A stretch of 50,042 bases of DNA. Origin: an uncultured bacterium. Its GTDB lineage: Bacteria; Gemmatimonadota; Gemmatimonadetes; Longimicrobiales; Gaopeijiaceae. How positions within the stretch are numbered: the stretch's first letter is position 1; the number at the start of each line of letters is the position of its first letter. The DNA lies in contig CBDUAX010000001.1 in the NCBI GenBank assembly GCA_965365235.1, positions 1-50,042 on the forward strand, given 5' to 3'. A program made the translations under genes and the position numbers. This document shows positions 1 to 50,042 of the stretch, piece by piece. The notes beneath the pieces are model-generated. The model saw only the letters and a program-made list of their open reading frames with translations, was not told the DNA's origin and made no database searches.

Positions 1-481
<481 letters not shown>

Positions 482-952
482 CTACCCGCGTGCTCACGAC
501 ATGACCCAACCGGCGCATAGGGCGCGGTAGACGGTATCAATCGATACGGTCACCATGTGCCCACTGACCTGCCAGTGCACGGCCTTGACGTTGGGAAGGT
601 AGGAATCTTCTCCGAAGAGAGACCGCCGTCAACTTTCGAGCACAACGGCGTCTGGTGGATTGGATCCCGGACGCCGGGGGCGGTGTAGCTGGGGCCCGAT
701 ATTCCCCCGCTGAGGCAACTCGTCCGGGAGTTTGCACGGACCCAGTGGGCTGGGTGGGCGGGGCGCTTTCTCCCACTAGGAACAGAGGCACCCCCTTCAT
801 CCCTCTCCACGACCCCACTCTTCCCGCGGGTGGCCTGAGAGCTCACGAGGGCCTTGAGACACCTTTCCCTGATCCGCCCCCCGTTCCTATCTCCAAGGCC
901 ATGACGCCGACAACGGTGCCGACGAAGGCATGGGAAAACTGAATCGCCCTGC

Positions 953-1416
953 ATGACCATCCCACTCCTGGAGGACGTCGTCATCATCCTGGGGTTGGCC
1001 CTGGGTGGAGGCCTCCAAGTCGTCCTCACGGGTGTTGCAGCTTGGGCCCAGGCCCGGATCCTGGTTCGGGTGCTCCGCCAGTACCTGATTCCCCAGGTCG
1101 AAATTGAAGAGGTCGTGGGTGACGTTCAGTCGAGGGGATACGAACTGTTTCGGGAGATGGCCATGGATCGGGGTGTGGATCCCGGTGAGTTACACCAGCA
1201 CATTCCCGACCCGAAGGTTGCCACCGTCAAGGTGTGCGAAGAGTCGTATCTAGTGGGCCGAACCTTTCAGGAAGTGGCCCTTCGAGAGGCCTTTCCAACC
1301 CCGGATCCGACCTCCGCTTCGAACCCGGAGGCCAGCTCATGGTATTCGGAAGCCTGCGGGGGGTGGCCGATGCGGCGGCTCTGGCCCGAGGCACCGAACC
1401 CTGGAAGGGTCCCTGA
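953..1416 (+). pseudogene. possible degraded TrkA-C (RCK C-terminal) domain remnant, split over two frames
   Basis: ORF 953..1462 contains KVATVKVCEESYLVGRTFQEVALRE, which looks like the start of a TrkA-C domain. The expected continuation (LSNPGSDLRFEPGGQLMVFGSLRGV) lies in another frame (ORF 1234..1416). The middle of the domain appears to be missing, and no transporter body lies upstream. Confidence 0.3.
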
Positions 1417-1534
1417 GCCGGGGTGGCCCGAGACGCCGGCCACGCCCCATCCAGCCCGTTGATCGGAACTTCATCTTCCTGTAGCCTCCGGGATATGGTG
1501 GAAGACCCTCTCCGAAACCTGAGACCTGACCTCA

Positions 1535-2875
1535 ATGAACACGCTCGGCGCAATACTCCTGGAGGTGACGGTCCTCCTCGCACTTATCCTGGCCAACGGG
1601 CTCCTTGCCGGCGCCGAAATCGCCGTCGTGGCATCCCGGAAAGCCCGCCTCAACCAAAGGGCCAGGGAGGGCGATAAGGCCTCTGCCAGGGCCCTCGACC
1701 TCGCGAACTCCCCGAACCGGTTCCTTTCCACGGTCCAGATCGGAATCACTACCATCGCTGTCGTGGCCGGTGCCTTCGGCGGGACGCGCTTGGCCCGGAC
1801 CCTTGCTCCTCTTCTCGAGTCCCTTGGGCTTCCCGATGCTGTGTCGGGCAAATTCACTGTCATCATCGTCGTCCTGGCCGTCACTTTCGTGACCCTGGTC
1901 CTGGGAGAGTTGGTGCCCAAGCGCATCGCCCTTCAAGACCCCGATCGAATGGCAGCCCGCGCGGCCGGCCCAATGATGCGCCTTTCGGTTCTGGCTGCCC
2001 CCCTGGTACAGGTGCTCGGCTACTCCACCGACCTGGTTCTCCGCCTTCTGTCGATCAGAGCGTCGGCTGAGCCGGAGGTCACGGAGGAGGAGATTCGTGG
2101 AATGATCGCCCATGCCACCGAAGCCGGCGTCTTGGAGGCCACCGAACAGCAGATCGTGGAGCGCCTCTTTCGATTGAGTGATATGACCATCGGGATGGTC
2201 ATGACCCCCCGAGACCGGATCGTGTGGTTGGATCCTGCCACTGGACCCGAAGGGTGGCTGAGCCGCCTGGGTGAAGTGCGATACACCCGGTACCCTGTAG
2301 CCGAAGGTGCTCTCGAGCGGACGGTGGGGTATGTCAAGGTCCAGGATCTGCTTGGGTTGGTGTTGGGACCGGAGCCCCGATCGCTGGAATCGGTCCTTCG
2401 GAAACCCCACCGGCTCCCGAGCCGGACTCCGGTATTCCAGCTGCTCGAGCTATTTCAGTGGTCCCACATCCACATGGCGCTGGTCACCGACGATGATGAT
2501 GAGGTCCTGGGAATCGTCACGCTATACGATGTTCTGGAGGGGATCGTTGGTCAGCTGCCTGAGACTCGGGAGGCTGTGGTACCCGGAATGGTGCGCCGAA
2601 CGGATGGTTCTTGGCTGGTGGATGGGCTCCTCCCCTTCCATGAATTCCTGGATGCTTTCGAGTTGGATGAGGATGAGGAGGATCCCAGGAAATACCCGAA
2701 CCTTCACGCGTTCGTCACGGAGGCATTCAACGGAAAGCCGGAGTTGGCCTCGGTGTTTCGATGGCACAACCTGCACCTGGAAGTCATGGACATGGATGGA
2801 AGCCGCGTGGATAAGGTCCTGGTTCGGCGGGATGTGGAAGAACCGAATCCGAACCTCTCCAGAACCCCCGGGTAG
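1535..2875 (+). CDS. CNNM/DUF21-CBS-CorC_HlyC family protein (hemolysin/TlyC/CorB-type putative divalent-cation efflux)
   Basis: 446-aa ORF with an N-terminal multi-TM DUF21 region (LLAGAEIAVVASRKARL), a CBS pair in the middle and a C-terminal CorC/HlyC-type domain. Confidence 0.9.
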   Translation: MNTLGAILLEVTVLLALILANGLLAGAEIAVVASRKARLNQRAREGDKASARALDLANSPNRFLSTVQIGITTIAVVAGAFGGTRLARTLAPLLESLGLPDAVSGKFTVIIVVLAVTFVTLVLGELVPKRIALQDPDRMAARAAGPMMRLSVLAAPLVQVLGYSTDLVLRLLSIRASAEPEVTEEEIRGMIAHATEAGVLEATEQQIVERLFRLSDMTIGMVMTPRDRIVWLDPATGPEGWLSRLGEVRYTRYPVAEGALERTVGYVKVQDLLGLVLGPEPRSLESVLRKPHRLPSRTPVFQLLELFQWSHIHMALVTDDDDEVLGIVTLYDVLEGIVGQLPETREAVVPGMVRRTDGSWLVDGLLPFHEFLDAFELDEDEEDPRKYPNLHAFVTEAFNGKPELASVFRWHNLHLEVMDMDGSRVDKVLVRRDVEEPNPNLSRTPG

Positions 2876-2884
2876 GGGTTCAAC

Positions 2885-3745
2885 ATGGTTCTTTCCAAGG
2901 CAACCAGTGCCCCAGGGCGAGTGGTTTCGGAGATTCCATTGACGGGGCGGGACGTCTCGGCCCAAGGTCCTTCCGGGTCGCTTTCACTTGTCCCCCCCTC
3001 CGAGCCGGATTCAGACGCGACCTCATTGCTCTGCTGGGTCCACCCGGAGTGGAGACAGAGGTTCCCCTGGCTTGCACAGGGAATCACGGGTAGAGGACCG
3101 GAGGGAAACTCAGGAGACTTCCGGCTCTTCGAGTCGGAGGGAAGAACAGAGGCCGAGGCCAACTGGCGCGAGTTGGTTCGACTATCGGGGTTTCCTGGGG
3201 TTCTGCACGCCTGCCAGGTCCATGGGAATGAGATTCTCGTCCACGACCGGAGTGTTTCCGGCCTGGTGGTAGAAAGTGATGCAGACGGGCACCTGTCCGA
3301 AAGAGCTGGGGTCCTCATGTGCGTGACCGTGGCGGACTGTGTGCCGGTTTCGCTCGTGGATCCCCACCGGCGATGTGTGGCGATTCTCCATGCGGGATGG
3401 AGGAGTGCCGCCATGGGGATTTTGAGGGGTGGAGTCCGTCTAATGGTAGACAGACTCGAGACTTCCCCCGAGAATCTCCTGGTACACCTTGGTCCGTCGA
3501 TTTGCGAGAGGTGTTATGAGGTCGGCCCCGAGGTTCATACGGCCCTTGGCCTCCCTGAACCGGAAAGCCCCACACCGGTGGACCTTAGAGGAGTCTTGGC
3601 AGACCAGGCCCTGAACCTGGGTGTGCTTCCGGCCCATGTCACCCGGTCTTCCTTCTGTACTCGATGTTCCGGCTCTCCGTTCTTCTCCCACCGCGGGGGG
3701 GAAACGAGGAGGCAGGTGGCCTTTCTTGGAATCAGACCGACATAA
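2885..3745 (+). CDS. pgeF: YfiH/PgeF (DUF152) purine nucleoside phosphorylase / peptidoglycan editing factor family
   Basis: Motifs QVHGNEILV, ADGHL, TVADCVPV, ILHAGWRS, LGPSICERCYEV and FFSHRG. The true start may be internal. Confidence 0.85.
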   Translation: MVLSKATSAPGRVVSEIPLTGRDVSAQGPSGSLSLVPPSEPDSDATSLLCWVHPEWRQRFPWLAQGITGRGPEGNSGDFRLFESEGRTEAEANWRELVRLSGFPGVLHACQVHGNEILVHDRSVSGLVVESDADGHLSERAGVLMCVTVADCVPVSLVDPHRRCVAILHAGWRSAAMGILRGGVRLMVDRLETSPENLLVHLGPSICERCYEVGPEVHTALGLPEPESPTPVDLRGVLADQALNLGVLPAHVTRSSFCTRCSGSPFFSHRGGETRRQVAFLGIRPT

Positions 3746-3763
3746 AGGAGAGTGGCGTTCCGC

Positions 3764-4669
3764 TTAAACATCCCGGTTCAGGAAAGATCCGAGGATCGCC
3801 AGGGACTCTTCAGGGCACTCCTCCTGAGGCATGTGACCGCACCCTTCCAGGATTTCCAGGCGCGCATCAGGAAGATCCTCCAATAACCGCTTTCCCACCC
3901 AAAGCGGCACGACCCCGTCCTCCCGTCCCCAGATCAGAAGAGCCGGCATGTCCAGGTCCCGATACCGCTCCGCCAGGGCCTCGGCGCTGGGCGGCCGGAG
4001 CTGCGAGGCCGAAGTGGAGAGGGCGACCCGGGCGTCAGCCGACAGGAGGGGAGCCGAATATGCCTCGACGAAGGACTCCGGAACCGGATGGGCGGAATGG
4101 TAAGCCAGGCGAAGAGCGGTGCGGATGACTCGTCTTTTTGGTAGAAGGCGCAGAGCGAGAGGGCCGAGGAGTGGGCGCCCCAAGAACTGCAGAGCCCTGG
4201 GCATGGGTTGTGGGTAGGCGATTCCCGCAATGATCACGAGGCTGCAGATTCGATGGACGTCCTCAGCTCTCTCCCTGAGAGCCGTCAGCAACGCCACCCC
4301 TCCCCCGAAGGAATGCCCGACTAAGGTGATCTGGTCGAGGTCCCTTCGCTGGATCCACCTGAACAGCAGATCTGCCTGGTCCTCGGGACCATACCGGGAA
4401 TCTCTAGGCTTTGGAGCTGCTCCGAACCCCTTCAACTCCACCAGGTGTACCCGGTGATCCGTGGCGAGCCCAGGTACCCACCGACTCCAGGTGTACGCGT
4501 TGGTCCCAAAGCCATGAACCAGAACAATGGTCCTCTCCCCTTCCCCCAGGGCCTCGGTGTGGAGAGGGAGTGGGGTATCGGCTTTCAGGGGGATACGACG
4601 ATCCGCCTCTCGAAAACCTTCTCGAAGAGTGTCTTTTTCTGAGTCAGGGCCCATCGTTCGAGCAGACAA
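3764..4669 (-). CDS. alpha/beta-fold hydrolase
   Basis: IVLVHGFGTNAYTW oxyanion region, GHSFGG nucleophile elbow and a C-terminal GCGHMPQEE His motif. The annotated ATG (or ATG 4654) overlaps the end of ppx by 70-85 nt. No canonical start lies downstream of the ppx stop. Confidence 0.85.
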   Translation of the reverse strand: MSARTMGPDSEKDTLREGFREADRRIPLKADTPLPLHTEALGEGERTIVLVHGFGTNAYTWSRWVPGLATDHRVHLVELKGFGAAPKPRDSRYGPEDQADLLFRWIQRRDLDQITLVGHSFGGGVALLTALRERAEDVHRICSLVIIAGIAYPQPMPRALQFLGRPLLGPLALRLLPKRRVIRTALRLAYHSAHPVPESFVEAYSAPLLSADARVALSTSASQLRPPSAEALAERYRDLDMPALLIWGREDGVVPLWVGKRLLEDLPDARLEILEGCGHMPQEECPEESLAILGSFLNRDV

Positions 4670-6186
4670 TCTCCCTTGCAGTCCAGTGCCAGCTCCACCT
4701 CCTCAGACCCCGGTTTCGCCTTGACCGTTCCTACGTTTTGCAGGTGGCTTCGGTCTAAAGCGTCGGCGACCCGGAGAATTGCTGCGAGGCGGGTGGTCCT
4801 CTTTTGATTGACCTCTGAGAGTCTCACGAACTCAGGGTGGGTCGGGCGCGGAATGTTCTTCCGGTGGTACCGGGCGATGTTGGCCACCAAAAGCATCTCG
4901 GTAGGAGAAAGCCCCGGGAGCTCGGACCGGGAAAGCAGGTAGAGGGAGTGTTTGTGATGAGCTTTCTTGGAGATGAAGCCGCCCACGTCATGAAGGATGG
5001 CGGCGGCCAGGAGCAGGGGCCGGTTCGAGGCGTCCAGCTGGTGGAGGTCGGCAAGTTGTTCAAAGAGGGAAAGGGCCAGCTGTCCTACATGAAGGCCATG
5101 GGCTTCATCGAACATGAACCTCCTACCCAGCGAGATGGAGGCCTTGGTAAGCTGTTGCTCCTGCCGAAGTTCGTGACTGGCGTGAGAGACCAGATCTTCG
5201 GCCAGATCAAGAACCAACCCCTCTTTGACGCCGACATCGGGAACCAGAATCCTGTCCACCCCCGCCATCTGCGCGAGGTGGAAGTACACCATGGCGGCAG
5301 GGAGGATGACATCGGCTCGGTCCTCCCTCAGTCCGAGCTTACTGATCCGCTCAGGGTAGGGCAGGCTCCCAAGGAGATCCATGGCGCTGGTTAGGTCCTC
5401 CAGCATCAGGGTGGCGACACCCTTCTCGTCTCGAGCAGAGGATGTGAGTTTCGCCAGGGCCTCGGCATTCCCCCCCGTCGCGACAAATCCGGAAGGGGAC
5501 CAATACTGAGCGGGAGCGGGGATTCTCAGGGTGGAGACATAGTCCCTCAACAGCTTCCTGAAACCTCCAGGTTCGGGCTCGGCCTGGGTCAGGCGCTCAA
5601 GGAGCCGGACCGATCCCATGGTGTGAGACTCGCTCCAGATCATCCCCATATCGTCCACCAGGGAGATCTCAACGCTCCCGCCGCCCAGATCGGTGAGAAT
5701 CCACTGCCCTCCGGCCAAGTCGATTCGGTTCGCCACCGCCAGGTGAACCAGTCGAGCTTCCTCCGAACCCGAAATCATCTCGAGATGGATGTTGGCTTCC
5801 TCCAGGATGCGCCCGACAAACTCGAACCCGTTCCTGGCTTCCCGGACGGCACTGGTGGCCACCGCCCGGAAGGTCCCGAGTCGGAGGTTGTCGATCTGTT
5901 TCCGGAAGGACCGGAAGGCCTCGACGGCTCCATCCATGGTGGAATCAGCCAGCTGTCCGGTAAGAAAAACCTGGTGTCCCAGGCGGACCGGGACTCGCTG
6001 GTATGCCAGCGTCTCGAACTCGGTTGGGCCGAAAAATTCTGTGGCGAGAAAACGGATGGCGTTGGATCCGGTGTCGACACACCCTACGCGGAAAGGGAAT
6101 TTCTGGGATGGGGCCCCCGATCCCTTCTTTCCTTGTCCTTTTCTTCTTCCCCTTGCCCCTTCGATTCTTGGCCATCGCCGATTCAC
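4585..6186 (-). CDS. ppx: Ppx/GppA-family exopolyphosphatase / pppGpp phosphohydrolase with C-terminal HD domain
   Basis: VDTGSNAIRFL and DLGGGSVE (ASKHA-fold phosphate loops), and an AAILHDVG HD region. The start overlaps the stop of the upstream ORF by 4 nt. Confidence 0.9.
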   Translation of the reverse strand: MNRRWPRIEGARGRRKGQGKKGSGAPSQKFPFRVGCVDTGSNAIRFLATEFFGPTEFETLAYQRVPVRLGHQVFLTGQLADSTMDGAVEAFRSFRKQIDNLRLGTFRAVATSAVREARNGFEFVGRILEEANIHLEMISGSEEARLVHLAVANRIDLAGGQWILTDLGGGSVEISLVDDMGMIWSESHTMGSVRLLERLTQAEPEPGGFRKLLRDYVSTLRIPAPAQYWSPSGFVATGGNAEALAKLTSSARDEKGVATLMLEDLTSAMDLLGSLPYPERISKLGLREDRADVILPAAMVYFHLAQMAGVDRILVPDVGVKEGLVLDLAEDLVSHASHELRQEQQLTKASISLGRRFMFDEAHGLHVGQLALSLFEQLADLHQLDASNRPLLLAAAILHDVGGFISKKAHHKHSLYLLSRSELPGLSPTEMLLVANIARYHRKNIPRPTHPEFVRLSEVNQKRTTRLAAILRVADALDRSHLQNVGTVKAKPGSEEVELALDCKGDCLLERWALTQKKTLFEKVFERRIVVSP

Positions 6187-6767
6187 CGCCCGCCGATTCG
6201 CAACAGGAGCGTTCCCGTGAAGGTCCTCATGTCACTGGCGGTGACGGTGGGTAGGTCCTCCACTCCGGAAATGAAACGGTATCCCGCGGCGGCCTCCAAA
6301 GAGATTCCCCTATAGGCCTTGTAGGAGATGGAGGCTTCGGGCTCCACAACAAGGAAATTGTCCGCTCCCAGTTCGGTCCCGATCAGGCGGTCCCGGACCT
6401 CGGCGTGACCGGCACCCAGCATCAGGCCGGCTCCTCCGACCAGATTGTTGGGAAGGTCCCGCCAGTACTTGAGGAGCACACCGCCATACCCCATCCCGAG
6501 ATCGAACCCGGTACTGAGCCCCGATCCCGGGAGATCAACGTCCTCGGGAAGTTCTATACCTCCCAGAGCCACAAGGAAGCGGTCCCCGAATACCAACCCG
6601 CCCCACCCACCAAACATGACCCGGGACGAGCCTGCCACGCTCCCGACCTTCAGGAGAGCTGCCGCCGCCCCCCCAGCTCTGGCGACTGGAGAAACCCCCT
6701 GGTCCACCTGGGCCCAGAGGGCCCCAGGTGAGATCAGGAGAAAGCAAGAGAGAAGTAGGGTTCGCAT
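6183..6767 (-). CDS. secreted Gly/aromatic-rich protein, probably a small outer-membrane beta-barrel (family not recognised)
   Basis: Signal peptide MRTLLLSCFLLISPGALWAQ and an alternating beta-strand-like composition. It sits 3 nt after the M28 peptidase stop and is coupled by 4 nt to ppx. Confidence 0.6.
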   Translation of the reverse strand: MRTLLLSCFLLISPGALWAQVDQGVSPVARAGGAAAALLKVGSVAGSSRVMFGGWGGLVFGDRFLVALGGIELPEDVDLPGSGLSTGFDLGMGYGGVLLKYWRDLPNNLVGGAGLMLGAGHAEVRDRLIGTELGADNFLVVEPEASISYKAYRGISLEAAAGYRFISGVEDLPTVTASDMRTFTGTLLLRIGGR

Positions 6768-6770
6768 ACC

Positions 6771-8351
6771 CTATCGGTTGAAGTAGCCGTCAGCGTTGCG
6801 GGCGGCCATCCGGCACTGAGGCCAGGTCATGGGTTGCCCGGTCCGGGGATTGGTACCGGTCATCATTCTCTTATCTCTCGGCAGCCTGTCGGGTTCCTCC
6901 GATGCCATATAGGTCAGCATGGCCGTCAGGACGGCGTTATTCGTAACGTCGTCGATGATGATCTTGTCGAAGGTGTCCGTGGGGTTGTGATAGGTCTGCC
7001 GGTAGGACCAACTCAGGGAGCTCAGGCTGAACGCCGGAACTCCCGCGCAAACGAAGCTGGCATAGTCCGAACCTCCGGAGCCCGGGTTCCCCGGAATATC
7101 CAGATCAATATGTCGGGAGATCTCGGAGGGCAGCTTCGTCATCCACTCGCCGAAGTATGAGGCGAGGCCTGTGAATCCCTGCATCGACACATTCACGACT
7201 CGGCCGGTGCCGTTGTCCTGGTTGAACACGGCCTGAAGGTTCTCGACGATCTCTGGGTGGTCCGATACGAACGCCCGAGAGCCGTTCAACCCCTGCTCCT
7301 CCCCATTCCAGAGAGCCACCATGATGGACCTCTTGGGGTTGGGGTAGACCTTCTTCAAGATCCGGAGGGCCTCCATCATCGTCACCGAGCCGGTGACATT
7401 GTCGGTGGAACCGGATCCACCGTCCCAGGAATCCAGGTGTGCCGAAAGGATAATGTACTCTTCCGGCTTCTCCGTGCCGCGAATCTCACCGATGACATTG
7501 TAGGTCGGATTCGTGCCGTGGTCCGTCACTTCGGCATTCAGGCGGACCACCGGGCCTTGTCCCTCATCGGCCAACCGGTACATGAGCCCGTAGTCCTCAC
7601 ACCCAAAGGCCACGTCCGGAATGTTATTGTTCCGGGAGGCCGAGACCCTGGAAGCTCCCCAGTTTCCGGTCCAGCTGGAGCTGAAGGTAGCCAGAGCCCC
7701 CTCTTGCTCGAGGCGCTGGACCAGCTCCGACTGACTCATCCCCCCTCCACCGCCCATCATACGTTGCCGCATGGCCATCTGGGCTTCCGCTTGAGCCGCC
7801 TGCACCTTTTCGAGAGTCTCCGGGGTCGCCCATTCCTCCCAGTTTTCTGTGGGACGGCAGCTGGTTTCGGCGGGGTTCATGAGTACGAACTTGCCCTGGA
7901 CCGCCCCAAAGAAGGCTTCAAGGGCGTTGGTGTTGGATCGATCGGGGAGAATCACAACCTGGCCGGTCACAGGCCCGTCGGTTCCTGGGCTCCATGCTTG
8001 CATCATTCCGTCCAAAGCCCGGACACGGGGCTCCATGAGATCGGCGTGGGTAATGCCCCTCTCCCAGGCCCTCCATGTGCCGTACTCTTCGGTCCGGCCG
8101 GGGATGCCCCAACCTTCGTAGGTTTTGAGGATCCAGCGGGCAGCTGCATCGAAGCCCGGGCTACCAGGTAAACGGGGTCCGATGGAGTCGGACAACACCT
8201 GGGCGAGGGAGTAGATCTGAGAATTCTCAATGCCTTCAGCCCAGATTGCCTCGAGAATTGGATCATCAACGGGGAACTGCTGTGCCCCAAGGGTTTGGGG
8301 AAGAAGGGCGACGACAAATGCCCAGATCAGGTGAAAACGCACCTTTTTCAT
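6771..8351 (-). CDS. M28-family aminopeptidase with PA domain
   Basis: Zn-ligand regions SAHLDSWDGGSGSTDN and WNGEEQGLNGSRAF. ATG 8351 is preceded by GGAGG-aatgg and gives the signal peptide MKKVRFHLIWAFVVALLPQTLGAQQ. The ORF-track start at 8384 is a GTG. Confidence 0.9.
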   Translation of the reverse strand: MKKVRFHLIWAFVVALLPQTLGAQQFPVDDPILEAIWAEGIENSQIYSLAQVLSDSIGPRLPGSPGFDAAARWILKTYEGWGIPGRTEEYGTWRAWERGITHADLMEPRVRALDGMMQAWSPGTDGPVTGQVVILPDRSNTNALEAFFGAVQGKFVLMNPAETSCRPTENWEEWATPETLEKVQAAQAEAQMAMRQRMMGGGGGMSQSELVQRLEQEGALATFSSSWTGNWGASRVSASRNNNIPDVAFGCEDYGLMYRLADEGQGPVVRLNAEVTDHGTNPTYNVIGEIRGTEKPEEYIILSAHLDSWDGGSGSTDNVTGSVTMMEALRILKKVYPNPKRSIMVALWNGEEQGLNGSRAFVSDHPEIVENLQAVFNQDNGTGRVVNVSMQGFTGLASYFGEWMTKLPSEISRHIDLDIPGNPGSGGSDYASFVCAGVPAFSLSSLSWSYRQTYHNPTDTFDKIIIDDVTNNAVLTAMLTYMASEEPDRLPRDKRMMTGTNPRTGQPMTWPQCRMAARNADGYFNR

Positions 8352-8397
8352 CCATTCCTCCGGTCTTGGACCGTTCTCGTTCACTTGCGCAAAAAGT

Positions 8398-8432
8398 CAG
8401 GCTGCTCAAACTAAGGCAGCCTGAACGTTTTT
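8398..8432. other. terminator-like hairpin in a divergent intergenic region
   Basis: CAGGCTGC (8398-8405) pairs perfectly with GCAGCCTG (8416-8423) around a 10-nt loop. It is flanked by AAAAAGT on the left and AACGTTTTT on the right. It lies between the divergently oriented peptidase and pilin genes, so its role is unclear. Confidence 0.3.
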
Positions 8433-8604
8433 GCATCGGGAGGTGGTTCCCGCCTGGAGCCGTGACGGCCGATCTCTCATTGAGTCCCGGGGTACAAGTG
8501 CCGAAATTGTGGAAGGCCGGCGAGAGACCCCCTCTCCTTTGGCCGGAGAAGCCCGGACCCGTACCCCCGAGAACGACTCTCGGGGGCGCAAGCGGAGGGA
8601 GAGG

Positions 8605-9069
8605 GTGAGAGGAACCAAAGGGTTCACCCTGATTGAACTGCTGATGGTCATCATCGTCTTGGCCGTCACCCTAACCCTGGTGGGCTTCACCTTCAACCGG
8701 TACCTGGAGCGGACCTCGGCGAAGCGGGCCGCCGAGCTTTTCGGTCAGGACCTCAAAGCGGCTCGAAACACGGCCCTTCGGTCCAAGCAGCGAGTGGTGG
8801 TGGATTTCGATGAAACGAGACTGGGGTACGTAGTCCGCGTAGCGGCGGGTGATACCCTTCTCAGGCGGTCTTTCGATCCTGAAGCGACTCTTTCCCTCTC
8901 GGCTGTGGATCTCCAGCTGAGTGGAGACACGGTGGCTTTCGATCGCAGGGGTGTTGCAGATTTGAGAGGTGGGGTCGGGACGTTGGGTCGGGCAATCTTC
9001 TCGGCAGGCACGGTCTCCTATGCAGTTTCCTTCAACAGCATGGGCTCGTCCCGGGTGGACGGGACATGA
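8605..9069 (+). CDS. minor (pseudo)pilin, GspH/FimT-like
   Basis: In-frame GTG 8605 is preceded by GGAGGGAGAGG. Prepilin-type cleavage/methylation motif KG|FTLIELLMVIIVLAV, followed by a GspH/FimT-like body (AAELFGQDLKAARNTALRSKQRVVV). Confidence 0.8.
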   Translation: MRGTKGFTLIELLMVIIVLAVTLTLVGFTFNRYLERTSAKRAAELFGQDLKAARNTALRSKQRVVVDFDETRLGYVVRVAAGDTLLRRSFDPEATLSLSAVDLQLSGDTVAFDRRGVADLRGGVGTLGRAIFSAGTVSYAVSFNSMGSSRVDGT

Positions 9070-9449
9070 GGTGGGATCGGAATTCCGAGGGAAGGCGTGG
9101 CTTCACGCTCATCGAGGTCATAGCGGCCCTGGTGATCTTCTCCGCCGGAGTTCTCATGGTTCTCGGCCTCACGGACGTGTTGACCCAACAACTGTCCATG
9201 GCAGGCCTGCGCTCGAAGGTCTCGGTGGCGGTGCAGGAGCGACTGGACAGCCTTCGGCTCGTCCCCTACGACTCGCTGACCGTCGGCACCCTGTCCGACA
9301 CCGTCATGCTCCAAGGGAAGACATTCAACCGGACCGAGCGAATTCTTCAAACAACTCCAATGGTGAGGGAGGCAGAGGTGACGGTGGAGGCCGCGGACGG
9401 ATCGGGCCCGGCCATCACTTCCTCCGCCTTCATCCTCCGAGCCTGGTAA
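9066..9449 (+). CDS. minor (pseudo)pilin, PilV/GspI-like
   Basis: ATGA overlap with the upstream stop. Motif RG|FTLIEVIAALVIFSAG. 127 aa, typical for this class. Confidence 0.8.
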   Translation: MRWDRNSEGRRGFTLIEVIAALVIFSAGVLMVLGLTDVLTQQLSMAGLRSKVSVAVQERLDSLRLVPYDSLTVGTLSDTVMLQGKTFNRTERILQTTPMVREAEVTVEAADGSGPAITSSAFILRAW

Positions 9450-10297
9450 CCGCCCCGAGAGGAGACCGGACCGGCTTCACGCTTGTAGAAGCTCTGGTCG
9501 CCATGCTCCTCTCCACCCTGGTGGTGGGGCTGGTCACGTCGGTCTTCCTGGTTCAAAACCAGTTCTACTCCGACGCGGTGAGGAAGAGCGCGTTGCAGGA
9601 GAGCATTCGAGGGGCTGCGGGGTTGGTATCATCTCGGTTACAGGGAGTCGCTGCAGGAGGAGTGGTCGCCGCCGAAGCGGACTCGGTGACCGTCCGGATC
9701 CCCCTGGTCGTGGGTGGAGTCTGTGGTGTGAGCGGGTCGGAAACCCATCTTTTGTTTCCTTTGAATGGAGAGGGAGTGGATGGGAGAGAAGTGGACGGCT
9801 ATGCCGTACGAGCCGCCGACGGTACATGGACTTTCACCAAGGAAAGTTGGGCCACGATCTTCAATTCCTCCGGAGTTCTCCCTGCCCAGGTATGTGCCCT
9901 CTCCGGCGCCGATACCACGGGGGCTACGGCTGATTTCTTTCGCTTGGACGGCCTGACGGCGACCCCTGCCATTCAGCCGGGCGATCTGGTCATGTTGTAC
10001 CAGGAGCGGACCTTGCGATTGGGCCCCTCAGGGCTGGATGCAGGATCCTCCGCTCTCTTCTTCGGGCCGGCCGGCGGGACCATGATCGAGTTCGCCTCCG
10101 GCCTTACCCCCACCTCCACCTTCCAATATCAATTAGACCATCCGAAACATTGGAGAGGCTTTGTCCGAGGAGGACCGAGAGGGAGGATCGCTGCGGTTCG
10201 ATTCCTAGCCAAGGGGGCTGTGGAATCGGCTCGGGCGGGGCGGGATTCTCTCACCTTTGACCTTTCAATCACGGTGCCGCTGCGAAATGCCAACTGA
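9443..10297 (+). CDS. minor (pseudo)pilin, PilW/GspJ-like (start codon uncertain)
   Basis: Prepilin motif TG|FTLVEALVAMLLSTLVVGLV. The only in-frame start-like codon just upstream of the leader is CTG 9443. The ORF-track ATG 8969 would overlap the whole preceding gene. Confidence 0.65.
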   Translation: MVTAPRGDRTGFTLVEALVAMLLSTLVVGLVTSVFLVQNQFYSDAVRKSALQESIRGAAGLVSSRLQGVAAGGVVAAEADSVTVRIPLVVGGVCGVSGSETHLLFPLNGEGVDGREVDGYAVRAADGTWTFTKESWATIFNSSGVLPAQVCALSGADTTGATADFFRLDGLTATPAIQPGDLVMLYQERTLRLGPSGLDAGSSALFFGPAGGTMIEFASGLTPTSTFQYQLDHPKHWRGFVRGGPRGRIAAVRFLAKGAVESARAGRDSLTFDLSITVPLRNAN

Positions 10298-11345
10298 TCT
10301 CCAGAAAACCCCGGGTGAACCGGACCGGAGAGGGTTCGCACTGGCCATCGTGGTTCTCCTTCTGTTCGCCATCGCAGTGGCCGGTGCCACTGGGTACCAG
10401 GTCATCAGCACCGAAGCGTTTCAGGCTCAACAGGCTGCTGAGACCAGTCGTGCTCTGGCGGTTGCCCAGGGTGGCCTGGATTGGTTCATCGGCGGGCACC
10501 GGGGTCTGATCCCGGATACAGCTACCTACGATATCAATGGCGGTACGGCACGAATTATCGCCCGGAAGGTAGCGACGCTATCCCTGGAAGAGGATCTATA
10601 TCTGGTGCAGTCGGAGGGGACCTTCACAGACCGACGGTTTCCGCAGATCCCAGCTGTCAGGATAGCGGCGCAATACGCCACCTATAAGAAGGTACCGCTG
10701 AATACACTGGCCCCGGTTGTGACCACGGCGAACCGGGTCCGGGTGATGCAATACGGAGATGTGAATGGGAACGACCACGCATCGGCGGGTCAGTGCTCGA
10801 CTGCACCGACGGCGCCCGAGGCGGGTGTGGTTGCGAGAAGTAATGTCCAGGTGCTGGGTGGGGGTACGGTAGTCGGGAACCCTGCCGGCCTTACACTAGG
10901 CCCTTTTTCCAATGTAGTGGACTCGGTGGGCCTGGCCTGGGACGTATACAGTGACCCGACCTTTCCGGTGGATCACGATGGGACGTGGCCGAACTTCTCC
11001 TACCTCCCTTCCGACTCCTTTCCGGCAATCCGGTGGACCGGCGATTTCTCCCCGAACTGGACCCGGAGTGGAAGAGGGGTCCTCATCGTGACGGGCACGC
11101 TCCGGATTCCTGACTTCAGCTTCTGGTATTGGAATGGGTTGGTGATTGCCGGGGATGTCCAGGATGTGGGGCAATGGGGATTCTGGACGCTCCAGGGGGC
11201 CCTGGTGTCAGGCCTGGGGTCTTCCATGTCCAACTGGGACATGGCCAACGGGAACATCGACTTCCACTCCTGCTACGTCAGCTGGGCAGGTTTCTCCCTG
11301 GCCCATCTCTCTCCCCTCAGCAACAGCTGGTGGGAAGGAAGCTGA
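10287..11345 (+). CDS. minor (pseudo)pilin, PilX/GspK-like (lacks Glu5)
   Basis: ATG 10287 overlaps the upstream stop by 11 nt. N-terminus MPTDLQKTPGEPDRRGFALAIVVLLLFAIAVAGATGYQV is PilX_N/GspK-like. About 350 aa. Confidence 0.65.
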   Translation: MPTDLQKTPGEPDRRGFALAIVVLLLFAIAVAGATGYQVISTEAFQAQQAAETSRALAVAQGGLDWFIGGHRGLIPDTATYDINGGTARIIARKVATLSLEEDLYLVQSEGTFTDRRFPQIPAVRIAAQYATYKKVPLNTLAPVVTTANRVRVMQYGDVNGNDHASAGQCSTAPTAPEAGVVARSNVQVLGGGTVVGNPAGLTLGPFSNVVDSVGLAWDVYSDPTFPVDHDGTWPNFSYLPSDSFPAIRWTGDFSPNWTRSGRGVLIVTGTLRIPDFSFWYWNGLVIAGDVQDVGQWGFWTLQGALVSGLGSSMSNWDMANGNIDFHSCYVSWAGFSLAHLSPLSNSWWEGS

Positions 11346-11367
11346 TCCGACGGAAGGCAAAGAAGCG

Positions 11368-12684
11368 TCACTGAGCCTCGGGCAATGTCCTCCCACCAAG
11401 CACCCCAACAAACCCCATGACCGAAAGAAGGAGGAGCATTCCTCCCGATCCGATGATCGGTGCCAGGAACCCTACCACCCCACTTGCCAGAAGGACCGCG
11501 CCAATGACCGTGTTGCTGACGGCGACATAGTCGGTTCGTCTGGCCCCTCCGGCCATGTCCAGGATGTAGGTCTTTCGACCAATACGGATCCCACTGTGGG
11601 CCACCGCCAGAAGAAAGAACGCGAAGGGTGGAATCCAGTTGAACCGGTCCAGGAACCCCCATCGCTCGAGGAGGAAGACAACCAGCCCAAGGGAAGAGGC
11701 GGCGGAAGCCGCGGCGATCAAGACCGATCGGCTGGACCGGTCGGAATACCGTCCCCAGAAGAGGCTGCTGAGGGCTGAGGCCAGACCGCTGGCGAGAAGA
11801 AAGTAGGCCAGGGTCCTTCCTCCGCCTCCACCGTGCTCCATGGAGAGGGCTACGTAGAAGGGTGCGGCCAAGCCGGTAGAGATCAACAGGGCCCTCACGA
11901 TGACAAAACGTCGGAACGGGGGATCGGATCGAAGGAGATTCAACCGACGGAGGGCTTCCCTCAAGGCATCGTCCCCCCCTCCGGTGGCACCAGCGACTTC
12001 AGCCACCGAACTGAATACTCCGGCCGCTCCGATCCAGAGAGCCGCGGCTCCAAAGAGGATGACGGCCAGGAAAATGGGAGACGGGTCCTGGGAAGTCGAG
12101 GTCGCCAGGATCCCACCCAAAAGCAGAGTCAGGAGGCCACCGGCGGCGGCGGTGAAGCCCCGCATGCGCCCCCGCCGCGTCTTTGGGATGGTCTTTCCGG
12201 TTACGTCTTTAGAGGCCACCGACACCAGGCCCCTGGCGAGGCTGAAGAAGACCAGGAGTCCCACGATTACGAATCCGGCTGTCCAGCCTCGTAGGAAGAG
12301 GGCCGCGGCACCCATCCCCAACAGTGCCAGGGCCTGGAGCAGCGCCCCGAAGACCCAGACCCTTTTTCTGTACGGTTTCTTGCGGACCGCACCGGCGATG
12401 ACCAGTTGGGGAAGAAGCGAACCCGATTCCCTGATGGGGACCAGGAATCCGATCCAAAACGCGGGGGCACCAAGGGATGCAAGGAGCCAGGGGAGCACCG
12501 TTTTGGCGCTGCTGAGCTCATCGGCCAGCTTGGTCAGGACCTGGCTGGTGGAGAGTTTGAAAAAGTTGCCGGGGACATCGGTGCAGGCGGATTCCGGAAT
12601 GTCCAGGCAAACCCGAGCATCCTCCTCCTCAACGAGGAAGGAGTAGAGTCGGTCCAGCGGCGGCTGACTCCTAGAAGAGCTCAT
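11368..12684 (-). CDS. MFS-type transporter
   Basis: 438 aa with about 12 predicted hydrophobic helices and a cytoplasmic N-terminal extension. The start overlaps the rmuC stop by 14 nt. Confidence 0.8.
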   Translation of the reverse strand: MSSSRSQPPLDRLYSFLVEEEDARVCLDIPESACTDVPGNFFKLSTSQVLTKLADELSSAKTVLPWLLASLGAPAFWIGFLVPIRESGSLLPQLVIAGAVRKKPYRKRVWVFGALLQALALLGMGAAALFLRGWTAGFVIVGLLVFFSLARGLVSVASKDVTGKTIPKTRRGRMRGFTAAAGGLLTLLLGGILATSTSQDPSPIFLAVILFGAAALWIGAAGVFSSVAEVAGATGGGDDALREALRRLNLLRSDPPFRRFVIVRALLISTGLAAPFYVALSMEHGGGGGRTLAYFLLASGLASALSSLFWGRYSDRSSRSVLIAAASAASSLGLVVFLLERWGFLDRFNWIPPFAFFLLAVAHSGIRIGRKTYILDMAGGARRTDYVAVSNTVIGAVLLASGVVGFLAPIIGSGGMLLLLSVMGFVGVLGGRTLPEAQ

Positions 12685-14098
12685 CTTGGGCTTTGGAGTT
12701 CTCGTTCTCGTCGTCCTTCCTCACCCCTTTCCCGTCCTCGAGGCCAGGATCGATTCCTGGGCCGATGGCAAGGATATCCCGGGCCTCCTCCGCCGGGAGC
12801 TCCTGAACCGACTGAAGTCGGCGTTCCATGGCCCGGGTGCGTCGTTCGGCCATTTTGATGGTATTCCCCACCGTCCCGAGTTGCCGTTTCACTTTGGCTA
12901 GGACCTCACCGAATTTCCCGAACTCGCTCTTCACCGCACCGAGAACCTCCCACACTTCCGAGGCTCTCTTCTCGATGGCCAACGTCTGGAACCCCATGCG
13001 CAGGCTACTCAAGATGGCGGCCAGGGTGGTGGGACCAGCCACCACGATGCGGAATTTCTGCTGAAGCTCCGGGACCAGACCCGGTTGTCTGAGAGCTTCA
13101 GCATAGAGGCCCTCCGTTGCCAGGAACATGATGCCGAAGTCCGTAGTGCCGGGGGGATCCAGGTACTTTTCCTGGATCTTCTGGGCCTCGACTCTGAGCG
13201 TGCGAGACAGGGCGTCTCCCGCCTTTTGTACTCCTTCCACATCTCCCGCCTCGGCCGCGTCCTGAAGCCGCAGGTAGTCTTCCTGCGGGAATTTTGAGTC
13301 GATGGGAAGCCAGACCTGACTCTTTGGATCATTGGGCCGCCCCGGGAGGCGAATCGCAAACTCCACCACATCTGAGGATCCCTTCTTGGTGCTCTGATTC
13401 CGGACGAACTGCCCCGGTGCCAGGAACTCCTCCAGGATCGCTCCAAGCTGCACTTCGGCCCAGGTTCCTCGGGATTTGACGTTGGTCAGGACCCGTTTCA
13501 GGTCCCCGACCCCGGTGGCGAGGTTCTTCATCTCCCCCAGGCCCTGCTGCACTGCCTCCAACCGTTCGCTCACCAGTTTGAAGGATTCCCCCAACCTTTT
13601 TTCAAGAGTGCCCTGGAGCTTCTCATCCACGGTCTTCCGCATTTCTTCAAGCTTCTTTTCATTGTCCTCCTGAAGCTGTCGGACCCTCGTGTCCAGCGTT
13701 GTTCTGATCTTCTCCAAAGCCTCAGTGTTGGACTTCTCCATGTCTTTGAGCTGGCGACTGAACCCGGTAAGCTGCTCCTGTTGGAGCTTTGCCTGGCCCG
13801 TGAGGGATGTGGATAGACCCTCCCGTAGCGTGGCCTGGTCTTTGGACAGAGTCTCGGTGAGGGAGTTTTGCGTTTTGGAGAGCCCCTCCCCCAGAGCCGA
13901 GATGGTCTGCGTGACTTCTTCGCGGAGGCTTCGTGCCGCTGAGCCAGCCTCTTCCCGCCCTTTCCTCAGATCTTCTTCCACGGGTTTTCTGAGTTCTTCG
14001 GAGAGCTTGGACGGGGGGCGGAAGAAGAGGAGGAGCAGGAAGCCCAGGTTGACCAGGGTGAGCCCCAGGAGGACCCATAGGAGGAGTCCGTCATTCAT
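12671..14098 (-). CDS. rmuC: DNA recombination protein RmuC
   Basis: N-terminal TM segment, a long coiled-coil region and a conserved RmuC core (GTWAEVQLGAILEEFL, WLPIDSKFPQEDY, IMFLATEGLYAEAL, VAGPTTLAAILSSL). Confidence 0.9.
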   Translation of the reverse strand: MNDGLLLWVLLGLTLVNLGFLLLLFFRPPSKLSEELRKPVEEDLRKGREEAGSAARSLREEVTQTISALGEGLSKTQNSLTETLSKDQATLREGLSTSLTGQAKLQQEQLTGFSRQLKDMEKSNTEALEKIRTTLDTRVRQLQEDNEKKLEEMRKTVDEKLQGTLEKRLGESFKLVSERLEAVQQGLGEMKNLATGVGDLKRVLTNVKSRGTWAEVQLGAILEEFLAPGQFVRNQSTKKGSSDVVEFAIRLPGRPNDPKSQVWLPIDSKFPQEDYLRLQDAAEAGDVEGVQKAGDALSRTLRVEAQKIQEKYLDPPGTTDFGIMFLATEGLYAEALRQPGLVPELQQKFRIVVAGPTTLAAILSSLRMGFQTLAIEKRASEVWEVLGAVKSEFGKFGEVLAKVKRQLGTVGNTIKMAERRTRAMERRLQSVQELPAEEARDILAIGPGIDPGLEDGKGVRKDDENENSKAQDELF

Positions 14099-15750
14099 GG
14101 TGTGTCCGGGGCCTTTGGGTTCGGGTTCCGTGGAATGAAGCTCATGGCCCTTTCAGCCAGCGCGGCGATGGTAAGGGATGGGTTCACACCCGGGTTTGCG
14201 CTCACGGCGGAACCGTCGACGACGAACAAACCTGGGTAACCGAATACCCTGTGTCGATGGTCGATGACTCCTTCTTCCGGGTTGGCCCCCATGCACGCCC
14301 CACCAAGAATATGTGCTGTAGTGGGAATTCCGAAGAGGGTCTCCAGGATCAAACTCCCGGGCATGCCGTCGACCTCTTCGGCAAAGGCCTCGGCCAACTC
14401 CGTGGCCTCGGGGATCGCGGCCGTCGGGAGGGGCCCCTCCCCTGGGATCGATTTCAGGCCCCGGCGGAATAAGTGTGTCAGCTTCCGCCCGAGCTTCAGT
14501 CGAATGAACCCCTCCTGGGTCCTCATATAGAGAAGGATGGTCGTGTGTCTGGCCCAATTCGGAACGGTCAACATCCGTAGGGTCCTCACAGGATGTCGGA
14601 GAGAACGACGAATCGCGTTGAGGAACCGGACGGACCCCCTGGCCCCCGGGGCATGGGGGGTGGCCAGGAGCCGGAAGAACCCGGATCCGGAGCTGAACCG
14701 AACCGGTTCGACGTAGGAAGCCTCGTCGGTCTGCAGGATGGAGGTGATGGCGATGCCCTTGGAGAGATCAAGGTCTCGTCGTTCAGAGGTAACACCCACC
14801 AGGACTTCGGAATTGGTTCGGACCCGATCCCCAACCCGGTCCGAGAGTGCTGGGAGCCCGCCTGGGCTCTCCTTGAGGCGGAGTAGGAGTTCCAGCGTTC
14901 CCAATACGCCGGCCGAGAGGATCACGTTTCTTGCTCTGAGGTCGATCCGCTTCTGGTTGAAGGGCCCTTCCCGGGTCCGTGCTCGAAGGTGGAAACCCAC
15001 CTCGAGAGGCTCGATCCACTCGACGGCGGTGTCGGCCTTCACCTTTGTGCCGGACCGCTCGGCCAACCAGAGGTAGTTCAGGTCAAGTGTATTTTTCGCC
15101 CCGAACCGGCAGCCTGTCATACATCCCCCGCACTCGCTGCATCCGGTGCGAGGGGGGCCATCCCCATGGAAGTAGGGGTCAGGGACCTCCTGGTCCGGCT
15201 CCCCGAAAAACACGGCCACCTGGGTGGGATGGAAACGGTGGGTCAGCCCCATCCGGTCGGCCACACGCCGCAGCGCTGAATCGGCTGGTGACTCTTTCGG
15301 ATACTCGCGGGCCCCCAGCATTCGTCGGGCGGTTCTGTAGTGGGGTTCCAGCTCCGCTCGCCACGGGGCCAGGTGTCCCCAATCCGGGGCACAGAAGAAG
15401 TCACCCTCAGGGATGGGCAGGGTATTGCCGTAGACCAGGGAGCCCCCTCCCACCCCGACTCCATTCAGGCTGGTGAGGTGTTTGAAGAAGGTCATCTTGA
15501 AGATGCCCCGGAACCCCAGCGCGGGCGCCCAGAGCCATCGTTTCAAGTTCCAGTTTGTCTTCGGGAAATCCTCAGGGAGGAATCGGGGGCCCTTCTCAAG
15601 GACCAGGACTGAATATCCCTTTTCGGCCAGGCGCAGGGCACACACGCTCCCACCAAAGCCGGAGCCAACAATGATCCAGTCCCAGTCCACCTCCATAGAA
15701 GAAGTAGGCCGTTGGGAGGCTGCAAGTGGGTTCAGGAGATCAGAATCCAC
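14095..15750 (-). CDS. GMC-family FAD oxidoreductase (cholesterol-oxidase-like)
   Basis: DWIIVGSGFGGSVCALRLAEKGYSVLVLEKG Rossmann motif and a C-terminal GMC region (HILGGACMG, FVVDGSAVSANPGVNPSLTIAALAE). The alternative start ATG 15696 would remove the 19-nt overlap with the kinase gene. Confidence 0.9.
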   Translation of the reverse strand: MDSDLLNPLAASQRPTSSMEVDWDWIIVGSGFGGSVCALRLAEKGYSVLVLEKGPRFLPEDFPKTNWNLKRWLWAPALGFRGIFKMTFFKHLTSLNGVGVGGGSLVYGNTLPIPEGDFFCAPDWGHLAPWRAELEPHYRTARRMLGAREYPKESPADSALRRVADRMGLTHRFHPTQVAVFFGEPDQEVPDPYFHGDGPPRTGCSECGGCMTGCRFGAKNTLDLNYLWLAERSGTKVKADTAVEWIEPLEVGFHLRARTREGPFNQKRIDLRARNVILSAGVLGTLELLLRLKESPGGLPALSDRVGDRVRTNSEVLVGVTSERRDLDLSKGIAITSILQTDEASYVEPVRFSSGSGFFRLLATPHAPGARGSVRFLNAIRRSLRHPVRTLRMLTVPNWARHTTILLYMRTQEGFIRLKLGRKLTHLFRRGLKSIPGEGPLPTAAIPEATELAEAFAEEVDGMPGSLILETLFGIPTTAHILGGACMGANPEEGVIDHRHRVFGYPGLFVVDGSAVSANPGVNPSLTIAALAERAMSFIPRNPNPKAPDTP

Positions 15751-17102
15751 GCGCCCACGAGGAGCCAGCTGATTCCCACGATCACCAGCAACCCGATCTC
15801 GGCGGCCTGAACCTTCTGCCGGCCCTTCTTCCCATGGTACCAGGCGATGATCCCAGAGACAGCCACGGCGCAGAGGTATGTGTTGAGTGCGTGCTTGTAG
15901 CTCTCCAGCGGAAGCACCTCCATGTCTGCCAACTGGTTTACGAAACTCAGCGCCGCGTAGCCCAGGACCGCCGTCACCGCCACAATCTGAGGTAACCTTC
16001 GACGGATCAGGGAGTCGAGAAGATTGTCGGAGCCTACGGGACTCGTGTCCACATTCGGGCCACCTGTGGACTCGGCCCGCAGAGCTTGGACGACATACCG
16101 GGCGCTGGGGCGCTTGTCGGGGTTCTTGGAGAGGCAGCGCGCGAGCAGGTCCGCCAGGTCCTGGTCCACTCCGGGACGGAGGGAGGTGATGGGCCGAGGC
16201 TCGGATCGAAGGTGCGCCAGGTTCATGTCCACCTTCCCCTTTGCGGCAAACGGTCCCTCGCCGGTGAGGATCTCGTACCCCAACAACCCAAGGGCGTAGA
16301 TGTCCGTCCCTTCGGTGGGGTCCTCCCCCTTGAGCTGTTCAGGAGAGAGATACCCGGTTGTTCCGATCGTCTCTCCCACCCGAGTGAGGCGAGGGTCGGT
16401 GTTTCGACCCTGGGGAAGAAGCCCGGCCAGCCCGAAGTCGGAGAGGAGGACACGATCCTTATCCTTGTCACACAAGACGTTCTCAGGCCGAACGTCTCGG
16501 TGTACAAACCCGTTCTCGTGGGCCGAAGCCAAGGCATCGGCGACCTCGATGAGGACGCGCCTGGCCGACGGAATGGACAGGGTGCCTTCCGCCTCCAGCT
16601 TGTCCTCCAGCGTTCCGCCCTTCACATACTGCATGACCAGGTAGGGAAGACCATCGGATAGATAGCCGAACCGGTAGACCTCCACCGCATTCCTATGGTC
16701 CAATGCGGCGGAGGCCTTGGCTTCTCGTTCGAACCGACCCCGAGCCGTGGCGTCCTCAGCCAGGTTCTGGGAGAGGATCTTCACAGCTACGAGCCGATCC
16801 AGGGAGCGCTGACGAGCGAGAAAAACCTCGGCCATACGCCCGGACCCCAGATGGCGCATAACTTCCAGGTCTGGCGCCAACTCTCCCTTCAGAAAGTCTA
16901 GGCGATTGGGTCCTGCCTGGGTTTCCTCGGCCATTTCTCGAGCGGGCTTAGGGGGGAATGGACCACTCGCGGCCCGTTCACAGTGGCGACCGCAATAGGA
17001 ACCATAAGGAGCCAGGTCCCGGGTACACAAGCGTGGCCCGAGCTTCGAGTCGGAGCCGGGACCCAGGCATACCCCCCTCGAGTCGGGTGTGATGGGCATC
17101 AC
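15732..17102 (-). CDS. Hanks-type Ser/Thr protein kinase with C-terminal membrane helices
   Basis: GSGRMAEVFLA, VAVKIL, HRDVRPENVL, DFGLAG and YLSPEQ. C-terminal TM segments are present. The N-terminal roughly 55 aa are uncertain. Confidence 0.9.
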   Translation of the reverse strand: MMPITPDSRGVCLGPGSDSKLGPRLCTRDLAPYGSYCGRHCERAASGPFPPKPAREMAEETQAGPNRLDFLKGELAPDLEVMRHLGSGRMAEVFLARQRSLDRLVAVKILSQNLAEDATARGRFEREAKASAALDHRNAVEVYRFGYLSDGLPYLVMQYVKGGTLEDKLEAEGTLSIPSARRVLIEVADALASAHENGFVHRDVRPENVLCDKDKDRVLLSDFGLAGLLPQGRNTDPRLTRVGETIGTTGYLSPEQLKGEDPTEGTDIYALGLLGYEILTGEGPFAAKGKVDMNLAHLRSEPRPITSLRPGVDQDLADLLARCLSKNPDKRPSARYVVQALRAESTGGPNVDTSPVGSDNLLDSLIRRRLPQIVAVTAVLGYAALSFVNQLADMEVLPLESYKHALNTYLCAVAVSGIIAWYHGKKGRQKVQAAEIGLLVIVGISWLLVGAWILIS

Positions 17103-17174
17103 AGCCCCCGATAGTACGATGAACCAGTTTTTTGGGGAGGGGTCCTGACCTGTAGCGTTCTACCGGGAAAAGCC

Positions 17175-18233
17175 GTGGTTGAGCTTCCAGTTCTCAAGCA
17201 GTCCAGGGAGTGGTTGACCGGAAAGACGGGTCGTCGCAGCGACCGAACCTTTCGCGTCAGAATTCTCGTCCAACTTCTCTTCGCTCTGGTCTCGATTGTT
17301 ATCGGTTTCCAGATCGCCGGGTTTTATCGGGCCGCATTGGCCGGCTCCCTTCCGCTTCCGACCCGGCCTCCTGGCGTAGAAGGGTACCTCCCCATCAGCG
17401 GGCTGATGGGGTTGTTGGACTGGGGCTACCAGGGGACCCTCAACACCATCCATCCGGCTGCAACGATCCTCGTGGTCATCGCCCTGTTTCTGGCGATTCT
17501 CCTACGAAAGGCATTTTGCTCCTGGGTGTGCCCGGTAGGGTTCCTTTCCGAGTTGCTGGCCCGTTTCGGGCGCTGGTCGTTCGGTCGGAACTTCCGGCCA
17601 TGGAGGTGGTTGGACGTACCGCTCCGGAGCTTGAAGTACCTCCTCATGGCTTTTTTCGTGGGAGCGGTCCTTTCCATGACGGCATCGGAGCTTCAGGGAT
17701 TCATCCAGTCGCCCTACAACAGGGTGGCTGACATCAAGATGGGGCTCTTCTTCGTCGACATGAGCCGGACGGGAATTCTGGTGGTGGGTGGGCTGGTCTT
17801 GTCATCGATCTTCGTTTCGGGATCCTGGTGCCGGTATCTGTGCCCGTACGGAGCTCTCCTGGGCCTTTTTTCATGGATCTCCCCCAATCGGATCGGACGG
17901 GACAATGGCCGGTGCGTTGAATGTGGGCTCTGTGACAAGGTTTGTATGGCGCGGATCCCCGTTTCCCAGAAGCACAATGTCCTCAACCCAGAATGCACAG
18001 GATGCCTTGACTGTGTAGCGGTTTGTCCGGTACCGGATACATTACAGATGAACCTCTTAAAACACCGACCGGTCCGGCCCATGGCTTTTGCAGGGGCCGT
18101 ACTCGGACTCTTCCTGGCCGGATACCTGGGGGCACGGGTAACCGGAAGCTGGGCAAACCAGATCTCCGATGTGGAGTACGTGGAACGGCTCCAGAATATC
18201 GACTCTCCCTTATACGGACACCCGGGCCGGTAG
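17175..18233 (+). CDS. membrane polyferredoxin of the NapH/MauN/NosR/CcoG type (4Fe-4S binding)
   Basis: GTG start. Two Cx3CP motifs (CSWVCPVG, CRYLCPYG) lie between TM helices, and there are two ferredoxin motifs (CVECGLCDKVC, CTGCLDCVAVCP). Confidence 0.85.
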   Translation: MVELPVLKQSREWLTGKTGRRSDRTFRVRILVQLLFALVSIVIGFQIAGFYRAALAGSLPLPTRPPGVEGYLPISGLMGLLDWGYQGTLNTIHPAATILVVIALFLAILLRKAFCSWVCPVGFLSELLARFGRWSFGRNFRPWRWLDVPLRSLKYLLMAFFVGAVLSMTASELQGFIQSPYNRVADIKMGLFFVDMSRTGILVVGGLVLSSIFVSGSWCRYLCPYGALLGLFSWISPNRIGRDNGRCVECGLCDKVCMARIPVSQKHNVLNPECTGCLDCVAVCPVPDTLQMNLLKHRPVRPMAFAGAVLGLFLAGYLGARVTGSWANQISDVEYVERLQNIDSPLYGHPGR

Positions 18234-18306
18234 GCTGGCGGGTGGGCTGGCGCGTAGGCTCCCCTGGGCCAACCGGGTCCCGGTTTCAAGAAAGAATGGA
18301 TTGGCG

Positions 18307-19506
18307 ATGAAGAACCGGTCGTGGCAAATACTGACTTTGATGGGCCTGGTGACTGTGGGGCTTCCTCTCCACGGCCAGGAGACATCTGTCAAGTTCGGAG
18401 GCCAGGTTCGGCCTCGCATGGAGGGTCGGGATCCCGTGGCTGGCGAGCGAGATGTCTTCACCTCCATGAGGGTGAGGGGAGCTCTGGATGCGAGTCTGGA
18501 GAACCAGGTGAGAGTGTTCGTCCAGTTTCAGGACGTACGACTCTTCGGTGAGGAGACGAATACACTTGGAGACTATTCGGGAGACAACCTGGACCTGCAT
18601 CAGGGTTTCCTGGAGTTGGGCTCCGTACCCCACTTTGGCGGAGTCTTCAGGGTCGGTCGGCAGGAGATGGCTCTGGGTGAGCAGCGGCTGGTTGGAGCGG
18701 TGAACTGGACCCAGCAGGGCCGCAGTTTCGACGGAGCCCGATACACCACCCCCTCTCTGGGCAGCCTGACGATCGACCTCTTTGGGATGAAGCTTCGTGA
18801 AGAGACGGCTAGCACCCAGGAGTTCGATTCAGAATTCTGGGGGGCTTGGGGAAACATCGACCTTGGGGAGCGAGGGTCTCTGGAAGTCTTCGGGCTCCTG
18901 ACCACAGACTCCCGCGATGAAGGGACCGAAGAGCGAACGCTGGGCGCCCTCTGGAGAGGGACGGCTGGACCGGTCCAACTGAGGGCCGAGGGAAGCCTTC
19001 AAGGGGGCACCCGGGGAGACGAGGACGTATCGGCGTTTATGGTGGGCCTCAGGGCCGGCATCAACCTCTCGGACGTCGGCACCGTCACCCTATGGTACGA
19101 CCACCTCTCCGGTGACGAAGATCCTGACGATGGAGAGAGCGGGGTCTTCAATACCCTCTTCGCCACCAACCACGCCTTCTATGGGTTCGCCGACTACTTC
19201 CTCAATATTCCGGTCCATACCGGTGGTTTGGGCCTCAGGGACACGGCCCTCAAGTTCGCTTTCTTCCCATGGGAGCAGACACGGCTCACGGTGGACCTCC
19301 ACATTTTCCAGACGGCCCAGGACGGCTCTCTTTCCACTCAGTCCCTTGGGAATGAGTTCGATGTCACCCTCAGTCGTCCCATCTCGCAGGGCCTGAGCCT
19401 GGGGGCCGGTTACGCCTACTTCCAGGCAAAGGATGGAATGGAGGAGCTGGGACGCCTCGAAGAAGACGCCCAGTGGTTCTATCTGATGCTGGACGCGGCG
19501 TTTTAG
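18307..19506 (+). CDS. outer-membrane porin, alginate-export (AlgE-like) family
   Basis: ATG 18307 gives the signal peptide MKNRSWQILTLMGLVTVGLPLHGQE. The core FRVGRQEMALGEQRLVGAVNWTQQGRSFDGARY is typical of the Alginate_exp family. Ends in F. Confidence 0.7.
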   Translation: MKNRSWQILTLMGLVTVGLPLHGQETSVKFGGQVRPRMEGRDPVAGERDVFTSMRVRGALDASLENQVRVFVQFQDVRLFGEETNTLGDYSGDNLDLHQGFLELGSVPHFGGVFRVGRQEMALGEQRLVGAVNWTQQGRSFDGARYTTPSLGSLTIDLFGMKLREETASTQEFDSEFWGAWGNIDLGERGSLEVFGLLTTDSRDEGTEERTLGALWRGTAGPVQLRAEGSLQGGTRGDEDVSAFMVGLRAGINLSDVGTVTLWYDHLSGDEDPDDGESGVFNTLFATNHAFYGFADYFLNIPVHTGGLGLRDTALKFAFFPWEQTRLTVDLHIFQTAQDGSLSTQSLGNEFDVTLSRPISQGLSLGAGYAYFQAKDGMEELGRLEEDAQWFYLMLDAAF

Positions 19507-19590
19507 GGCGGTCCGTTAGACCGGGCGGGGAGGGGGATTGAGGCGCTCACCGGACCGGGTATCGCCTGCAGGGGGAAACCCATAATATCC

Positions 19591-19608
19591 CTGTGATCCC
19601 TGTCACAG
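19591..19608. promoter_or_regulatory. CRP/HcpR-type operator CTGTGA-N6-TCACAG upstream of the Rieske-Nap operon
   Basis: CTGTGATCCCTGTCACAG has perfect 6+6 inverted arms and is centred about 80 nt upstream of ATG 19679. The same architecture occurs at 44776..44793 and 43154..43171. Confidence 0.6.
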
Positions 19609-19678
19609 CCGCTTCCAGAGACGCTCGGTACCTTGGTGCCCAGGTGGGAAATCCGGAAATCCCAGAGGGGGATCCAGA

Positions 19679-20296
19679 ATGTCAGATTCCGAACCGACGG
19701 TAGGGAGAGACCAGGACGACCGCAGGGCCTTCCTGGGCAAGGCCTCGAACGCTGCGATGGCAGCCGGTCTGGTTGGTGGCTACGGAGGATTGGGCGCCAT
19801 CGCGGTCCGGTACCTGTACCCGGCCGGTGACACGGACATGGCGTGGCAGTACGTGGTGGAGGAGGACGAAGTGGATGTGGGGGCTTCGATCTTGTACAAA
19901 GGTCCCTCTGGAGAGACCATCAATATTGCCCGCCAGGGCCGAGGAAATGGGGTAGCCGATTTCATCGCCCTCTCCAGCACCTGTCCCCACCTGGGATGCC
20001 AGGTTCGTTGGGAAGGACAGAACGAGCGCTTCTTTTGCCCTTGCCACAACGGTGTTTTTGATCCCTCGGGGAAAGGGATCGGGGGGCCCCCAGGGGATGC
20101 CGGACAGAGTCTTGCAGAATACCCACTGAAACTTGAGGGCGGACTCTTGCATATTGCGGTTCCCGTCGTACGCCTGGCGGACGGATCCCTCGCCGAGGGG
20201 GAGGTCCTGGTGGCGGAAGAGAGACCCGAGGGCCCCGGCCATGATCCCTGCTTGGCCCCGCCCTCTTCCGGTGGGGGGAAGGTCAGGAGGGGCTGA
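19679..20296 (+). CDS. Rieske [2Fe-2S] subunit of a cytochrome bc/b6f-type complex
   Basis: Tat motif DDRRAFLGKA with a TM anchor. Rieske boxes CPHLGC and CPCHNG. Confidence 0.9.
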   Translation: MSDSEPTVGRDQDDRRAFLGKASNAAMAAGLVGGYGGLGAIAVRYLYPAGDTDMAWQYVVEEDEVDVGASILYKGPSGETINIARQGRGNGVADFIALSSTCPHLGCQVRWEGQNERFFCPCHNGVFDPSGKGIGGPPGDAGQSLAEYPLKLEGGLLHIAVPVVRLADGSLAEGEVLVAEERPEGPGHDPCLAPPSSGGGKVRRG

Positions 20297-20298
20297 CC

Positions 20299-21348
20299 AT
20301 GAGCCAGGTCCTGAACTGGGTGGGAGAGAGGCTTCCCATCTCCGGGAGGGAGCTCAAGGAACTAACCAACGAGCCCGTTCCCTACCATCTGAAACGCTGG
20401 TGGTTCGCCCTTGGAGGGACCCCCGCATACCTGTTCGTGGTTCAGATCTTCACGGGAATCCTCCTGGCATTTTATTATGAGGCTTCTCCTTCCACGGCCT
20501 ACCAATCGGTAGAGTTCATCACAAGAGAGGTTTCCTTCGGGTGGTTCATCCGGAGCCTCCACAAGTGGGCGGCCACCCTCATGATCGCCGCCGTGATTCT
20601 TCATCAGATCCGGGTGTATTTCACGGGTGCCTACCGCCGTCCGCGAGAGATCAACTGGTTCGTGGGCATGTGTCTTCTGCTGACGACCCTCATGACAGGG
20701 TTCACCGGGTACAGCCTGGTGTTCGAACAGCTGAGCTTCTGGGGAGCTACGGTGGGTGCCAACATCGCCGACGCCACACCTCTGATCGGGGGGTTTTTGA
20801 AGGCGATGATGCTTGGGGGAGAAAGCTACAACCAGGCAACCCTGTCACGCTTCTTCGTGCTCCATGCTGCCATCCTGCCGGTGACCATCGTTCTGTTGGT
20901 GGCGGTCCACATCACCATCATCCGGCTTCAGGGGGTGACGGAGTTCCAATTCGAAGATGAGAAGACCGGCTCGAGGAAGACCTTCAACTTCTTCCCCGAT
21001 CACCTCTATACCGAGCTCATGATCGGCTTGGTTCTCATGATCCTCCTGAGCGCCTTGGCCACCATCTTCCCCGCTACCCTGGGGCCGGCCGCCAATCCCC
21101 TTCAGACACCGGAAGTCATCAAGCCCGAGTGGTTCTTCTACGTGGCGTTCCGTTGGCTGAAGCTCTTCACCGGTACGGCCGCCATTCTGAGCATGGGGTT
21201 TGTTCTTTTCGTCATGTTCGCGTGGCCCTTTATCGACGCACTCATCCGGAAGAAGACCCGGTTCCAGGAGGCCTCCGTCTGGATCGGAATCCTGGGAGTA
21301 CTGGCCATCATCGGGCTGACCCTTTGGGAAGCCATCGCCAAGCACTGA
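20299..21348 (+). CDS. cytochrome b (fused b6 + subunit-IV-like)
   Basis: Starts 2 nt after the Rieske stop. Motifs WWFALGG, FIRSLHKWAATLMIAAVILHQIRVYFTGAY, and the Qo-site PEW motif (IKPEWFFY) in the C-terminal part. Confidence 0.9.
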   Translation: MSQVLNWVGERLPISGRELKELTNEPVPYHLKRWWFALGGTPAYLFVVQIFTGILLAFYYEASPSTAYQSVEFITREVSFGWFIRSLHKWAATLMIAAVILHQIRVYFTGAYRRPREINWFVGMCLLLTTLMTGFTGYSLVFEQLSFWGATVGANIADATPLIGGFLKAMMLGGESYNQATLSRFFVLHAAILPVTIVLLVAVHITIIRLQGVTEFQFEDEKTGSRKTFNFFPDHLYTELMIGLVLMILLSALATIFPATLGPAANPLQTPEVIKPEWFFYVAFRWLKLFTGTAAILSMGFVLFVMFAWPFIDALIRKKTRFQEASVWIGILGVLAIIGLTLWEAIAKH

Positions 21349-21357
21349 GGCACGTAA

Positions 21358-22995
21358 ATGACCCTCGAGACAAAACGCATCGTTATCGCTTCTTTGGGCG
21401 GACTCTTCCTTCTGTCCCTGGTTTTCGTTCAGTGGATGGAGACCGCAAGGAAGGCGGAGGAGGCGGGGTTGAGAGATGCCCATGTCGCCGTGCCGGCGGC
21501 TTCGGAACAGTGTGTGGACTGCCATGCCGAGGAGAACCCGGGCATTGTCTCGCACTGGACGGGAAGTACCCACGCCGAGCGGGGCGTGGGGTGCTATGAC
21601 TGCCACATGGCGGTCCCCGACGATGCCGACGCCTACCTCCATCATGGGGTGCAGGTGGCAACGGTAGTCACGCCCAGGGATTGTGCCCGATGCCACGACG
21701 CTGAGGCATCGGAGTTTTCCCAGAGCCACCACGCGGCAGCCGGGAATATCCTCGCTTCGTTGGACAACTTCCTGGCTGAGACGGTGGAGGGGGCCCGGAT
21801 GGACTTCAACCCCCACTCACCGACACCGGGAAGGGCCTTCGAGTCCGCGAACGGCTTCGCTTCCGCCAACTCAGGGTGCAAGCAATGCCATGGGGCCCAG
21901 GTCGGACTGGTTGCCACGGATGGTAGCATCATTACCGCGGACCATCTCCAACCCGATGAAGACGGGCTCCCGACCAATCAAGATGCTGTGGCCCGCATCG
22001 CCCTGGACGAGAACGGAAAGCCCTACCTGGCCCCCTCCGGTTGGCCGAATACCGGGATCGGACGCCTGAACCTGGATGGGTCCAAGGGTTCCTGCACGGC
22101 ATGTCATTCCCGCCACGACTTCTCACCCCGGAGGGCCAGACAACCCGAGAACTGCGGAAAATGCCATCTGGGTCCTGATCATCCCCAGAAGGAGATCTAC
22201 GAGGAGTCCAAGCATGGGATCGCATATCGAGACCTCAAAGAGGACATGAACCTCGCCTCAGAGAGCTGGGTTCTGGGGGAGGACTATGCTGCGGCTCCCA
22301 CCTGCGCGACTTGCCACATGTCCGGGAACCTCCGGAATGGCGGGCGAATCACCCATGACCCGGGGGAACGGATCTCGTGGACCAACCGCCCCGCGGTGAG
22401 CCTTGTCATGGACACGGATATCAACCACTCCATCGTCACCGAAACCGATCCGGAGACCCGGCGATCGCTCATCCATGACACCTGGACGGAGAAGCGAGAC
22501 CGGATGAAGGAGGTCTGCACACACTGTCATACTGATGACTATGTGAACTCCTTCTACAGCCAGTACGACGACCTGGTGGTTCTGTACAACGAGAAGTTCG
22601 CCAAGCCCGGCTTGGCCATCATGGCGTCAATCCTGGAGAACGACCTACGGACCTCCACTCAGTTCGATGAAGAGATCGAGTGGTCCTGGTTCTACCTCTG
22701 GCACCACGAGGGCCGAAGGGCCCGGCACGGTGCCTCCATGATGGCGCCGGATTACACCCATTGGCACGGGATGTACGAGGTGGCCGAGCGCTTCTACATG
22801 GAGCTGATCCCACAGGCTCGGGAAATCGCCGCTCACGCCATGACGAGCGGGCACGCCGCCGCAGGTCGAGCCGTAAGCGCGGTCATCGATGAGATCCTGG
22901 CTCGGCCCGAACACATCTGGTTCGAGGAGGGGGCTGAAGGGCAGGCGGAAGCCATCCGGAGAGAGATGGAACGACGCTACGGCAGGGGCGGATGA
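21358..22995 (+). CDS. membrane-anchored octahaem cytochrome c, hydroxylamine-oxidoreductase (HAO)-like family
   Basis: Eight CxxCH motifs (CVDCH, CYDCH, CARCH, CKQCH, CTACH, CGKCH, CATCH, CTHCH) and no CxxCK. N-terminal hydrophobic anchor IVIASLGGLFLLSLVFVQW. HAO-like blocks GPDHPQKEIYEESKHG and WFYLWHHEGRRARHGASMMAPDYTHWHG. The family assignment is from memory of these blocks. Confidence 0.78.
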   Translation: MTLETKRIVIASLGGLFLLSLVFVQWMETARKAEEAGLRDAHVAVPAASEQCVDCHAEENPGIVSHWTGSTHAERGVGCYDCHMAVPDDADAYLHHGVQVATVVTPRDCARCHDAEASEFSQSHHAAAGNILASLDNFLAETVEGARMDFNPHSPTPGRAFESANGFASANSGCKQCHGAQVGLVATDGSIITADHLQPDEDGLPTNQDAVARIALDENGKPYLAPSGWPNTGIGRLNLDGSKGSCTACHSRHDFSPRRARQPENCGKCHLGPDHPQKEIYEESKHGIAYRDLKEDMNLASESWVLGEDYAAAPTCATCHMSGNLRNGGRITHDPGERISWTNRPAVSLVMDTDINHSIVTETDPETRRSLIHDTWTEKRDRMKEVCTHCHTDDYVNSFYSQYDDLVVLYNEKFAKPGLAIMASILENDLRTSTQFDEEIEWSWFYLWHHEGRRARHGASMMAPDYTHWHGMYEVAERFYMELIPQAREIAAHAMTSGHAAAGRAVSAVIDEILARPEHIWFEEGAEGQAEAIRREMERRYGRGG

Positions 22996-25379
22996 TCATG
23001 AAGCGCAGAAACTTTCTGAAAACGTTGGGGGCCAGCACCGCTGGCATCGCCGCCTTCTCATGTCAGGACCAGGAGGCTGCCCGACGCATTGCCTCCGAGC
23101 AGGGGTCCGTCCAGGATGCAGACCTGACCTGGACCAAGGCGCCTTGTCGATACTGTGGGACCGGTTGTGGTGTTGAGGTCGGTGTGAAAGAGAACCGCAT
23201 TTTGGCGGTGCGAGGAGACGAGGCCAGCCCAGTCAACAGGGGACTCCTCTGCGTGAAGGGTTACCACCTCCCCGCCATGCTCTACGGAGAGGACCGCCTC
23301 AGGTACCCCATGCTCCGAAACCCGGACGGAAACGGGTTCTCACGGATCTCCTGGGACGAAGCGTTGGACCTCATCGCGCAGAAGTACCAGGAAGCCCTGG
23401 ACGAGGCGGGACCCACATCTGTCGCCTTCTACGGGTCGGGACAGTGGGGCATTCACGACGGGTATGCCGTGACCAAGTGGTTCAGGGGGGGGCTCAAGAG
23501 TAACAATGTGGAGCCCAACGCGCGGCTCTGCATGGCCAGCGCCGTGATGGGGTTCGTGACGACGTTCCAGAGCGACGAGCCGATGGGGTGCTACGAGGAC
23601 TTCGAGGCCGGCGACGACTTCATCCTCTGGGGCAACAACATGGCCGAGATGCACCCCGTCCTCTTCTCTCGGATCCTGGCCAACAAACGAGAAAACCCTG
23701 GAGTCCGGATCGTCGATCTAGGCACGCGACGGACGCCCACGTCGGACTACGCCGACATGTACGTGGAGTTCAAACCCAACACCGACCTGGCCCTGGCCAA
23801 TGGAATCCTCCACCTCCTCGTCCAGAATGGGCAGGTGGATCAGGCCTTCGTCCAGGAGAACGTGACCTTCCGACGAGGGATCGAGGAGTTGGAGCGTATC
23901 GGATACGGGTCCTTCGGGGAGGATGGTCTCGGACTGAGTTCAGACGATGGACCGGCCGAGCACTACAGGTTCTCCGACCAGGCCCAGGTGTCTTCATTCG
24001 ATGAGATGGTGGTGTTCCTGGCCGATTACACCCCGGCTCGGGTCAGCGAGATTTGTGGGGTCCCGGAAGGACAGATCCGGGCTCTGGCCGAGATGTACGG
24101 GGATCGGGACCGGGGCACGGTGAGCCTCTGGTGCATGGGCGTGAACCAGCACGTCCGGGGCACCTGGATGAACAACCTCATCACCGACCTTCACCTCATC
24201 ACTGGGAAGATCAGCCGTCCGGGGAACAATCCCTTCAGTCTTACCGGCCAGCCCTCGGCCTGTGGCACCGCTCGAGAGGTAGGGACCTTGTCCAACCGGC
24301 TGCCGGCCGACCTGGTGGTCATGAACCCGGAGCATCGGGCGAAGGCGGAGGAGATATGGGGACTTCCCTCCGGGACTATCCCGGAGCGGCCCGGCTACCA
24401 TACCATGGACATGTTTCGTGCCTTCATGCGGGGTGACGTGAAAGTCATGTGGGTGCAAACCACGAACCCCTGGGTGAGCATCCCCAATGTCAACCGCATA
24501 CAGCGGGAACCGAACGACGGACGTTTCCTCATCGTCAGTGACATCTATCCGACTCCGACCACAGAAGCGGCCGACCTGGTTCTGCCCTCCGCCGGGTGGG
24601 TGGAGCGGGAAGGGACCTTCGGGAACTCGGAACGCCGCACACAGCACTGGGTGAAGGCGGTGGATCCACCCGGTGAAGCCCGTGAAGACGCCCTCCAGGT
24701 CATTCAGGTGGCCAAGCGTATGGGAATGGAAGACCTCTTCCCCTGGCCGGAGGACGCTTTCCACGAACCCATGTTCGAGGAATACCGGCGTTTCGGTTTG
24801 GGCATCGGGAAGGATCTCGCATCCTACCAGCAACTGAAGGAGACGAGGGGGCTTCTGTGGCCCGTGGTGGACGGGAAGGAAACCCGGTATCGGTATGCCG
24901 CCGGGTTCGATCCCTATGTTCAGAAGGAACGGGGAGTGCACTTCTACAAAGCGAAGGGTTTTGGGGAACGTGCGGCCTTCTGGCTCAGGCCGTACCATCC
25001 AGCGGCTGAGACGCCAGATGAGGAGTTCCCCTTCTGGCTTTCCACCGGTCGGATCCTGGAGCACTGGCATACAGGATCCATGACCCGGCGGGTGAAACAG
25101 CTCCACCAGGCCGCCCCCGAGGCCTACGTAGAAATCAACCGAGCCGATGCCACCGAGATGAGCATCAATTCGGGAGACATGGTCAGGGTGGTAAGCCGCC
25201 GTGGATCGCTGAGGCTCGCGGCACGGGTGGATGGACGAGGACAACCCCCTCGAGGATCCTTGTTCATTCCCTTCTTCGACGAACACCGCCTGGCCAATCT
25301 CCTCACCCTGGATGCCATGGACAACATCAGCAAAGAACCGGATTTCAAGAAGTGTGCGGTTCGGGTCGAGAAGGCGTGA
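22992..25379 (+). CDS. napA: periplasmic nitrate reductase catalytic subunit NapA
   Basis: ATGA overlap with the upstream stop. Tat signal MKRRNFLKTLGASTAGIAAF. N-terminal FeS motif CRYCGTGCGV...C(VKGY). Molybdopterin oxidoreductase body, 795 aa. Confidence 0.93.
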   Translation: MIMKRRNFLKTLGASTAGIAAFSCQDQEAARRIASEQGSVQDADLTWTKAPCRYCGTGCGVEVGVKENRILAVRGDEASPVNRGLLCVKGYHLPAMLYGEDRLRYPMLRNPDGNGFSRISWDEALDLIAQKYQEALDEAGPTSVAFYGSGQWGIHDGYAVTKWFRGGLKSNNVEPNARLCMASAVMGFVTTFQSDEPMGCYEDFEAGDDFILWGNNMAEMHPVLFSRILANKRENPGVRIVDLGTRRTPTSDYADMYVEFKPNTDLALANGILHLLVQNGQVDQAFVQENVTFRRGIEELERIGYGSFGEDGLGLSSDDGPAEHYRFSDQAQVSSFDEMVVFLADYTPARVSEICGVPEGQIRALAEMYGDRDRGTVSLWCMGVNQHVRGTWMNNLITDLHLITGKISRPGNNPFSLTGQPSACGTAREVGTLSNRLPADLVVMNPEHRAKAEEIWGLPSGTIPERPGYHTMDMFRAFMRGDVKVMWVQTTNPWVSIPNVNRIQREPNDGRFLIVSDIYPTPTTEAADLVLPSAGWVEREGTFGNSERRTQHWVKAVDPPGEAREDALQVIQVAKRMGMEDLFPWPEDAFHEPMFEEYRRFGLGIGKDLASYQQLKETRGLLWPVVDGKETRYRYAAGFDPYVQKERGVHFYKAKGFGERAAFWLRPYHPAAETPDEEFPFWLSTGRILEHWHTGSMTRRVKQLHQAAPEAYVEINRADATEMSINSGDMVRVVSRRGSLRLAARVDGRGQPPRGSLFIPFFDEHRLANLLTLDAMDNISKEPDFKKCAVRVEKA

Positions 25380-25444
25380 TGAGGCTTTCCGGGAGGGGCA
25401 CCGGATGGCGGGAAAGCGGTCCAGAGGCCGGCCGAGGTGCGGGC

Positions 25445-26056
25445 ATGCGGTTTCCCTCACTGTTCCAGAAGGCCTCGCTCCTGTTCTTGACGGGGAGTTT
25501 GATGGTGTCCCTGGTGGCCTGCGGGGATCGGGAGTGGGTTCCGGTCGAAGGCAAGGAGGGTGCGCTCAAGTCGAGCGCTAGCTACCGGGCGGATCGACGG
25601 CTCTACGACGGAGCACCTCCCGTGATCGGCCATGGTGACTTTGGGGCCGATTGTGCCACCTGCCATCATTCTCAGGGGATCTCGGTGGCCGGTGTTGGAT
25701 TCGCCCCGGCCTCTCCCCATGAGGATACGCGTGAGGAGGTGGCCACGACCCGGTGTAGACAATGCCATGTCTTTGCCAATACGACCGAGATTTTCGCTGA
25801 GAGTGACTTTGTCGGGTTCAGGCAGGACCTGAGGTCCGGAGGGCGCCTGTACGACGGCGCGCCACCAACCATCCCGCACAAGATCCTCATGCGGGAAAAC
25901 TGTGCGGCATGCCACACCGGGCCGGCTGCCCGGACTGAAATCGCCACGTCCCATCCGGAGCGGACCCGCTGTCGCCAGTGTCATGTTCCTGTCTCCACCC
26001 GCGACACCTTCTCTCTTCAAGGGACCATGGACCCGGAGGGATCGGACGAACCATGA
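25445..26056 (+). CDS. napB: tetrahaem lipoprotein made of two tandem NapB-like dihaem modules
   Basis: MRFPSLFQKASLLFLTGSLMVSLVAC has a lipobox. There are two repeats of RLYDGAPP(V/T)I(G/P)H...CxxCH...CRQCHV (CATCH/CRQCH and CAACH/CRQCH). An alternative start, ATG 25379, shares a base with the napA stop. Confidence 0.75.
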   Translation: MRFPSLFQKASLLFLTGSLMVSLVACGDREWVPVEGKEGALKSSASYRADRRLYDGAPPVIGHGDFGADCATCHHSQGISVAGVGFAPASPHEDTREEVATTRCRQCHVFANTTEIFAESDFVGFRQDLRSGGRLYDGAPPTIPHKILMRENCAACHTGPAARTEIATSHPERTRCRQCHVPVSTRDTFSLQGTMDPEGSDEP

Positions 26057-26610
26057 GTGATCTGCCGGCTGTGATGGAGTTGGGCCCGGAGGAAGAGGGG
26101 CGGCGCCTGTGGCAGGGGGCGGAGGAAGCTCAGAAAGAGGCCGCAAGCGATCTGGTGGCCTTGTTCGAGGTTCTGGACCTAGGGCTTCGGGCTGCAGAGG
26201 TGATGGTGACCCATCGGCTTCAGCCAGTGAAGGACGAGTTTCCGGCCACCATCGCCATCCAGCTCGAAACACCCACTCCTGAGGTGGAAGCCTATCGGGA
26301 CTCGGTGAGCGTGCCAAACGCGCTTCCGTTTGTCTCGGTTCTCGACCTGCTCAGCGAAGAAGGGTTGGAGTGCGTCAGCCCGAACCTGCATCGGGGCTGG
26401 GAGGATCGTCGGTTCTCATGTAAGCGTTCAAGGGTGACGGCGAAAGAGGCTCTGGGGATCACACTGGGGGAAGAGGAAAGGGAACAACTACTTCTTCTCG
26501 CCGCATATCGGAATCGGATCTTTCGGAGTCCTCCACCGGTGAGGGTTGTACGGGACGAGATCCTGGGGGCCTTTCCAGCCTTGAATCGGCTCATGAAAAG
26601 CCTGGTTTAA
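26053..26610 (+). CDS. hypothetical cytoplasmic protein, translationally coupled to the napB-like gene
   Basis: ATGA overlap (26053/26056). 185 aa, acidic, with no signal peptide and no motif I recognise. Confidence 0.55.
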   Translation: MSDLPAVMELGPEEEGRRLWQGAEEAQKEAASDLVALFEVLDLGLRAAEVMVTHRLQPVKDEFPATIAIQLETPTPEVEAYRDSVSVPNALPFVSVLDLLSEEGLECVSPNLHRGWEDRRFSCKRSRVTAKEALGITLGEEEREQLLLLAAYRNRIFRSPPPVRVVRDEILGAFPALNRLMKSLV

Positions 26611-26627
26611 CGTTTGGCCCTCCCTCC

Positions 26628-27674
26628 CTATTTCTGCTCCAAATCCGGATATAGCCTCACCACGCACTCAGGGCAGAGACCGTGGGTGACCTCGGCGTCG
26701 GAATGGTCCTTGAGGTAGACCTCGATCCGATTCCAGTACCCATCGTCATCCCTGATCTTGTGGCATGATGAGCAGATGGGGATCAGGCCCTGGAGGGTCC
26801 TGACCTTCGAAAGGGCGATCTGAAGTTCCTCGATCAGTGCTTCCTTCTCCCGCTCCTCAGCCTTCCTGTCCGAGATATCGTGGATCAGGGAGCAGAGTAA
26901 CTGCCTCCCTCCGACCGAAATGGGCCCGCTGAACACCTCCACCTCCCGGACCGTTCCGTCGGCCAGGCGATGCGTGAAAAGGAAGTAGTTCCTCTGCTCT
27001 GCTTTTGCCCTCTCCATCTCTTCGAAGATCTCGTACTCAGAGAGGATGTTGATATCCGTGATCTTCGTTTCTCTGAGTTGCCCGCGGCTCATCCGGTAGA
27101 ACTCGGTAGCCCGGACATTGGCATCTTTGATTGAGCCCGTCTCGGGGTCGATGAGGAGTATGGGAGAGACGTTGTTCTCGAAGAGCGACCTGTACAGATC
27201 CTCCTGTTCTTGCCGCAGGGATTCGGCCTCTTCCCTGGCCGTCACGTCCTGGATGGTCTCCACAATGGCAGAAAGCTCTCCTCCGGCGTCCCGGATGGGC
27301 CAGGCGACAAACTCTTCTGAATATCGAACTCCGCCACGTTCAACGACCCTCACCTCGCTCTTCTCAACCTCCCCCGAGGCGAGTGCCCGGATCCCGGGAC
27401 AGTCCTCGCAGGGGTGGCTGCGGTCCAAGAGAGCCGAAAAACAGAACCGCCCCTCCAGAGGAAGCTTCTCGGGAAACCGGGATCGCACCGGCTGGTTGGC
27501 ATGCAGGATTTTCAGATCGGGGCTGAGGACGACGAGCCCGTCTCTCATCGAATCGAGGATCTCTCTCAGGAATCCTTCACTTTCATCTGGTACTCCTGGG
27601 ACATTCATTTCTGAACCTCGGTGGGGGATCAGATTTTGGTCCGGGGCTTCCTCGTACCTGCTACCCCGACCCAT
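26628..27674 (-). CDS. tandem-PAS sensor protein with C-terminal CxxC...CxxC zinc-ribbon-like tail
   Basis: Two PAS-like blocks (ILDSMRDGLVVLSPD..., LYRSLFENNVSPILLIDPETGSI...). The tail reads LIPICSSCHKIRDDDGYWNRIEVYLKDHSDAEVTHGLCPEC. An alternative start is ATG 27608. Confidence 0.85.
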   Translation of the reverse strand: MGRGSRYEEAPDQNLIPHRGSEMNVPGVPDESEGFLREILDSMRDGLVVLSPDLKILHANQPVRSRFPEKLPLEGRFCFSALLDRSHPCEDCPGIRALASGEVEKSEVRVVERGGVRYSEEFVAWPIRDAGGELSAIVETIQDVTAREEAESLRQEQEDLYRSLFENNVSPILLIDPETGSIKDANVRATEFYRMSRGQLRETKITDINILSEYEIFEEMERAKAEQRNYFLFTHRLADGTVREVEVFSGPISVGGRQLLCSLIHDISDRKAEEREKEALIEELQIALSKVRTLQGLIPICSSCHKIRDDDGYWNRIEVYLKDHSDAEVTHGLCPECVVRLYPDLEQK

Positions 27675-27853
27675 TATACTCCCTGCCCATTTCCTGGGCG
27701 ACGATTTCCGAACCGGCCGGGCCAGGAGCAGCTGTCCAGGAGAACTCCTCCCGACTGGTGGTTGTACCTATGTTGTAGGCCTGATTGGCTAGACACCCTG
27801 ACCGCGATCTTGGAGAGCCCGCCTTGAATTTTGTGCCCCCTTTCGGAGAAGGG

Positions 27854-28729
27854 GTGGAGGTCGAGGGAAAGTCCTCCCCTCCCGTTACCCTGCGTTGCTG
27901 GGGAACCAGAGGGTCCATCCCCAGCCCGGGGCCTCATACGGTTCGCTATGGCGGGAATACGAGCTGCCTCGAGATCCTCACCTCAGGAGACCGAATCATC
28001 CTGGACGCAGGCACCGGAATTCGGCTTCTCGGGGACGATCTTCCAGGCAACGATAGATCGAATCGGGTAAGTATCTTCCTGACCCATTTCCATTGGGATC
28101 ATATCCAGGGCCTCCCCTTTTTCGGTCCAGCCAATAGAAGGGGGTGCGAGGTCGGCGTCCACGGGCCGAAGCAGGATGGAATGGGGATGGAGGAGTTGCT
28201 GACGACCCTGTTCAGCCCCGCCCACTTCCCCCTCTCCATCCAAAACCTCTCCGGGCAGGTGACAGTGTCGGAGGTTGACGAGGGGAGTTGGTCCCACGGG
28301 GAGTTTGGAGTAAAGGCCATGAGGGTTCGACATCACTCCAACACACTGGGGTATCGGATCGAAACCTCTGGCAAGACCATGGTCTTCATTCCCGACAATG
28401 AGTTGGAGGGAGGTTCCCTTCCCACGCCTCCAGGTTGGAGAAGCCGGCTGTCGGAGTTCGTGAGTGGGGCGGATATTCTGTTTCATGATGCCATGTTCAC
28501 AGAGGCCGAGGGGGACAGCTACAGAGGCTGGGGACACTCGATGTATGAGGACGTTGTGGAGCTTGCTTTGGAGAGCGAGGTGAAACGTCTCTCCTTCTTC
28601 CACCACTCTCCGGGCCGTTCGGATGATGAGCTGGATCGGCTTGTGGACGTCTATGCCCGGGTAGCCATGGCTAGAGGAAGCGACATGATGGTAGAGGCGG
28701 CTTCAGAGAGAATTGATATCCGACTTTGA
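27854..28729 (+). CDS. MBL-fold metallo-hydrolase
   Basis: LRCWGTRGSIPSPG, NTSCLEI, DAGTG and HFHWDHIQGLPFF. GTG 27854 is preceded by GGAG with a 5-nt spacer. The ORF-track start is TTG 27785. Confidence 0.85.
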   Translation: MEVEGKSSPPVTLRCWGTRGSIPSPGPHTVRYGGNTSCLEILTSGDRIILDAGTGIRLLGDDLPGNDRSNRVSIFLTHFHWDHIQGLPFFGPANRRGCEVGVHGPKQDGMGMEELLTTLFSPAHFPLSIQNLSGQVTVSEVDEGSWSHGEFGVKAMRVRHHSNTLGYRIETSGKTMVFIPDNELEGGSLPTPPGWRSRLSEFVSGADILFHDAMFTEAEGDSYRGWGHSMYEDVVELALESEVKRLSFFHHSPGRSDDELDRLVDVYARVAMARGSDMMVEAASERIDIRL

Positions 28730-29703
28730 ACTCGATCTCATGGATAGGACCGGCCCGCCGAGCGACACTCCTGGTTTCCAGCCTTTTTCTGGCATTGGGT
28801 GGATGCCTCTCCTTTGGGCCGCGATTCGATGACTCCCTGACCGCGCGTACGCCCCCAGATCTCCCTCCCCTGCCTTCGGAAGAGGCCCTCCGAGTCCTTG
28901 TCCTGGGGGATTTTGGAACGGGCGACGGAGGCCAGCTGGAGATCGCCAACTCCATCGCCAGAACTAATCGATCCAATCCACCCCATCTGGTCCTGACGGT
29001 GGGAGACAACTTCTACCCGGATGGGGTCAGGAGCGTATCGGACCCCCTCTGGCATCGGGCTTTCGAGGCGGTGTACACGGGGGAGTTCTGGGAGGGGCTG
29101 GCCTTCTTCCCTGTCCTGGGAAACCATGACGTTGCGGGGGATGAGCGTGCACAGATTCGGTATTCTGAGGTAAGCCCTCGTTGGGTCATGCCGGGGAACT
29201 ACTTCACCTTCCAGCGATCCCTTCCCGCCGGGGGGACCGTCCGGTTTGTAGCCTTGGATACAAATATCCTGAACCGGAAGGGCCGAAGGGCTATGGCCCA
29301 GGCCTCCTGGGTGGACTCCATCCTCTCTGGTTCGGATGACCAGTGGGTCGTGGCCTATGGGCATCATCCTATGGTCACAGGCGGACGGCATGATCCTAGC
29401 CAGGAGGTTCGGGAATATCTGGCTCCCCGATTCAGGGGCCGAGTCCCCCTCTATCTTTCCGGTCACAACCACTCCACAGAGCTGCTGACCGTATCGGAGG
29501 ATCTCCTCCAGGCGGTGTGCGGAGGGGGGGCTGGACTGGACAACGCCTACCGGATCGATTCTCTACCGGAGGCCTTTATGGCATTCACGAATGGGGGTTG
29601 GTGTTTTCTGCACTTCTCCGCGGGCAGTCTGGCCATTGAACTGTATAACAGGGTGGGGACGCTTCGTTTTCGGCACCTCCTCTCCGCCCCCGGGGAAGGG
29701 TGA
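28726..29703 (+). CDS. calcineurin-like metallophosphoesterase (purple-acid-phosphatase type) lipoprotein
   Basis: TTG start overlapping the upstream stop. Lipobox LALGGC. Motifs VLGDFGTGD, GDNFYPDG, GNHD and GHHP. Confidence 0.82.
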   Translation: MNSISWIGPARRATLLVSSLFLALGGCLSFGPRFDDSLTARTPPDLPPLPSEEALRVLVLGDFGTGDGGQLEIANSIARTNRSNPPHLVLTVGDNFYPDGVRSVSDPLWHRAFEAVYTGEFWEGLAFFPVLGNHDVAGDERAQIRYSEVSPRWVMPGNYFTFQRSLPAGGTVRFVALDTNILNRKGRRAMAQASWVDSILSGSDDQWVVAYGHHPMVTGGRHDPSQEVREYLAPRFRGRVPLYLSGHNHSTELLTVSEDLLQAVCGGGAGLDNAYRIDSLPEAFMAFTNGGWCFLHFSAGSLAIELYNRVGTLRFRHLLSAPGEG

Positions 29704-29778
29704 GCGCCACCTCTCCGGTTTCCCGGAAGGGTAGAAAGCCAAGGACGGAACACCGAATCTTCGGGGAGGGAGAAATAG

Positions 29779-30303
29779 ATGAAAGCGAGGAAATGTTGGG
29801 TTCTGGCCGCCGCACTCTTCTCGGGAGCGGGATGTTCCGGAGGCGGTGAATCTCCGGACCAGGGGGCTGCGCCGGGTGAAGAGTCTCCAGCTTCCATTGA
29901 TTTGCGTTCGTTCCGCTTGGGCTCCATCGCCGCCTTTGCCGAGATGGTTGGGGCCGGGGTGAAGAAGTTGGCTCTTAGCGCTCCCATGGAGGCTGAAGAG
30001 GTGACCGCTCTCCTGGAACAGGCGGAGGTTTTCGCGAGAGAGCAGGGTGTAGAGTTGTACCTGGAGGAGGATTTCCTCGTGACGGATCTATTCTCCGCCG
30101 AGCTCACGGAGGGAAAACAGGTCCTCCTTATCTATCGAGGCTCCACGGCCGAAGAATATCTGCAGCTCAAGGCTGAAAAGCGGGCCCTTGAATCCAGGGG
30201 TGAATACGAGGGCGAGGCCAGGTTGGGGGTGGCTCGCCGGTTCGGGGCTCTCCTGAGCTACACCGACGAAAAGATCCAATCGTTGCTGGAGGGAAGGGAA
30301 TAA
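29779..30303 (+). CDS. hypothetical lipoprotein
   Basis: GGGAGGGAG Shine-Dalgarno sequence. MKARKCWVLAAALFSGAGC lipobox. No family recognised. Confidence 0.6.
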   Translation: MKARKCWVLAAALFSGAGCSGGGESPDQGAAPGEESPASIDLRSFRLGSIAAFAEMVGAGVKKLALSAPMEAEEVTALLEQAEVFAREQGVELYLEEDFLVTDLFSAELTEGKQVLLIYRGSTAEEYLQLKAEKRALESRGEYEGEARLGVARRFGALLSYTDEKIQSLLEGRE

Positions 30304-30463
30304 GCTGGGACGCCCAGGTTCCCCGTCAGCCCGACCTCTCATACCTTTCAGACCCACCCCATCCCAGAAAAAAACCGGAGGGATCTTGCAGGTCGAAACC
30401 TCGAACCCCCGAACGACCCGGCTTCCGGCTGATCGGTCCGCCGAGCTTCCGAGGAACCCCGGG

Positions 30464-31393
30464 ATGCCACTGGAACTGGACTGGATTCGAGAAGTCCGGG
30501 TCAATCGAAGCGCCGTCGAGCGAAGGGCTGCCACCCTGGGCTCGCGGCGAAGCGTCAAGAAACAGTGGCAGGCGGCCTGGCTCCTCAAGGCGATTTCCTG
30601 CATCGACCTCACCACACTATCCGGTGACGATACACCGGGCCGTGTCCGCCGACTCTGTGCCAAGGCTCGACAACCTGTGCGGCCGGATCTTCTCGAAGCC
30701 CTGGGTGTGGCGGAGGTGGGGTTGACCACTGGAGCCGTATGTGTCCACCACGAGATGGTGGAGACAGCTGTGAGGGAGCTTCGGGGGACGGGGATCCCCG
30801 TTGCCGCGGTCTCCACCGGATTCCCGCATGGTCTGTCGCCAGACAAGATCCGCCTGGCCGAGATCACGGCTTCGGTGGAGGCCGGCGCCGAAGAGATCGA
30901 CATCGTCATCACACGGGCCCATGTCCTCACCGGTGATTGGGGGGCCCTCTTCGATACGGTCTCCGCCTACCGGGAGGCGTGCGGAGAGGCACACTTGAAG
31001 ACCATTCTCTCCACGGGCGAACTGGGGACCTTCCGAAACGTCTACAAGGCCAGCCTTGTGTGTATGATGGCCGGGGCCGACTTCATCAAGACGTCAACCG
31101 GCAAAGAGAAGGTGAATGCTACGCTTCCGGTGGGTCTGACCATGGTCAGAGCTATCCGAGAGTATGGGCAGAAGAGCGGGGTCCAGGTCGGGTTCAAGCC
31201 GGCCGGGGGGATCGGGAGGGCTAAGCAGGCCTTGGTCTGGCAGATCCTGATGAAAGAGGAGCTGGGGAACGCGTGGTTGGAACCCGAACTCTTTCGTTTC
31301 GGGGCCAGCTCTTTGTTGGGTGACATCGAGAGGCAGTTGGAGCATCACGTGACCGGTCGGTACTCGGCCGCTCATCGCCATCCCATGGGTTAG
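30464..31393 (+). CDS. deoC: deoxyribose-phosphate aldolase (long, DERA-like form)
   Basis: IDLTTLSGDDT, GAVCVHH, EIDIVI, and FIKTSTGK (Schiff-base Lys region). The ORF-track start at 30386 is also possible. Confidence 0.82.
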   Translation: MPLELDWIREVRVNRSAVERRAATLGSRRSVKKQWQAAWLLKAISCIDLTTLSGDDTPGRVRRLCAKARQPVRPDLLEALGVAEVGLTTGAVCVHHEMVETAVRELRGTGIPVAAVSTGFPHGLSPDKIRLAEITASVEAGAEEIDIVITRAHVLTGDWGALFDTVSAYREACGEAHLKTILSTGELGTFRNVYKASLVCMMAGADFIKTSTGKEKVNATLPVGLTMVRAIREYGQKSGVQVGFKPAGGIGRAKQALVWQILMKEELGNAWLEPELFRFGASSLLGDIERQLEHHVTGRYSAAHRHPMG

Positions 31394-31401
31394 GGCCGGC
31401 C

Positions 31402-33834
31402 ATGTCGAAGATCGCTGAGCTTTTTGAATCGATGGAGTACGGATCCGCTCCGGAGAGCGCCGATCAGGTAATTGAGTGGTTGACGGCTCATCAGAACCGG
31501 TTCGAGCATTTCATCGGTGGGGAGTGGAGCTCAAGCTCCGGGGCCGAAAGGATCGAGTCGGTGAATCCCGCGTTCGGAGAGGGGCTGGCTTCCGTGGCGC
31601 AGGGTACCGAAGTGGACGTTGATCTTGCAGTCCGGGCAGCCCGCGGTGCTTTCAAATCATGGAATTCACTGAGCGGCCATGCCCGAGCCCGGTACCTGTA
31701 TGCCCTTGCCCGGGGGATCCAGAAGAGGGCTCGTCTCTTCGCGGTTCTGGAGACGATGGACAATGGAAAACCGGTTCGGGAGTCACGGGACCTGGACATT
31801 CCGTTGGTAGCCAGGCACTTCTATCACCATGCCGGTTGGGCTCAACTGGTGGATCGGGAGGTCCCCGGCCAGGAGGCCCTGGGGGTAATCGGACAGATCA
31901 TCCCCTGGAACTTCCCGCTCCTCATGCTGGCGTGGAAGATTGCCCCGGCTTTGGCCTGCGGAAACACGGTGGTGCTCAAGCCAGCAGAGTTTACCCCCCT
32001 CACCGCACTCCTGTTTGCCGAACTATGCCAGGACGTGGGGCTCCCGCCCGGTGTGGTAAACATCGTCACAGGGGATGGGAGGACCGGAGCGGCCCTGGTT
32101 GCCCACCCGGATGTGGACAAGATCGCCTTCACGGGCTCCACCGAGGTAGGGAGGATTCTCAGGACGGAGACAGCCGGCACCGGAAAGAAACTGTCCCTCG
32201 AGCTTGGTGGAAAGTCACCCTTCCTGGTCTACGAAGACGCCGACCTGGACTCGGTGGTGGAGGGTGTGGTGGACGCCATCTGGTTCAACCAGGGCCAGGT
32301 CTGTTGTGCCGGGAGTCGCATCCTGGTTCAGGAGGGGGTGGCGGCCAGGCTGGAGACCAAGCTGCGGGCCCGGATGGAGACCCTCCGCATGGGTGATCCT
32401 CTGGACAAGAGCATCGACATGGGTGCCATCGTCGCCCCGGTTCAACTCGAGAAGATCCGGAGCCTGGTGGAACAGGGGAAGTCGGAGGGGGCCAGGGTCT
32501 GGCAGCCGTCCTGGAGTACGCCGGAAGATGGATACTTCTACCCGCCGACCCTCTGTACCGAATGCACACCAAGCTCCACCCTGGCCCAGGTGGAGATCTT
32601 CGGTCCGGTGGTCGTGCTTATGACCTTCCGGACCCCCGAGGAATCGGTGGTTTTGGCCAACGATACACGCTATGGGTTGGCGGCCAGTCTATGGACTGAA
32701 AGTGTGAACCTGGCCCTGCATGTGGCGCCGAAGCTGAAGGCTGGTACGGTGTGGGTGAATTGCACCAATCTCTTCGATGCGGCTTCCGGGTTCGGCGGAT
32801 ACCGGGAAAGTGGCTTCGGGAGAGAGGGTGGGAAGGAAGGATTGCTGGAGTATCTTCAGCCTTCCTGGCTGAAGAAAAAGGGGCGGGACGAATCTCTGGG
32901 GCCTTCCGGCTCCGAGGAGTCCGGGACCGTGGATCCGAGAGACCTTCCAGAGGCCAGGACCGACTCCGACACTCGAGGTGTCCCTCCCGTGGATCGCACG
33001 TCGAAGCTCTATATCGGCGGGAAACAGGTTCGTGGGGATGGGGACTACTCCCTGATTGTGAAAGGCCGCAAGGGATCAATCATCGGTGAGATCCCCAGGG
33101 GAAATCGGAAGGACATTCGGAACGCGGTGGAAGCAGCTCATGCCGGGGCAAAGAGTTGGACGCCCCGTACCTCGCACAACCGGGCGCAGGTCCTCTACTT
33201 CTGGGCAGAGAACCTGGATGCTCGGCGAGATGAGTTCCGAGGCAGGCTCCATGAGGTTACGGGGATGCGACGCCGGGATGCCGGGAAGGAAGTGGACACG
33301 GCAATCCGCCGACTCTTCAACTTTGCGGCCTGGGCAGACAAATACGATGGAATGGTTCATCACACGCCATTCAGGAATGTGACGCTGGCCATGCCGGAAC
33401 CCATCGGGGTCATGGGTTTGGTTTGTCCCGACGAGGCTCCCCTCCTGGGTTTTGTATCCACAGTGGCTCCACTGATCGCCATGGGGAATGCCATTGTGGC
33501 CGTGCCTTCTCAACGGTGGCCCCTTTTGGCCACGGACCTCTACCAGGTCTTGGAGACCTCCGACATCCCAGCCGGGGTCATCAACATCGTCACGGGCCTC
33601 AGGGAGGAGCTCGTCCCGACCCTGGCGGCTCATGATGATGTGGATGGCCTCTGGTACTTTGGATCCGCGGAGGGGAGTGAAGAAGTAGAGAGGCTGTCAA
33701 CCGGGAACATGAAGCGGACCTGGGTCAACCACGGCCAGCACCTGGACTGGTGGGATGACTTGGAAACCGGAGGTGAACCCTTCCTCCGGGAGGCCATCCA
33801 GTGGAAGAACATCTGGGTGCCATACGGAGAGTGA
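31402..33834 (+). CDS. aldehyde dehydrogenase fused to a second, truncated ALDH-like domain
   Basis: Residues 1 to about 490 form a complete ALDH (ELGGKSPFLV, QGQVCCAGSR, EIFGPV). After a Ser/Glu/Lys-rich linker, residues about 535-810 repeat an ALDH N-terminal/NAD-binding-like region (KLYIGGKQV...AVEAAHAGAKSW...PIGVMGLVCP) with no catalytic Cys block. Confidence 0.88.
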   Translation: MSKIAELFESMEYGSAPESADQVIEWLTAHQNRFEHFIGGEWSSSSGAERIESVNPAFGEGLASVAQGTEVDVDLAVRAARGAFKSWNSLSGHARARYLYALARGIQKRARLFAVLETMDNGKPVRESRDLDIPLVARHFYHHAGWAQLVDREVPGQEALGVIGQIIPWNFPLLMLAWKIAPALACGNTVVLKPAEFTPLTALLFAELCQDVGLPPGVVNIVTGDGRTGAALVAHPDVDKIAFTGSTEVGRILRTETAGTGKKLSLELGGKSPFLVYEDADLDSVVEGVVDAIWFNQGQVCCAGSRILVQEGVAARLETKLRARMETLRMGDPLDKSIDMGAIVAPVQLEKIRSLVEQGKSEGARVWQPSWSTPEDGYFYPPTLCTECTPSSTLAQVEIFGPVVVLMTFRTPEESVVLANDTRYGLAASLWTESVNLALHVAPKLKAGTVWVNCTNLFDAASGFGGYRESGFGREGGKEGLLEYLQPSWLKKKGRDESLGPSGSEESGTVDPRDLPEARTDSDTRGVPPVDRTSKLYIGGKQVRGDGDYSLIVKGRKGSIIGEIPRGNRKDIRNAVEAAHAGAKSWTPRTSHNRAQVLYFWAENLDARRDEFRGRLHEVTGMRRRDAGKEVDTAIRRLFNFAAWADKYDGMVHHTPFRNVTLAMPEPIGVMGLVCPDEAPLLGFVSTVAPLIAMGNAIVAVPSQRWPLLATDLYQVLETSDIPAGVINIVTGLREELVPTLAAHDDVDGLWYFGSAEGSEEVERLSTGNMKRTWVNHGQHLDWWDDLETGGEPFLREAIQWKNIWVPYGE

Positions 33835-33856
33835 TTGCGTCGCAAGGGGGGGAAAG

Positions 33857-33888
33857 AACGGCCCGGGCGTCTCTCGACCCGGGCCGTT
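33857..33888. terminator. bidirectional intrinsic terminator between convergent genes
   Basis: AACGGCCCGGG (33857-33867) pairs perfectly with CCCGGGCCGTT (33878-33888) around a 10-nt loop. T/C-rich tails follow on both strands. Confidence 0.6.
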
Positions 33889-33915
33889 TCCCTATCTGAG
33901 CACCGTGTCTGTCCC

Positions 33916-34701
33916 TCAGATAAGGGCGCTGTTCCCTCCTGCCATGGCAAAGACGGTCAAGAAAAGGACCACCCCGGCGATCAGCCCGAACATGAAGACG
34001 GTGTAGGAAGCTCGCAGAAGCCGGTACTTCCTCTCCAACACTCCACCCAACCCGTAGATGTCCCGGCTCATGCTCCCGTAGGCCCGGTCTGGATCCTGGA
34101 TGAGCTCCTTCATCCCCTCGACATACTCGTCTTCCTCGAGGCTAATGAAGTTTCCGAAGAACAAGATGTTCGCCTTCCCCGCTCGGACGTCATCCAGGGT
34201 CACAGGATTCCGCGTTACTCTTGGGCGTGCCGAGAGGACAGCGTAGATCATAGAGATCAAACACCCCACGAGGAGAACCGTGGTGGGAAGCAAAAGCCAG
34301 CGATTCTCCATGATTCTCGGGTATATGGAGGCGAGGAGAATGGACATGATGATCCCGTTGATGGAGATCATGATGTTTGCTTTGTTGTCCGCCAGAGCGC
34401 TCAGGTCCAGGTGGGTCCGGTAGCTGGTCCGGAACATGGTCTCCACCCCGCGAGGCGTCCGTGCCTTCGGGTCCTCCTTCTGTTTTCCCTTTTTTTTCTT
34501 TTTCTTCTTGGAAGATGGGGAACCATCCACCAGATCCCCATCTCCCCCCGAGGTAGTGCCAAGGTGGGCGACCCCGTCCAGATCCGATGACTCGCCATAG
34601 GGCTCCCCCTCCCTGCCCTCGGAATTCGGCTTGGAAAGTTCAGCTTCAGCCCCCTCCACCTCGGTAGGGGGGACAGGGTCCCTCTGGAATTCGTCTGCCA
34701 C
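33916..34701 (-). CDS. three-TM membrane protein resembling the DUF5706 / PycTM (Pycsar effector) domain, with a disordered acidic and poly-Lys N-terminus
   Basis: GTG 34701 is preceded by GGGAGA with an 8-nt spacer. The ORF-track ATG 34893 would overlap the upstream gene. Core block RGVETMFRTSYRTHLDLSALADNKANIMISINGIIMSILLAS plus two further TM helices. The family is recognised from memory only. Confidence 0.6.
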   Translation of the reverse strand: MADEFQRDPVPPTEVEGAEAELSKPNSEGREGEPYGESSDLDGVAHLGTTSGGDGDLVDGSPSSKKKKKKKGKQKEDPKARTPRGVETMFRTSYRTHLDLSALADNKANIMISINGIIMSILLASIYPRIMENRWLLLPTTVLLVGCLISMIYAVLSARPRVTRNPVTLDDVRAGKANILFFGNFISLEEDEYVEGMKELIQDPDRAYGSMSRDIYGLGGVLERKYRLLRASYTVFMFGLIAGVVLFLTVFAMAGGNSALI

Positions 34702-34766
34702 GACTGAATCTCCCTGTGAGAACTCGGTCCTGCTTCCATGACTCGACCAGTGGCCAGCTTTACCCG

Positions 34767-37412
34767 CTAAAAGTTGAACCCACCACCACCGTAGAGAAAT
34801 CGAGTCCCCTGGTCGCTCCGGGCCATTGATACCGTCATGGTGAAGGTCTCGAGGATGGAAGCCCAGAGGCCGAATCCCAGGGACCGGTGCCACTCCGTTG
34901 ACGATTCCCCCTCGTACCAGACCCGCCCTGCCTCAGCCAGCATAAAGCCACCCCAGGTTCCCGGAAAGGCCACTGGTAGTTGCCCCAACGCCAGACGGAC
35001 CTCCGCATTTCCAAACGCCGACGCGTCTCCAGCGAAGCGGTCTTCGGCAAAACCCAGGAGGGTGGATGAGCCCCCGAGGGTAGCGGCCTCCTGATAGGGG
35101 AAGGGGCCCCAGATCTTCTCACCACCAAGCCGGAGAGCCAGAGTCGGATCGAATGGAAGCGCCTCCGTGGTCAGGTACCGAACTGCACGGCCCTGAATCG
35201 CACCAAACTCGGAGGTCACATCGGCCAGGCTCGGGAAGAAGCTGGCCTCCAGCTCGAGCTCTCCTCCAGCCCTGGGAAAGGCACGATCATCCACGTCGTT
35301 CCACCGCATCCTGCTGGTCAGGGCCAGGGACCCAAACCTGTCGAATCCATACGGGGCCTGAACGGAGAGCAAACCGCCCGGACTCTCGGCGGGGTCATGG
35401 AGGGAAAGTTCGACGCCAAATTCCGCCGTCAACTCGTCCGCCATCTCCCGGATCAGCGAAGCCCCCAACCGAAAGTCCCACCCGAAGGCCTCGTAGGCCC
35501 CGGTGTCGAGCTCGTCCTCCGTCTCGTTTCCGAATCCGTAGAATCGGTTCACCTCTGCCCCGGAGACCACTCCCCTGAGCCGGCCCCGGGAGTCATGATC
35601 CCAGAGGGGAAACTCCGTCTCTCCTTCCAGATGGAGATTTCCGGTTCGGGTGCCAAGCCCCAGGGTCACAGAGCTCTTTGTGCGATGAGGGTAGTGTCGG
35701 AATCCGTACCCTGTCCGAGTGATTTGCCCTCCAAGAAAAAACCCGGCGTCACCCTTGTAGCGAACCTCGGGAAGGAAGAGGGTTCGAGCTCCCCAATCCC
35801 GTGACCCCGCCCAGTGCGGATCATCATCGGGATCGTGGGGATCTTCGTAGTCGGTCTCGTCTACCCGAGTGCCGGACCCCGGCCGAAAGGTATTCGACCC
35901 AGAGCCGTCGTAGAACTCTACGTTCCCGCCCAGGCTAGCGTTGGAAACCTCCAGTGTGTCGTCCCCACCGCCTCCCACCAGAATGACTTTGATGCTTCCC
36001 TCGGCGATGCCCTGAACCCTTCCCCGATCATCATCTCCGTGGAGGTAGATTCTGACTTCCTCGGTCTCGTCGGGGTGGAAGACCCTCTCGAAGAAGGGCC
36101 CATCGCCACTCACCCCTCTTCTCGCCTGAAAGAGGCTGACCCGGAGGCTATCCCCAGGCAGCCTTTCAGCCAGAGCCAGTTCCTCTTCATCCGTGGCGCG
36201 GATCTCCACCCACCTGGCTTGGAGGCGATAATACCTCCAGGCGTACTCTCGGAGCCGATCGCGACGGTTCTTCAGGGACTGTGTCAGGTATTCGCCGATC
36301 TGCGCAAAGTATGGATCCGGGAGACTCCGGACAGCGTCCTCGATAACGGGATCAGGGAGGTGTGAAACGATCTCCTGGACCTCCGTCTCCCAATCGCTCC
36401 ACGACAAGGATGGGAGGATGAGTCGGTCCAACCGGCGGCCATTCCAACTCAGGTTGAACGGATCCGGATATTCGAACCCGTAACCGATGCGATGGGGAAG
36501 GGGGATCCGAGAGGCCCAGTTGATGACACCGTCCAGACGAGCCAATGCCCAGTCCCGGTCTCTGGGAATGGGAAGGAAGCGGATGGCATCTCCCTCCTCA
36601 AACCCGGCCCACCGCCACTGATCGGGATGGCGATCCCAGTCGCCCACCAGGGCATCGAGCAGTCGGGCCCGGAGGAAGCCCCGGGCATCCACCTGGTTTC
36701 GAGGGTCCTCCTCCAACCGCTCCAGGAACCGTGCCGAGCCCGTGACCATATCCGCCCCGGCAAAGCCCATCTCCCCATCTGGACCGTCGTCGGGCCGGAT
36801 TTCGATCCACCCCAGAAGACCGGCGTATTCCTCCCTGAACTCTCCCAGCAGAGGGTCGTCGGGCATGAGGACGAGTTGGGGGTCGGCATGAAGCACCCCC
36901 ACCGCGCCGAGGAGGGGGTCTACGACCATGGCCCCCAGGGGAAGTATGGAAGAAATGAAGTCCTGGGCTACGGCCGCAGCCACGGTCTGGCGCAAAGCCG
37001 GATCAAGGGCCCGGGCCGCATCCTTGTCCAACCCCCGGAAGTTGTAGACCTGTCCGTCCGACCCCTGAAGCCGGAGGGACCGGGTCTGGAGCCCACCTCC
37101 CTTTCGAATGGGAGTGAGCCCGCCTGCGAACGTCTCCAGGTCCAGGACCGGAGTGGGAACCGGGGTGGCCCAGAGGTCACGGTATCCGTCTCCCATCATG
37201 AACCGGTGGACGGCATTTGCGTCGAATCGGCTCTGGGGGGTTGCCCAGACGGTATCGCCGGGCCTGGGACGGGCTGGCGCCGGATCCTGGCCTGCCAGGG
37301 TGCCGGGGGCAGAGGCAAGGATACACCAGACCAACAAGAGGGCCCGGCAAAGGCAGCTTCTCGGGGGAAGGGCCTGAAGGCCATTCGAAAAAGAAATGCC
37401 GCCGTATGCCAT
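34767..37412 (-). CDS. outer-membrane protein: unknown about 560-aa periplasmic/surface domain fused to an Omp85/D15-type beta-barrel
   Basis: ATG 37412 lies 4 nt after the cyclase stop. Signal peptide MAYGG...LLLVWCILASAPGTLAGQ. The C-terminal barrel has ATLGGSSTLLGFAEDRFAG and a terminal ...FLYGGGGFNF. Confidence 0.8.
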   Translation of the reverse strand: MAYGGISFSNGLQALPPRSCLCRALLLVWCILASAPGTLAGQDPAPARPRPGDTVWATPQSRFDANAVHRFMMGDGYRDLWATPVPTPVLDLETFAGGLTPIRKGGGLQTRSLRLQGSDGQVYNFRGLDKDAARALDPALRQTVAAAVAQDFISSILPLGAMVVDPLLGAVGVLHADPQLVLMPDDPLLGEFREEYAGLLGWIEIRPDDGPDGEMGFAGADMVTGSARFLERLEEDPRNQVDARGFLRARLLDALVGDWDRHPDQWRWAGFEEGDAIRFLPIPRDRDWALARLDGVINWASRIPLPHRIGYGFEYPDPFNLSWNGRRLDRLILPSLSWSDWETEVQEIVSHLPDPVIEDAVRSLPDPYFAQIGEYLTQSLKNRRDRLREYAWRYYRLQARWVEIRATDEEELALAERLPGDSLRVSLFQARRGVSGDGPFFERVFHPDETEEVRIYLHGDDDRGRVQGIAEGSIKVILVGGGGDDTLEVSNASLGGNVEFYDGSGSNTFRPGSGTRVDETDYEDPHDPDDDPHWAGSRDWGARTLFLPEVRYKGDAGFFLGGQITRTGYGFRHYPHRTKSSVTLGLGTRTGNLHLEGETEFPLWDHDSRGRLRGVVSGAEVNRFYGFGNETEDELDTGAYEAFGWDFRLGASLIREMADELTAEFGVELSLHDPAESPGGLLSVQAPYGFDRFGSLALTSRMRWNDVDDRAFPRAGGELELEASFFPSLADVTSEFGAIQGRAVRYLTTEALPFDPTLALRLGGEKIWGPFPYQEAATLGGSSTLLGFAEDRFAGDASAFGNAEVRLALGQLPVAFPGTWGGFMLAEAGRVWYEGESSTEWHRSLGFGLWASILETFTMTVSMARSDQGTRFLYGGGGFNF

Positions 37413-37416
37413 GAAA

Positions 37417-39483
37417 TCAACTGCTTTCAGGGAGGGCGGGAAGGCCGATCCTCTCTTGCAGACGAACGAAGCGTGGATGTGACCGAACCGGATCGAAGAT
37501 TCGATGCCCACCCATGAAGAGGACAAAACCCAGACGGAGCTCCACAGCCTCTTCCATGTAGTCCATGGCTTTTTCTATTTCCCCCAGTCCCATGTGCGCG
37601 AAACAGAAGTCGACCTCCAAAGACACTTCAGGTTCCCTCCGGCGCCGTTCCTCCAGTAGCCCAAAGAGTTGGCGGGCTTCCTCTCTTCGCCCCATGGCCG
37701 TCAGTGCGAAGATCCGGTGCGGGATAACCTTGAATGGGTCTCCCGTTCGCCGGATGATCTCCTCGAACTCCTTCATTGCCTCCGGGACCCGGTCCTGGGC
37801 TGCATAGGCCCACCCCAACATCTCTCTTGCTGAGCGGAACTCAGGATCGAGCTCCAGGACCTGCTTGAGTTGGGCTTCGGCCTCTCCGGCTCGGTCCAGG
37901 TGGAGAAGGGTCTCCCCCAGGGCGGTCCGGATCAGGCTGGACAGGGGATCGAGCTGGAGGGCGAGCTGAAGCTCCTCCTCTGCGCCCTCCCCGTCACCCA
38001 TGGCCTTCAGGTACATGGCGTAGAGGCGCCGGAGGGGGGCAGCCCCCGGTGTAAGTGAGATGGCCTTTTGAAAGTGCCGGTACGCGCCGTCGAAGTCCCA
38101 GTCATGGAAGAAGAGAACTGTGGCCATGGCGGCATGAGCGGCTCCCGATCCGTCTTCCAGCTCCAACGCCTTCTGGGCCGCCTCCCTGGCCCGGGCATAG
38201 GCATTCTTCGGATGCATGTGGCCGATGGCGGCGAGAAAGGTATAGGCGGTACCCATGCCGGCGTAGGGAAGCCCGCAGTCCGGGTCCATCTCGATCGATC
38301 GCTGGAAGTGACGGATAGCGGCTCGAGATCCTTCCGGCGACCATCGCTGGAACGCGTGAGCGCCCTTCAAGAACTCGGTGTAAGCCTCCGTGTCGTGAAC
38401 ATGGTGGGGCACAAGGCGCGGTCGTTCCCTTTCACCCCCCTGAATGCCACGACCTGGAATTTCCGACGGTGCCGGGTCCTCTGTTGGGGAGCTGGCCTCC
38501 TGAGGGTGGTGTACGCGCCTCTCCGGCTTCGCCTCTACACTTCCGGCGGCCACATCCCCCAGGAACTGCCCTTCCAACTCCTCCATGATCGTGCGGGCCA
38601 ACTCGTCCTGGGTTTCGAAGATATCGGTGATGTCCCGGTCGTATACCTCCGAAAAGAGATGGTAACCGTCCTTGGTGTTGATGAGCTGAGCCGCGATTCG
38701 TACTCGGTTGCCGGCCCGACGGACGCTCCCCTCCAGCACGGTTGAGACACCCAGTTCCTCCCCGATGGTGCGAACGTCCAGGTTCTTGCCTTTGAAGGCG
38801 AAGGACGAGGTCCTGGCCGTGACCTGCAGCCCGTTCACGCGGGTGAGGGCGTTGATGATCTCCTCCGTGATCCCATCGCTGAAGAACTCATTCTCGGGAT
38901 CTGAGGACATGTTCATGAAGGGGAGCACGGCGATGCTGTTCCTGTAGTCCGAGGGGCGGGAGCCCATCTCGGTCGGATCCGGAACGACGAGTCCATCGTT
39001 GGCGATGGCCCAGACCTCCATGGGGCGTTTGACATTCTTCAGAGCGAATGAGCCCATGGATCGGGTCAAAATTCCCGACTGGTTCTTCACCTCGTCGAAG
39101 ACCTTCTCGGAGATGAGGACCCCGCCGGGTGTAGCGAGGCCTTGGACCCGGGCCGCCAGGTTGACCCCGTCTCCGAAGACTCCCTCATCGTCGTAGATGA
39201 TGTCCCCGGTGTGGATCCCCACTCGAACGGGCACGGGTGGATCTTTTCTCAGGTCGGTTTGGATGGCGATGCTGCACTCTACGGCCAGGATTGCACTCTG
39301 GAAGACGCTGAGGGCTCCATCGCCATAGAACTGCAGAATATTCCCCTGGTGTTTCTCCACCTCCCGGACCAGGACATCCCGATTCCGGTCCCGGCTCTGC
39401 TTGGCACGGTCCTCATCCTCCTGCATGAGAGCCGTGTAGCCGACCATGTCGGCGAACATGATAGCGGTGAGCTGCCGGTTCAT
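37417..39483 (-). CDS. class III adenylate/guanylate-type nucleotidyl cyclase with TolB-like and TPR regions
   Basis: Cyclase motifs IMFADMVGYTALM, FYGDGALSVF, RVGIHTGD and GDGVNLAARV. These are followed by IAVLPFMNMSSDPENEFFSDGITEEIINAL (TolB-like) and C-terminal TPR repeats. Confidence 0.9.
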   Translation of the reverse strand: MNRQLTAIMFADMVGYTALMQEDEDRAKQSRDRNRDVLVREVEKHQGNILQFYGDGALSVFQSAILAVECSIAIQTDLRKDPPVPVRVGIHTGDIIYDDEGVFGDGVNLAARVQGLATPGGVLISEKVFDEVKNQSGILTRSMGSFALKNVKRPMEVWAIANDGLVVPDPTEMGSRPSDYRNSIAVLPFMNMSSDPENEFFSDGITEEIINALTRVNGLQVTARTSSFAFKGKNLDVRTIGEELGVSTVLEGSVRRAGNRVRIAAQLINTKDGYHLFSEVYDRDITDIFETQDELARTIMEELEGQFLGDVAAGSVEAKPERRVHHPQEASSPTEDPAPSEIPGRGIQGGERERPRLVPHHVHDTEAYTEFLKGAHAFQRWSPEGSRAAIRHFQRSIEMDPDCGLPYAGMGTAYTFLAAIGHMHPKNAYARAREAAQKALELEDGSGAAHAAMATVLFFHDWDFDGAYRHFQKAISLTPGAAPLRRLYAMYLKAMGDGEGAEEELQLALQLDPLSSLIRTALGETLLHLDRAGEAEAQLKQVLELDPEFRSAREMLGWAYAAQDRVPEAMKEFEEIIRRTGDPFKVIPHRIFALTAMGRREEARQLFGLLEERRRREPEVSLEVDFCFAHMGLGEIEKAMDYMEEAVELRLGFVLFMGGHRIFDPVRSHPRFVRLQERIGLPALPESS

Positions 39484-39695
39484 TCTTTCACTTCCAGGGG
39501 CTGGAACCCGGTGAGGTGACCGGACGACCTCAAATCGGGGAGCCGGCCAGGGGGGTGGCGAAGGTGCTCCTGATGGCGGTGAACATCGATCTGTGTCGCC
39601 CAGGGCCCAGGATAGAGGATCTTCACGCCGAGTGATGGAAAGATATGCTTCCAGAAACCCCCAAGTGTTCCTTCCGTTTCACACAACTTCACCTA

Positions 39696-39760
39696 TCCGA
39701 TCCAAGAAGGCTCGACTCCGCCCACAGGACCAAGCTGGTCCTGCGTAATCTTGGATCGGA
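39696..39760. repeat. nested perfect inverted repeats (12-bp outer, 8-bp inner) in a 470-nt divergent intergenic region
   Basis: TCCGATCCAAGA (39696-39707) pairs with TCTTGGATCGGA (39749-39760). Inside, CAGGACCA (39725-39732) pairs with TGGTCCTG (39736-39743). All positions were checked base by base. Confidence 0.5.
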
Positions 39761-39955
39761 CTCGCACGATGACAAACCCTTTGTTTTTCTTCTTTCCATG
39801 GATGCTCCCGAGTGTACCCTTCGGCTCTCTGTGGGAAGAAGGCCTGGGTGTCCCCTGGACAAGGGCAACCCGGTTCGGTTTTTTCCAGTCTCCCCAGTTA
39901 GAGAACAACCTCCGCGGGTTCGGTGGAGGTGTTCAGGATCGAGGCAGGAGGTCTC

Positions 39956-40546
39956 ATGCCGACCCAAACCCTTCGGAGCGTCCTCCAGGCTCGCGGGGCG
40001 GAGCTGATCCTTGAAGCTACCCTGATCGTTTTCGCCGTCCTGGTCGCTCTGGCGGTAGACGAATGGAATGAAGGGCGGGAGTTCCGGGAGCTTGCGGACA
40101 TTGCCCGGACGGCCGTCCTGGCCGAGTTGACGGGCAACCAGGCCGAACTCGAAAAGAGTGCTCCCACCGTCCAGGCCATCCTTGACGAAGTCACGGATGT
40201 GGTCCAGCGCCTCGAGGCCGGAGAGGTGGTGACCGAGGCGAGGTTGTCTGGGGAGCTTCCCGATTTCTCGGATGCTGCCTGGGAAACCGCCCGAGCCACT
40301 GGGTCCATGGCCCGCATGGATTACGAGTGGGTTCTGAGAACGGCTCGGGTCTACGAAACCCAAGAGCTGACCCTGGACCTTCAGCGAGACCTGCTGGTCA
40401 CCTTCGGGAACCTGGCGGTGAGAAAACCCGACCTTGACCGCTTCACCGGTTTTCGGGGTCAGCTGGTGGTGTTGATCATGTTGCACCGAGCGCTCCAGGA
40501 ACGGTACGACGAGGCCCTGGGCGATCCCGGACCCCCCGATGCCTGA
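39956..40546 (+). CDS. hypothetical single-pass membrane protein
   Basis: ATG 39956 is preceded by AGGAGG with a 6-nt spacer. TM helix LILEATLIVFAVLVALAV, followed by a helical soluble domain. No family recognised. Confidence 0.6.
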   Translation: MPTQTLRSVLQARGAELILEATLIVFAVLVALAVDEWNEGREFRELADIARTAVLAELTGNQAELEKSAPTVQAILDEVTDVVQRLEAGEVVTEARLSGELPDFSDAAWETARATGSMARMDYEWVLRTARVYETQELTLDLQRDLLVTFGNLAVRKPDLDRFTGFRGQLVVLIMLHRALQERYDEALGDPGPPDA

Positions 40547-40552
40547 GGTCGC

Positions 40553-42355
40553 CTAGCGTGCCAGCAGACCTCCCCTCCGATAGATCTCCATCTGAACCTC
40601 CGAAAAGGAGGCGTCCACGGAAGTGCCCGACGGGAGTTTGATGGTCTGCTCTCTCAGATTCACTTCGATCTCCTGCCCGCTCTCCAAGCCGAGGGAGATG
40701 AGGTCCGCGGCCACGATGGGGAACCCCTTGTTGATGGCGTTCCTCTCGTAGATAGCACCGAACGACTCTGCGATCACCGCCGACACGCCAAGGCTCTCGA
40801 AGCAGTCCACGGCCTGTTGCCGAGAAGACCCCGCTCCGAAGTTCTTCCCTGTCACCACCATGTCGCCAGGCCGGGCCTTTTTCGCGAAGTCCTCCCAACC
40901 TTCAAGGTTGTCGAAGGTGTACTGACCCATCTCGGCGATATCGGTGATGGTGAGATAGCGGTTATGGAAGATCATGTCCGTGTCGATGTTGTCTTTGTTT
41001 ACCACCCAGACACGACCCTTCAGAACTTCTGGCTTGACCTGGGGGTGGCTCCCCCGGATCTCGGTCCGCTCGGCTGTGGAATCCGGGCCCTCCTGAAAGA
41101 GAACCGGTGAATCCGGAATCTGGTCCGGCGTGGTGATCACCCCTGCCACCGCCGAAGCCGCGACCACAGCTGGTGAGGCCAGGTAGACCTCTCCCTTTCC
41201 CTGCTTGCCGGCGAAGTTCCGATTGCCGGTGCTCACGGTGACTTCGCCGGGGCCGTTCTGCCCGACCTGGCCGGCGGCACATCCGGCACACCCTGCGTTG
41301 CTCACCAGGGCCCTGGCTTCCTTGAAGATGTCGATGAGGCCTTCCTTCAAACACCGTTGCCAAATTCGGTCCGTGCTGGGGACGATCTTCAGCACGACCC
41401 CCGGAGCGACTTTTCGGCCTTTCAACACGTCTGCCGCTGCCTTCATGTCCTCGAACCTGCCGTTCGTGCAGGATCCGATGAATGCCGACCCGATCTTTTG
41501 TCCGGCTACATCGGTGACCTCAACCACGTCTTCCGGATGACCCGGCCGGGACACCAGGGGGGTGAGGCCCTCGATATCCACCTCGACGGTCTTCTCATAG
41601 GTGGCGTCCGGATCGGCGTACACGCCATCGACTCTCGACCCCCTGGCCTTGGTAGCGAATTCCAGGACCTCCTGGTTGGGGGGGAAAAGAGCGATGATCC
41701 CACCCATCTCCGTGGCCATGGAGGAAATCGTGATCCGAGCAGCGAGACCCAGACTCTCCACGACATCTCCATACACCTCCGCTGCGTAGCCCAAGAGTCC
41801 GTTGGCCCCCAGGACCTTGAGCATGGCGAGAGTGATATCCTTGGCCGAGGCCGAGGGGGAGGGCGTGCCGGTCAGAAGAACTTTGATGGTGGGGGGAACC
41901 TTGAACCACACCTTCCCGAAGGCGAATGCCTGGGCCACGTCCACATCTCCCATACCCTGCCCAAAAGCGCCAATGGCGCCCATGATGTTGGCGTGGGAAT
42001 CGGTGGATACGAACGTGGATCCCGGGATGGTCAAACCCTCATCGATTGCCAGGTGGGTACCGATCCCCGCATCGATATCATAGACGTCGATGTTCTTTCC
42101 CCGGGCGAACTCCCGACAAACCTGCTGGTTTGTAGCGTACTTCTGATCCGATCCGCCTGGGTTGCAGTCGAAGGTGAAGATGGTCTTTGATGGGTCGGCC
42201 ACCGGAAGGGCATTGTCTCGGATGTTCTTGACGACGTTGGCGCCCCCGAAGTCCCGGGCCGCCCTGACGTCGATGCTGATGTCCACGATCTCACCGGGGC
42301 TCACCTGGGTGCCGGCGTGATCACCGATGATCTTCTCTATGATGGTCTTTCCCAT
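40553..42355 (-). CDS. aconitase-family dehydratase, fused LeuC-like large and LeuD-like small subunits (3-isopropylmalate/homoaconitate type)
   Basis: N-terminal MGKTIIEKI...VSTDSHANIMGAIGAFG and GSCTNGR. C-terminal swivel domain GKNFGAGSSRQQAV. Confidence 0.85.
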   Translation of the reverse strand: MGKTIIEKIIGDHAGTQVSPGEIVDISIDVRAARDFGGANVVKNIRDNALPVADPSKTIFTFDCNPGGSDQKYATNQQVCREFARGKNIDVYDIDAGIGTHLAIDEGLTIPGSTFVSTDSHANIMGAIGAFGQGMGDVDVAQAFAFGKVWFKVPPTIKVLLTGTPSPSASAKDITLAMLKVLGANGLLGYAAEVYGDVVESLGLAARITISSMATEMGGIIALFPPNQEVLEFATKARGSRVDGVYADPDATYEKTVEVDIEGLTPLVSRPGHPEDVVEVTDVAGQKIGSAFIGSCTNGRFEDMKAAADVLKGRKVAPGVVLKIVPSTDRIWQRCLKEGLIDIFKEARALVSNAGCAGCAAGQVGQNGPGEVTVSTGNRNFAGKQGKGEVYLASPAVVAASAVAGVITTPDQIPDSPVLFQEGPDSTAERTEIRGSHPQVKPEVLKGRVWVVNKDNIDTDMIFHNRYLTITDIAEMGQYTFDNLEGWEDFAKKARPGDMVVTGKNFGAGSSRQQAVDCFESLGVSAVIAESFGAIYERNAINKGFPIVAADLISLGLESGQEIEVNLREQTIKLPSGTSVDASFSEVQMEIYRRGGLLAR

Positions 42356-42405
42356 TCTTCCTCTCCACGGGTTCGAAGTGCGACTCGCACCTCGGTACTT
42401 GGCTC

Positions 42406-43125
42406 TCAGTTTTTGGGTGGCGGATCCGAAGCCTCTTCGCCTCGGGCCAGGACTTCCAACTTGCCGATGGACAGGATGGTCACCTGTCTGCCTTCCGTTT
42501 GGATAACTCCTTTTTGCCGAAGATCGGCCAGGGCCCGCGCCACGCTCTCGCGGCTCGTGGCCAACTCATGGGCCAACTCGGACTGGGTTCGTGAGAGTTT
42601 GAACGTGCCTCCATTTGTCAGCACTCCTGCCATTTCAGCCAGCTCCAGAAGGGTTTTGGCGACCCGGCTTGGAACGCTTCGAAGGGTCACCTTCTCCACG
42701 ACCTGGACCAACTTCCTCAAGCGGCGGCCGAGGTTTCGGATCACTGCATCGGCGATCTCGGGGTGCTCATGGTACAGTCTCTGGAAGTCGTCGCGGGACA
42801 GGAAGAAGAGCTCGGAGTCCTCTGCCGTTCGGCCAGCCGCGGGGTATTCCCCCTCGTCGAAAACCGGCAGCTCCGCGACACTCTGAACGGGCACTTCGGA
42901 GTGGAGGATCTGTTCTCGGCCGTCTGCCGTTGTCCTGTAGATTTCCACCCTTCCCTTCACCAGCACGTAGACACCCCGGGCCGTCTCCCCCTTCCGGAAG
43001 AGGATCGTGCCGGCTGACGCCGACCTGTGAACCATACGTTGGGCGACCAACTCCAAAGCCTCCTCTGAGAGGCCCTTGAAGAAGGAAACGCCCTTCAACT
43101 GGTCTTTCGGATTCCGAAAAGGCAC
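42406..43125 (-). CDS. Crp/Fnr-family transcription regulator (CRP-like recognition helix)
   Basis: cNMP-binding-like domain (FFKGLSEEALELVA..., FRKGE, YVLVKGRVEIY). HTH LSRTQSELAHELATSRESVARAL with an R-E-x3-R pattern. No N-terminal FNR Cys cluster. GTG 43125 is preceded by AAGGA. The ORF-track ATG 43194 is the alternative. Confidence 0.85.
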   Translation of the reverse strand: MPFRNPKDQLKGVSFFKGLSEEALELVAQRMVHRSASAGTILFRKGETARGVYVLVKGRVEIYRTTADGREQILHSEVPVQSVAELPVFDEGEYPAAGRTAEDSELFFLSRDDFQRLYHEHPEIADAVIRNLGRRLRKLVQVVEKVTLRSVPSRVAKTLLELAEMAGVLTNGGTFKLSRTQSELAHELATSRESVARALADLRQKGVIQTEGRQVTILSIGKLEVLARGEEASDPPPKN

Positions 43126-43153
43126 AGCTGTCCTTGTCAGGCTCAGGCGGAAA

Positions 43154-43171
43154 CCGTGATATTCGTCACAG
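43154..43171. promoter_or_regulatory. CRP/HcpR-type box CCGTGA-N6-TCACAG (one mismatch) between the regulator and the second octahaem gene
   Basis: The sequence is CCGTGATATTCGTCACAG. It is intergenic only if the regulator starts at GTG 43125. Confidence 0.45.
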
Positions 43172-43322
43172 AAAAATGATGGGCCATCCGTCATAATGGA
43201 AGACAGTGACCAGCCGCCGGAGCAAACGCCGTTCCGGGCGGCTTTCAGAATCTCCTCTTCGCCCGGAGCGATTTGGGCGCTTCGGTGGCGGAAAACCTAT
43301 GCCTCTTCTCGGGAGGTGAGCT

Positions 43323-44621
43323 GTGCTTCAGTCCGTATCAAGCGGGGGTAGTCGAAACGCCCTCGGCTTCGTCCTTTTCCTGACACCACTCCTTCTTCTC
43401 GCATTTTCCTTTCCCACCGCTGCCTCGGCACAGAACAGGGAGTGCGTCACCTGCCACCTGGAAGAAACACCGGGGATGGTGGCTGACTGGGAGGCCAGCC
43501 GGCACGCCGAGGTGGGCGTGGGATGCACCACCTGTCATGGCGAGGGTGACCATGACGCGTACGATATGGGGCGAATCGACAAGATCCCGACCCCCGAAAC
43601 GTGCCGTACCTGTCACCCGGCCCAGGTCGAACAGTTCTCCTCCGGGAAACATGCGCTGGCGTGGGCGGCCATGAACGCCATGCCATCGATTCACGCCCAA
43701 CCGGTAGCTCTTACGGATGGGATGAAGGGATGTGGCGGGTGCCACAAGATCGGGCTGAAAGACGAGGACACCCTCAGAGAGTTGAAGGAGACGGGGGCAG
43801 GGTACGGGCTAGCGTCTTGTGACGCCTGTCATACCAGACACCTCTTCTCGGTCAAAGAGGCCAGGCAACCACAAGCGTGCCAGACCTGCCATATGGGGAT
43901 GGACCACGCCCAGTGGGAGATGTACTCCACTTCGAAACATGGTGTCCGGTACCTCCTGAAACAGAATGGGACCCTTCCAGAGAGCGTCGCGGCTCCTACC
44001 TGCCAGACGTGCCACATGTCTGAGGGGAACCATGAGGTTCGGACGGCCTGGGGGTTCCTGGGGTTGAGGACGAATGGACTGGCACCCTACCCGGGAGAAA
44101 GCGACGAGTGGTGGGCTGATCGGGTCACCATTCTCCAGGCCTTGGGAATTCTGGATCCAGACGGGAATCCTACCGGCCGGCTGGATGTGGTGGCTGCCGC
44201 CCAGGTGGCGCGCTTGAGTGCAGAAGAGTTCGATGCGGAGCGGGACAAGATGATCGGAATCTGCACCGGTTGTCATGCGGAGGCCTTCGTTCTGGCCGAG
44301 CTCAAAAAGGGTGACGATCTGATTCGAGAGGGCGACCGAGTCCTGGCCGAGGCCATCCGGATTGTCGCGGGCTTATATCAGGAGGGAATTCTGGAACAGC
44401 CGGAGGGGTATGCCTATGCCTTCCCGGATCTCCTCACCTTCCACGATGCTCCGACCCGGATCGAGCAGACGCTGTTCAGGATGCACCTCGAGTACCGTCA
44501 GCGCCTTTTCCAGGGGGCCTTCCACAACAACCCCGATTACTCGCTCTGGTACGGATGGAGTGAGTTGCAGCAGGGGTTGGCAGAGGTCAAACAGATGGAT
44601 GAGGAAATGAGAGGGCACTGA
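43323..44621 (+). CDS. periplasmic octahaem cytochrome c, short HAO-like paralogue
   Basis: GTG start after GGGAGG. Signal peptide ...LLLLAFSFPTAASAQ. Eight CxxCH motifs (CVTCH, CTTCH, CRTCH, CGGCH, CDACH, CQTCH, CQTCH, CTGCH). The blocks MGMDHAQWEMYSTSKHG and FQGAFHNNPDYSLWYG parallel those of the 21358..22995 protein. Confidence 0.78.
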   Translation: MLQSVSSGGSRNALGFVLFLTPLLLLAFSFPTAASAQNRECVTCHLEETPGMVADWEASRHAEVGVGCTTCHGEGDHDAYDMGRIDKIPTPETCRTCHPAQVEQFSSGKHALAWAAMNAMPSIHAQPVALTDGMKGCGGCHKIGLKDEDTLRELKETGAGYGLASCDACHTRHLFSVKEARQPQACQTCHMGMDHAQWEMYSTSKHGVRYLLKQNGTLPESVAAPTCQTCHMSEGNHEVRTAWGFLGLRTNGLAPYPGESDEWWADRVTILQALGILDPDGNPTGRLDVVAAAQVARLSAEEFDAERDKMIGICTGCHAEAFVLAELKKGDDLIREGDRVLAEAIRIVAGLYQEGILEQPEGYAYAFPDLLTFHDAPTRIEQTLFRMHLEYRQRLFQGAFHNNPDYSLWYGWSELQQGLAEVKQMDEEMRGH

Positions 44622-44682
44622 CCGGCCGAAGGGACCCCTCGATCGGGTAGATCGACGGTCCGACAGAGAGTTTGGTATTCCA

Positions 44683-44720
44683 CCCACGGGGGCGAAGGAT
44701 CGCCCCCGTGGGTTTCTGCT
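44683..44720 (+). terminator. intrinsic terminator after the second octahaem gene
   Basis: A 12-bp perfect stem CCCACGGGGGCG / CGCCCCCGTGGG with loop AAGGAT, followed by TTTCTGCTT. Confidence 0.75.
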
Positions 44721-44775
44721 TCCGGATAGTCCTTGATTGGGTCAGGGGCCCTGGCGGTGAAGATGGGGGTTCTGG

Positions 44776-44793
44776 CTGTGACTGGGATCACAG
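44776..44793. promoter_or_regulatory. CRP/HcpR-type operator CTGTGA-N6-TCACAG upstream of the DUF438-hemerythrin gene
   Basis: CTGTGACTGGGATCACAG has perfect arms. It is centred about 72 nt upstream of ATG 44857. Confidence 0.6.
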
Positions 44794-44856
44794 CCTCCGG
44801 GTATCGGAATGCCTAACCTTTTTGAGACTCTGAGAACCCCGGACGAGAAGGCCCGT

Positions 44857-46212
44857 ATGACCACCCAACCTACGAATTCTTCCCAGACCCGAAGCGAGAA
44901 GGCTGCGGTGCTGAAGTCCATCATCCAGGATCTGCACGACGGTCTCTCTCCCGAGATGGCCAAAGCCCGCTTCGACGAGGCCGTGAAAGACGTTTCCCCT
45001 CAGGAAATAGGAGCGATGGAAGAAGAGCTCATCAGAGAGGGTTTGCCTGTCGGAGAGATTCAGCGCCTTTGTGACTTGCACGTCTCCGTGGTACAGGAAA
45101 GCCTCGAAAGACAGGACCTTCCGGTACCTGAGCCCGGACATCCTGTTCATACCTACCTGGAGGAAAACGAGGTCATTACCCAGGAGGCTAGCCGCCTCGG
45201 GGAGCTTTGTTCTGCGGTGGGTGAGGGAGATCTGCCGGATGAGGCATGGTCGCTGGCGGCGGGACAGATTCTGGAGAGTCTGGCCGGAGTTCACAACCAT
45301 TACCTCCGGAAGGAAAACGAGCTCTTTCCTGTCCTGGAACGTCACGGAATCAAAGGGCCATCCCAGGTAATGTGGGGCGTCCACGACGAAATCCGGAGTC
45401 AGCTGAAGGCCACTCGTGCCGCCCTGGAGGCCCCCTCCCCAGAGGCGCCAAAATTAGGGGCTGGTTTGGCCCGGTCGGTCATCGAGATGGTCTACAAGGA
45501 GAAGAAAATCTTGCTTCCTCTGGCCCTGGAGACACTCTCCCGGCAGGAATGGGCCGAGGTCAGGCGAGGGGAAGATGAGCTTGGGTACGCCTTCTTTTCT
45601 CCACCGGTGCCCTTCAGCGTTGGGCCGGCATCTGCGCCGGCGGACCCCGAGGACAGCTCAGGACCCAGGGTTGTACCAGCAGCCCGCCGGCCGGGCTCAG
45701 ATCTCGGATCGGGGCCAGCGGCACCCAGGCAGGGCTCTGGTCCCGGTTTGGTCCTCCCCATCGTCTCCCCTGAACCAGTGGCACCTCTCCCGGAGAATGC
45801 CGAGGGGTACCTCGACCTGGGAACTGGCCGGCTGAGTCTGGAACAGGTGGACATGATGCTTCGGCACCTTCCGGTGGATCTCTCCTTCGTGGATGCCGAC
45901 GGTTTTGTCCGCTACTACTCTGAAACGGAGGAACGACTTTTTCCCCGAACGCCTGGAGCCATCGGTCGACATGTGACGAATTGCCACCCACCGAAGAGCG
46001 TTCACATGGTAGAGGAGATCCTGCGAGTCTTCGCCGCCGGGGAAAGGGACGTCTCGGAGTTCTGGATCGAGATGGCGGGGAAGTTCATCCACATCCGCTA
46101 CTTCGCGGTCCGGAATCCGGCCGGAGAGTACCTGGGGTGCCTCGAGGTGAGCCAGGACGTGACCGGGATCCGGACGCTGGAGGGAGAACGCCGGTTGCTG
46201 GAGTGGAGCTGA
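44857..46212 (+). CDS. DUF438 - hemerythrin-like - PAS domain protein
   Basis: N-terminal DUF438-like block (LKSIIQDLHDG...EIGAMEEELIREGLP). HHE/hemerythrin-like helices (HPVHTYLEENE, WGVHDEIR). C-terminal PAS (DLSFVDADGFVRYYSE...HVTNCHPPKSVHMVEEIL). The start at 44857 is preferred over 44809 because the operator lies only 16 nt from 44809. Confidence 0.82.
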   Translation: MTTQPTNSSQTRSEKAAVLKSIIQDLHDGLSPEMAKARFDEAVKDVSPQEIGAMEEELIREGLPVGEIQRLCDLHVSVVQESLERQDLPVPEPGHPVHTYLEENEVITQEASRLGELCSAVGEGDLPDEAWSLAAGQILESLAGVHNHYLRKENELFPVLERHGIKGPSQVMWGVHDEIRSQLKATRAALEAPSPEAPKLGAGLARSVIEMVYKEKKILLPLALETLSRQEWAEVRRGEDELGYAFFSPPVPFSVGPASAPADPEDSSGPRVVPAARRPGSDLGSGPAAPRQGSGPGLVLPIVSPEPVAPLPENAEGYLDLGTGRLSLEQVDMMLRHLPVDLSFVDADGFVRYYSETEERLFPRTPGAIGRHVTNCHPPKSVHMVEEILRVFAAGERDVSEFWIEMAGKFIHIRYFAVRNPAGEYLGCLEVSQDVTGIRTLEGERRLLEWS

Positions 46213-46267
46213 TGGGCTTCTCATACGCCGCCCGGTGGAACCCCATGAAGACCGGAAGCTCGTCCGA

Positions 46268-46615
46268 CTAACTCCCGGGTTCTCTGATCATCGTCAGGAG
46301 CATCTTAAAAGGCGTGACGGCAGAGAGGGCGTGAGGGATACTGGCTGGAAGGAGAAGACCCTCCCCGGCCCGTACCCGATGCGGGGTCCCACCAATGGTG
46401 ATCTCGACGGTCCCGTCCAACACCTGTACCACCGCATCATGTGGGGTAGAGTGTTCACTCAGCCCCTCCCCCTCGTCGAAGGCAAAAAGGGTGAGGGTTC
46501 CTGAGGCCTTCTTCAACAGGGTGCGACTGACCACGGCTCCTTCCTGGTAATCCAGGAGCCCCCGCAGGTCCGAGGGGGAATCCAGGGCGGGACCCGAGTT
46601 CTCTTTCTTCGTCAT
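46268..46615 (-). CDS. cupin-domain protein
   Basis: 115 aa with GEGLSEHSTPHDAVVQVLDG...G...IPH, a cupin two-motif pattern. Confidence 0.8.
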   Translation of the reverse strand: MTKKENSGPALDSPSDLRGLLDYQEGAVVSRTLLKKASGTLTLFAFDEGEGLSEHSTPHDAVVQVLDGTVEITIGGTPHRVRAGEGLLLPASIPHALSAVTPFKMLLTMIREPGS

Positions 46616-46701
46616 CTGTGTTCCTTCCTGTCCAGTCCGTCGATGTCCTACTCAGGGGGTCGAAGAAGGGGGCCTGGCAACTCGAGCCCCCCGGGGGCGT
46701 G

Positions 46702-48024
46702 TTATCCGATCCGAAACGCCATCTGGAGCCCGATGATGAGGACCGCGACTCCCACGAAAAGGTATTTGGCCACAGGCTCCCACCACGGGCCCACCGGATT
46801 CTCCGCGCCGGTGTTTACCTCTTCTCGGGCCCGCCGGATCCCCAAGACCCAGAAGAACAGGACCCCGGCCAGTGCCGCGCCTACCGGTACCAGATAGACG
46901 GTGATCAGATCCACGAACGCGTCGAAGCGTGTTTGGTTCAGGGCCAGCGGTAGTCCGCATAGGAAGGCCAGGGATCCAGCCACCAGAACCGAAGTTCGTC
47001 TGGTCCAGGAGAACTGATCCATGAGAGCCTCCACCACCACCTCTTTGATGGCAATAAGAGAGGAGATGGCGGCGAACAGTACGCCCAGGAAGAAGAACAC
47101 GGCCATGATGCGTCCGGCGGGCATATTTGCGAAGACCTCGACCAGCGTGATGAAAAGGAGGGGCGGGCCAGCCGCCGGATCGATCCCATAGGCGAATGTG
47201 GCAGGCACGATGATGAACGCGGCCATCAGCGCCATGGCGGTATCCAGGGTCACGGTGCTCAAGGCCGCGCTGGGGATATCAAAGTCCCGAGTCAGGTAGC
47301 TCCCGTATACCAGCATCCCCGCCCCGGTGAGGGACACAGAGAAAAACGCCTGCCCCAGGGCCATCCCCCAGGTTATGGGTTTGAGTAGATAGGACCAGTC
47401 CGGGACCAGAAGGTATTTCAGGCCCTCCATCGCTCCAGGGAGGGTGAGGGACCGGAAGAGGAGGACCAGGAGGAGAAGAAGGAGCAGGGGCATCAGTAGC
47501 TTCGAAGCGCGCTCGATCCCCTTGGCGATCCCGAAGATCAGGATTCCTCCGGTGCACGCGATGGCCAGCGCCTGCCAGAACACACTCTTGGGTTGACCGG
47601 CCAGGGCATAAAAAGCCGAACTGGGATCCGTCCCCATGTCGAGGTTCCCGGTAATGGCTGCGCCCGTATATCGCAGAACCCATCCGGTGACGATGCCGTA
47701 GAAGATGAGGGTGCCGAGAAGGGTAAGCACAGGGTAGGCCCCCAGCGCCCGACCGTAGGGGAGCCCCCGGTCCTCCATCAGTTTTTCGTAGGCTCCCATG
47801 GCCCCTCTCCGCGCCCACCTCCCGAATGCGAACTCCCCCATCAATCCTGTGGTTCCCAGGACGTAGACGAACACCAGATAGGGAATCAGAAAAGCTGCCC
47901 CACCGTACTCTCCCAGCCGCCACGGGAACATCCAGAGATTCCCGAGGCCCACAGCCGATCCGGCGCTGGCCAGAATGAACCCCCACCGGGTCTTGAAGGT
48001 GTCTCTCGAGCGGTCCTTTGCCAT
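46702..48024 (-). CDS. sodium-dependent transporter, NSS/SNF family
   Basis: RWGFILASAGSAVGLGNLWMFPWRLGEYGGAAFLIPY signature. About 11-12 TM helices. Confidence 0.9.
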   Translation of the reverse strand: MAKDRSRDTFKTRWGFILASAGSAVGLGNLWMFPWRLGEYGGAAFLIPYLVFVYVLGTTGLMGEFAFGRWARRGAMGAYEKLMEDRGLPYGRALGAYPVLTLLGTLIFYGIVTGWVLRYTGAAITGNLDMGTDPSSAFYALAGQPKSVFWQALAIACTGGILIFGIAKGIERASKLLMPLLLLLLLVLLFRSLTLPGAMEGLKYLLVPDWSYLLKPITWGMALGQAFFSVSLTGAGMLVYGSYLTRDFDIPSAALSTVTLDTAMALMAAFIIVPATFAYGIDPAAGPPLLFITLVEVFANMPAGRIMAVFFFLGVLFAAISSLIAIKEVVVEALMDQFSWTRRTSVLVAGSLAFLCGLPLALNQTRFDAFVDLITVYLVPVGAALAGVLFFWVLGIRRAREEVNTGAENPVGPWWEPVAKYLFVGVAVLIIGLQMAFRIG

Positions 48025-48171
48025 ACGAGCCTGGCTTTCTGACTGTTGGGTTCACGGAATGGGGATCGGCGTGTTTGTTTTCGCTCTGAAGGATAACAGC
48101 CCGGGGTTGGTGGGGATCCCACTCTTTTGGAGACCACGCCCCCTGGGGCCCGCCAGGTTACCTTCTTACTC

Positions 48172-48189
48172 GATCCCGATCCCGATCCC
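48172..48189. repeat. tandem hexamer (GATCCC)x3 in a divergent intergenic region
   Basis: GATCCCGATCCCGATCCC, followed 6 nt later by a degenerate GATCCT. Confidence 0.4.
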
Positions 48190-48247
48190 GGAACCGATCC
48201 TCGGGCCGCAGTTGTCCTGTTCCTGAACCAAAGCCGGAGCAGCCACG

Positions 48248-48688
48248 GTGCGTTTTGAACACCAAGTGACGATCCTACGCCCTCTCCCCGAAGTGTTCTC
48301 TTATATGGACGATGTGACCAGGGAACATGAGTGGCAGCCCGGGATCCTGGAAGCCAGAAAGGACCCACCTGGCGCTACGTCGGTTGGCACACGGAAGCAC
48401 TATGTCAGCCAATTCATGGGAAAGAGGATCGAAAACACATATGTGAACCAGCTCTTCCTGCTCAACGAGCGGGTGGTCTATGAAACCACCCAGGACTCGG
48501 TCCTCAGAGCAAAGGCCGAGATGAGTTGGGTGGAGGTCTCCGGAGGGACCCGCGTGACCATGGTGTTCGAGGGAAAGGTGGGTGGACCCCTTCGCTTCGT
48601 CCCCCGGCGGATGTTGGAGGGAGTGTACCGAAGGGAGCTGGAAACGACACTTGGGCTCCTCAAGGAACGACTGGAATCCGGGGGATAG
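48248..48688 (+). CDS. SRPBCC (polyketide cyclase/START-like) family protein
   Basis: GTG start. 146 aa with a typical SRPBCC N-terminus (FEHQVTILRPLPEVFSYMDDVTREHEWQPG). Confidence 0.75.
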   Translation: MRFEHQVTILRPLPEVFSYMDDVTREHEWQPGILEARKDPPGATSVGTRKHYVSQFMGKRIENTYVNQLFLLNERVVYETTQDSVLRAKAEMSWVEVSGGTRVTMVFEGKVGGPLRFVPRRMLEGVYRRELETTLGLLKERLESGG

Positions 48689-48754
48689 GGCACCGGGAAC
48701 TCCGGCGCGGGCTTTTCCTGGTTAACGGGTTGGGGAGAGTGCCTGATAGGGGCC

Positions 48755-48792
48755 AAAAGAAAGGGGAGAGCTTTCGCTCTCCCCCTCTGCTT
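48755..48792. terminator. bidirectional intrinsic terminator
   Basis: GGGGAGAGC-tttc-GCTCTCCCC (48763-48784). The minus strand continues TTTCTTTTGG, downstream of the OMP gene. The plus strand continues CTCTGCTT, downstream of the SRPBCC gene. Confidence 0.65.
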
Positions 48793-48844
48793 GATGGCCA
48801 CCGCCCGCAGGGCCGTTCCGAATGCCGACCTCGTCCGGTGTTCC

Positions 48845-49375
48845 TCAGTTACCGAACCCGATGGACACGCCGCCGATGAGGCCGATGAAGCTGGTGTTTC
48901 CTCCGTCGAAGTTACCCTGCATGTAGCGGCCTTCCACGAAGAGCTCCGTATCTCCCACGGGGAATCCGTACCCCGCCCCGCCGCCGAACCCGAGGCCGGT
49001 GTCAGAGTCTGAGCCGAACTCATCCGAATCGTACTTATGGACCATAAAACCGACCTGGCCGAAGAGGTAGATTCCGCCAGCCCCCTCCGGTGCCAGGTCA
49101 TAGAGGAGTCCGCCCATGGCGCCGTAGGGGAAGGTCTTGTCCCCGTCGGTCTCGTGGCTGTTCTGGCCATAAAAACCCTCTCCAAAGACCGAGAGGTTCT
49201 CAGCACCAACATCGAAGGAAACCCCGGCGACACCCAGGTATCCGGTCTTGGCGTAATCGCTGTAGTCACCCATAGGGAAAGTGGGGCCGGCCCCGAAGTA
49301 CACGCTTTGGGCGGTTAGCCCCGCGGGTAGGGTCAGGGCAAGAGCCGCAAGAAATGGAAGGACACATCTCCTCAT
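48845..49375 (-). CDS. small outer-membrane beta-barrel protein
   Basis: ATG 49375 follows GGAGG. Signal peptide MRRCVLPFLAALALTLPAGLTAQ. Gly/aromatic-rich beta-strand pattern. Confidence 0.7.
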   Translation of the reverse strand: MRRCVLPFLAALALTLPAGLTAQSVYFGAGPTFPMGDYSDYAKTGYLGVAGVSFDVGAENLSVFGEGFYGQNSHETDGDKTFPYGAMGGLLYDLAPEGAGGIYLFGQVGFMVHKYDSDEFGSDSDTGLGFGGGAGYGFPVGDTELFVEGRYMQGNFDGGNTSFIGLIGGVSIGFGN

Positions 49376-49421
49376 CAAGACCTCCAGGTTTTGAGGGGGC
49401 AGAACAACACCCCCCAGCCGA

Positions 49422-49431
49422 GGGGGGGGGG
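49422..49431. repeat. G10 homopolymer in the OMP/MATE divergent promoter and leader region
   Basis: Ten consecutive G (49422-49431). They are preceded by a C6 run (49410-49415) and a G5 run (49395-49399) that can pair alternatively. Confidence 0.5.
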
Positions 49432-49548
49432 CCAAAAACGGTTTCTATATACGTCTGGGAGTTCCTTGGTGCAAAGGTTTTCTCCACTTTCGGGAGTGGC
49501 CTTTCCTGATCTTCAGAGAGAACGAGATGGATCGATCCGGCGGTGGGG

Positions 49549-50042
49549 ATGGTGAACCTCGAGGTTGACCCGGTAGCCCCGAACCCAGAGTCGGGGCAGG
49601 AAATTGGATCTCCTGAGGATCAGGAACCTGGCATTGGGCGGGTGATCTTGGACGCCGTGCGAGGCCGTGGTGGAGAGCTGACAGAGGGCCCCTTGAATCG
49701 GGCCGTGTTGTTCCTCGCCATCCCTATGGTCCTCGAGATGGCCATGGAGTCGGTATTTGCGGTTGTGGACATCTTCTTCGTGTCCCGCCTGGGCCCTGAA
49801 GCCATGGCCACTGTGGGCCTGACGGAATCCCTCTTGGCCATCATCTACACGCTGGCCATGGGCCTCTCCATCGCGGTCACGGCCACGGTGTCCCGAAGAA
49901 CCGGGGAGCAGGACCCGGAGGCTGCCTCCACGGCAGCGGGCCAGGGCATGGTCCTGGGAGTCATCATCTCGATGGTGTTGGGCGCTCTGGGTGTGTGGTT
50001 CGCGCCTTCCCTCCTCCGCCTCATGGGAGCGGAGGGTCCGGT
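49549..50042 (+). CDS. MATE-family efflux transporter, N-terminal part (runs off the right edge)
   Basis: The frame is open from ATG 49549 to the window end. LNRAVLFLAIPMVLEMAMESVFAVVDIFFVSRLGPEAMATVGL is the characteristic MATE N-terminus. Confidence 0.85.
   Translation, partial: MVNLEVDPVAPNPESGQEIGSPEDQEPGIGRVILDAVRGRGGELTEGPLNRAVLFLAIPMVLEMAMESVFAVVDIFFVSRLGPEAMATVGLTESLLAIIYTLAMGLSIAVTATVSRRTGEQDPEAASTAAGQGMVLGVIISMVLGALGVWFAPSLLRLMGAEGP

Follow-up and report, generated by a model that had tools for sequence, protein, structure and literature searches.

A widespread operon joins Rieske/cytochrome b and HAO-family octahaem cytochrome genes to napA and a four-haem napB-like gene and may encode a quinol:nitrate/nitrite reductase module

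We analyzed a 50,042-nt window of DNA from an uncultured, Gemmatimonadota-like bacterium by ORF listing and direct reading of the DNA, and found six closely packed genes on the plus strand: a Rieske gene (19679-20296), a cytochrome b gene (20299-21348, after a 2-nt gap), an octahaem cytochrome gene (21358-22995, after a 9-nt gap), napA (22992-25379, overlapping the octahaem gene by ATGA), a napB-like gene (25445-26056), and a small orphan gene (26053-26610, joined to the napB-like gene by the second ATGA overlap of the operon). The likelier start of the napB-like gene is the ATG at 25445, the alternative being a GTG at 25379 that overlaps the napA stop. The Rieske gene is preceded by a gap of 172 nt (19507-19678), and 17 nt past the orphan is the end of a convergent PAS-domain gene (26628-27674, minus strand). 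Terminator-like hairpins showed no excess within the operon (10 versus 7.9 ± 3.0 expected from shuffled sequence). All coordinates of the original prediction, which had described the same six genes, were reproduced, and every checked detail of their order, junctions, signals, and domains agreed with the DNA. Its six product assignments also held when each protein was searched with Pfam- and NCBIfam-type models and motifs (PF00355, E 7e-10, for the Rieske protein; PF00033, 183 bits, and PF00032, 38 bits, for cytochrome b; PF13447 for the octahaem protein; and both NapA equivalog models, NF010055 with 965 bits against a cut-off of 904 and TIGR01706 with 943 against 931).

The Rieske protein carries both cluster boxes intact (CPHLGC and CPCHNGVF) as well as a Tat signal/anchor motif (DRRAFLGK), and it matched the b6f, bc1, and arsenite-oxidase Rieske models weakly. 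Its gene adjoins the cytochrome b gene in almost all related loci. The cytochrome b is encoded by one gene in which a b6-like N-terminal part is fused to a subunit-IV-like C-terminal part. All four haem ligands are present (His88/His102 and His189/His204, with the b6-type spacing of 14 and 15), together with a PEWY-type Qo motif (PEWF, residues 279-282), and the best solved relatives were cytochrome b6 (E 1e-52) and, over residues 240-340, subunit IV. No gene for a canonical mono- or dihaem cytochrome c1/f subunit occurs in the operon, the usual place of the bc-complex cytochrome c subunit gene being taken by that of the membrane-anchored octahaem protein, and the 50-kb window showed no further genes for complex III.

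The octahaem cytochrome belongs to the HAO/IhOCC family, with eight CxxCH motifs in family order, homology along its whole length, and one N-terminal hydrophobic membrane helix (~residues 5-28). Its closest solved structure was IhOCC of Ignicoccus hospitalis (Igni_0955, PDB 4QO5; profile E 2e-105), while Nitrosomonas HAO (4FAS/1FGJ) and Kustc0458 were matched at E ~1e-53 to 1e-54 and the anammox HAOr/Kuste4574 type at 2.5e-54. In the alignment, Asp274-His275 corresponds to Asp267-His268 of Nitrosomonas HAO, the distal pair at the catalytic haem, and this pair, all eight haem motifs, and the distal His residues were invariant in 82/82 sequences. The active-site Tyr334 of Nitrosomonas HAO aligns to Arg344, likewise invariant among the 82 sequences, and its cross-linking Tyr467 aligns in the profile alignment to His468, a position held by His in 76 and by Gln in 5 of the 82. 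The cross-linking tyrosine is apparently absent; because a conserved Tyr466 lies two residues before His468, this holds at the level of the alignment rather than of structure. By sequence, the protein is nearer to the reductive IhOCC type than to the oxidizing HAOs, a point that the original prediction missed. IhOCC is likewise membrane-associated, has no P460 cross-link, and has been described as an octahaem nitrite reductase; it differs in being archaeal, and the literature examined mentions no linkage of it to Rieske/cytochrome b or Nap. The N-terminal helix is kept from Gemmatimonadota to Planctomycetota and Bacteriovoracaceae, and the three octahaem homologues without adjacent Rieske/cytochrome b genes have ordinary signal peptides instead: The anchor is conserved across phyla only where these genes adjoin. 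Public annotation often labels the protein "hydroxylamine dehydrogenase," and a second HAO-like octahaem protein, which is soluble, is encoded 17 kb away in the window.

NapA carries a Tat motif (KRRNFLK) and an N-terminal 4Fe-4S motif (CRYCGTGC), and its closest structures were the NapA subunits of heterodimeric NapAB enzymes (3ML1, 2NYA, and 1OGY). The NapB-like protein consists of two repeated NapB-like dihaem halves with four CxxCH motifs in total, each half showing the pattern RLYDGAPP.I.H ... C..CH ... RCRQCHV (the NapB hallmarks being DGAPP.IPH, CxxCH, and CxQCHVP), and translation from the ATG at 25445 gives it a lipoprotein signal with the lipobox LVAC. It scored 23.8 bits against Pfam NapB, below the cut-off of 25.1, and gave weak profile matches to three NapB structures (E 0.004-0.07); its AlphaFold2 model was unusable (pLDDT 48). 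PF03892 (NapB) was found in many of its homologues, and the four haem motifs in 31/31 orthologues. We predict that this four-haem lipoprotein acts as the electron link from the membrane complex to NapA. The earlier statement that NapC, NapG, NapD, and NapF are missing from the operon agreed with our domain scans of it; none turned up in the larger ORFs elsewhere in the 50-kb window either, and the junctions are too tight for any further gene inside the operon. The orphan, translationally coupled to the napB-like gene, is a cytoplasmic, all-helical protein of 185 aa (AlphaFold2 pLDDT 90) with no match in Pfam or NCBIfam. Its fold bears a weak similarity to HEPN domains (2HSB and Csm6), and structure comparison gave no NapD-like or TorD-like match. 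The named sources among its 521 homologues were nearly all Gemmatimonadota or Longimicrobiales, with one record labeled Planctomycetota, and the orphan is thus essentially restricted to the Gemmatimonadota-type versions of the operon.

Within the 172-nt region, 72 nt before the Rieske ATG, lies a perfect palindrome of the CRP/FNR-family type TGTGA-N6-TCACA (TGTGATCCCTGTCACA, 19592-19607), a candidate regulator-binding site. Perfect copies occur three times in the window (0.01 expected), each upstream of a gene. The copy at 17088-17103 stands 72 nt ahead of a NapH/MauN-family membrane ferredoxin-type gene (17175-18233, plus strand; 1.4 kb upstream of the operon), a spacing equal to that of the Rieske copy. 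In 74 related loci, the palindrome was not conserved ahead of the Rieske gene, and it is therefore lineage-specific. The product of the NapH-family gene, which had been overlooked earlier, has two Fer4_5 domains, two CxxxCP motifs, and two C-terminal 4Fe-4S motifs; it scored 84 bits with TIGR02163, below the cut-off of 213, and has no NapG partner. Adjacent NapH-like genes were found elsewhere in loci L047 and L070 only, the gene not being conserved beside the unit, and it may be co-regulated with the operon. The adjoining gene (18307-19506, plus strand; likely start MKNRSWQ...) encodes an outer-membrane beta-barrel of the alginate-export family (PF13372, E 2e-27), possibly a nitrate/nitrite channel. 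It occupies an equal position in close relatives, and a homologous porin adjoins the unit in 25 loci, upstream or downstream; it is associated with the unit, its membership in which is not proven.

We surveyed the 80 best species-level genome loci around the octahaem gene, 71 of which had enough downstream DNA. The cytochrome b gene adjoined the octahaem gene in about 76 of the 80, leaving the trio of Rieske, cytochrome b, and octahaem genes intact, and napA with the four-haem napB-like gene followed directly 3' of the trio in 33/71. Loci with the trio, napA, and four-haem napB came from at least 7 phyla, including Gemmatimonadota, Acidobacteriota, Planctomycetota, Krumholzibacteriota, and Eiseniibacteriota. 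In a reverse survey that started from the four-haem NapB, NapA and the octahaem protein preceded it in 29 of 29 metagenome loci with sufficient upstream sequence, the four-haem NapB always lying directly behind NapA, and those loci that reached far enough also showed cytochrome b and Rieske genes, with no exceptions. The five-gene combination occurs widely among uncultured bacteria, and its conservation strongly backs a functional unit. Since the trio stands without NapAB in about half of the related genomes, NapAB is an add-on to it, which had also been missed. In two loci from Planctomycetales, L047 and L070, the trio is followed by another kind of nap set, napA-cyt c-napG-napH.

The building blocks and the wiring idea are already known, but for the five-gene arrangement with a four-haem NapB we found no description in the full-text literature searched. 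The anammox precedent that the original prediction invoked, Rieske/cytochrome b clusters with HAO-like octahaem genes, is real: The trio has been noted in Kuenenia as well as in Nitrospina and Methylomirabilis (PMC3578206). For Nitrospira, genomic context and expression led to the proposal that the octahaem protein, with its Rieske/cytochrome b, serves as a quinol-linked reductase of nitrite to ammonia (PMC6311188). In Nitrospira (N. moscoviensis and N. japonica), Nitrospina gracilis, Kuenenia stuttgartiensis (R/b-3, kuste4569-4574), and Methylomirabilis oxyfera, as here, a Rieske protein, a b6-type cytochrome b, and an HAO-family octahaem protein are clustered with no mono- or dihaem c1/f subunit, and it has been proposed that a periplasmic nitrite reductase is thereby tied directly to the quinone pool (PMC6311188, PMC3578206, and PMC12485887). 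No complex with proven activity has been purified for any of these systems. The present locus differs from them in that cytochrome b is a single fused gene, whereas it is split in Nitrospina; that the octahaem protein is nearest to IhOCC and not to the anammox HAOr/Kuste4574 type; and that napA and four-haem napB continue the operon, whereas Methylomirabilis napAB lies in a separate cluster with nirS (PMC6094997).

The claim that such wiring was undescribed is not supported, in view of the nap locus of Caldithrix abyssi (Cabys_2564-2556: napM, napA, napG, napH, Rieske, cytochrome b, and epsilon-Hao), whose authors made an equal energy-conservation argument, with Rieske/cytochrome b oxidizing quinol and feeding Nap and/or the octahaem protein, possibly electrogenically (PMC5317091). 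Both loci combine a periplasmic nitrate reductase, Rieske/cytochrome b, and an HAO-type octahaem protein without the tyrosine ligand, and both lack NapC. Caldithrix, however, has NapM (a tetrahaem protein), NapG, NapH, and NapF and no NapB, whereas the window has the double NapB and no NapM or NapG; the order also differs, with nap before Rieske/cytochrome b and Hao in Caldithrix and Rieske, cytochrome b, and octahaem before NapA and double NapB here. The Planctomycetales loci L047 and L070 are closer than the window to the Caldithrix solution. Given this alternative nap set and the Caldithrix linkage, the association of the trio with Nap must have arisen more than once.

Respiration of N2O is Qcr-dependent in Wolinella. 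In Campylobacter jejuni, deletion of qcrABC showed that Nap requires QcrABC, and an H+/2e- ratio of 2 was derived (Garg et al. 2018, PMC6195509). As proposed here, Nap is fed there without NapC by a menaquinol-oxidizing Rieske/cytochrome bc complex, so that nitrate reduction in the periplasm becomes electrogenic, but qcr and nap lie in separate operons, the c subunit is dihaem, and the system includes NapGH and an ordinary dihaem NapB. In haloarchaea, an outward-facing Mo nitrate reductase is likewise linked to its own Rieske/cytochrome b, the genes of the periplasm-facing Nar being clustered with these, and energy conservation was proposed to be restored (PMC3509893); that system differs in using NarGH instead of Nap, a b-type cytochrome as intermediate carrier, and no octahaem protein.

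With a slight leaning in its favor, we read the operon from its sequence as a self-contained, dedicated, Q-cycle-capable periplasmic quinol:nitrate/nitrite reductase module. Cytochrome b and the Rieske protein would oxidize (mena)quinol, and the Rieske cluster would hand the high-potential electron on to the membrane-anchored octahaem protein, standing in for cytochrome c1/f. From there, some electrons would reduce nitrite at the protein's own five-coordinate catalytic haem, yielding ammonium, like IhOCC and epsilon-Hao, or NO, like anammox HAOr; others would reach NapA by way of the lipid-anchored four-haem double NapB, and NapA would reduce nitrate to nitrite. The second quinol electron would be recycled through the two b haems in a Q cycle, such that periplasmic nitrate and nitrite reduction would build proton-motive force, unlike by the NapC and NapGH routes. 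The sequences document the gene identities, the tight coupling of the genes, the conserved five-gene unit, the conserved catalytic and haem-ligand residues, and the anchor kept only beside Rieske/cytochrome b genes; physical assembly, the direction and branching of electron flow, the nitrite product, and electrogenicity are all features that we infer. The supercomplex envisaged in the original prediction is plausible insofar as Rieske/cytochrome b would feed NapAB and the octahaem protein might act on nitrite or hydroxylamine, yet it is less new than claimed. Its fullest form, in which all five proteins make up one periplasm-facing membrane supercomplex that takes nitrate all the way to ammonium, an eight-electron reduction driven by a Q cycle, with the four-haem double NapB as a dedicated tether and wire replacing NapC, we put forward only tentatively and consider somewhat doubtful. 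If this fullest form is true, Gemmatimonadota, Acidobacteriota, Planctomycetota, and several candidate phyla would harbor an unrecognized energy-conserving route of nitrate ammonification (or NO formation). The octahaem gene may now be counted as a nitrification marker ("hao") in surveys of those groups. Several observations count against the module: The relationship to NapB is weak at the sequence level; feeding NapA is not the core role of a trio that so often occurs without NapAB; the upstream NapH-family gene with its shared palindrome could offer another quinol route; and HAO-family enzymes are trimers, whereas Rieske/cytochrome b complexes are dimers.

The octahaem protein might instead be a non-catalytic electron-transfer subunit, a multihaem replacement of c1/f, so that the trio would form a quinol:cytochrome wire with NapAB as the sole terminal enzyme here, and stand-alone trios would serve periplasmic reductases encoded elsewhere. 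Its gene lies exactly at the position of the bc-complex cytochrome c subunit with no other c-type subunit present, the trio pairs with two different Nap sets and is often alone, as an electron hub would, and, for anaerobic bc complexes, it has been suggested that multihaem cytochromes accept the electrons of the Rieske protein (PMC5317091). A mere wire is nonetheless unlikely because the HAO active-site Asp-His pair shows no variation across phyla, nor does a haem count fitting one five-coordinate haem; moreover, the closest characterized relatives (IhOCC and HAOr) are nitrite reductases, and the Nitrospira homologue has been read as one from genomic context and expression (PMC6311188). We judge it improbable that the trio is a general respiratory complex III, with nap adjacent for co-regulation only and fed by a conventional NapC/NapGH-type donor such as the upstream NapH-family protein. 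The shared, equally spaced palindrome 1.4 kb upstream and the lack of other complex III genes in the 50-kb window would fit this, but the NapH-like protein falls well short of the NapH cut-off, lacks a NapG partner, and is not conserved beside the unit, and no four-haem NapB or NapA of this clade was found other than immediately downstream of the octahaem gene (29/29). The trio also looks accessory because Phycisphaeraceae MAGs (L026 and L029) carry it, although Phycisphaerales are reported to have alternative complex III instead of bc1 (PMC11266412).

Least of all do we expect an oxidative module, in which the octahaem protein would oxidize hydroxylamine (or NO) and pass electrons to NapAB or, with Rieske/cytochrome b running in reverse, to the quinone pool. 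Membership in the HAO family, the frequent annotation, and the second, soluble HAO-like protein favor such a role, which we hold to be very improbable, since the tyrosine cross-link is the hallmark of oxidizing HAOs, family members without it reduce nitrite (PMC12485887), and His468 occupies the Tyr467 position in the profile alignment; in addition, no amo or hzs genes occur in the window, and linkage to a nitrate reductase suits a reductive pathway.

The proposed operon of six genes on the + strand between 19679 and 26610 is a genuine feature that makes functional sense and shows strong conservation. The ORF listing placed the Rieske gene at 19679-20296, the cytochrome b gene at 20299-21348, the octahaem cytochrome gene at 21358-22995, napA at 22992-25379, the gene of a NapB-like protein at 25379 or 25445 to 26056, and an orphan gene at 26053-26610, all exactly at the coordinates of the original prediction. 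Read directly from the DNA, a 2-nt gap separates the Rieske and cytochrome b genes and a 9-nt gap the cytochrome b and octahaem genes; the octahaem gene and napA meet in an ATGA overlap, napA and the napB-like gene share one base or lie 65 nt apart, depending on the start chosen, and the napB-like and orphan genes meet in a second ATGA overlap. An intergenic region of 172 nt lies 5' of the operon, and the gene that follows, which is convergent and encodes a PAS domain, has its end 17 nt past it. Terminator-like hairpins across the operon showed no excess over shuffled sequence (10 versus 7.9 ± 3.0 expected), and a search for internal terminators or promoters yielded none above chance. With hairpins at the shuffled level, no sequence feature speaks against a single transcript, and we infer that the six genes would be co-transcribed.

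Relatives of the octahaem protein are numerous (at least 7997 at E ≤ 1e-10) and occur in at least 599 stretches of a species-representative genome collection. Among the best 80 of these loci, the cytochrome b gene adjoins the octahaem gene in 76, and napA and the four-haem napB-like gene follow directly behind the octahaem gene in 33 of the 71 loci with enough downstream DNA, being absent from the other 38. Besides the Rieske/cytochrome b/octahaem trio, the full five-gene unit was found in taxa that include Gemmatimonadota, Acidobacteriota (including Vicinamibacterales), Planctomycetota, Krumholzibacteriota, Eiseniibacteriota, "Multivoradales" and unclassified MAGs. Complete genomes that carry it are, for example, CP070812.1, OY762911.1 and OZ220742.1, and estuary and marine sediment samples were the source of loci L002, L086 and L093. 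A reciprocal search of metagenome contigs started from the four-haem NapB: NapA lay directly upstream at every locus with upstream sequence, and the octahaem protein was also present in 29 of 29 loci that reach far enough, together with cytochrome b and Rieske where the contig permits.

Where napA is missing, the gene after the octahaem gene is mostly convergent, and the trio is accordingly a unit in its own right. The only recurrent neighbours of the stand-alone trio were haem-copper oxidase subunit I (7 loci) and a porin, an outer-membrane barrel of the alginate-export family that adjoins the trio in 25 related loci from several phyla, on either side and on either strand; nirK, nirS and nrfA were not among its recurrent neighbours, and no partner accounts for it. 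In the window, this barrel gene (18307-19506, + strand) lies between a NapH-like gene and the operon, and its product could be an outer-membrane nitrate or nitrite channel. The oxidase subunit gene (PF00115, ~573 aa), which may belong to an oxygen reductase or a nitric oxide reductase, lies no more than a few kb from the five-gene unit in seven loci, mostly of Acidobacteriota type (L019, L022, L023, L052, L058, L063 and L161). Two Planctomycetales MAGs (L047:11036-13402 and L070:6141-10239) displayed the trio followed by a more distant napA (613-687 bits, under the cut-off), the gene of a small cytochrome c, and napGH, an arrangement similar to that of Caldithrix. As this is a different nap set, the trio has become linked to Nap at least twice.

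The octahaem protein, which has eight CxxCH motifs and a single hydrophobic helix at its N-terminus, belongs to the hydroxylamine oxidoreductase (HAO) family (PF13447), as originally assigned. Its nearest solved structure, found with a profile of 43 homologues, was 4QO5 (E = 2e-105), i.e., IhOCC of Ignicoccus hospitalis, described as an octahaem nitrite reductase without the P460 haem (PMC9250108); the profile matched the anammox protein Kustc0458/HAOr (2.5e-54) and Nitrosomonas HAO (about 1e-53) much more weakly. In the alignment, the catalytic Asp-His pair of HAO corresponds to Asp274-His275, Tyr334 to Arg344, and the cross-linking Tyr467 to His468, the latter as judged from the profile alignment. 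By alignment, the protein is thus a reductive-type member of the family and not a hydroxylamine oxidiser. Little or no variation was seen in 82 octahaem sequences at any haem motif, at the distal His, at the pair Asp274-His275, at Arg344 or in the PDY(T/A)HWHG motif. The N-terminal helix and the following segment VQW.E..R are kept from Gemmatimonadota to Planctomycetota and Bacteriovoracaceae, and the three homologues without adjacent Rieske/cytochrome b genes (including that of Anaeromyxobacter sp. PSR-1) carry unrelated ordinary signal peptides instead, as would be expected of a helix that packs on the Rieske/cytochrome b membrane domain and serves as a structural anchor.

The Rieske protein contains both cluster boxes and a Tat motif (DRRAFLGK). 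Its second box, CPCH, is followed by N-G-V-F, without the Ser and Tyr of bc1-type proteins. These two residues raise the potential of the bc1-type Rieske cluster, and their absence here suggests a low-potential, menaquinol-type protein. The cytochrome b consists of a b6-like part fused to a subunit-IV-like part, with four haem-ligand His at b6-type spacing and the Qo motif PEWF; at the level of sequence, the requirements for a Q cycle are all present in the operon.

NapA scored above both curated NapA equivalog cut-offs, and the structures closest to it are NapA subunits of heterodimeric NapAB enzymes. The NapB-like protein is a lipoprotein (lipobox LVAC) whose four haem motifs are spread over two halves that repeat each other, both of them bearing the NapB hallmarks. 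The Pfam NapB domain was found in many of its homologues, and its similarity to solved NapB structures was weak (E 0.004-0.07). Its AlphaFold2 model (35-sequence alignment; pLDDT 48) was too poor for a fold search, as one would expect when the haems of such a protein are left out of the modelling. The orphan, translationally coupled to the nap genes by the overlap of its start with the napB-like stop, has 521 homologues, of which the named ones are nearly all from Gemmatimonadota or Longimicrobiales. Several other proteins likewise have top matches with these names, and Gemmatimonadota is therefore very probably the phylum from which the window derives. It matched no protein family model, and its own structural model is all-helical and confident (pLDDT 90), with weak fold similarity to HEPN domains only; the invariant motif YRNRIFR reads RNxxxR versus the RNxxxH of HEPN nucleases, i.e., with Arg for His. 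A role as Nap chaperone was considered and rejected, the model having matched no NapD or TorD/NarJ structure. NapC, NapG, NapD and NapF were found neither in the operon nor among the larger ORFs of the window, those above NapD size. A gene for a NapH/MauN-family membrane ferredoxin (17175-18233, + strand) scored far under the NapH cut-off, and no napG accompanies it.

The trio can best be interpreted as a complex that oxidises quinol and in which the cytochrome c subunit doubles as an enzyme, an interpretation already given to the Nitrospira octahaem protein with its Rieske/cytochrome b genes (PMC6311188). The window adds NapA and a lipid-anchored double NapB to the trio, in a unit without NapC or NapGH, and the simplest electron path would lead from quinol via the Rieske protein and the octahaem haem chain to the double NapB and on to NapA. 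Haem 4 of the octahaem protein would then reduce the nitrite that NapA produces, and, given a working Q cycle, the nitrate and nitrite steps would both be proton-motive. Nitrite reduction may yield ammonium, to judge by IhOCC and epsilon-Hao, or NO, to judge by anammox HAOr (PMC9250108, PMC12485887).

It is plausible that the octahaem protein acts as an electron wire alone, but the strict conservation of its active-site pair argues against this. Alternatively, the trio may serve as the general complex III while Nap draws its electrons from a different donor; evidence against this is the linkage of the four-haem NapB to the architecture in all 29 loci, and the NapH-like gene, weak and not conserved, makes a poor candidate for such a donor. 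The module may also run oxidatively, against which stands the apparent absence of the cross-linking tyrosine from the octahaem protein. The mechanism originally predicted, in which Rieske/cytochrome b feeds NapAB through the octahaem protein, is the best available.

The concept of the operon is not new. The trio was already noted in Nitrospina, Kuenenia and Methylomirabilis (PMC3578206), and likewise in Nitrospira, where an octahaem protein with Rieske/cytochrome b was proposed to link reduction of nitrite to ammonia to the quinone pool (PMC6311188). In Caldithrix abyssi, napMAGH, Rieske, cytochrome b and epsilon-Hao share one locus, for which the authors had proposed these same electron routes and possible electrogenicity (PMC5317091). 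Nap-dependent growth of Campylobacter jejuni requires QcrABC (PMC6195509), and the gene cluster of the haloarchaeal periplasm-facing Nar includes Rieske/cytochrome b genes (PMC3509893). Surveys of Planctomycetota MAGs, part of which are among our related loci, list "hao" and "napAB" together with their adjacency unremarked (PMC10732223), and studies of Phycisphaerae read the octahaem protein, of which Poriferisphaera corsica has one, as a putative nitrite reductase (PMC11266412). Full-text searches of literature outside subscription journals turned up no description of Rieske-cytochrome b-octahaem-napA-napB as one operon or of a four-haem NapB. The earlier remark that no described operon with this wiring was known appears to hold for the exact five-gene order, but not for the principle and most of the parts, which Caldithrix, Campylobacter, the haloarchaeal Nar and the Nitrospira octahaem protein each anticipate in part. 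Apparently new are the specific order with NapA and double NapB, the obligate tie between this order and the four-haem NapB, the finding that the octahaem protein is of IhOCC type, and the wide spread across uncultured phyla.

Kuenenia R/b-3 includes Kuste4574, an HAO-like protein to which the reduction of nitrite to NO has been ascribed (PMC12485887). Kuste4574 is described as near HAOr, which is only distantly similar to the octahaem protein of the window. A 5.5-kb contig labelled Candidatus Kuenenia sp. (L083, JAYSPO010001233.1) encodes a cytochrome b together with an octahaem protein that is 70% identical to the octahaem protein of the window; as this is much closer than expected of Kuste4574, the contig is probably mis-binned or bears another paralogue.

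If the operon works as proposed, it would provide compact, energy-conserving nitrate and nitrite respiration in many uncultured soil, sediment and marine bacteria, by a route without NapC, NapGH, NrfA, NirS or NirK. Gene-marker surveys of denitrification or ammonification would overlook it, and the frequent public annotation of the octahaem protein as "hydroxylamine dehydrogenase/oxidoreductase" may lead to overestimates of the potential for nitrification. As the four-haem NapB is strictly paired with this architecture (29/29 loci), it offers a clear, testable handle on the wiring of a soluble Nap enzyme to a Rieske/cytochrome b complex.

The window contains three perfect TGTGA-N6-TCACA palindromes versus 0.01 expected, located at 17088-17103 (72 nt 5' of the NapH-like start), 19592-19607 (72 nt 5' of the Rieske ATG) and 44777-44792, just 5' of a sensor-like DUF438-hemerythrin-PAS_10 gene (44809-46212, + strand). 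A copy with one mismatch (43155-43170) lies between a Crp/Fnr-family regulator gene (42406-43194, - strand) and a second HAO-family octahaem gene (43323-44621, + strand), which are divergent; GCC follows every copy. The second octahaem protein, whose gene is flanked by the regulator and sensor-like genes, is soluble (432 aa, eight CxxCH, ordinary signal peptide), and the solved structures nearest to it are 6T5E and 4N4J, hydroxylamine oxidoreductase-like proteins of Kuenenia. The pattern of palindromes suggests that a Crp/Fnr-type regulator, perhaps the product of 42406-43194, would control a small regulon here, and it favours a promoter within the 172-nt gap. In none of 74 other related loci does the palindrome precede the Rieske gene, and on this comparison it is specific to the lineage of the window. 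Elsewhere in the window, three genes on the - strand (33916-39483) encode a Pycsar effector transmembrane-domain protein (PF18967; 33916-34893), a 919-aa protein that matched no family (34767-37526) and a 688-aa protein combining a nucleotide cyclase domain and TPR repeats (37417-39483), which together may be a cyclic-nucleotide anti-phage system.

Follow-up and report, generated by a model that had tools for sequence, protein, structure and literature searches.

A 50,042-nt stretch of Gemmatimonadota DNA, hereafter the window, probably holds a local regulon (at a probability of roughly three in four), in which a Crp/Fnr-family factor with an R-E-x3-R helix acts on TGTGA-N6-TCACA boxes. As proposed here, the R-E-x3-R helix would bind these boxes, and the bound dimer would contact RNA polymerase and turn the promoter on in the class II manner. 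In this way it would switch on four units: the NapH-like gene with its porin, the Rieske/cytochrome b/octahaem/NapA/NapB-like operon, the DUF438-hemerythrin-PAS gene and the gene of a 432-aa octahaem cytochrome. Related genomes have the regulator-box pair also upstream of a cytochrome c-nosZ operon and of a small hemerythrin gene. The features of the window are listed in Table 1.

Table 1. Features of the regulator locus and its candidate target units (positions in the window).
Feature	Position	Strand	Remarks
NapH-like box, perfect TGTGATGGGCATCACA	17088..17103	.	upstream of NapH-like gene
-10-like CAGTTT	17125..17130	+	candidate NapH-like promoter
NapH/MauN-like membrane polyferredoxin	17175..18233	+	Pfam Fer4_5; NCBIfam NapH/MauN 84 bits, below cutoff
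Alginate_exp-type outer-membrane porin	18169..19506 (ORF)	+	Pfam Alginate_exp; unit with NapH-like gene spans 17175..19506
Rieske box, perfect TGTGATCCCTGTCACA	19592..19607	.	upstream of Rieske operon
-10-like TACCTT	19629..19634	+	candidate Rieske operon promoter
Five-gene Rieske-Nap operon	19679..26056	+	Pfam; gene order also in L082, L170
Rieske	19679..20296	+	first gene of operon
Cytochrome b	20299..21348	+	second gene of operon
Octahaem cytochrome, 545 aa	21358..22995	+	8 CxxCH; third gene of operon
NapA	22992..25379	+	NCBIfam NapA 965 bits, above 904 cutoff
NapB-like tetrahaem cytochrome	25352..26056	+	4 CxxCH; last gene of operon
Crp/Fnr-family regulator	42406..43125	-	239 aa, GTG start; cNMP-binding-like sensor domain and Crp-type HTH
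Spurious N-terminal extension of longest regulator ORF	43126..43194	-	actually promoter and operator DNA
Regulator-proximal (middle) box CGTGATATTCGTCACA	43155..43170	.	1 mismatch; 30 nt to regulator start, 152 nt to octahaem start
Putative regulator promoter	43173..43201	-	-35 TTCCAT 43196..43201, 17-nt spacer, -10 CATTTT 43173..43178
-10-like CATAAT	43192..43197	+	octahaem gene; 29.5 nt from box centre; predicted TSS ~43204, leader ~119 nt
Octahaem c-type cytochrome, 432 aa	43323..44621	+	8 CxxCH, signal peptide, HAO-like/epsilon-Hao-like; Pfam Multi-haem_cyto 3e-28
Terminator-like hairpin	44682..44713	+	14 pairs, 11 G-C; closes octahaem transcription unit
DUF438 box, perfect TGTGACTGGGATCACA	44777..44792	.	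upstream of DUF438-hemerythrin-PAS gene
-10-like TAACCT	44814..44819	+	candidate DUF438 promoter, 29.5 nt from box centre
DUF438 + hemerythrin + PAS_10 protein	44857..46212	+	451 aa from second ATG; ORF opens 44809; Pfam

The regulator and its recognition helix

The longest reading frame of the regulator (42406..43194, minus strand) encodes a protein containing ELATSRESVARAL, with Pfam matches above the cutoffs to cNMP_binding (PF00027, 2e-21, 76 bits) and HTH_Crp_2 (PF13545, 3e-16, 60 bits). Together with the fold, these domains place the protein in the Crp/Fnr superfamily. Its AF2 model (pLDDT 84) resembles cAMP-binding CRPs, with GlxR, Mtb CRP and T. thermophilus CAP as top Foldseek matches; these matches are generic to the CRP fold and gave no clue to a ligand. 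The regulator belongs to a clade of more than 100 metagenomic members at identities of at least 63%, and neither the window nor the orthologous loci contain a paralogous Crp/Fnr gene.

Approximately 110 of 120 homologues have their N-terminus at V24 of the longest reading frame. The sequence AAGGA lies 5 nt upstream of the GTG at 43125, and no Shine-Dalgarno (SD) sequence precedes the ATG at 43194, which is ruled out as the start by the homologue N-termini and the absent SD. The intervening N-terminal extension is common to P0001 only, and its peptide CDEYHG is the proximal box translated as codons. An earlier sequence-only reading of this locus had left room for a start at ATG 43194, which would make the middle box intragenic, and for a box that is not conserved. 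Since the start is GTG 43125, the middle box is intergenic, and homologous boxes are found in related loci, as described below.

The recognition helix of the regulator reads R192-E193-S-V-A-R197 (239-aa numbering). R192, E193 and R197 pair without gaps with R180, E181 and R185 of E. coli CRP, in agreement with the CRP-type helix that the sequence-only reading had recognized, and the RESVAR motif is invariant or almost so among 83-120 homologues. Positions 180, 181 and 185 (CRP numbering) correlate with G3 and A6 of the DNA site (PMC1274295). The combination of an R180/E181/R185-type helix with TGTGA-N6-TCACA sites is that of a CRP-type DNA-binding protein, and binding of the regulator to these sites is predicted from it. 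The FNR-type combination of an E-xx-SR helix and a TTGAT-N4-ATCAA box is absent, as the regulator has an arginine at CRP position 180 and the boxes are of the TGTGA-N6-TCACA type. Pattern scans for the regulator in genome and metagenome contigs, in which the matches listed are almost all 27-42% identical, served as a negative control and for the analysis of hcp adjacency. Among these matches, the loci of distant regulators with an RE..R helix contain 10 perfect boxes in 0.59 Mb, and those of distant regulators without R180 contain 1 in 1.37 Mb.

Predicted operator boxes and promoter spacing

Of the four boxes in the window, all located between genes, three are perfect and one has a single mismatch. 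The three perfect boxes compare with 0.01 expected, and none of 100 shuffles reached this number; at no more than one mismatch 5 matches are observed against 1.06 expected. Three of the sites, at 43154..43171 (cCGTGATATTCGTCACAg), 44776..44793 (cTGTGACTGGGATCACAg) and 19591..19608 (cTGTGATCCCTGTCACAg), had been pointed out by the sequence-only reading and are present as described, while the fourth, at 17088..17103, had been overlooked. A near-match at 43818..43833 was rejected as a site: it is located within the octahaem gene, where it arises from the CxxCH codons TGT GAC GCC TGT CAT, and has no -10 element at the right spacing. An Rfam search of the window revealed no RNA family.

For comparison, 12 non-redundant orthologous Gemmatimonadota loci (267,786 nt), 11 of them obtained from exact-protein look-ups, were scanned for boxes. 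These loci contain 15 perfect boxes, against 0.1 expected, all in gaps between called genes, and boxes accompany the regulator gene in 11 of the 12. A box lies upstream of the DUF438-hemerythrin-PAS gene in seven of the eight loci carrying that gene, upstream of a small hemerythrin gene in three loci, of the Rieske-Nap operon in three, of the NapH-like gene in two and of a cytochrome c-nosZ unit in one. The orthologous upstream regions, where the sequence-only reading had expected the motif, thus have it before the same gene families. Perfect boxes are found 64-68 nt upstream of the DUF438 orthologue in L081, L082, L083, L086, L087 and L088, before the Rieske gene in L082, before the porin gene that leads the same operon in L170, and, with CAGATT at the same offset, before the NapH-like gene of L174. 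The orthologous locus L172 serves as a negative control: within 10 kb it contains neither DUF438 nor Nap/Nos genes, and it lacks a box. Locus L085 counts against the regulon, since its DUF438 gene is preceded by a degenerate box (3 mismatches); this assembly contains frameshifts.

The DUF438-hemerythrin-PAS_10 gene is almost invariably the divergent neighbour of the regulator and is the best-conserved target; a DUF1858 domain is sometimes added. The start of this gene in the window is most likely ATG 44857 rather than 44809, because the resulting box-to-start gap of 64 nt corresponds to that in the six orthologous loci and GAAGG lies 5 nt upstream of the ATG. The nearest solved structure to the protein is the uncharacterised PF0695 (3cax), and a literature search on DUF438 found no functional study.

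A -10-like hexamer of the form xAxxxT is present in all 19 target-side sequences, at offset 22 or 23 after the box and 29.5-30.5 nt from the box centre, and in none of the 19 opposite sides (background 6.5%, P ~3e-23). Its fixed distance, on the target side only, points to class II activator geometry, i.e., to CRP/FNR-dependent promoters with the predicted site centred near -41.5 in place of a -35 element. A consensus scan found no full sigma-70 promoter or -35 element before the DUF438, Rieske and NapH-like genes, as expected for activator-dependent promoters. Three sediment metatranscriptome runs yielded a small number of 151-nt contigs, located within the octahaem gene and at the 3' end of the regulator; these are too sparse for mapping starts or comparing conditions.

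The proximal box starts 2 nt downstream of the putative -10 element of the regulator. The same -35/17/-10 layout is found in L081 (TTCCAA/CATGTT), L088 (TTGAAA/CAGATT) and L175 (TTCCGA/CATCTT), and TCATCTT is retained at the regulator promoter of L082, L083 and L170. L088 and L089 have the identical 16-mer at the same place, and L081, L086 and L175 have homologous sites; conservation of the box together with the adjoining promoter elements extends over the window, L081, L086, L088 and L175. As the box lies just downstream of the putative -35 and -10 elements and covers the predicted start site, autorepression is probable, with the active regulator binding at this weaker box.

The proximal box may, in the window and L088, double as an activator site for the divergent octahaem gene, which has the SD sequence GGGAGGTGA upstream of its GTG start and encodes a protein whose best PDB sequence matches are the HAO-like proteins 6t5e and 4n4j. 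The link of this gene to the regulon is the weakest of the four, since the middle box is probably first of all an autoregulatory operator. It is conceivable, if on balance unlikely, that the box at 43155 is the operator of the regulator only, and that the octahaem gene lies outside the regulon and is served by a box-independent promoter in the 197-nt spacer. The homologous proximal boxes of L081, L086 and L175 all occur without an octahaem gene, and the predicted octahaem leader would be unusually long and structured. Moreover, the match to CATAAT could be partly forced, because this hexamer shares positions with the complement of the regulator -35 region, and the presence of a similar hexamer (CAATTT) in L081, which lacks the octahaem gene, further weakens the link. 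However, both the window and L088 have an xAxxxT hexamer at precisely offset 22 towards the octahaem gene, and in both genomes the octahaem gene is inserted exactly between two box-bearing promoters. In addition, the spacer contains no other box with up to two mismatches, and its sole full -35/-10 consensus match (43134..43163) is out of place, as it spans the box instead of lying downstream of it. The proposal of the sequence-only reading that one regulator coordinates both octahaem cytochromes, the Rieske-Nap operon and the hemerythrin-PAS protein thus holds in that conserved boxes precede all of these units, and is least secure for the 432-aa octahaem gene.

Relation to known Crp/Fnr regulators

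The best solved-structure matches of the regulator, by sequence as well as by fold, are E. coli CRP, Mycobacterium CRP (Rv3676) and Corynebacterium GlxR, with which it shares the TGTGA half-site, the R/E/R helix and the class II geometry. Unlike in these CRPs, the residues that bind the cAMP phosphate are replaced, and the regulon is local and respiratory instead of global and catabolic. Compared with E. coli CRP and Mtb CRP, E72 is retained, but G71 is an alanine and R82/S83 are changed to Y/P and P/A; the consensus in the region of the cAMP pocket is AELPvFDGGxYPAS among 120 homologues. The NCBIfam scores are 86 bits for CRP (cutoff 266) and 37 bits for Fnr (cutoff 228). A role as cAMP receptor is ruled out on the pocket residues, despite the presence of an adenylate/guanylate-cyclase-domain gene (37417..39483) 3 kb from the regulator. 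The 239-aa protein contains no cysteines, so that the FNR N-terminal Cys cluster is missing, as had been noted before, and Fe-S sensing of the FNR type, with its Cys-ligated [4Fe-4S] cluster, is likewise ruled out. Without cysteines and without the cAMP-binding Arg/Ser pair, the regulator is neither an Fe-S oxygen sensor like FNR nor a canonical cAMP receptor. A CooA-like N-terminal Pro2 ligand was also rejected, as residue 2 is variable among the homologues.

The sequence-only reading had described the regulator as HcpR-like. Desulfovibrio HcpR (HcpR1 branch) is a Crp/Fnr member without the FNR Cys cluster that uses a wTGTGA-N6-TCACAw motif (Rodionov et al. 2005, PMC1274295), and its motif, its R180/E181/R185-type helix and the missing Cys cluster are all matched here. 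Genes for hemerythrin, cytochrome c and nitrate/nitrite reductase are frequent members of the predicted HcpR regulons, for which an N-oxide is the proposed signal (PMC1274295). Among the matches listed, the best-scoring relatives with a function that can be inferred from context are hcp-adjacent regulators (126-136 bits, versus 104 for Mtb CRP and 73 for DNR). Nevertheless, it is doubtful that the regulator is a true HcpR orthologue with its primary target, hcp, elsewhere in the genome. In phmmer searches the orthologues score 300-377 bits, and the hcp-adjacent regulators fall within a broad shelf extending to 146 bits that also holds regulators not adjacent to hcp, several of them of unknown function and scoring equally high or higher. 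The identity to hcp-adjacent regulators (31-37% by tblastn) is no better than that to many others, and among the matches listed the hcp-adjacent regulators have an S/P-E..R helix, with S or P at position 180, and no TGTGA boxes. A tblastn search with an Hcp sequence detected hcp beside the regulator in at least 20 distant loci, but neither in the window nor, up to 10 kb from the regulator, in any of the 12 orthologous loci, the search having covered L081-L089 and L170-L176. Co-localisation with hcp or frdX was not seen at the loci examined; unlike in Desulfovibrio, the candidate targets are respiratory (Nap, NosZ and HAO-like cytochromes) and the host belongs to the Gemmatimonadota. What stands of the HcpR likeness therefore appears to be a distant resemblance only.

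DNR and NnrR (NNR) resemble the regulator as Cys-free Crp/Fnr activators that act from approximately -41.5 at promoters of N-oxide reductases, including nos, and DNR is a detectable relative by sequence (73 bits) and by fold (Foldseek rank 23). Unlike the CRP-type boxes found here, their boxes are of the FNR type, TTGAT-N4-ATCAA, and these proteins have no arginine at position 180 (PMC1274295). The closest analogues by physiology, likened by description, are NssR of Campylobacter and NssA/B/C of Wolinella and Nitrosophilus, because nos_propeller-type nosZ genes lie near the regulator in L081, L083 and L088. The Nss proteins belong to the Crp/Fnr family and induce nap, nrf and clade II nos on nitrate, NO or N2O (PMC11539149). 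They are set apart from the present regulator and its TGTGA-N6-TCACA box by published TTGA-N6-TCAA or TTAAC-N4-GTTAA motifs and by other specificity residues (PMC1274295, PMC11539149). The layout of the target genes matches that of Caldithrix abyssi, in which a Nap cluster with Rieske and cytochrome b genes lies adjacent to an octahaem Hao-type cytochrome gene and has been proposed to serve nitrate reduction and nitrite ammonification (PMC5317091); that work covers the enzymes, not their regulation. The present cluster differs in gene order and accessory genes, as it includes a NapB-like tetrahaem cytochrome, and the NapH-like gene and porin form a unit of their own.

The boxes might instead be bound by another CRP-type protein encoded elsewhere, for instance a true cAMP-CRP, while the adjacent regulator recognises something else. 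The visible part of the genome amounts to 50 kb and the genomes are incomplete, so an RE..R paralogue could be encoded elsewhere; RE..R helices are common to several Crp subfamilies, and the cyclase-domain protein mentioned above could be taken to point in the same direction. This is nevertheless improbable, because the boxes travel with the regulator gene in 11 of the 12 orthologous loci and occupy its own promoter region, its RESVAR helix is invariant, no paralogue was found in any locus examined, and L172, orthologous but devoid of target genes, has no boxes. That the palindromes are chance or repeat-element sequences without a regulatory role is effectively refuted by their enrichment and -10 geometry: short palindromes can arise by chance, and one intragenic near-match exists (43818, accounted for by haem-motif codons), but nothing else favours this explanation, and the boxes exceed expectation 150- to 300-fold, are strictly intergenic, precede the same gene families across genomes, and keep a fixed distance to a -10 element that is present on the gene side only.

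Signal and biological implications

The preferred reading, that the adjacent regulator acts on the boxes, describes a real regulon of a familiar kind, without a new mechanism. The functions of the candidate targets, which comprise reduction of nitrate, of nitrite, NO or hydroxylamine, and of N2O, together with di-iron hemerythrins, point to an N-oxide (e.g., NO) or low oxygen as the likeliest signal. The regulator may sense this signal through a non-Cys cofactor such as haem, through which DNR senses NO; His75, His121 and Met31 (239-aa numbering) are conserved. Lacking both cysteines and a cNMP pocket, the regulator may, however, not sense the signal alone. A speculative extension, which we regard as rather unlikely, is that the DUF438-hemerythrin-PAS_10 protein is an O2/NO-binding partner that controls the regulator, giving a two-protein di-iron sensing loop for nitrate, nitrite and N2O respiration. 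If true, this would be the first function for the DUF438 family.

Gemmatimonadota are abundant in soil and sediment, reportedly have clade II nosZ and have been considered as N2O sinks. A literature search on the control of N-oxide respiration in this phylum found nothing. The regulon would provide a testable regulatory code, consisting of a regulator clade, a 16-bp operator, a fixed class II geometry and a core target set (the Nap-Rieske/cytochrome b-octahaem operon, the HAO-like cytochrome, hemerythrins and nosZ), which permits regulon prediction in MAGs, and its boxes supply promoter parts for reporter assays. It also suggests a role in N-oxide metabolism for the DUF438-hemerythrin-PAS protein and for the NapH-like gene and its porin.

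Boxes in the window and the start of the regulator gene

The sequence-only reading had placed a CRP-type regulator and three boxes of the TGTGA-N6-TCACA type in the window, and all three boxes are found in the sequence exactly as written. The regulator reading frame encodes a cNMP_binding and HTH_Crp_2 protein with the recognition helix ELATSRESVARAL. The 50-kb window contains three perfect boxes (17088, 19592 and 44777) against 0.01 expected, a count reached in none of 100 shuffles, and this enrichment is real. The perfect intergenic box at 17088 had been overlooked, and a scan allowing one mismatch adds two further boxes, at 43155 and 43818. The latter (TGTGACGCCTGTCATA) was discarded, because it lies inside the octahaem gene, is built by the haem-motif codons TGT GAC GCC TGT CAT (CxxCH: C-D-A-C-H) and has no −10 hexamer at the spacing of the other sites. 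False CRP-box matches can thus arise in genes with many CxxCH motifs.

The four remaining boxes are all located upstream of plus-strand transcription units (see the table). The NapA call is based on an NCBIfam score of 965 bits (cutoff 904), and a strong terminator-like hairpin stands between the octahaem gene and the promoter of the DUF438 gene. The Nap-Rieske/cytochrome b-octahaem arrangement resembles the nitrate/nitrite-ammonification cluster of Caldithrix abyssi (PMC5317091). Three sediment metatranscriptomes contain only a few contigs of 151 nt that match the locus, mainly inside the octahaem gene; at most they show that this gene is transcribed in situ.

Features of the window, with −10-like hexamers and their first positions
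Feature	Position	Strand	Hexamer	Description or genes downstream
Box	17088..17103		CAGTTT, 17125	NapH/MauN-like polyferredoxin (17175..18233), then Alginate_exp-type porin (+)
Box	19592..19607		TACCTT, 19629	Rieske, cytochrome b, 545-aa cytochrome with 8 CxxCH, NapA, NapB-like tetrahaem cytochrome (+)
Box (proximal)	43155..43170		CATAAT, 43192	432-aa secreted cytochrome (octahaem) with 8 CxxCH (+); closest relatives of known structure are HAO-like proteins
Box	44777..44792		TAACCT, 44814	DUF438 + hemerythrin + PAS_10 protein (+)
Discarded box	43818..43833			Inside octahaem gene
Regulator gene	42406..43125	−		Longest reading frame 42406..43194
Full −35/−10 match	43134..43163			Regulator-octahaem spacer
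Octahaem leader (predicted)	43204..43322	+		About 119 nt; hairpin −55 kcal/mol, z = −2.35
Terminator-like hairpin	44682..44713
Ser/Thr protein kinase	15732..17102	−		Longest reading frame
Two-PAS-domain protein	26628..27674	−		No recognised output domain
TPR-repeat protein	37417..39483	−		Adenylate/guanylate cyclase catalytic domain
Aconitase-family gene	40553..42355	−		600 aa, fused Aconitase + Aconitase_C
Cupin_2 gene	46268..46615	−		Small

Homologues of the regulator are numerous at 63–84% identity, the named ones originating from Gemmatimonadota or Longimicrobiales MAGs. Nearly all are 229–240 residues long and have their first residue at the position of Val24 in the query, the codon of which (GTG 43125) is preceded by AAGGA; no SD is present ahead of ATG 43194. 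The longer reading frame is common only to the closest relative, P0001, and the CDEYHG peptide that seems conserved between the two is simply the box in translation. The regulator therefore has 239 residues and starts at GTG 43125, not at ATG 43194; the middle box lies 30 nt upstream of this start, between genes, and the possible objection that it is intragenic fails.

The Ser/Thr kinase gene and the NapH-like gene point away from each other, and the 17088 box occupies the spacer that they share. The longest reading frame of the kinase gene overlaps the box, so that the true start is probably a later ATG, at residue 57 or 82. Such a kinase gene is a recurrent neighbour of regulon members: in two orthologous loci of relatives it separates the regulator from the NapH-like gene (L174, 7648..9813) or follows the hemerythrin gene (L175, 12314..13585). 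The gene for the two-PAS-domain protein, convergent and directly after the nap operon, may represent a further sensory component.

Boxes in orthologous loci

The contigs encoding eleven close homologues of the regulator were fetched and scanned for boxes. The loci show a conserved synteny, in which the cupin and DUF438-hemerythrin-PAS genes are divergent from the regulator and aconitase-family genes; in L088 and L089 the octahaem gene is inserted between the DUF438 gene and the regulator, as in the window. Denitrification genes are frequent neighbours of the regulator at distances of up to 10 kb, namely the Rieske/cytochrome b/octahaem/NapA operon (L082, L170), nosZ clusters (L081, L083, L088) or a NapH-like gene (L174); L083 belongs to assembly GCA_028278645.1. 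The non-redundant sequence of these loci, 267,786 nt in total, contains 15 perfect boxes against 0.1 expected, all of them in gaps separating called genes. Perfect boxes are situated 64–68 nt before the DUF438 gene in L081, L082, L083, L086, L087 and L088 (64 nt in the window, provided that the start is ATG 44857), and others precede the Rieske-Nap operon (L082, L170), the NapH-like gene (L174) and a cytochrome c-nosZ unit (L081). Boxes before a 188-aa hemerythrin gene (L082, L170, L175) comprise one perfect copy and two with one mismatch. No box was found in the scan of L172, where the target genes are also absent nearby. In L085 the DUF438 gene is preceded at the usual position only by a degenerate box, TGTGTCGGGTGTCGTA; this assembly is frameshifted, with the aconitase and DUF438 genes split, and the degeneracy looks more like an error-prone assembly than a true loss.

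A natural control is provided by distant Crp/Fnr regulators. The loci of those lacking Arg at the position of CRP residue 180 contain one perfect box in 1.37 Mb, versus 10 in 0.59 Mb for those with an RE..R helix. Helix and box therefore go together, in line with the co-occurrence of helix type and box type described by Rodionov et al. (PMC1274295). The distant regulators with perfect boxes within 10 kb (L019, L057, L062, L080, L112, L118 and L120) are ∼30–37% identical, come from Bacillota and other groups and carry helices such as GASRETTTR.

Several neighbours recur beside the regulator. The Cupin_2 gene, which adjoins the 3′ end of the DUF438 gene on the opposite strand, is found in nearly every locus (window, L081, L083, L085, L086, L087, L089 and L171). 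The aconitase-family gene lies on the regulator strand, 50–150 nt downstream, in the window and most loci (L081, L083, L085, L086, L088, L172 and L175); it has no box ahead and may be co-transcribed with the regulator. Aconitase-type Fe-S enzymes are sensitive to NO and O2, so this pairing may be meaningful. In locus L091 of the 52%-identical relative (75% GC), an Mrp/ApbC-like gene (8165..8500; Fe-S cluster carrier of the DUF59-ParA type) has a perfect box upstream at 8104..8119, followed by GAGATT at the class II offset, a hint that genes for Fe-S repair or assembly belong to the regulon in remoter lineages. In L170 (340..1049) and L171 (755..1464) a PhdYeFM antitoxin occupies the usual place of the DUF438 gene, accompanied in L171 by a YoeB toxin gene; the perfect box that normally serves the DUF438 gene persists, 107 nt before the regulator.

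Promoter geometry and the regulator-proximal box

When 19 sites were aligned in the direction of their target genes and numbered from the first box base, A was found at +39 in 14 and T at +43 in 17. On the target side all 19 sites have an xAxxxT hexamer at offset 22 or 23 from the box, and none of the 19 opposite sides has one (background frequency 6.5%; P ∼3e-23). If this hexamer corresponds to −12..−7, the box is centred at −41.5 or −42.5, the class II position. Transcription of the four units in the window is accordingly predicted to start ∼34 nt past the box end, near 17137, 19641, 43204 and 44826. In a consensus scan the DUF438, Rieske and NapH-like genes had no full −35/−10 promoter upstream, and the sole full match in the regulator-octahaem spacer lies across the box and not at the predicted promoter. 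The lack of full promoters at the predicted positions fits activator dependence of the target promoters.

In L088 and L089 all 16 bases of the proximal box CGTGATATTCGTCACA are found again, 32 nt upstream of the regulator start. Homologous boxes, which have a CGAAYR spacer and imperfect outer bases in common, occur in L081, L175 and, after correction of a miscalled start, L086. The middle box is thus conserved, and the possible objection that it might not be fails. On the regulator strand it is directly preceded by a conserved −35 (TTCCAT, TTCCAA, TTGAAA or TTCCGA) and −10 (CATTTT, CATGTT, CAGATT or CATCTT), spaced by 16–17 nt, such that the box covers the start site predicted for the regulator near 43166, a repression position. 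From this we infer negative autoregulation, in which the active regulator bound at the box would repress its own gene.

On the octahaem side, a −10-like hexamer is present at offset 22 in the window and L088, and the octahaem genes start 152 and 157 nt from the box, respectively, with the same SD, GGAGGTGAG. These features fit a dual use of the site, in which regulator repression would be combined with divergent octahaem activation. That the box serves autoregulation only, leaving the octahaem gene outside the regulon, seems rather unlikely, but the hexamer overlaps the complement of the regulator −35 region, and a similar hexamer occurs on that side in L081, which has no octahaem gene. For these reasons the octahaem link is the least secure of the four box-target links. 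The predicted octahaem leader forms a long GC-rich hairpin and has no Rfam match; the equivalent leader in L088 contains a different GC-rich hairpin. The structure could be an attenuator or a mere GC-rich spacer.

The kind of regulator

Residues R192, E193 and R197 align in a gap-free block to R180, E181 and R185 of E. coli CRP (BLASTP against the annotated K-12 crp product), and RESVAR is invariant or nearly so among the homologues. A cAMP receptor is rejected, with the cAMP-phosphate residues R82 and S83 replaced and G71 changed to Ala throughout the clade. The protein contains no cysteine, which excludes an FNR-type Fe-S cluster and thereby FNR identity. A gene encoding a cyclase-domain TPR protein lies 3 kb from this regulator devoid of cAMP-phosphate-binding residues.

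The regulator falls in no curated NCBIfam equivalog. In phmmer searches orthologues score 300–377 bits, the 52%-identical relative 232 and all else at most 146, including hcp-adjacent regulators of the HcpR1 type (helix S/P-E-T-L-S-R, no TGTGA boxes) at 126–136 bits; comparison scores are 104 bits for Mtb CRP, 73 for DNR, 72 for E. coli CRP and 31 for FNR. No hcp gene is present in the window or any orthologous locus examined. By these scores the clade is a distinct Crp/Fnr branch, and membership of HcpR seems unlikely. The label HcpR-like given in the sequence-only reading holds only as a loose likeness: HcpR is among the nearest relatives of inferable function, and Desulfovibrio HcpR likewise uses a CRP-type box; the absence of hcp from these loci speaks against it. 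By target genes, DNR/NnrR or Nss regulators are a closer match than HcpR. Among the genes that Nss regulators induce are nap and clade II nos (PMC11539149), which resemble the targets found here. An AF2 model (pLDDT 84) resembles CRP folds in general and gives no indication of a ligand; the conserved His75, His121 and Met31 (239-residue numbering) are speculative candidates for haem ligands.

The original observation is confirmed and strengthened, and comparative genomics and promoter geometry lend the regulon reading good support; the label HcpR-like and the proposed signal are tentative. Of the remaining puzzles, the most interesting is the constant association of the regulator with the uncharacterised DUF438-hemerythrin-PAS protein. 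The regulator appears to be a well-delimited representative of a known class in a little-studied phylum, a putative Crp/Fnr protein that activates genes of N-oxide respiration from the class II position.
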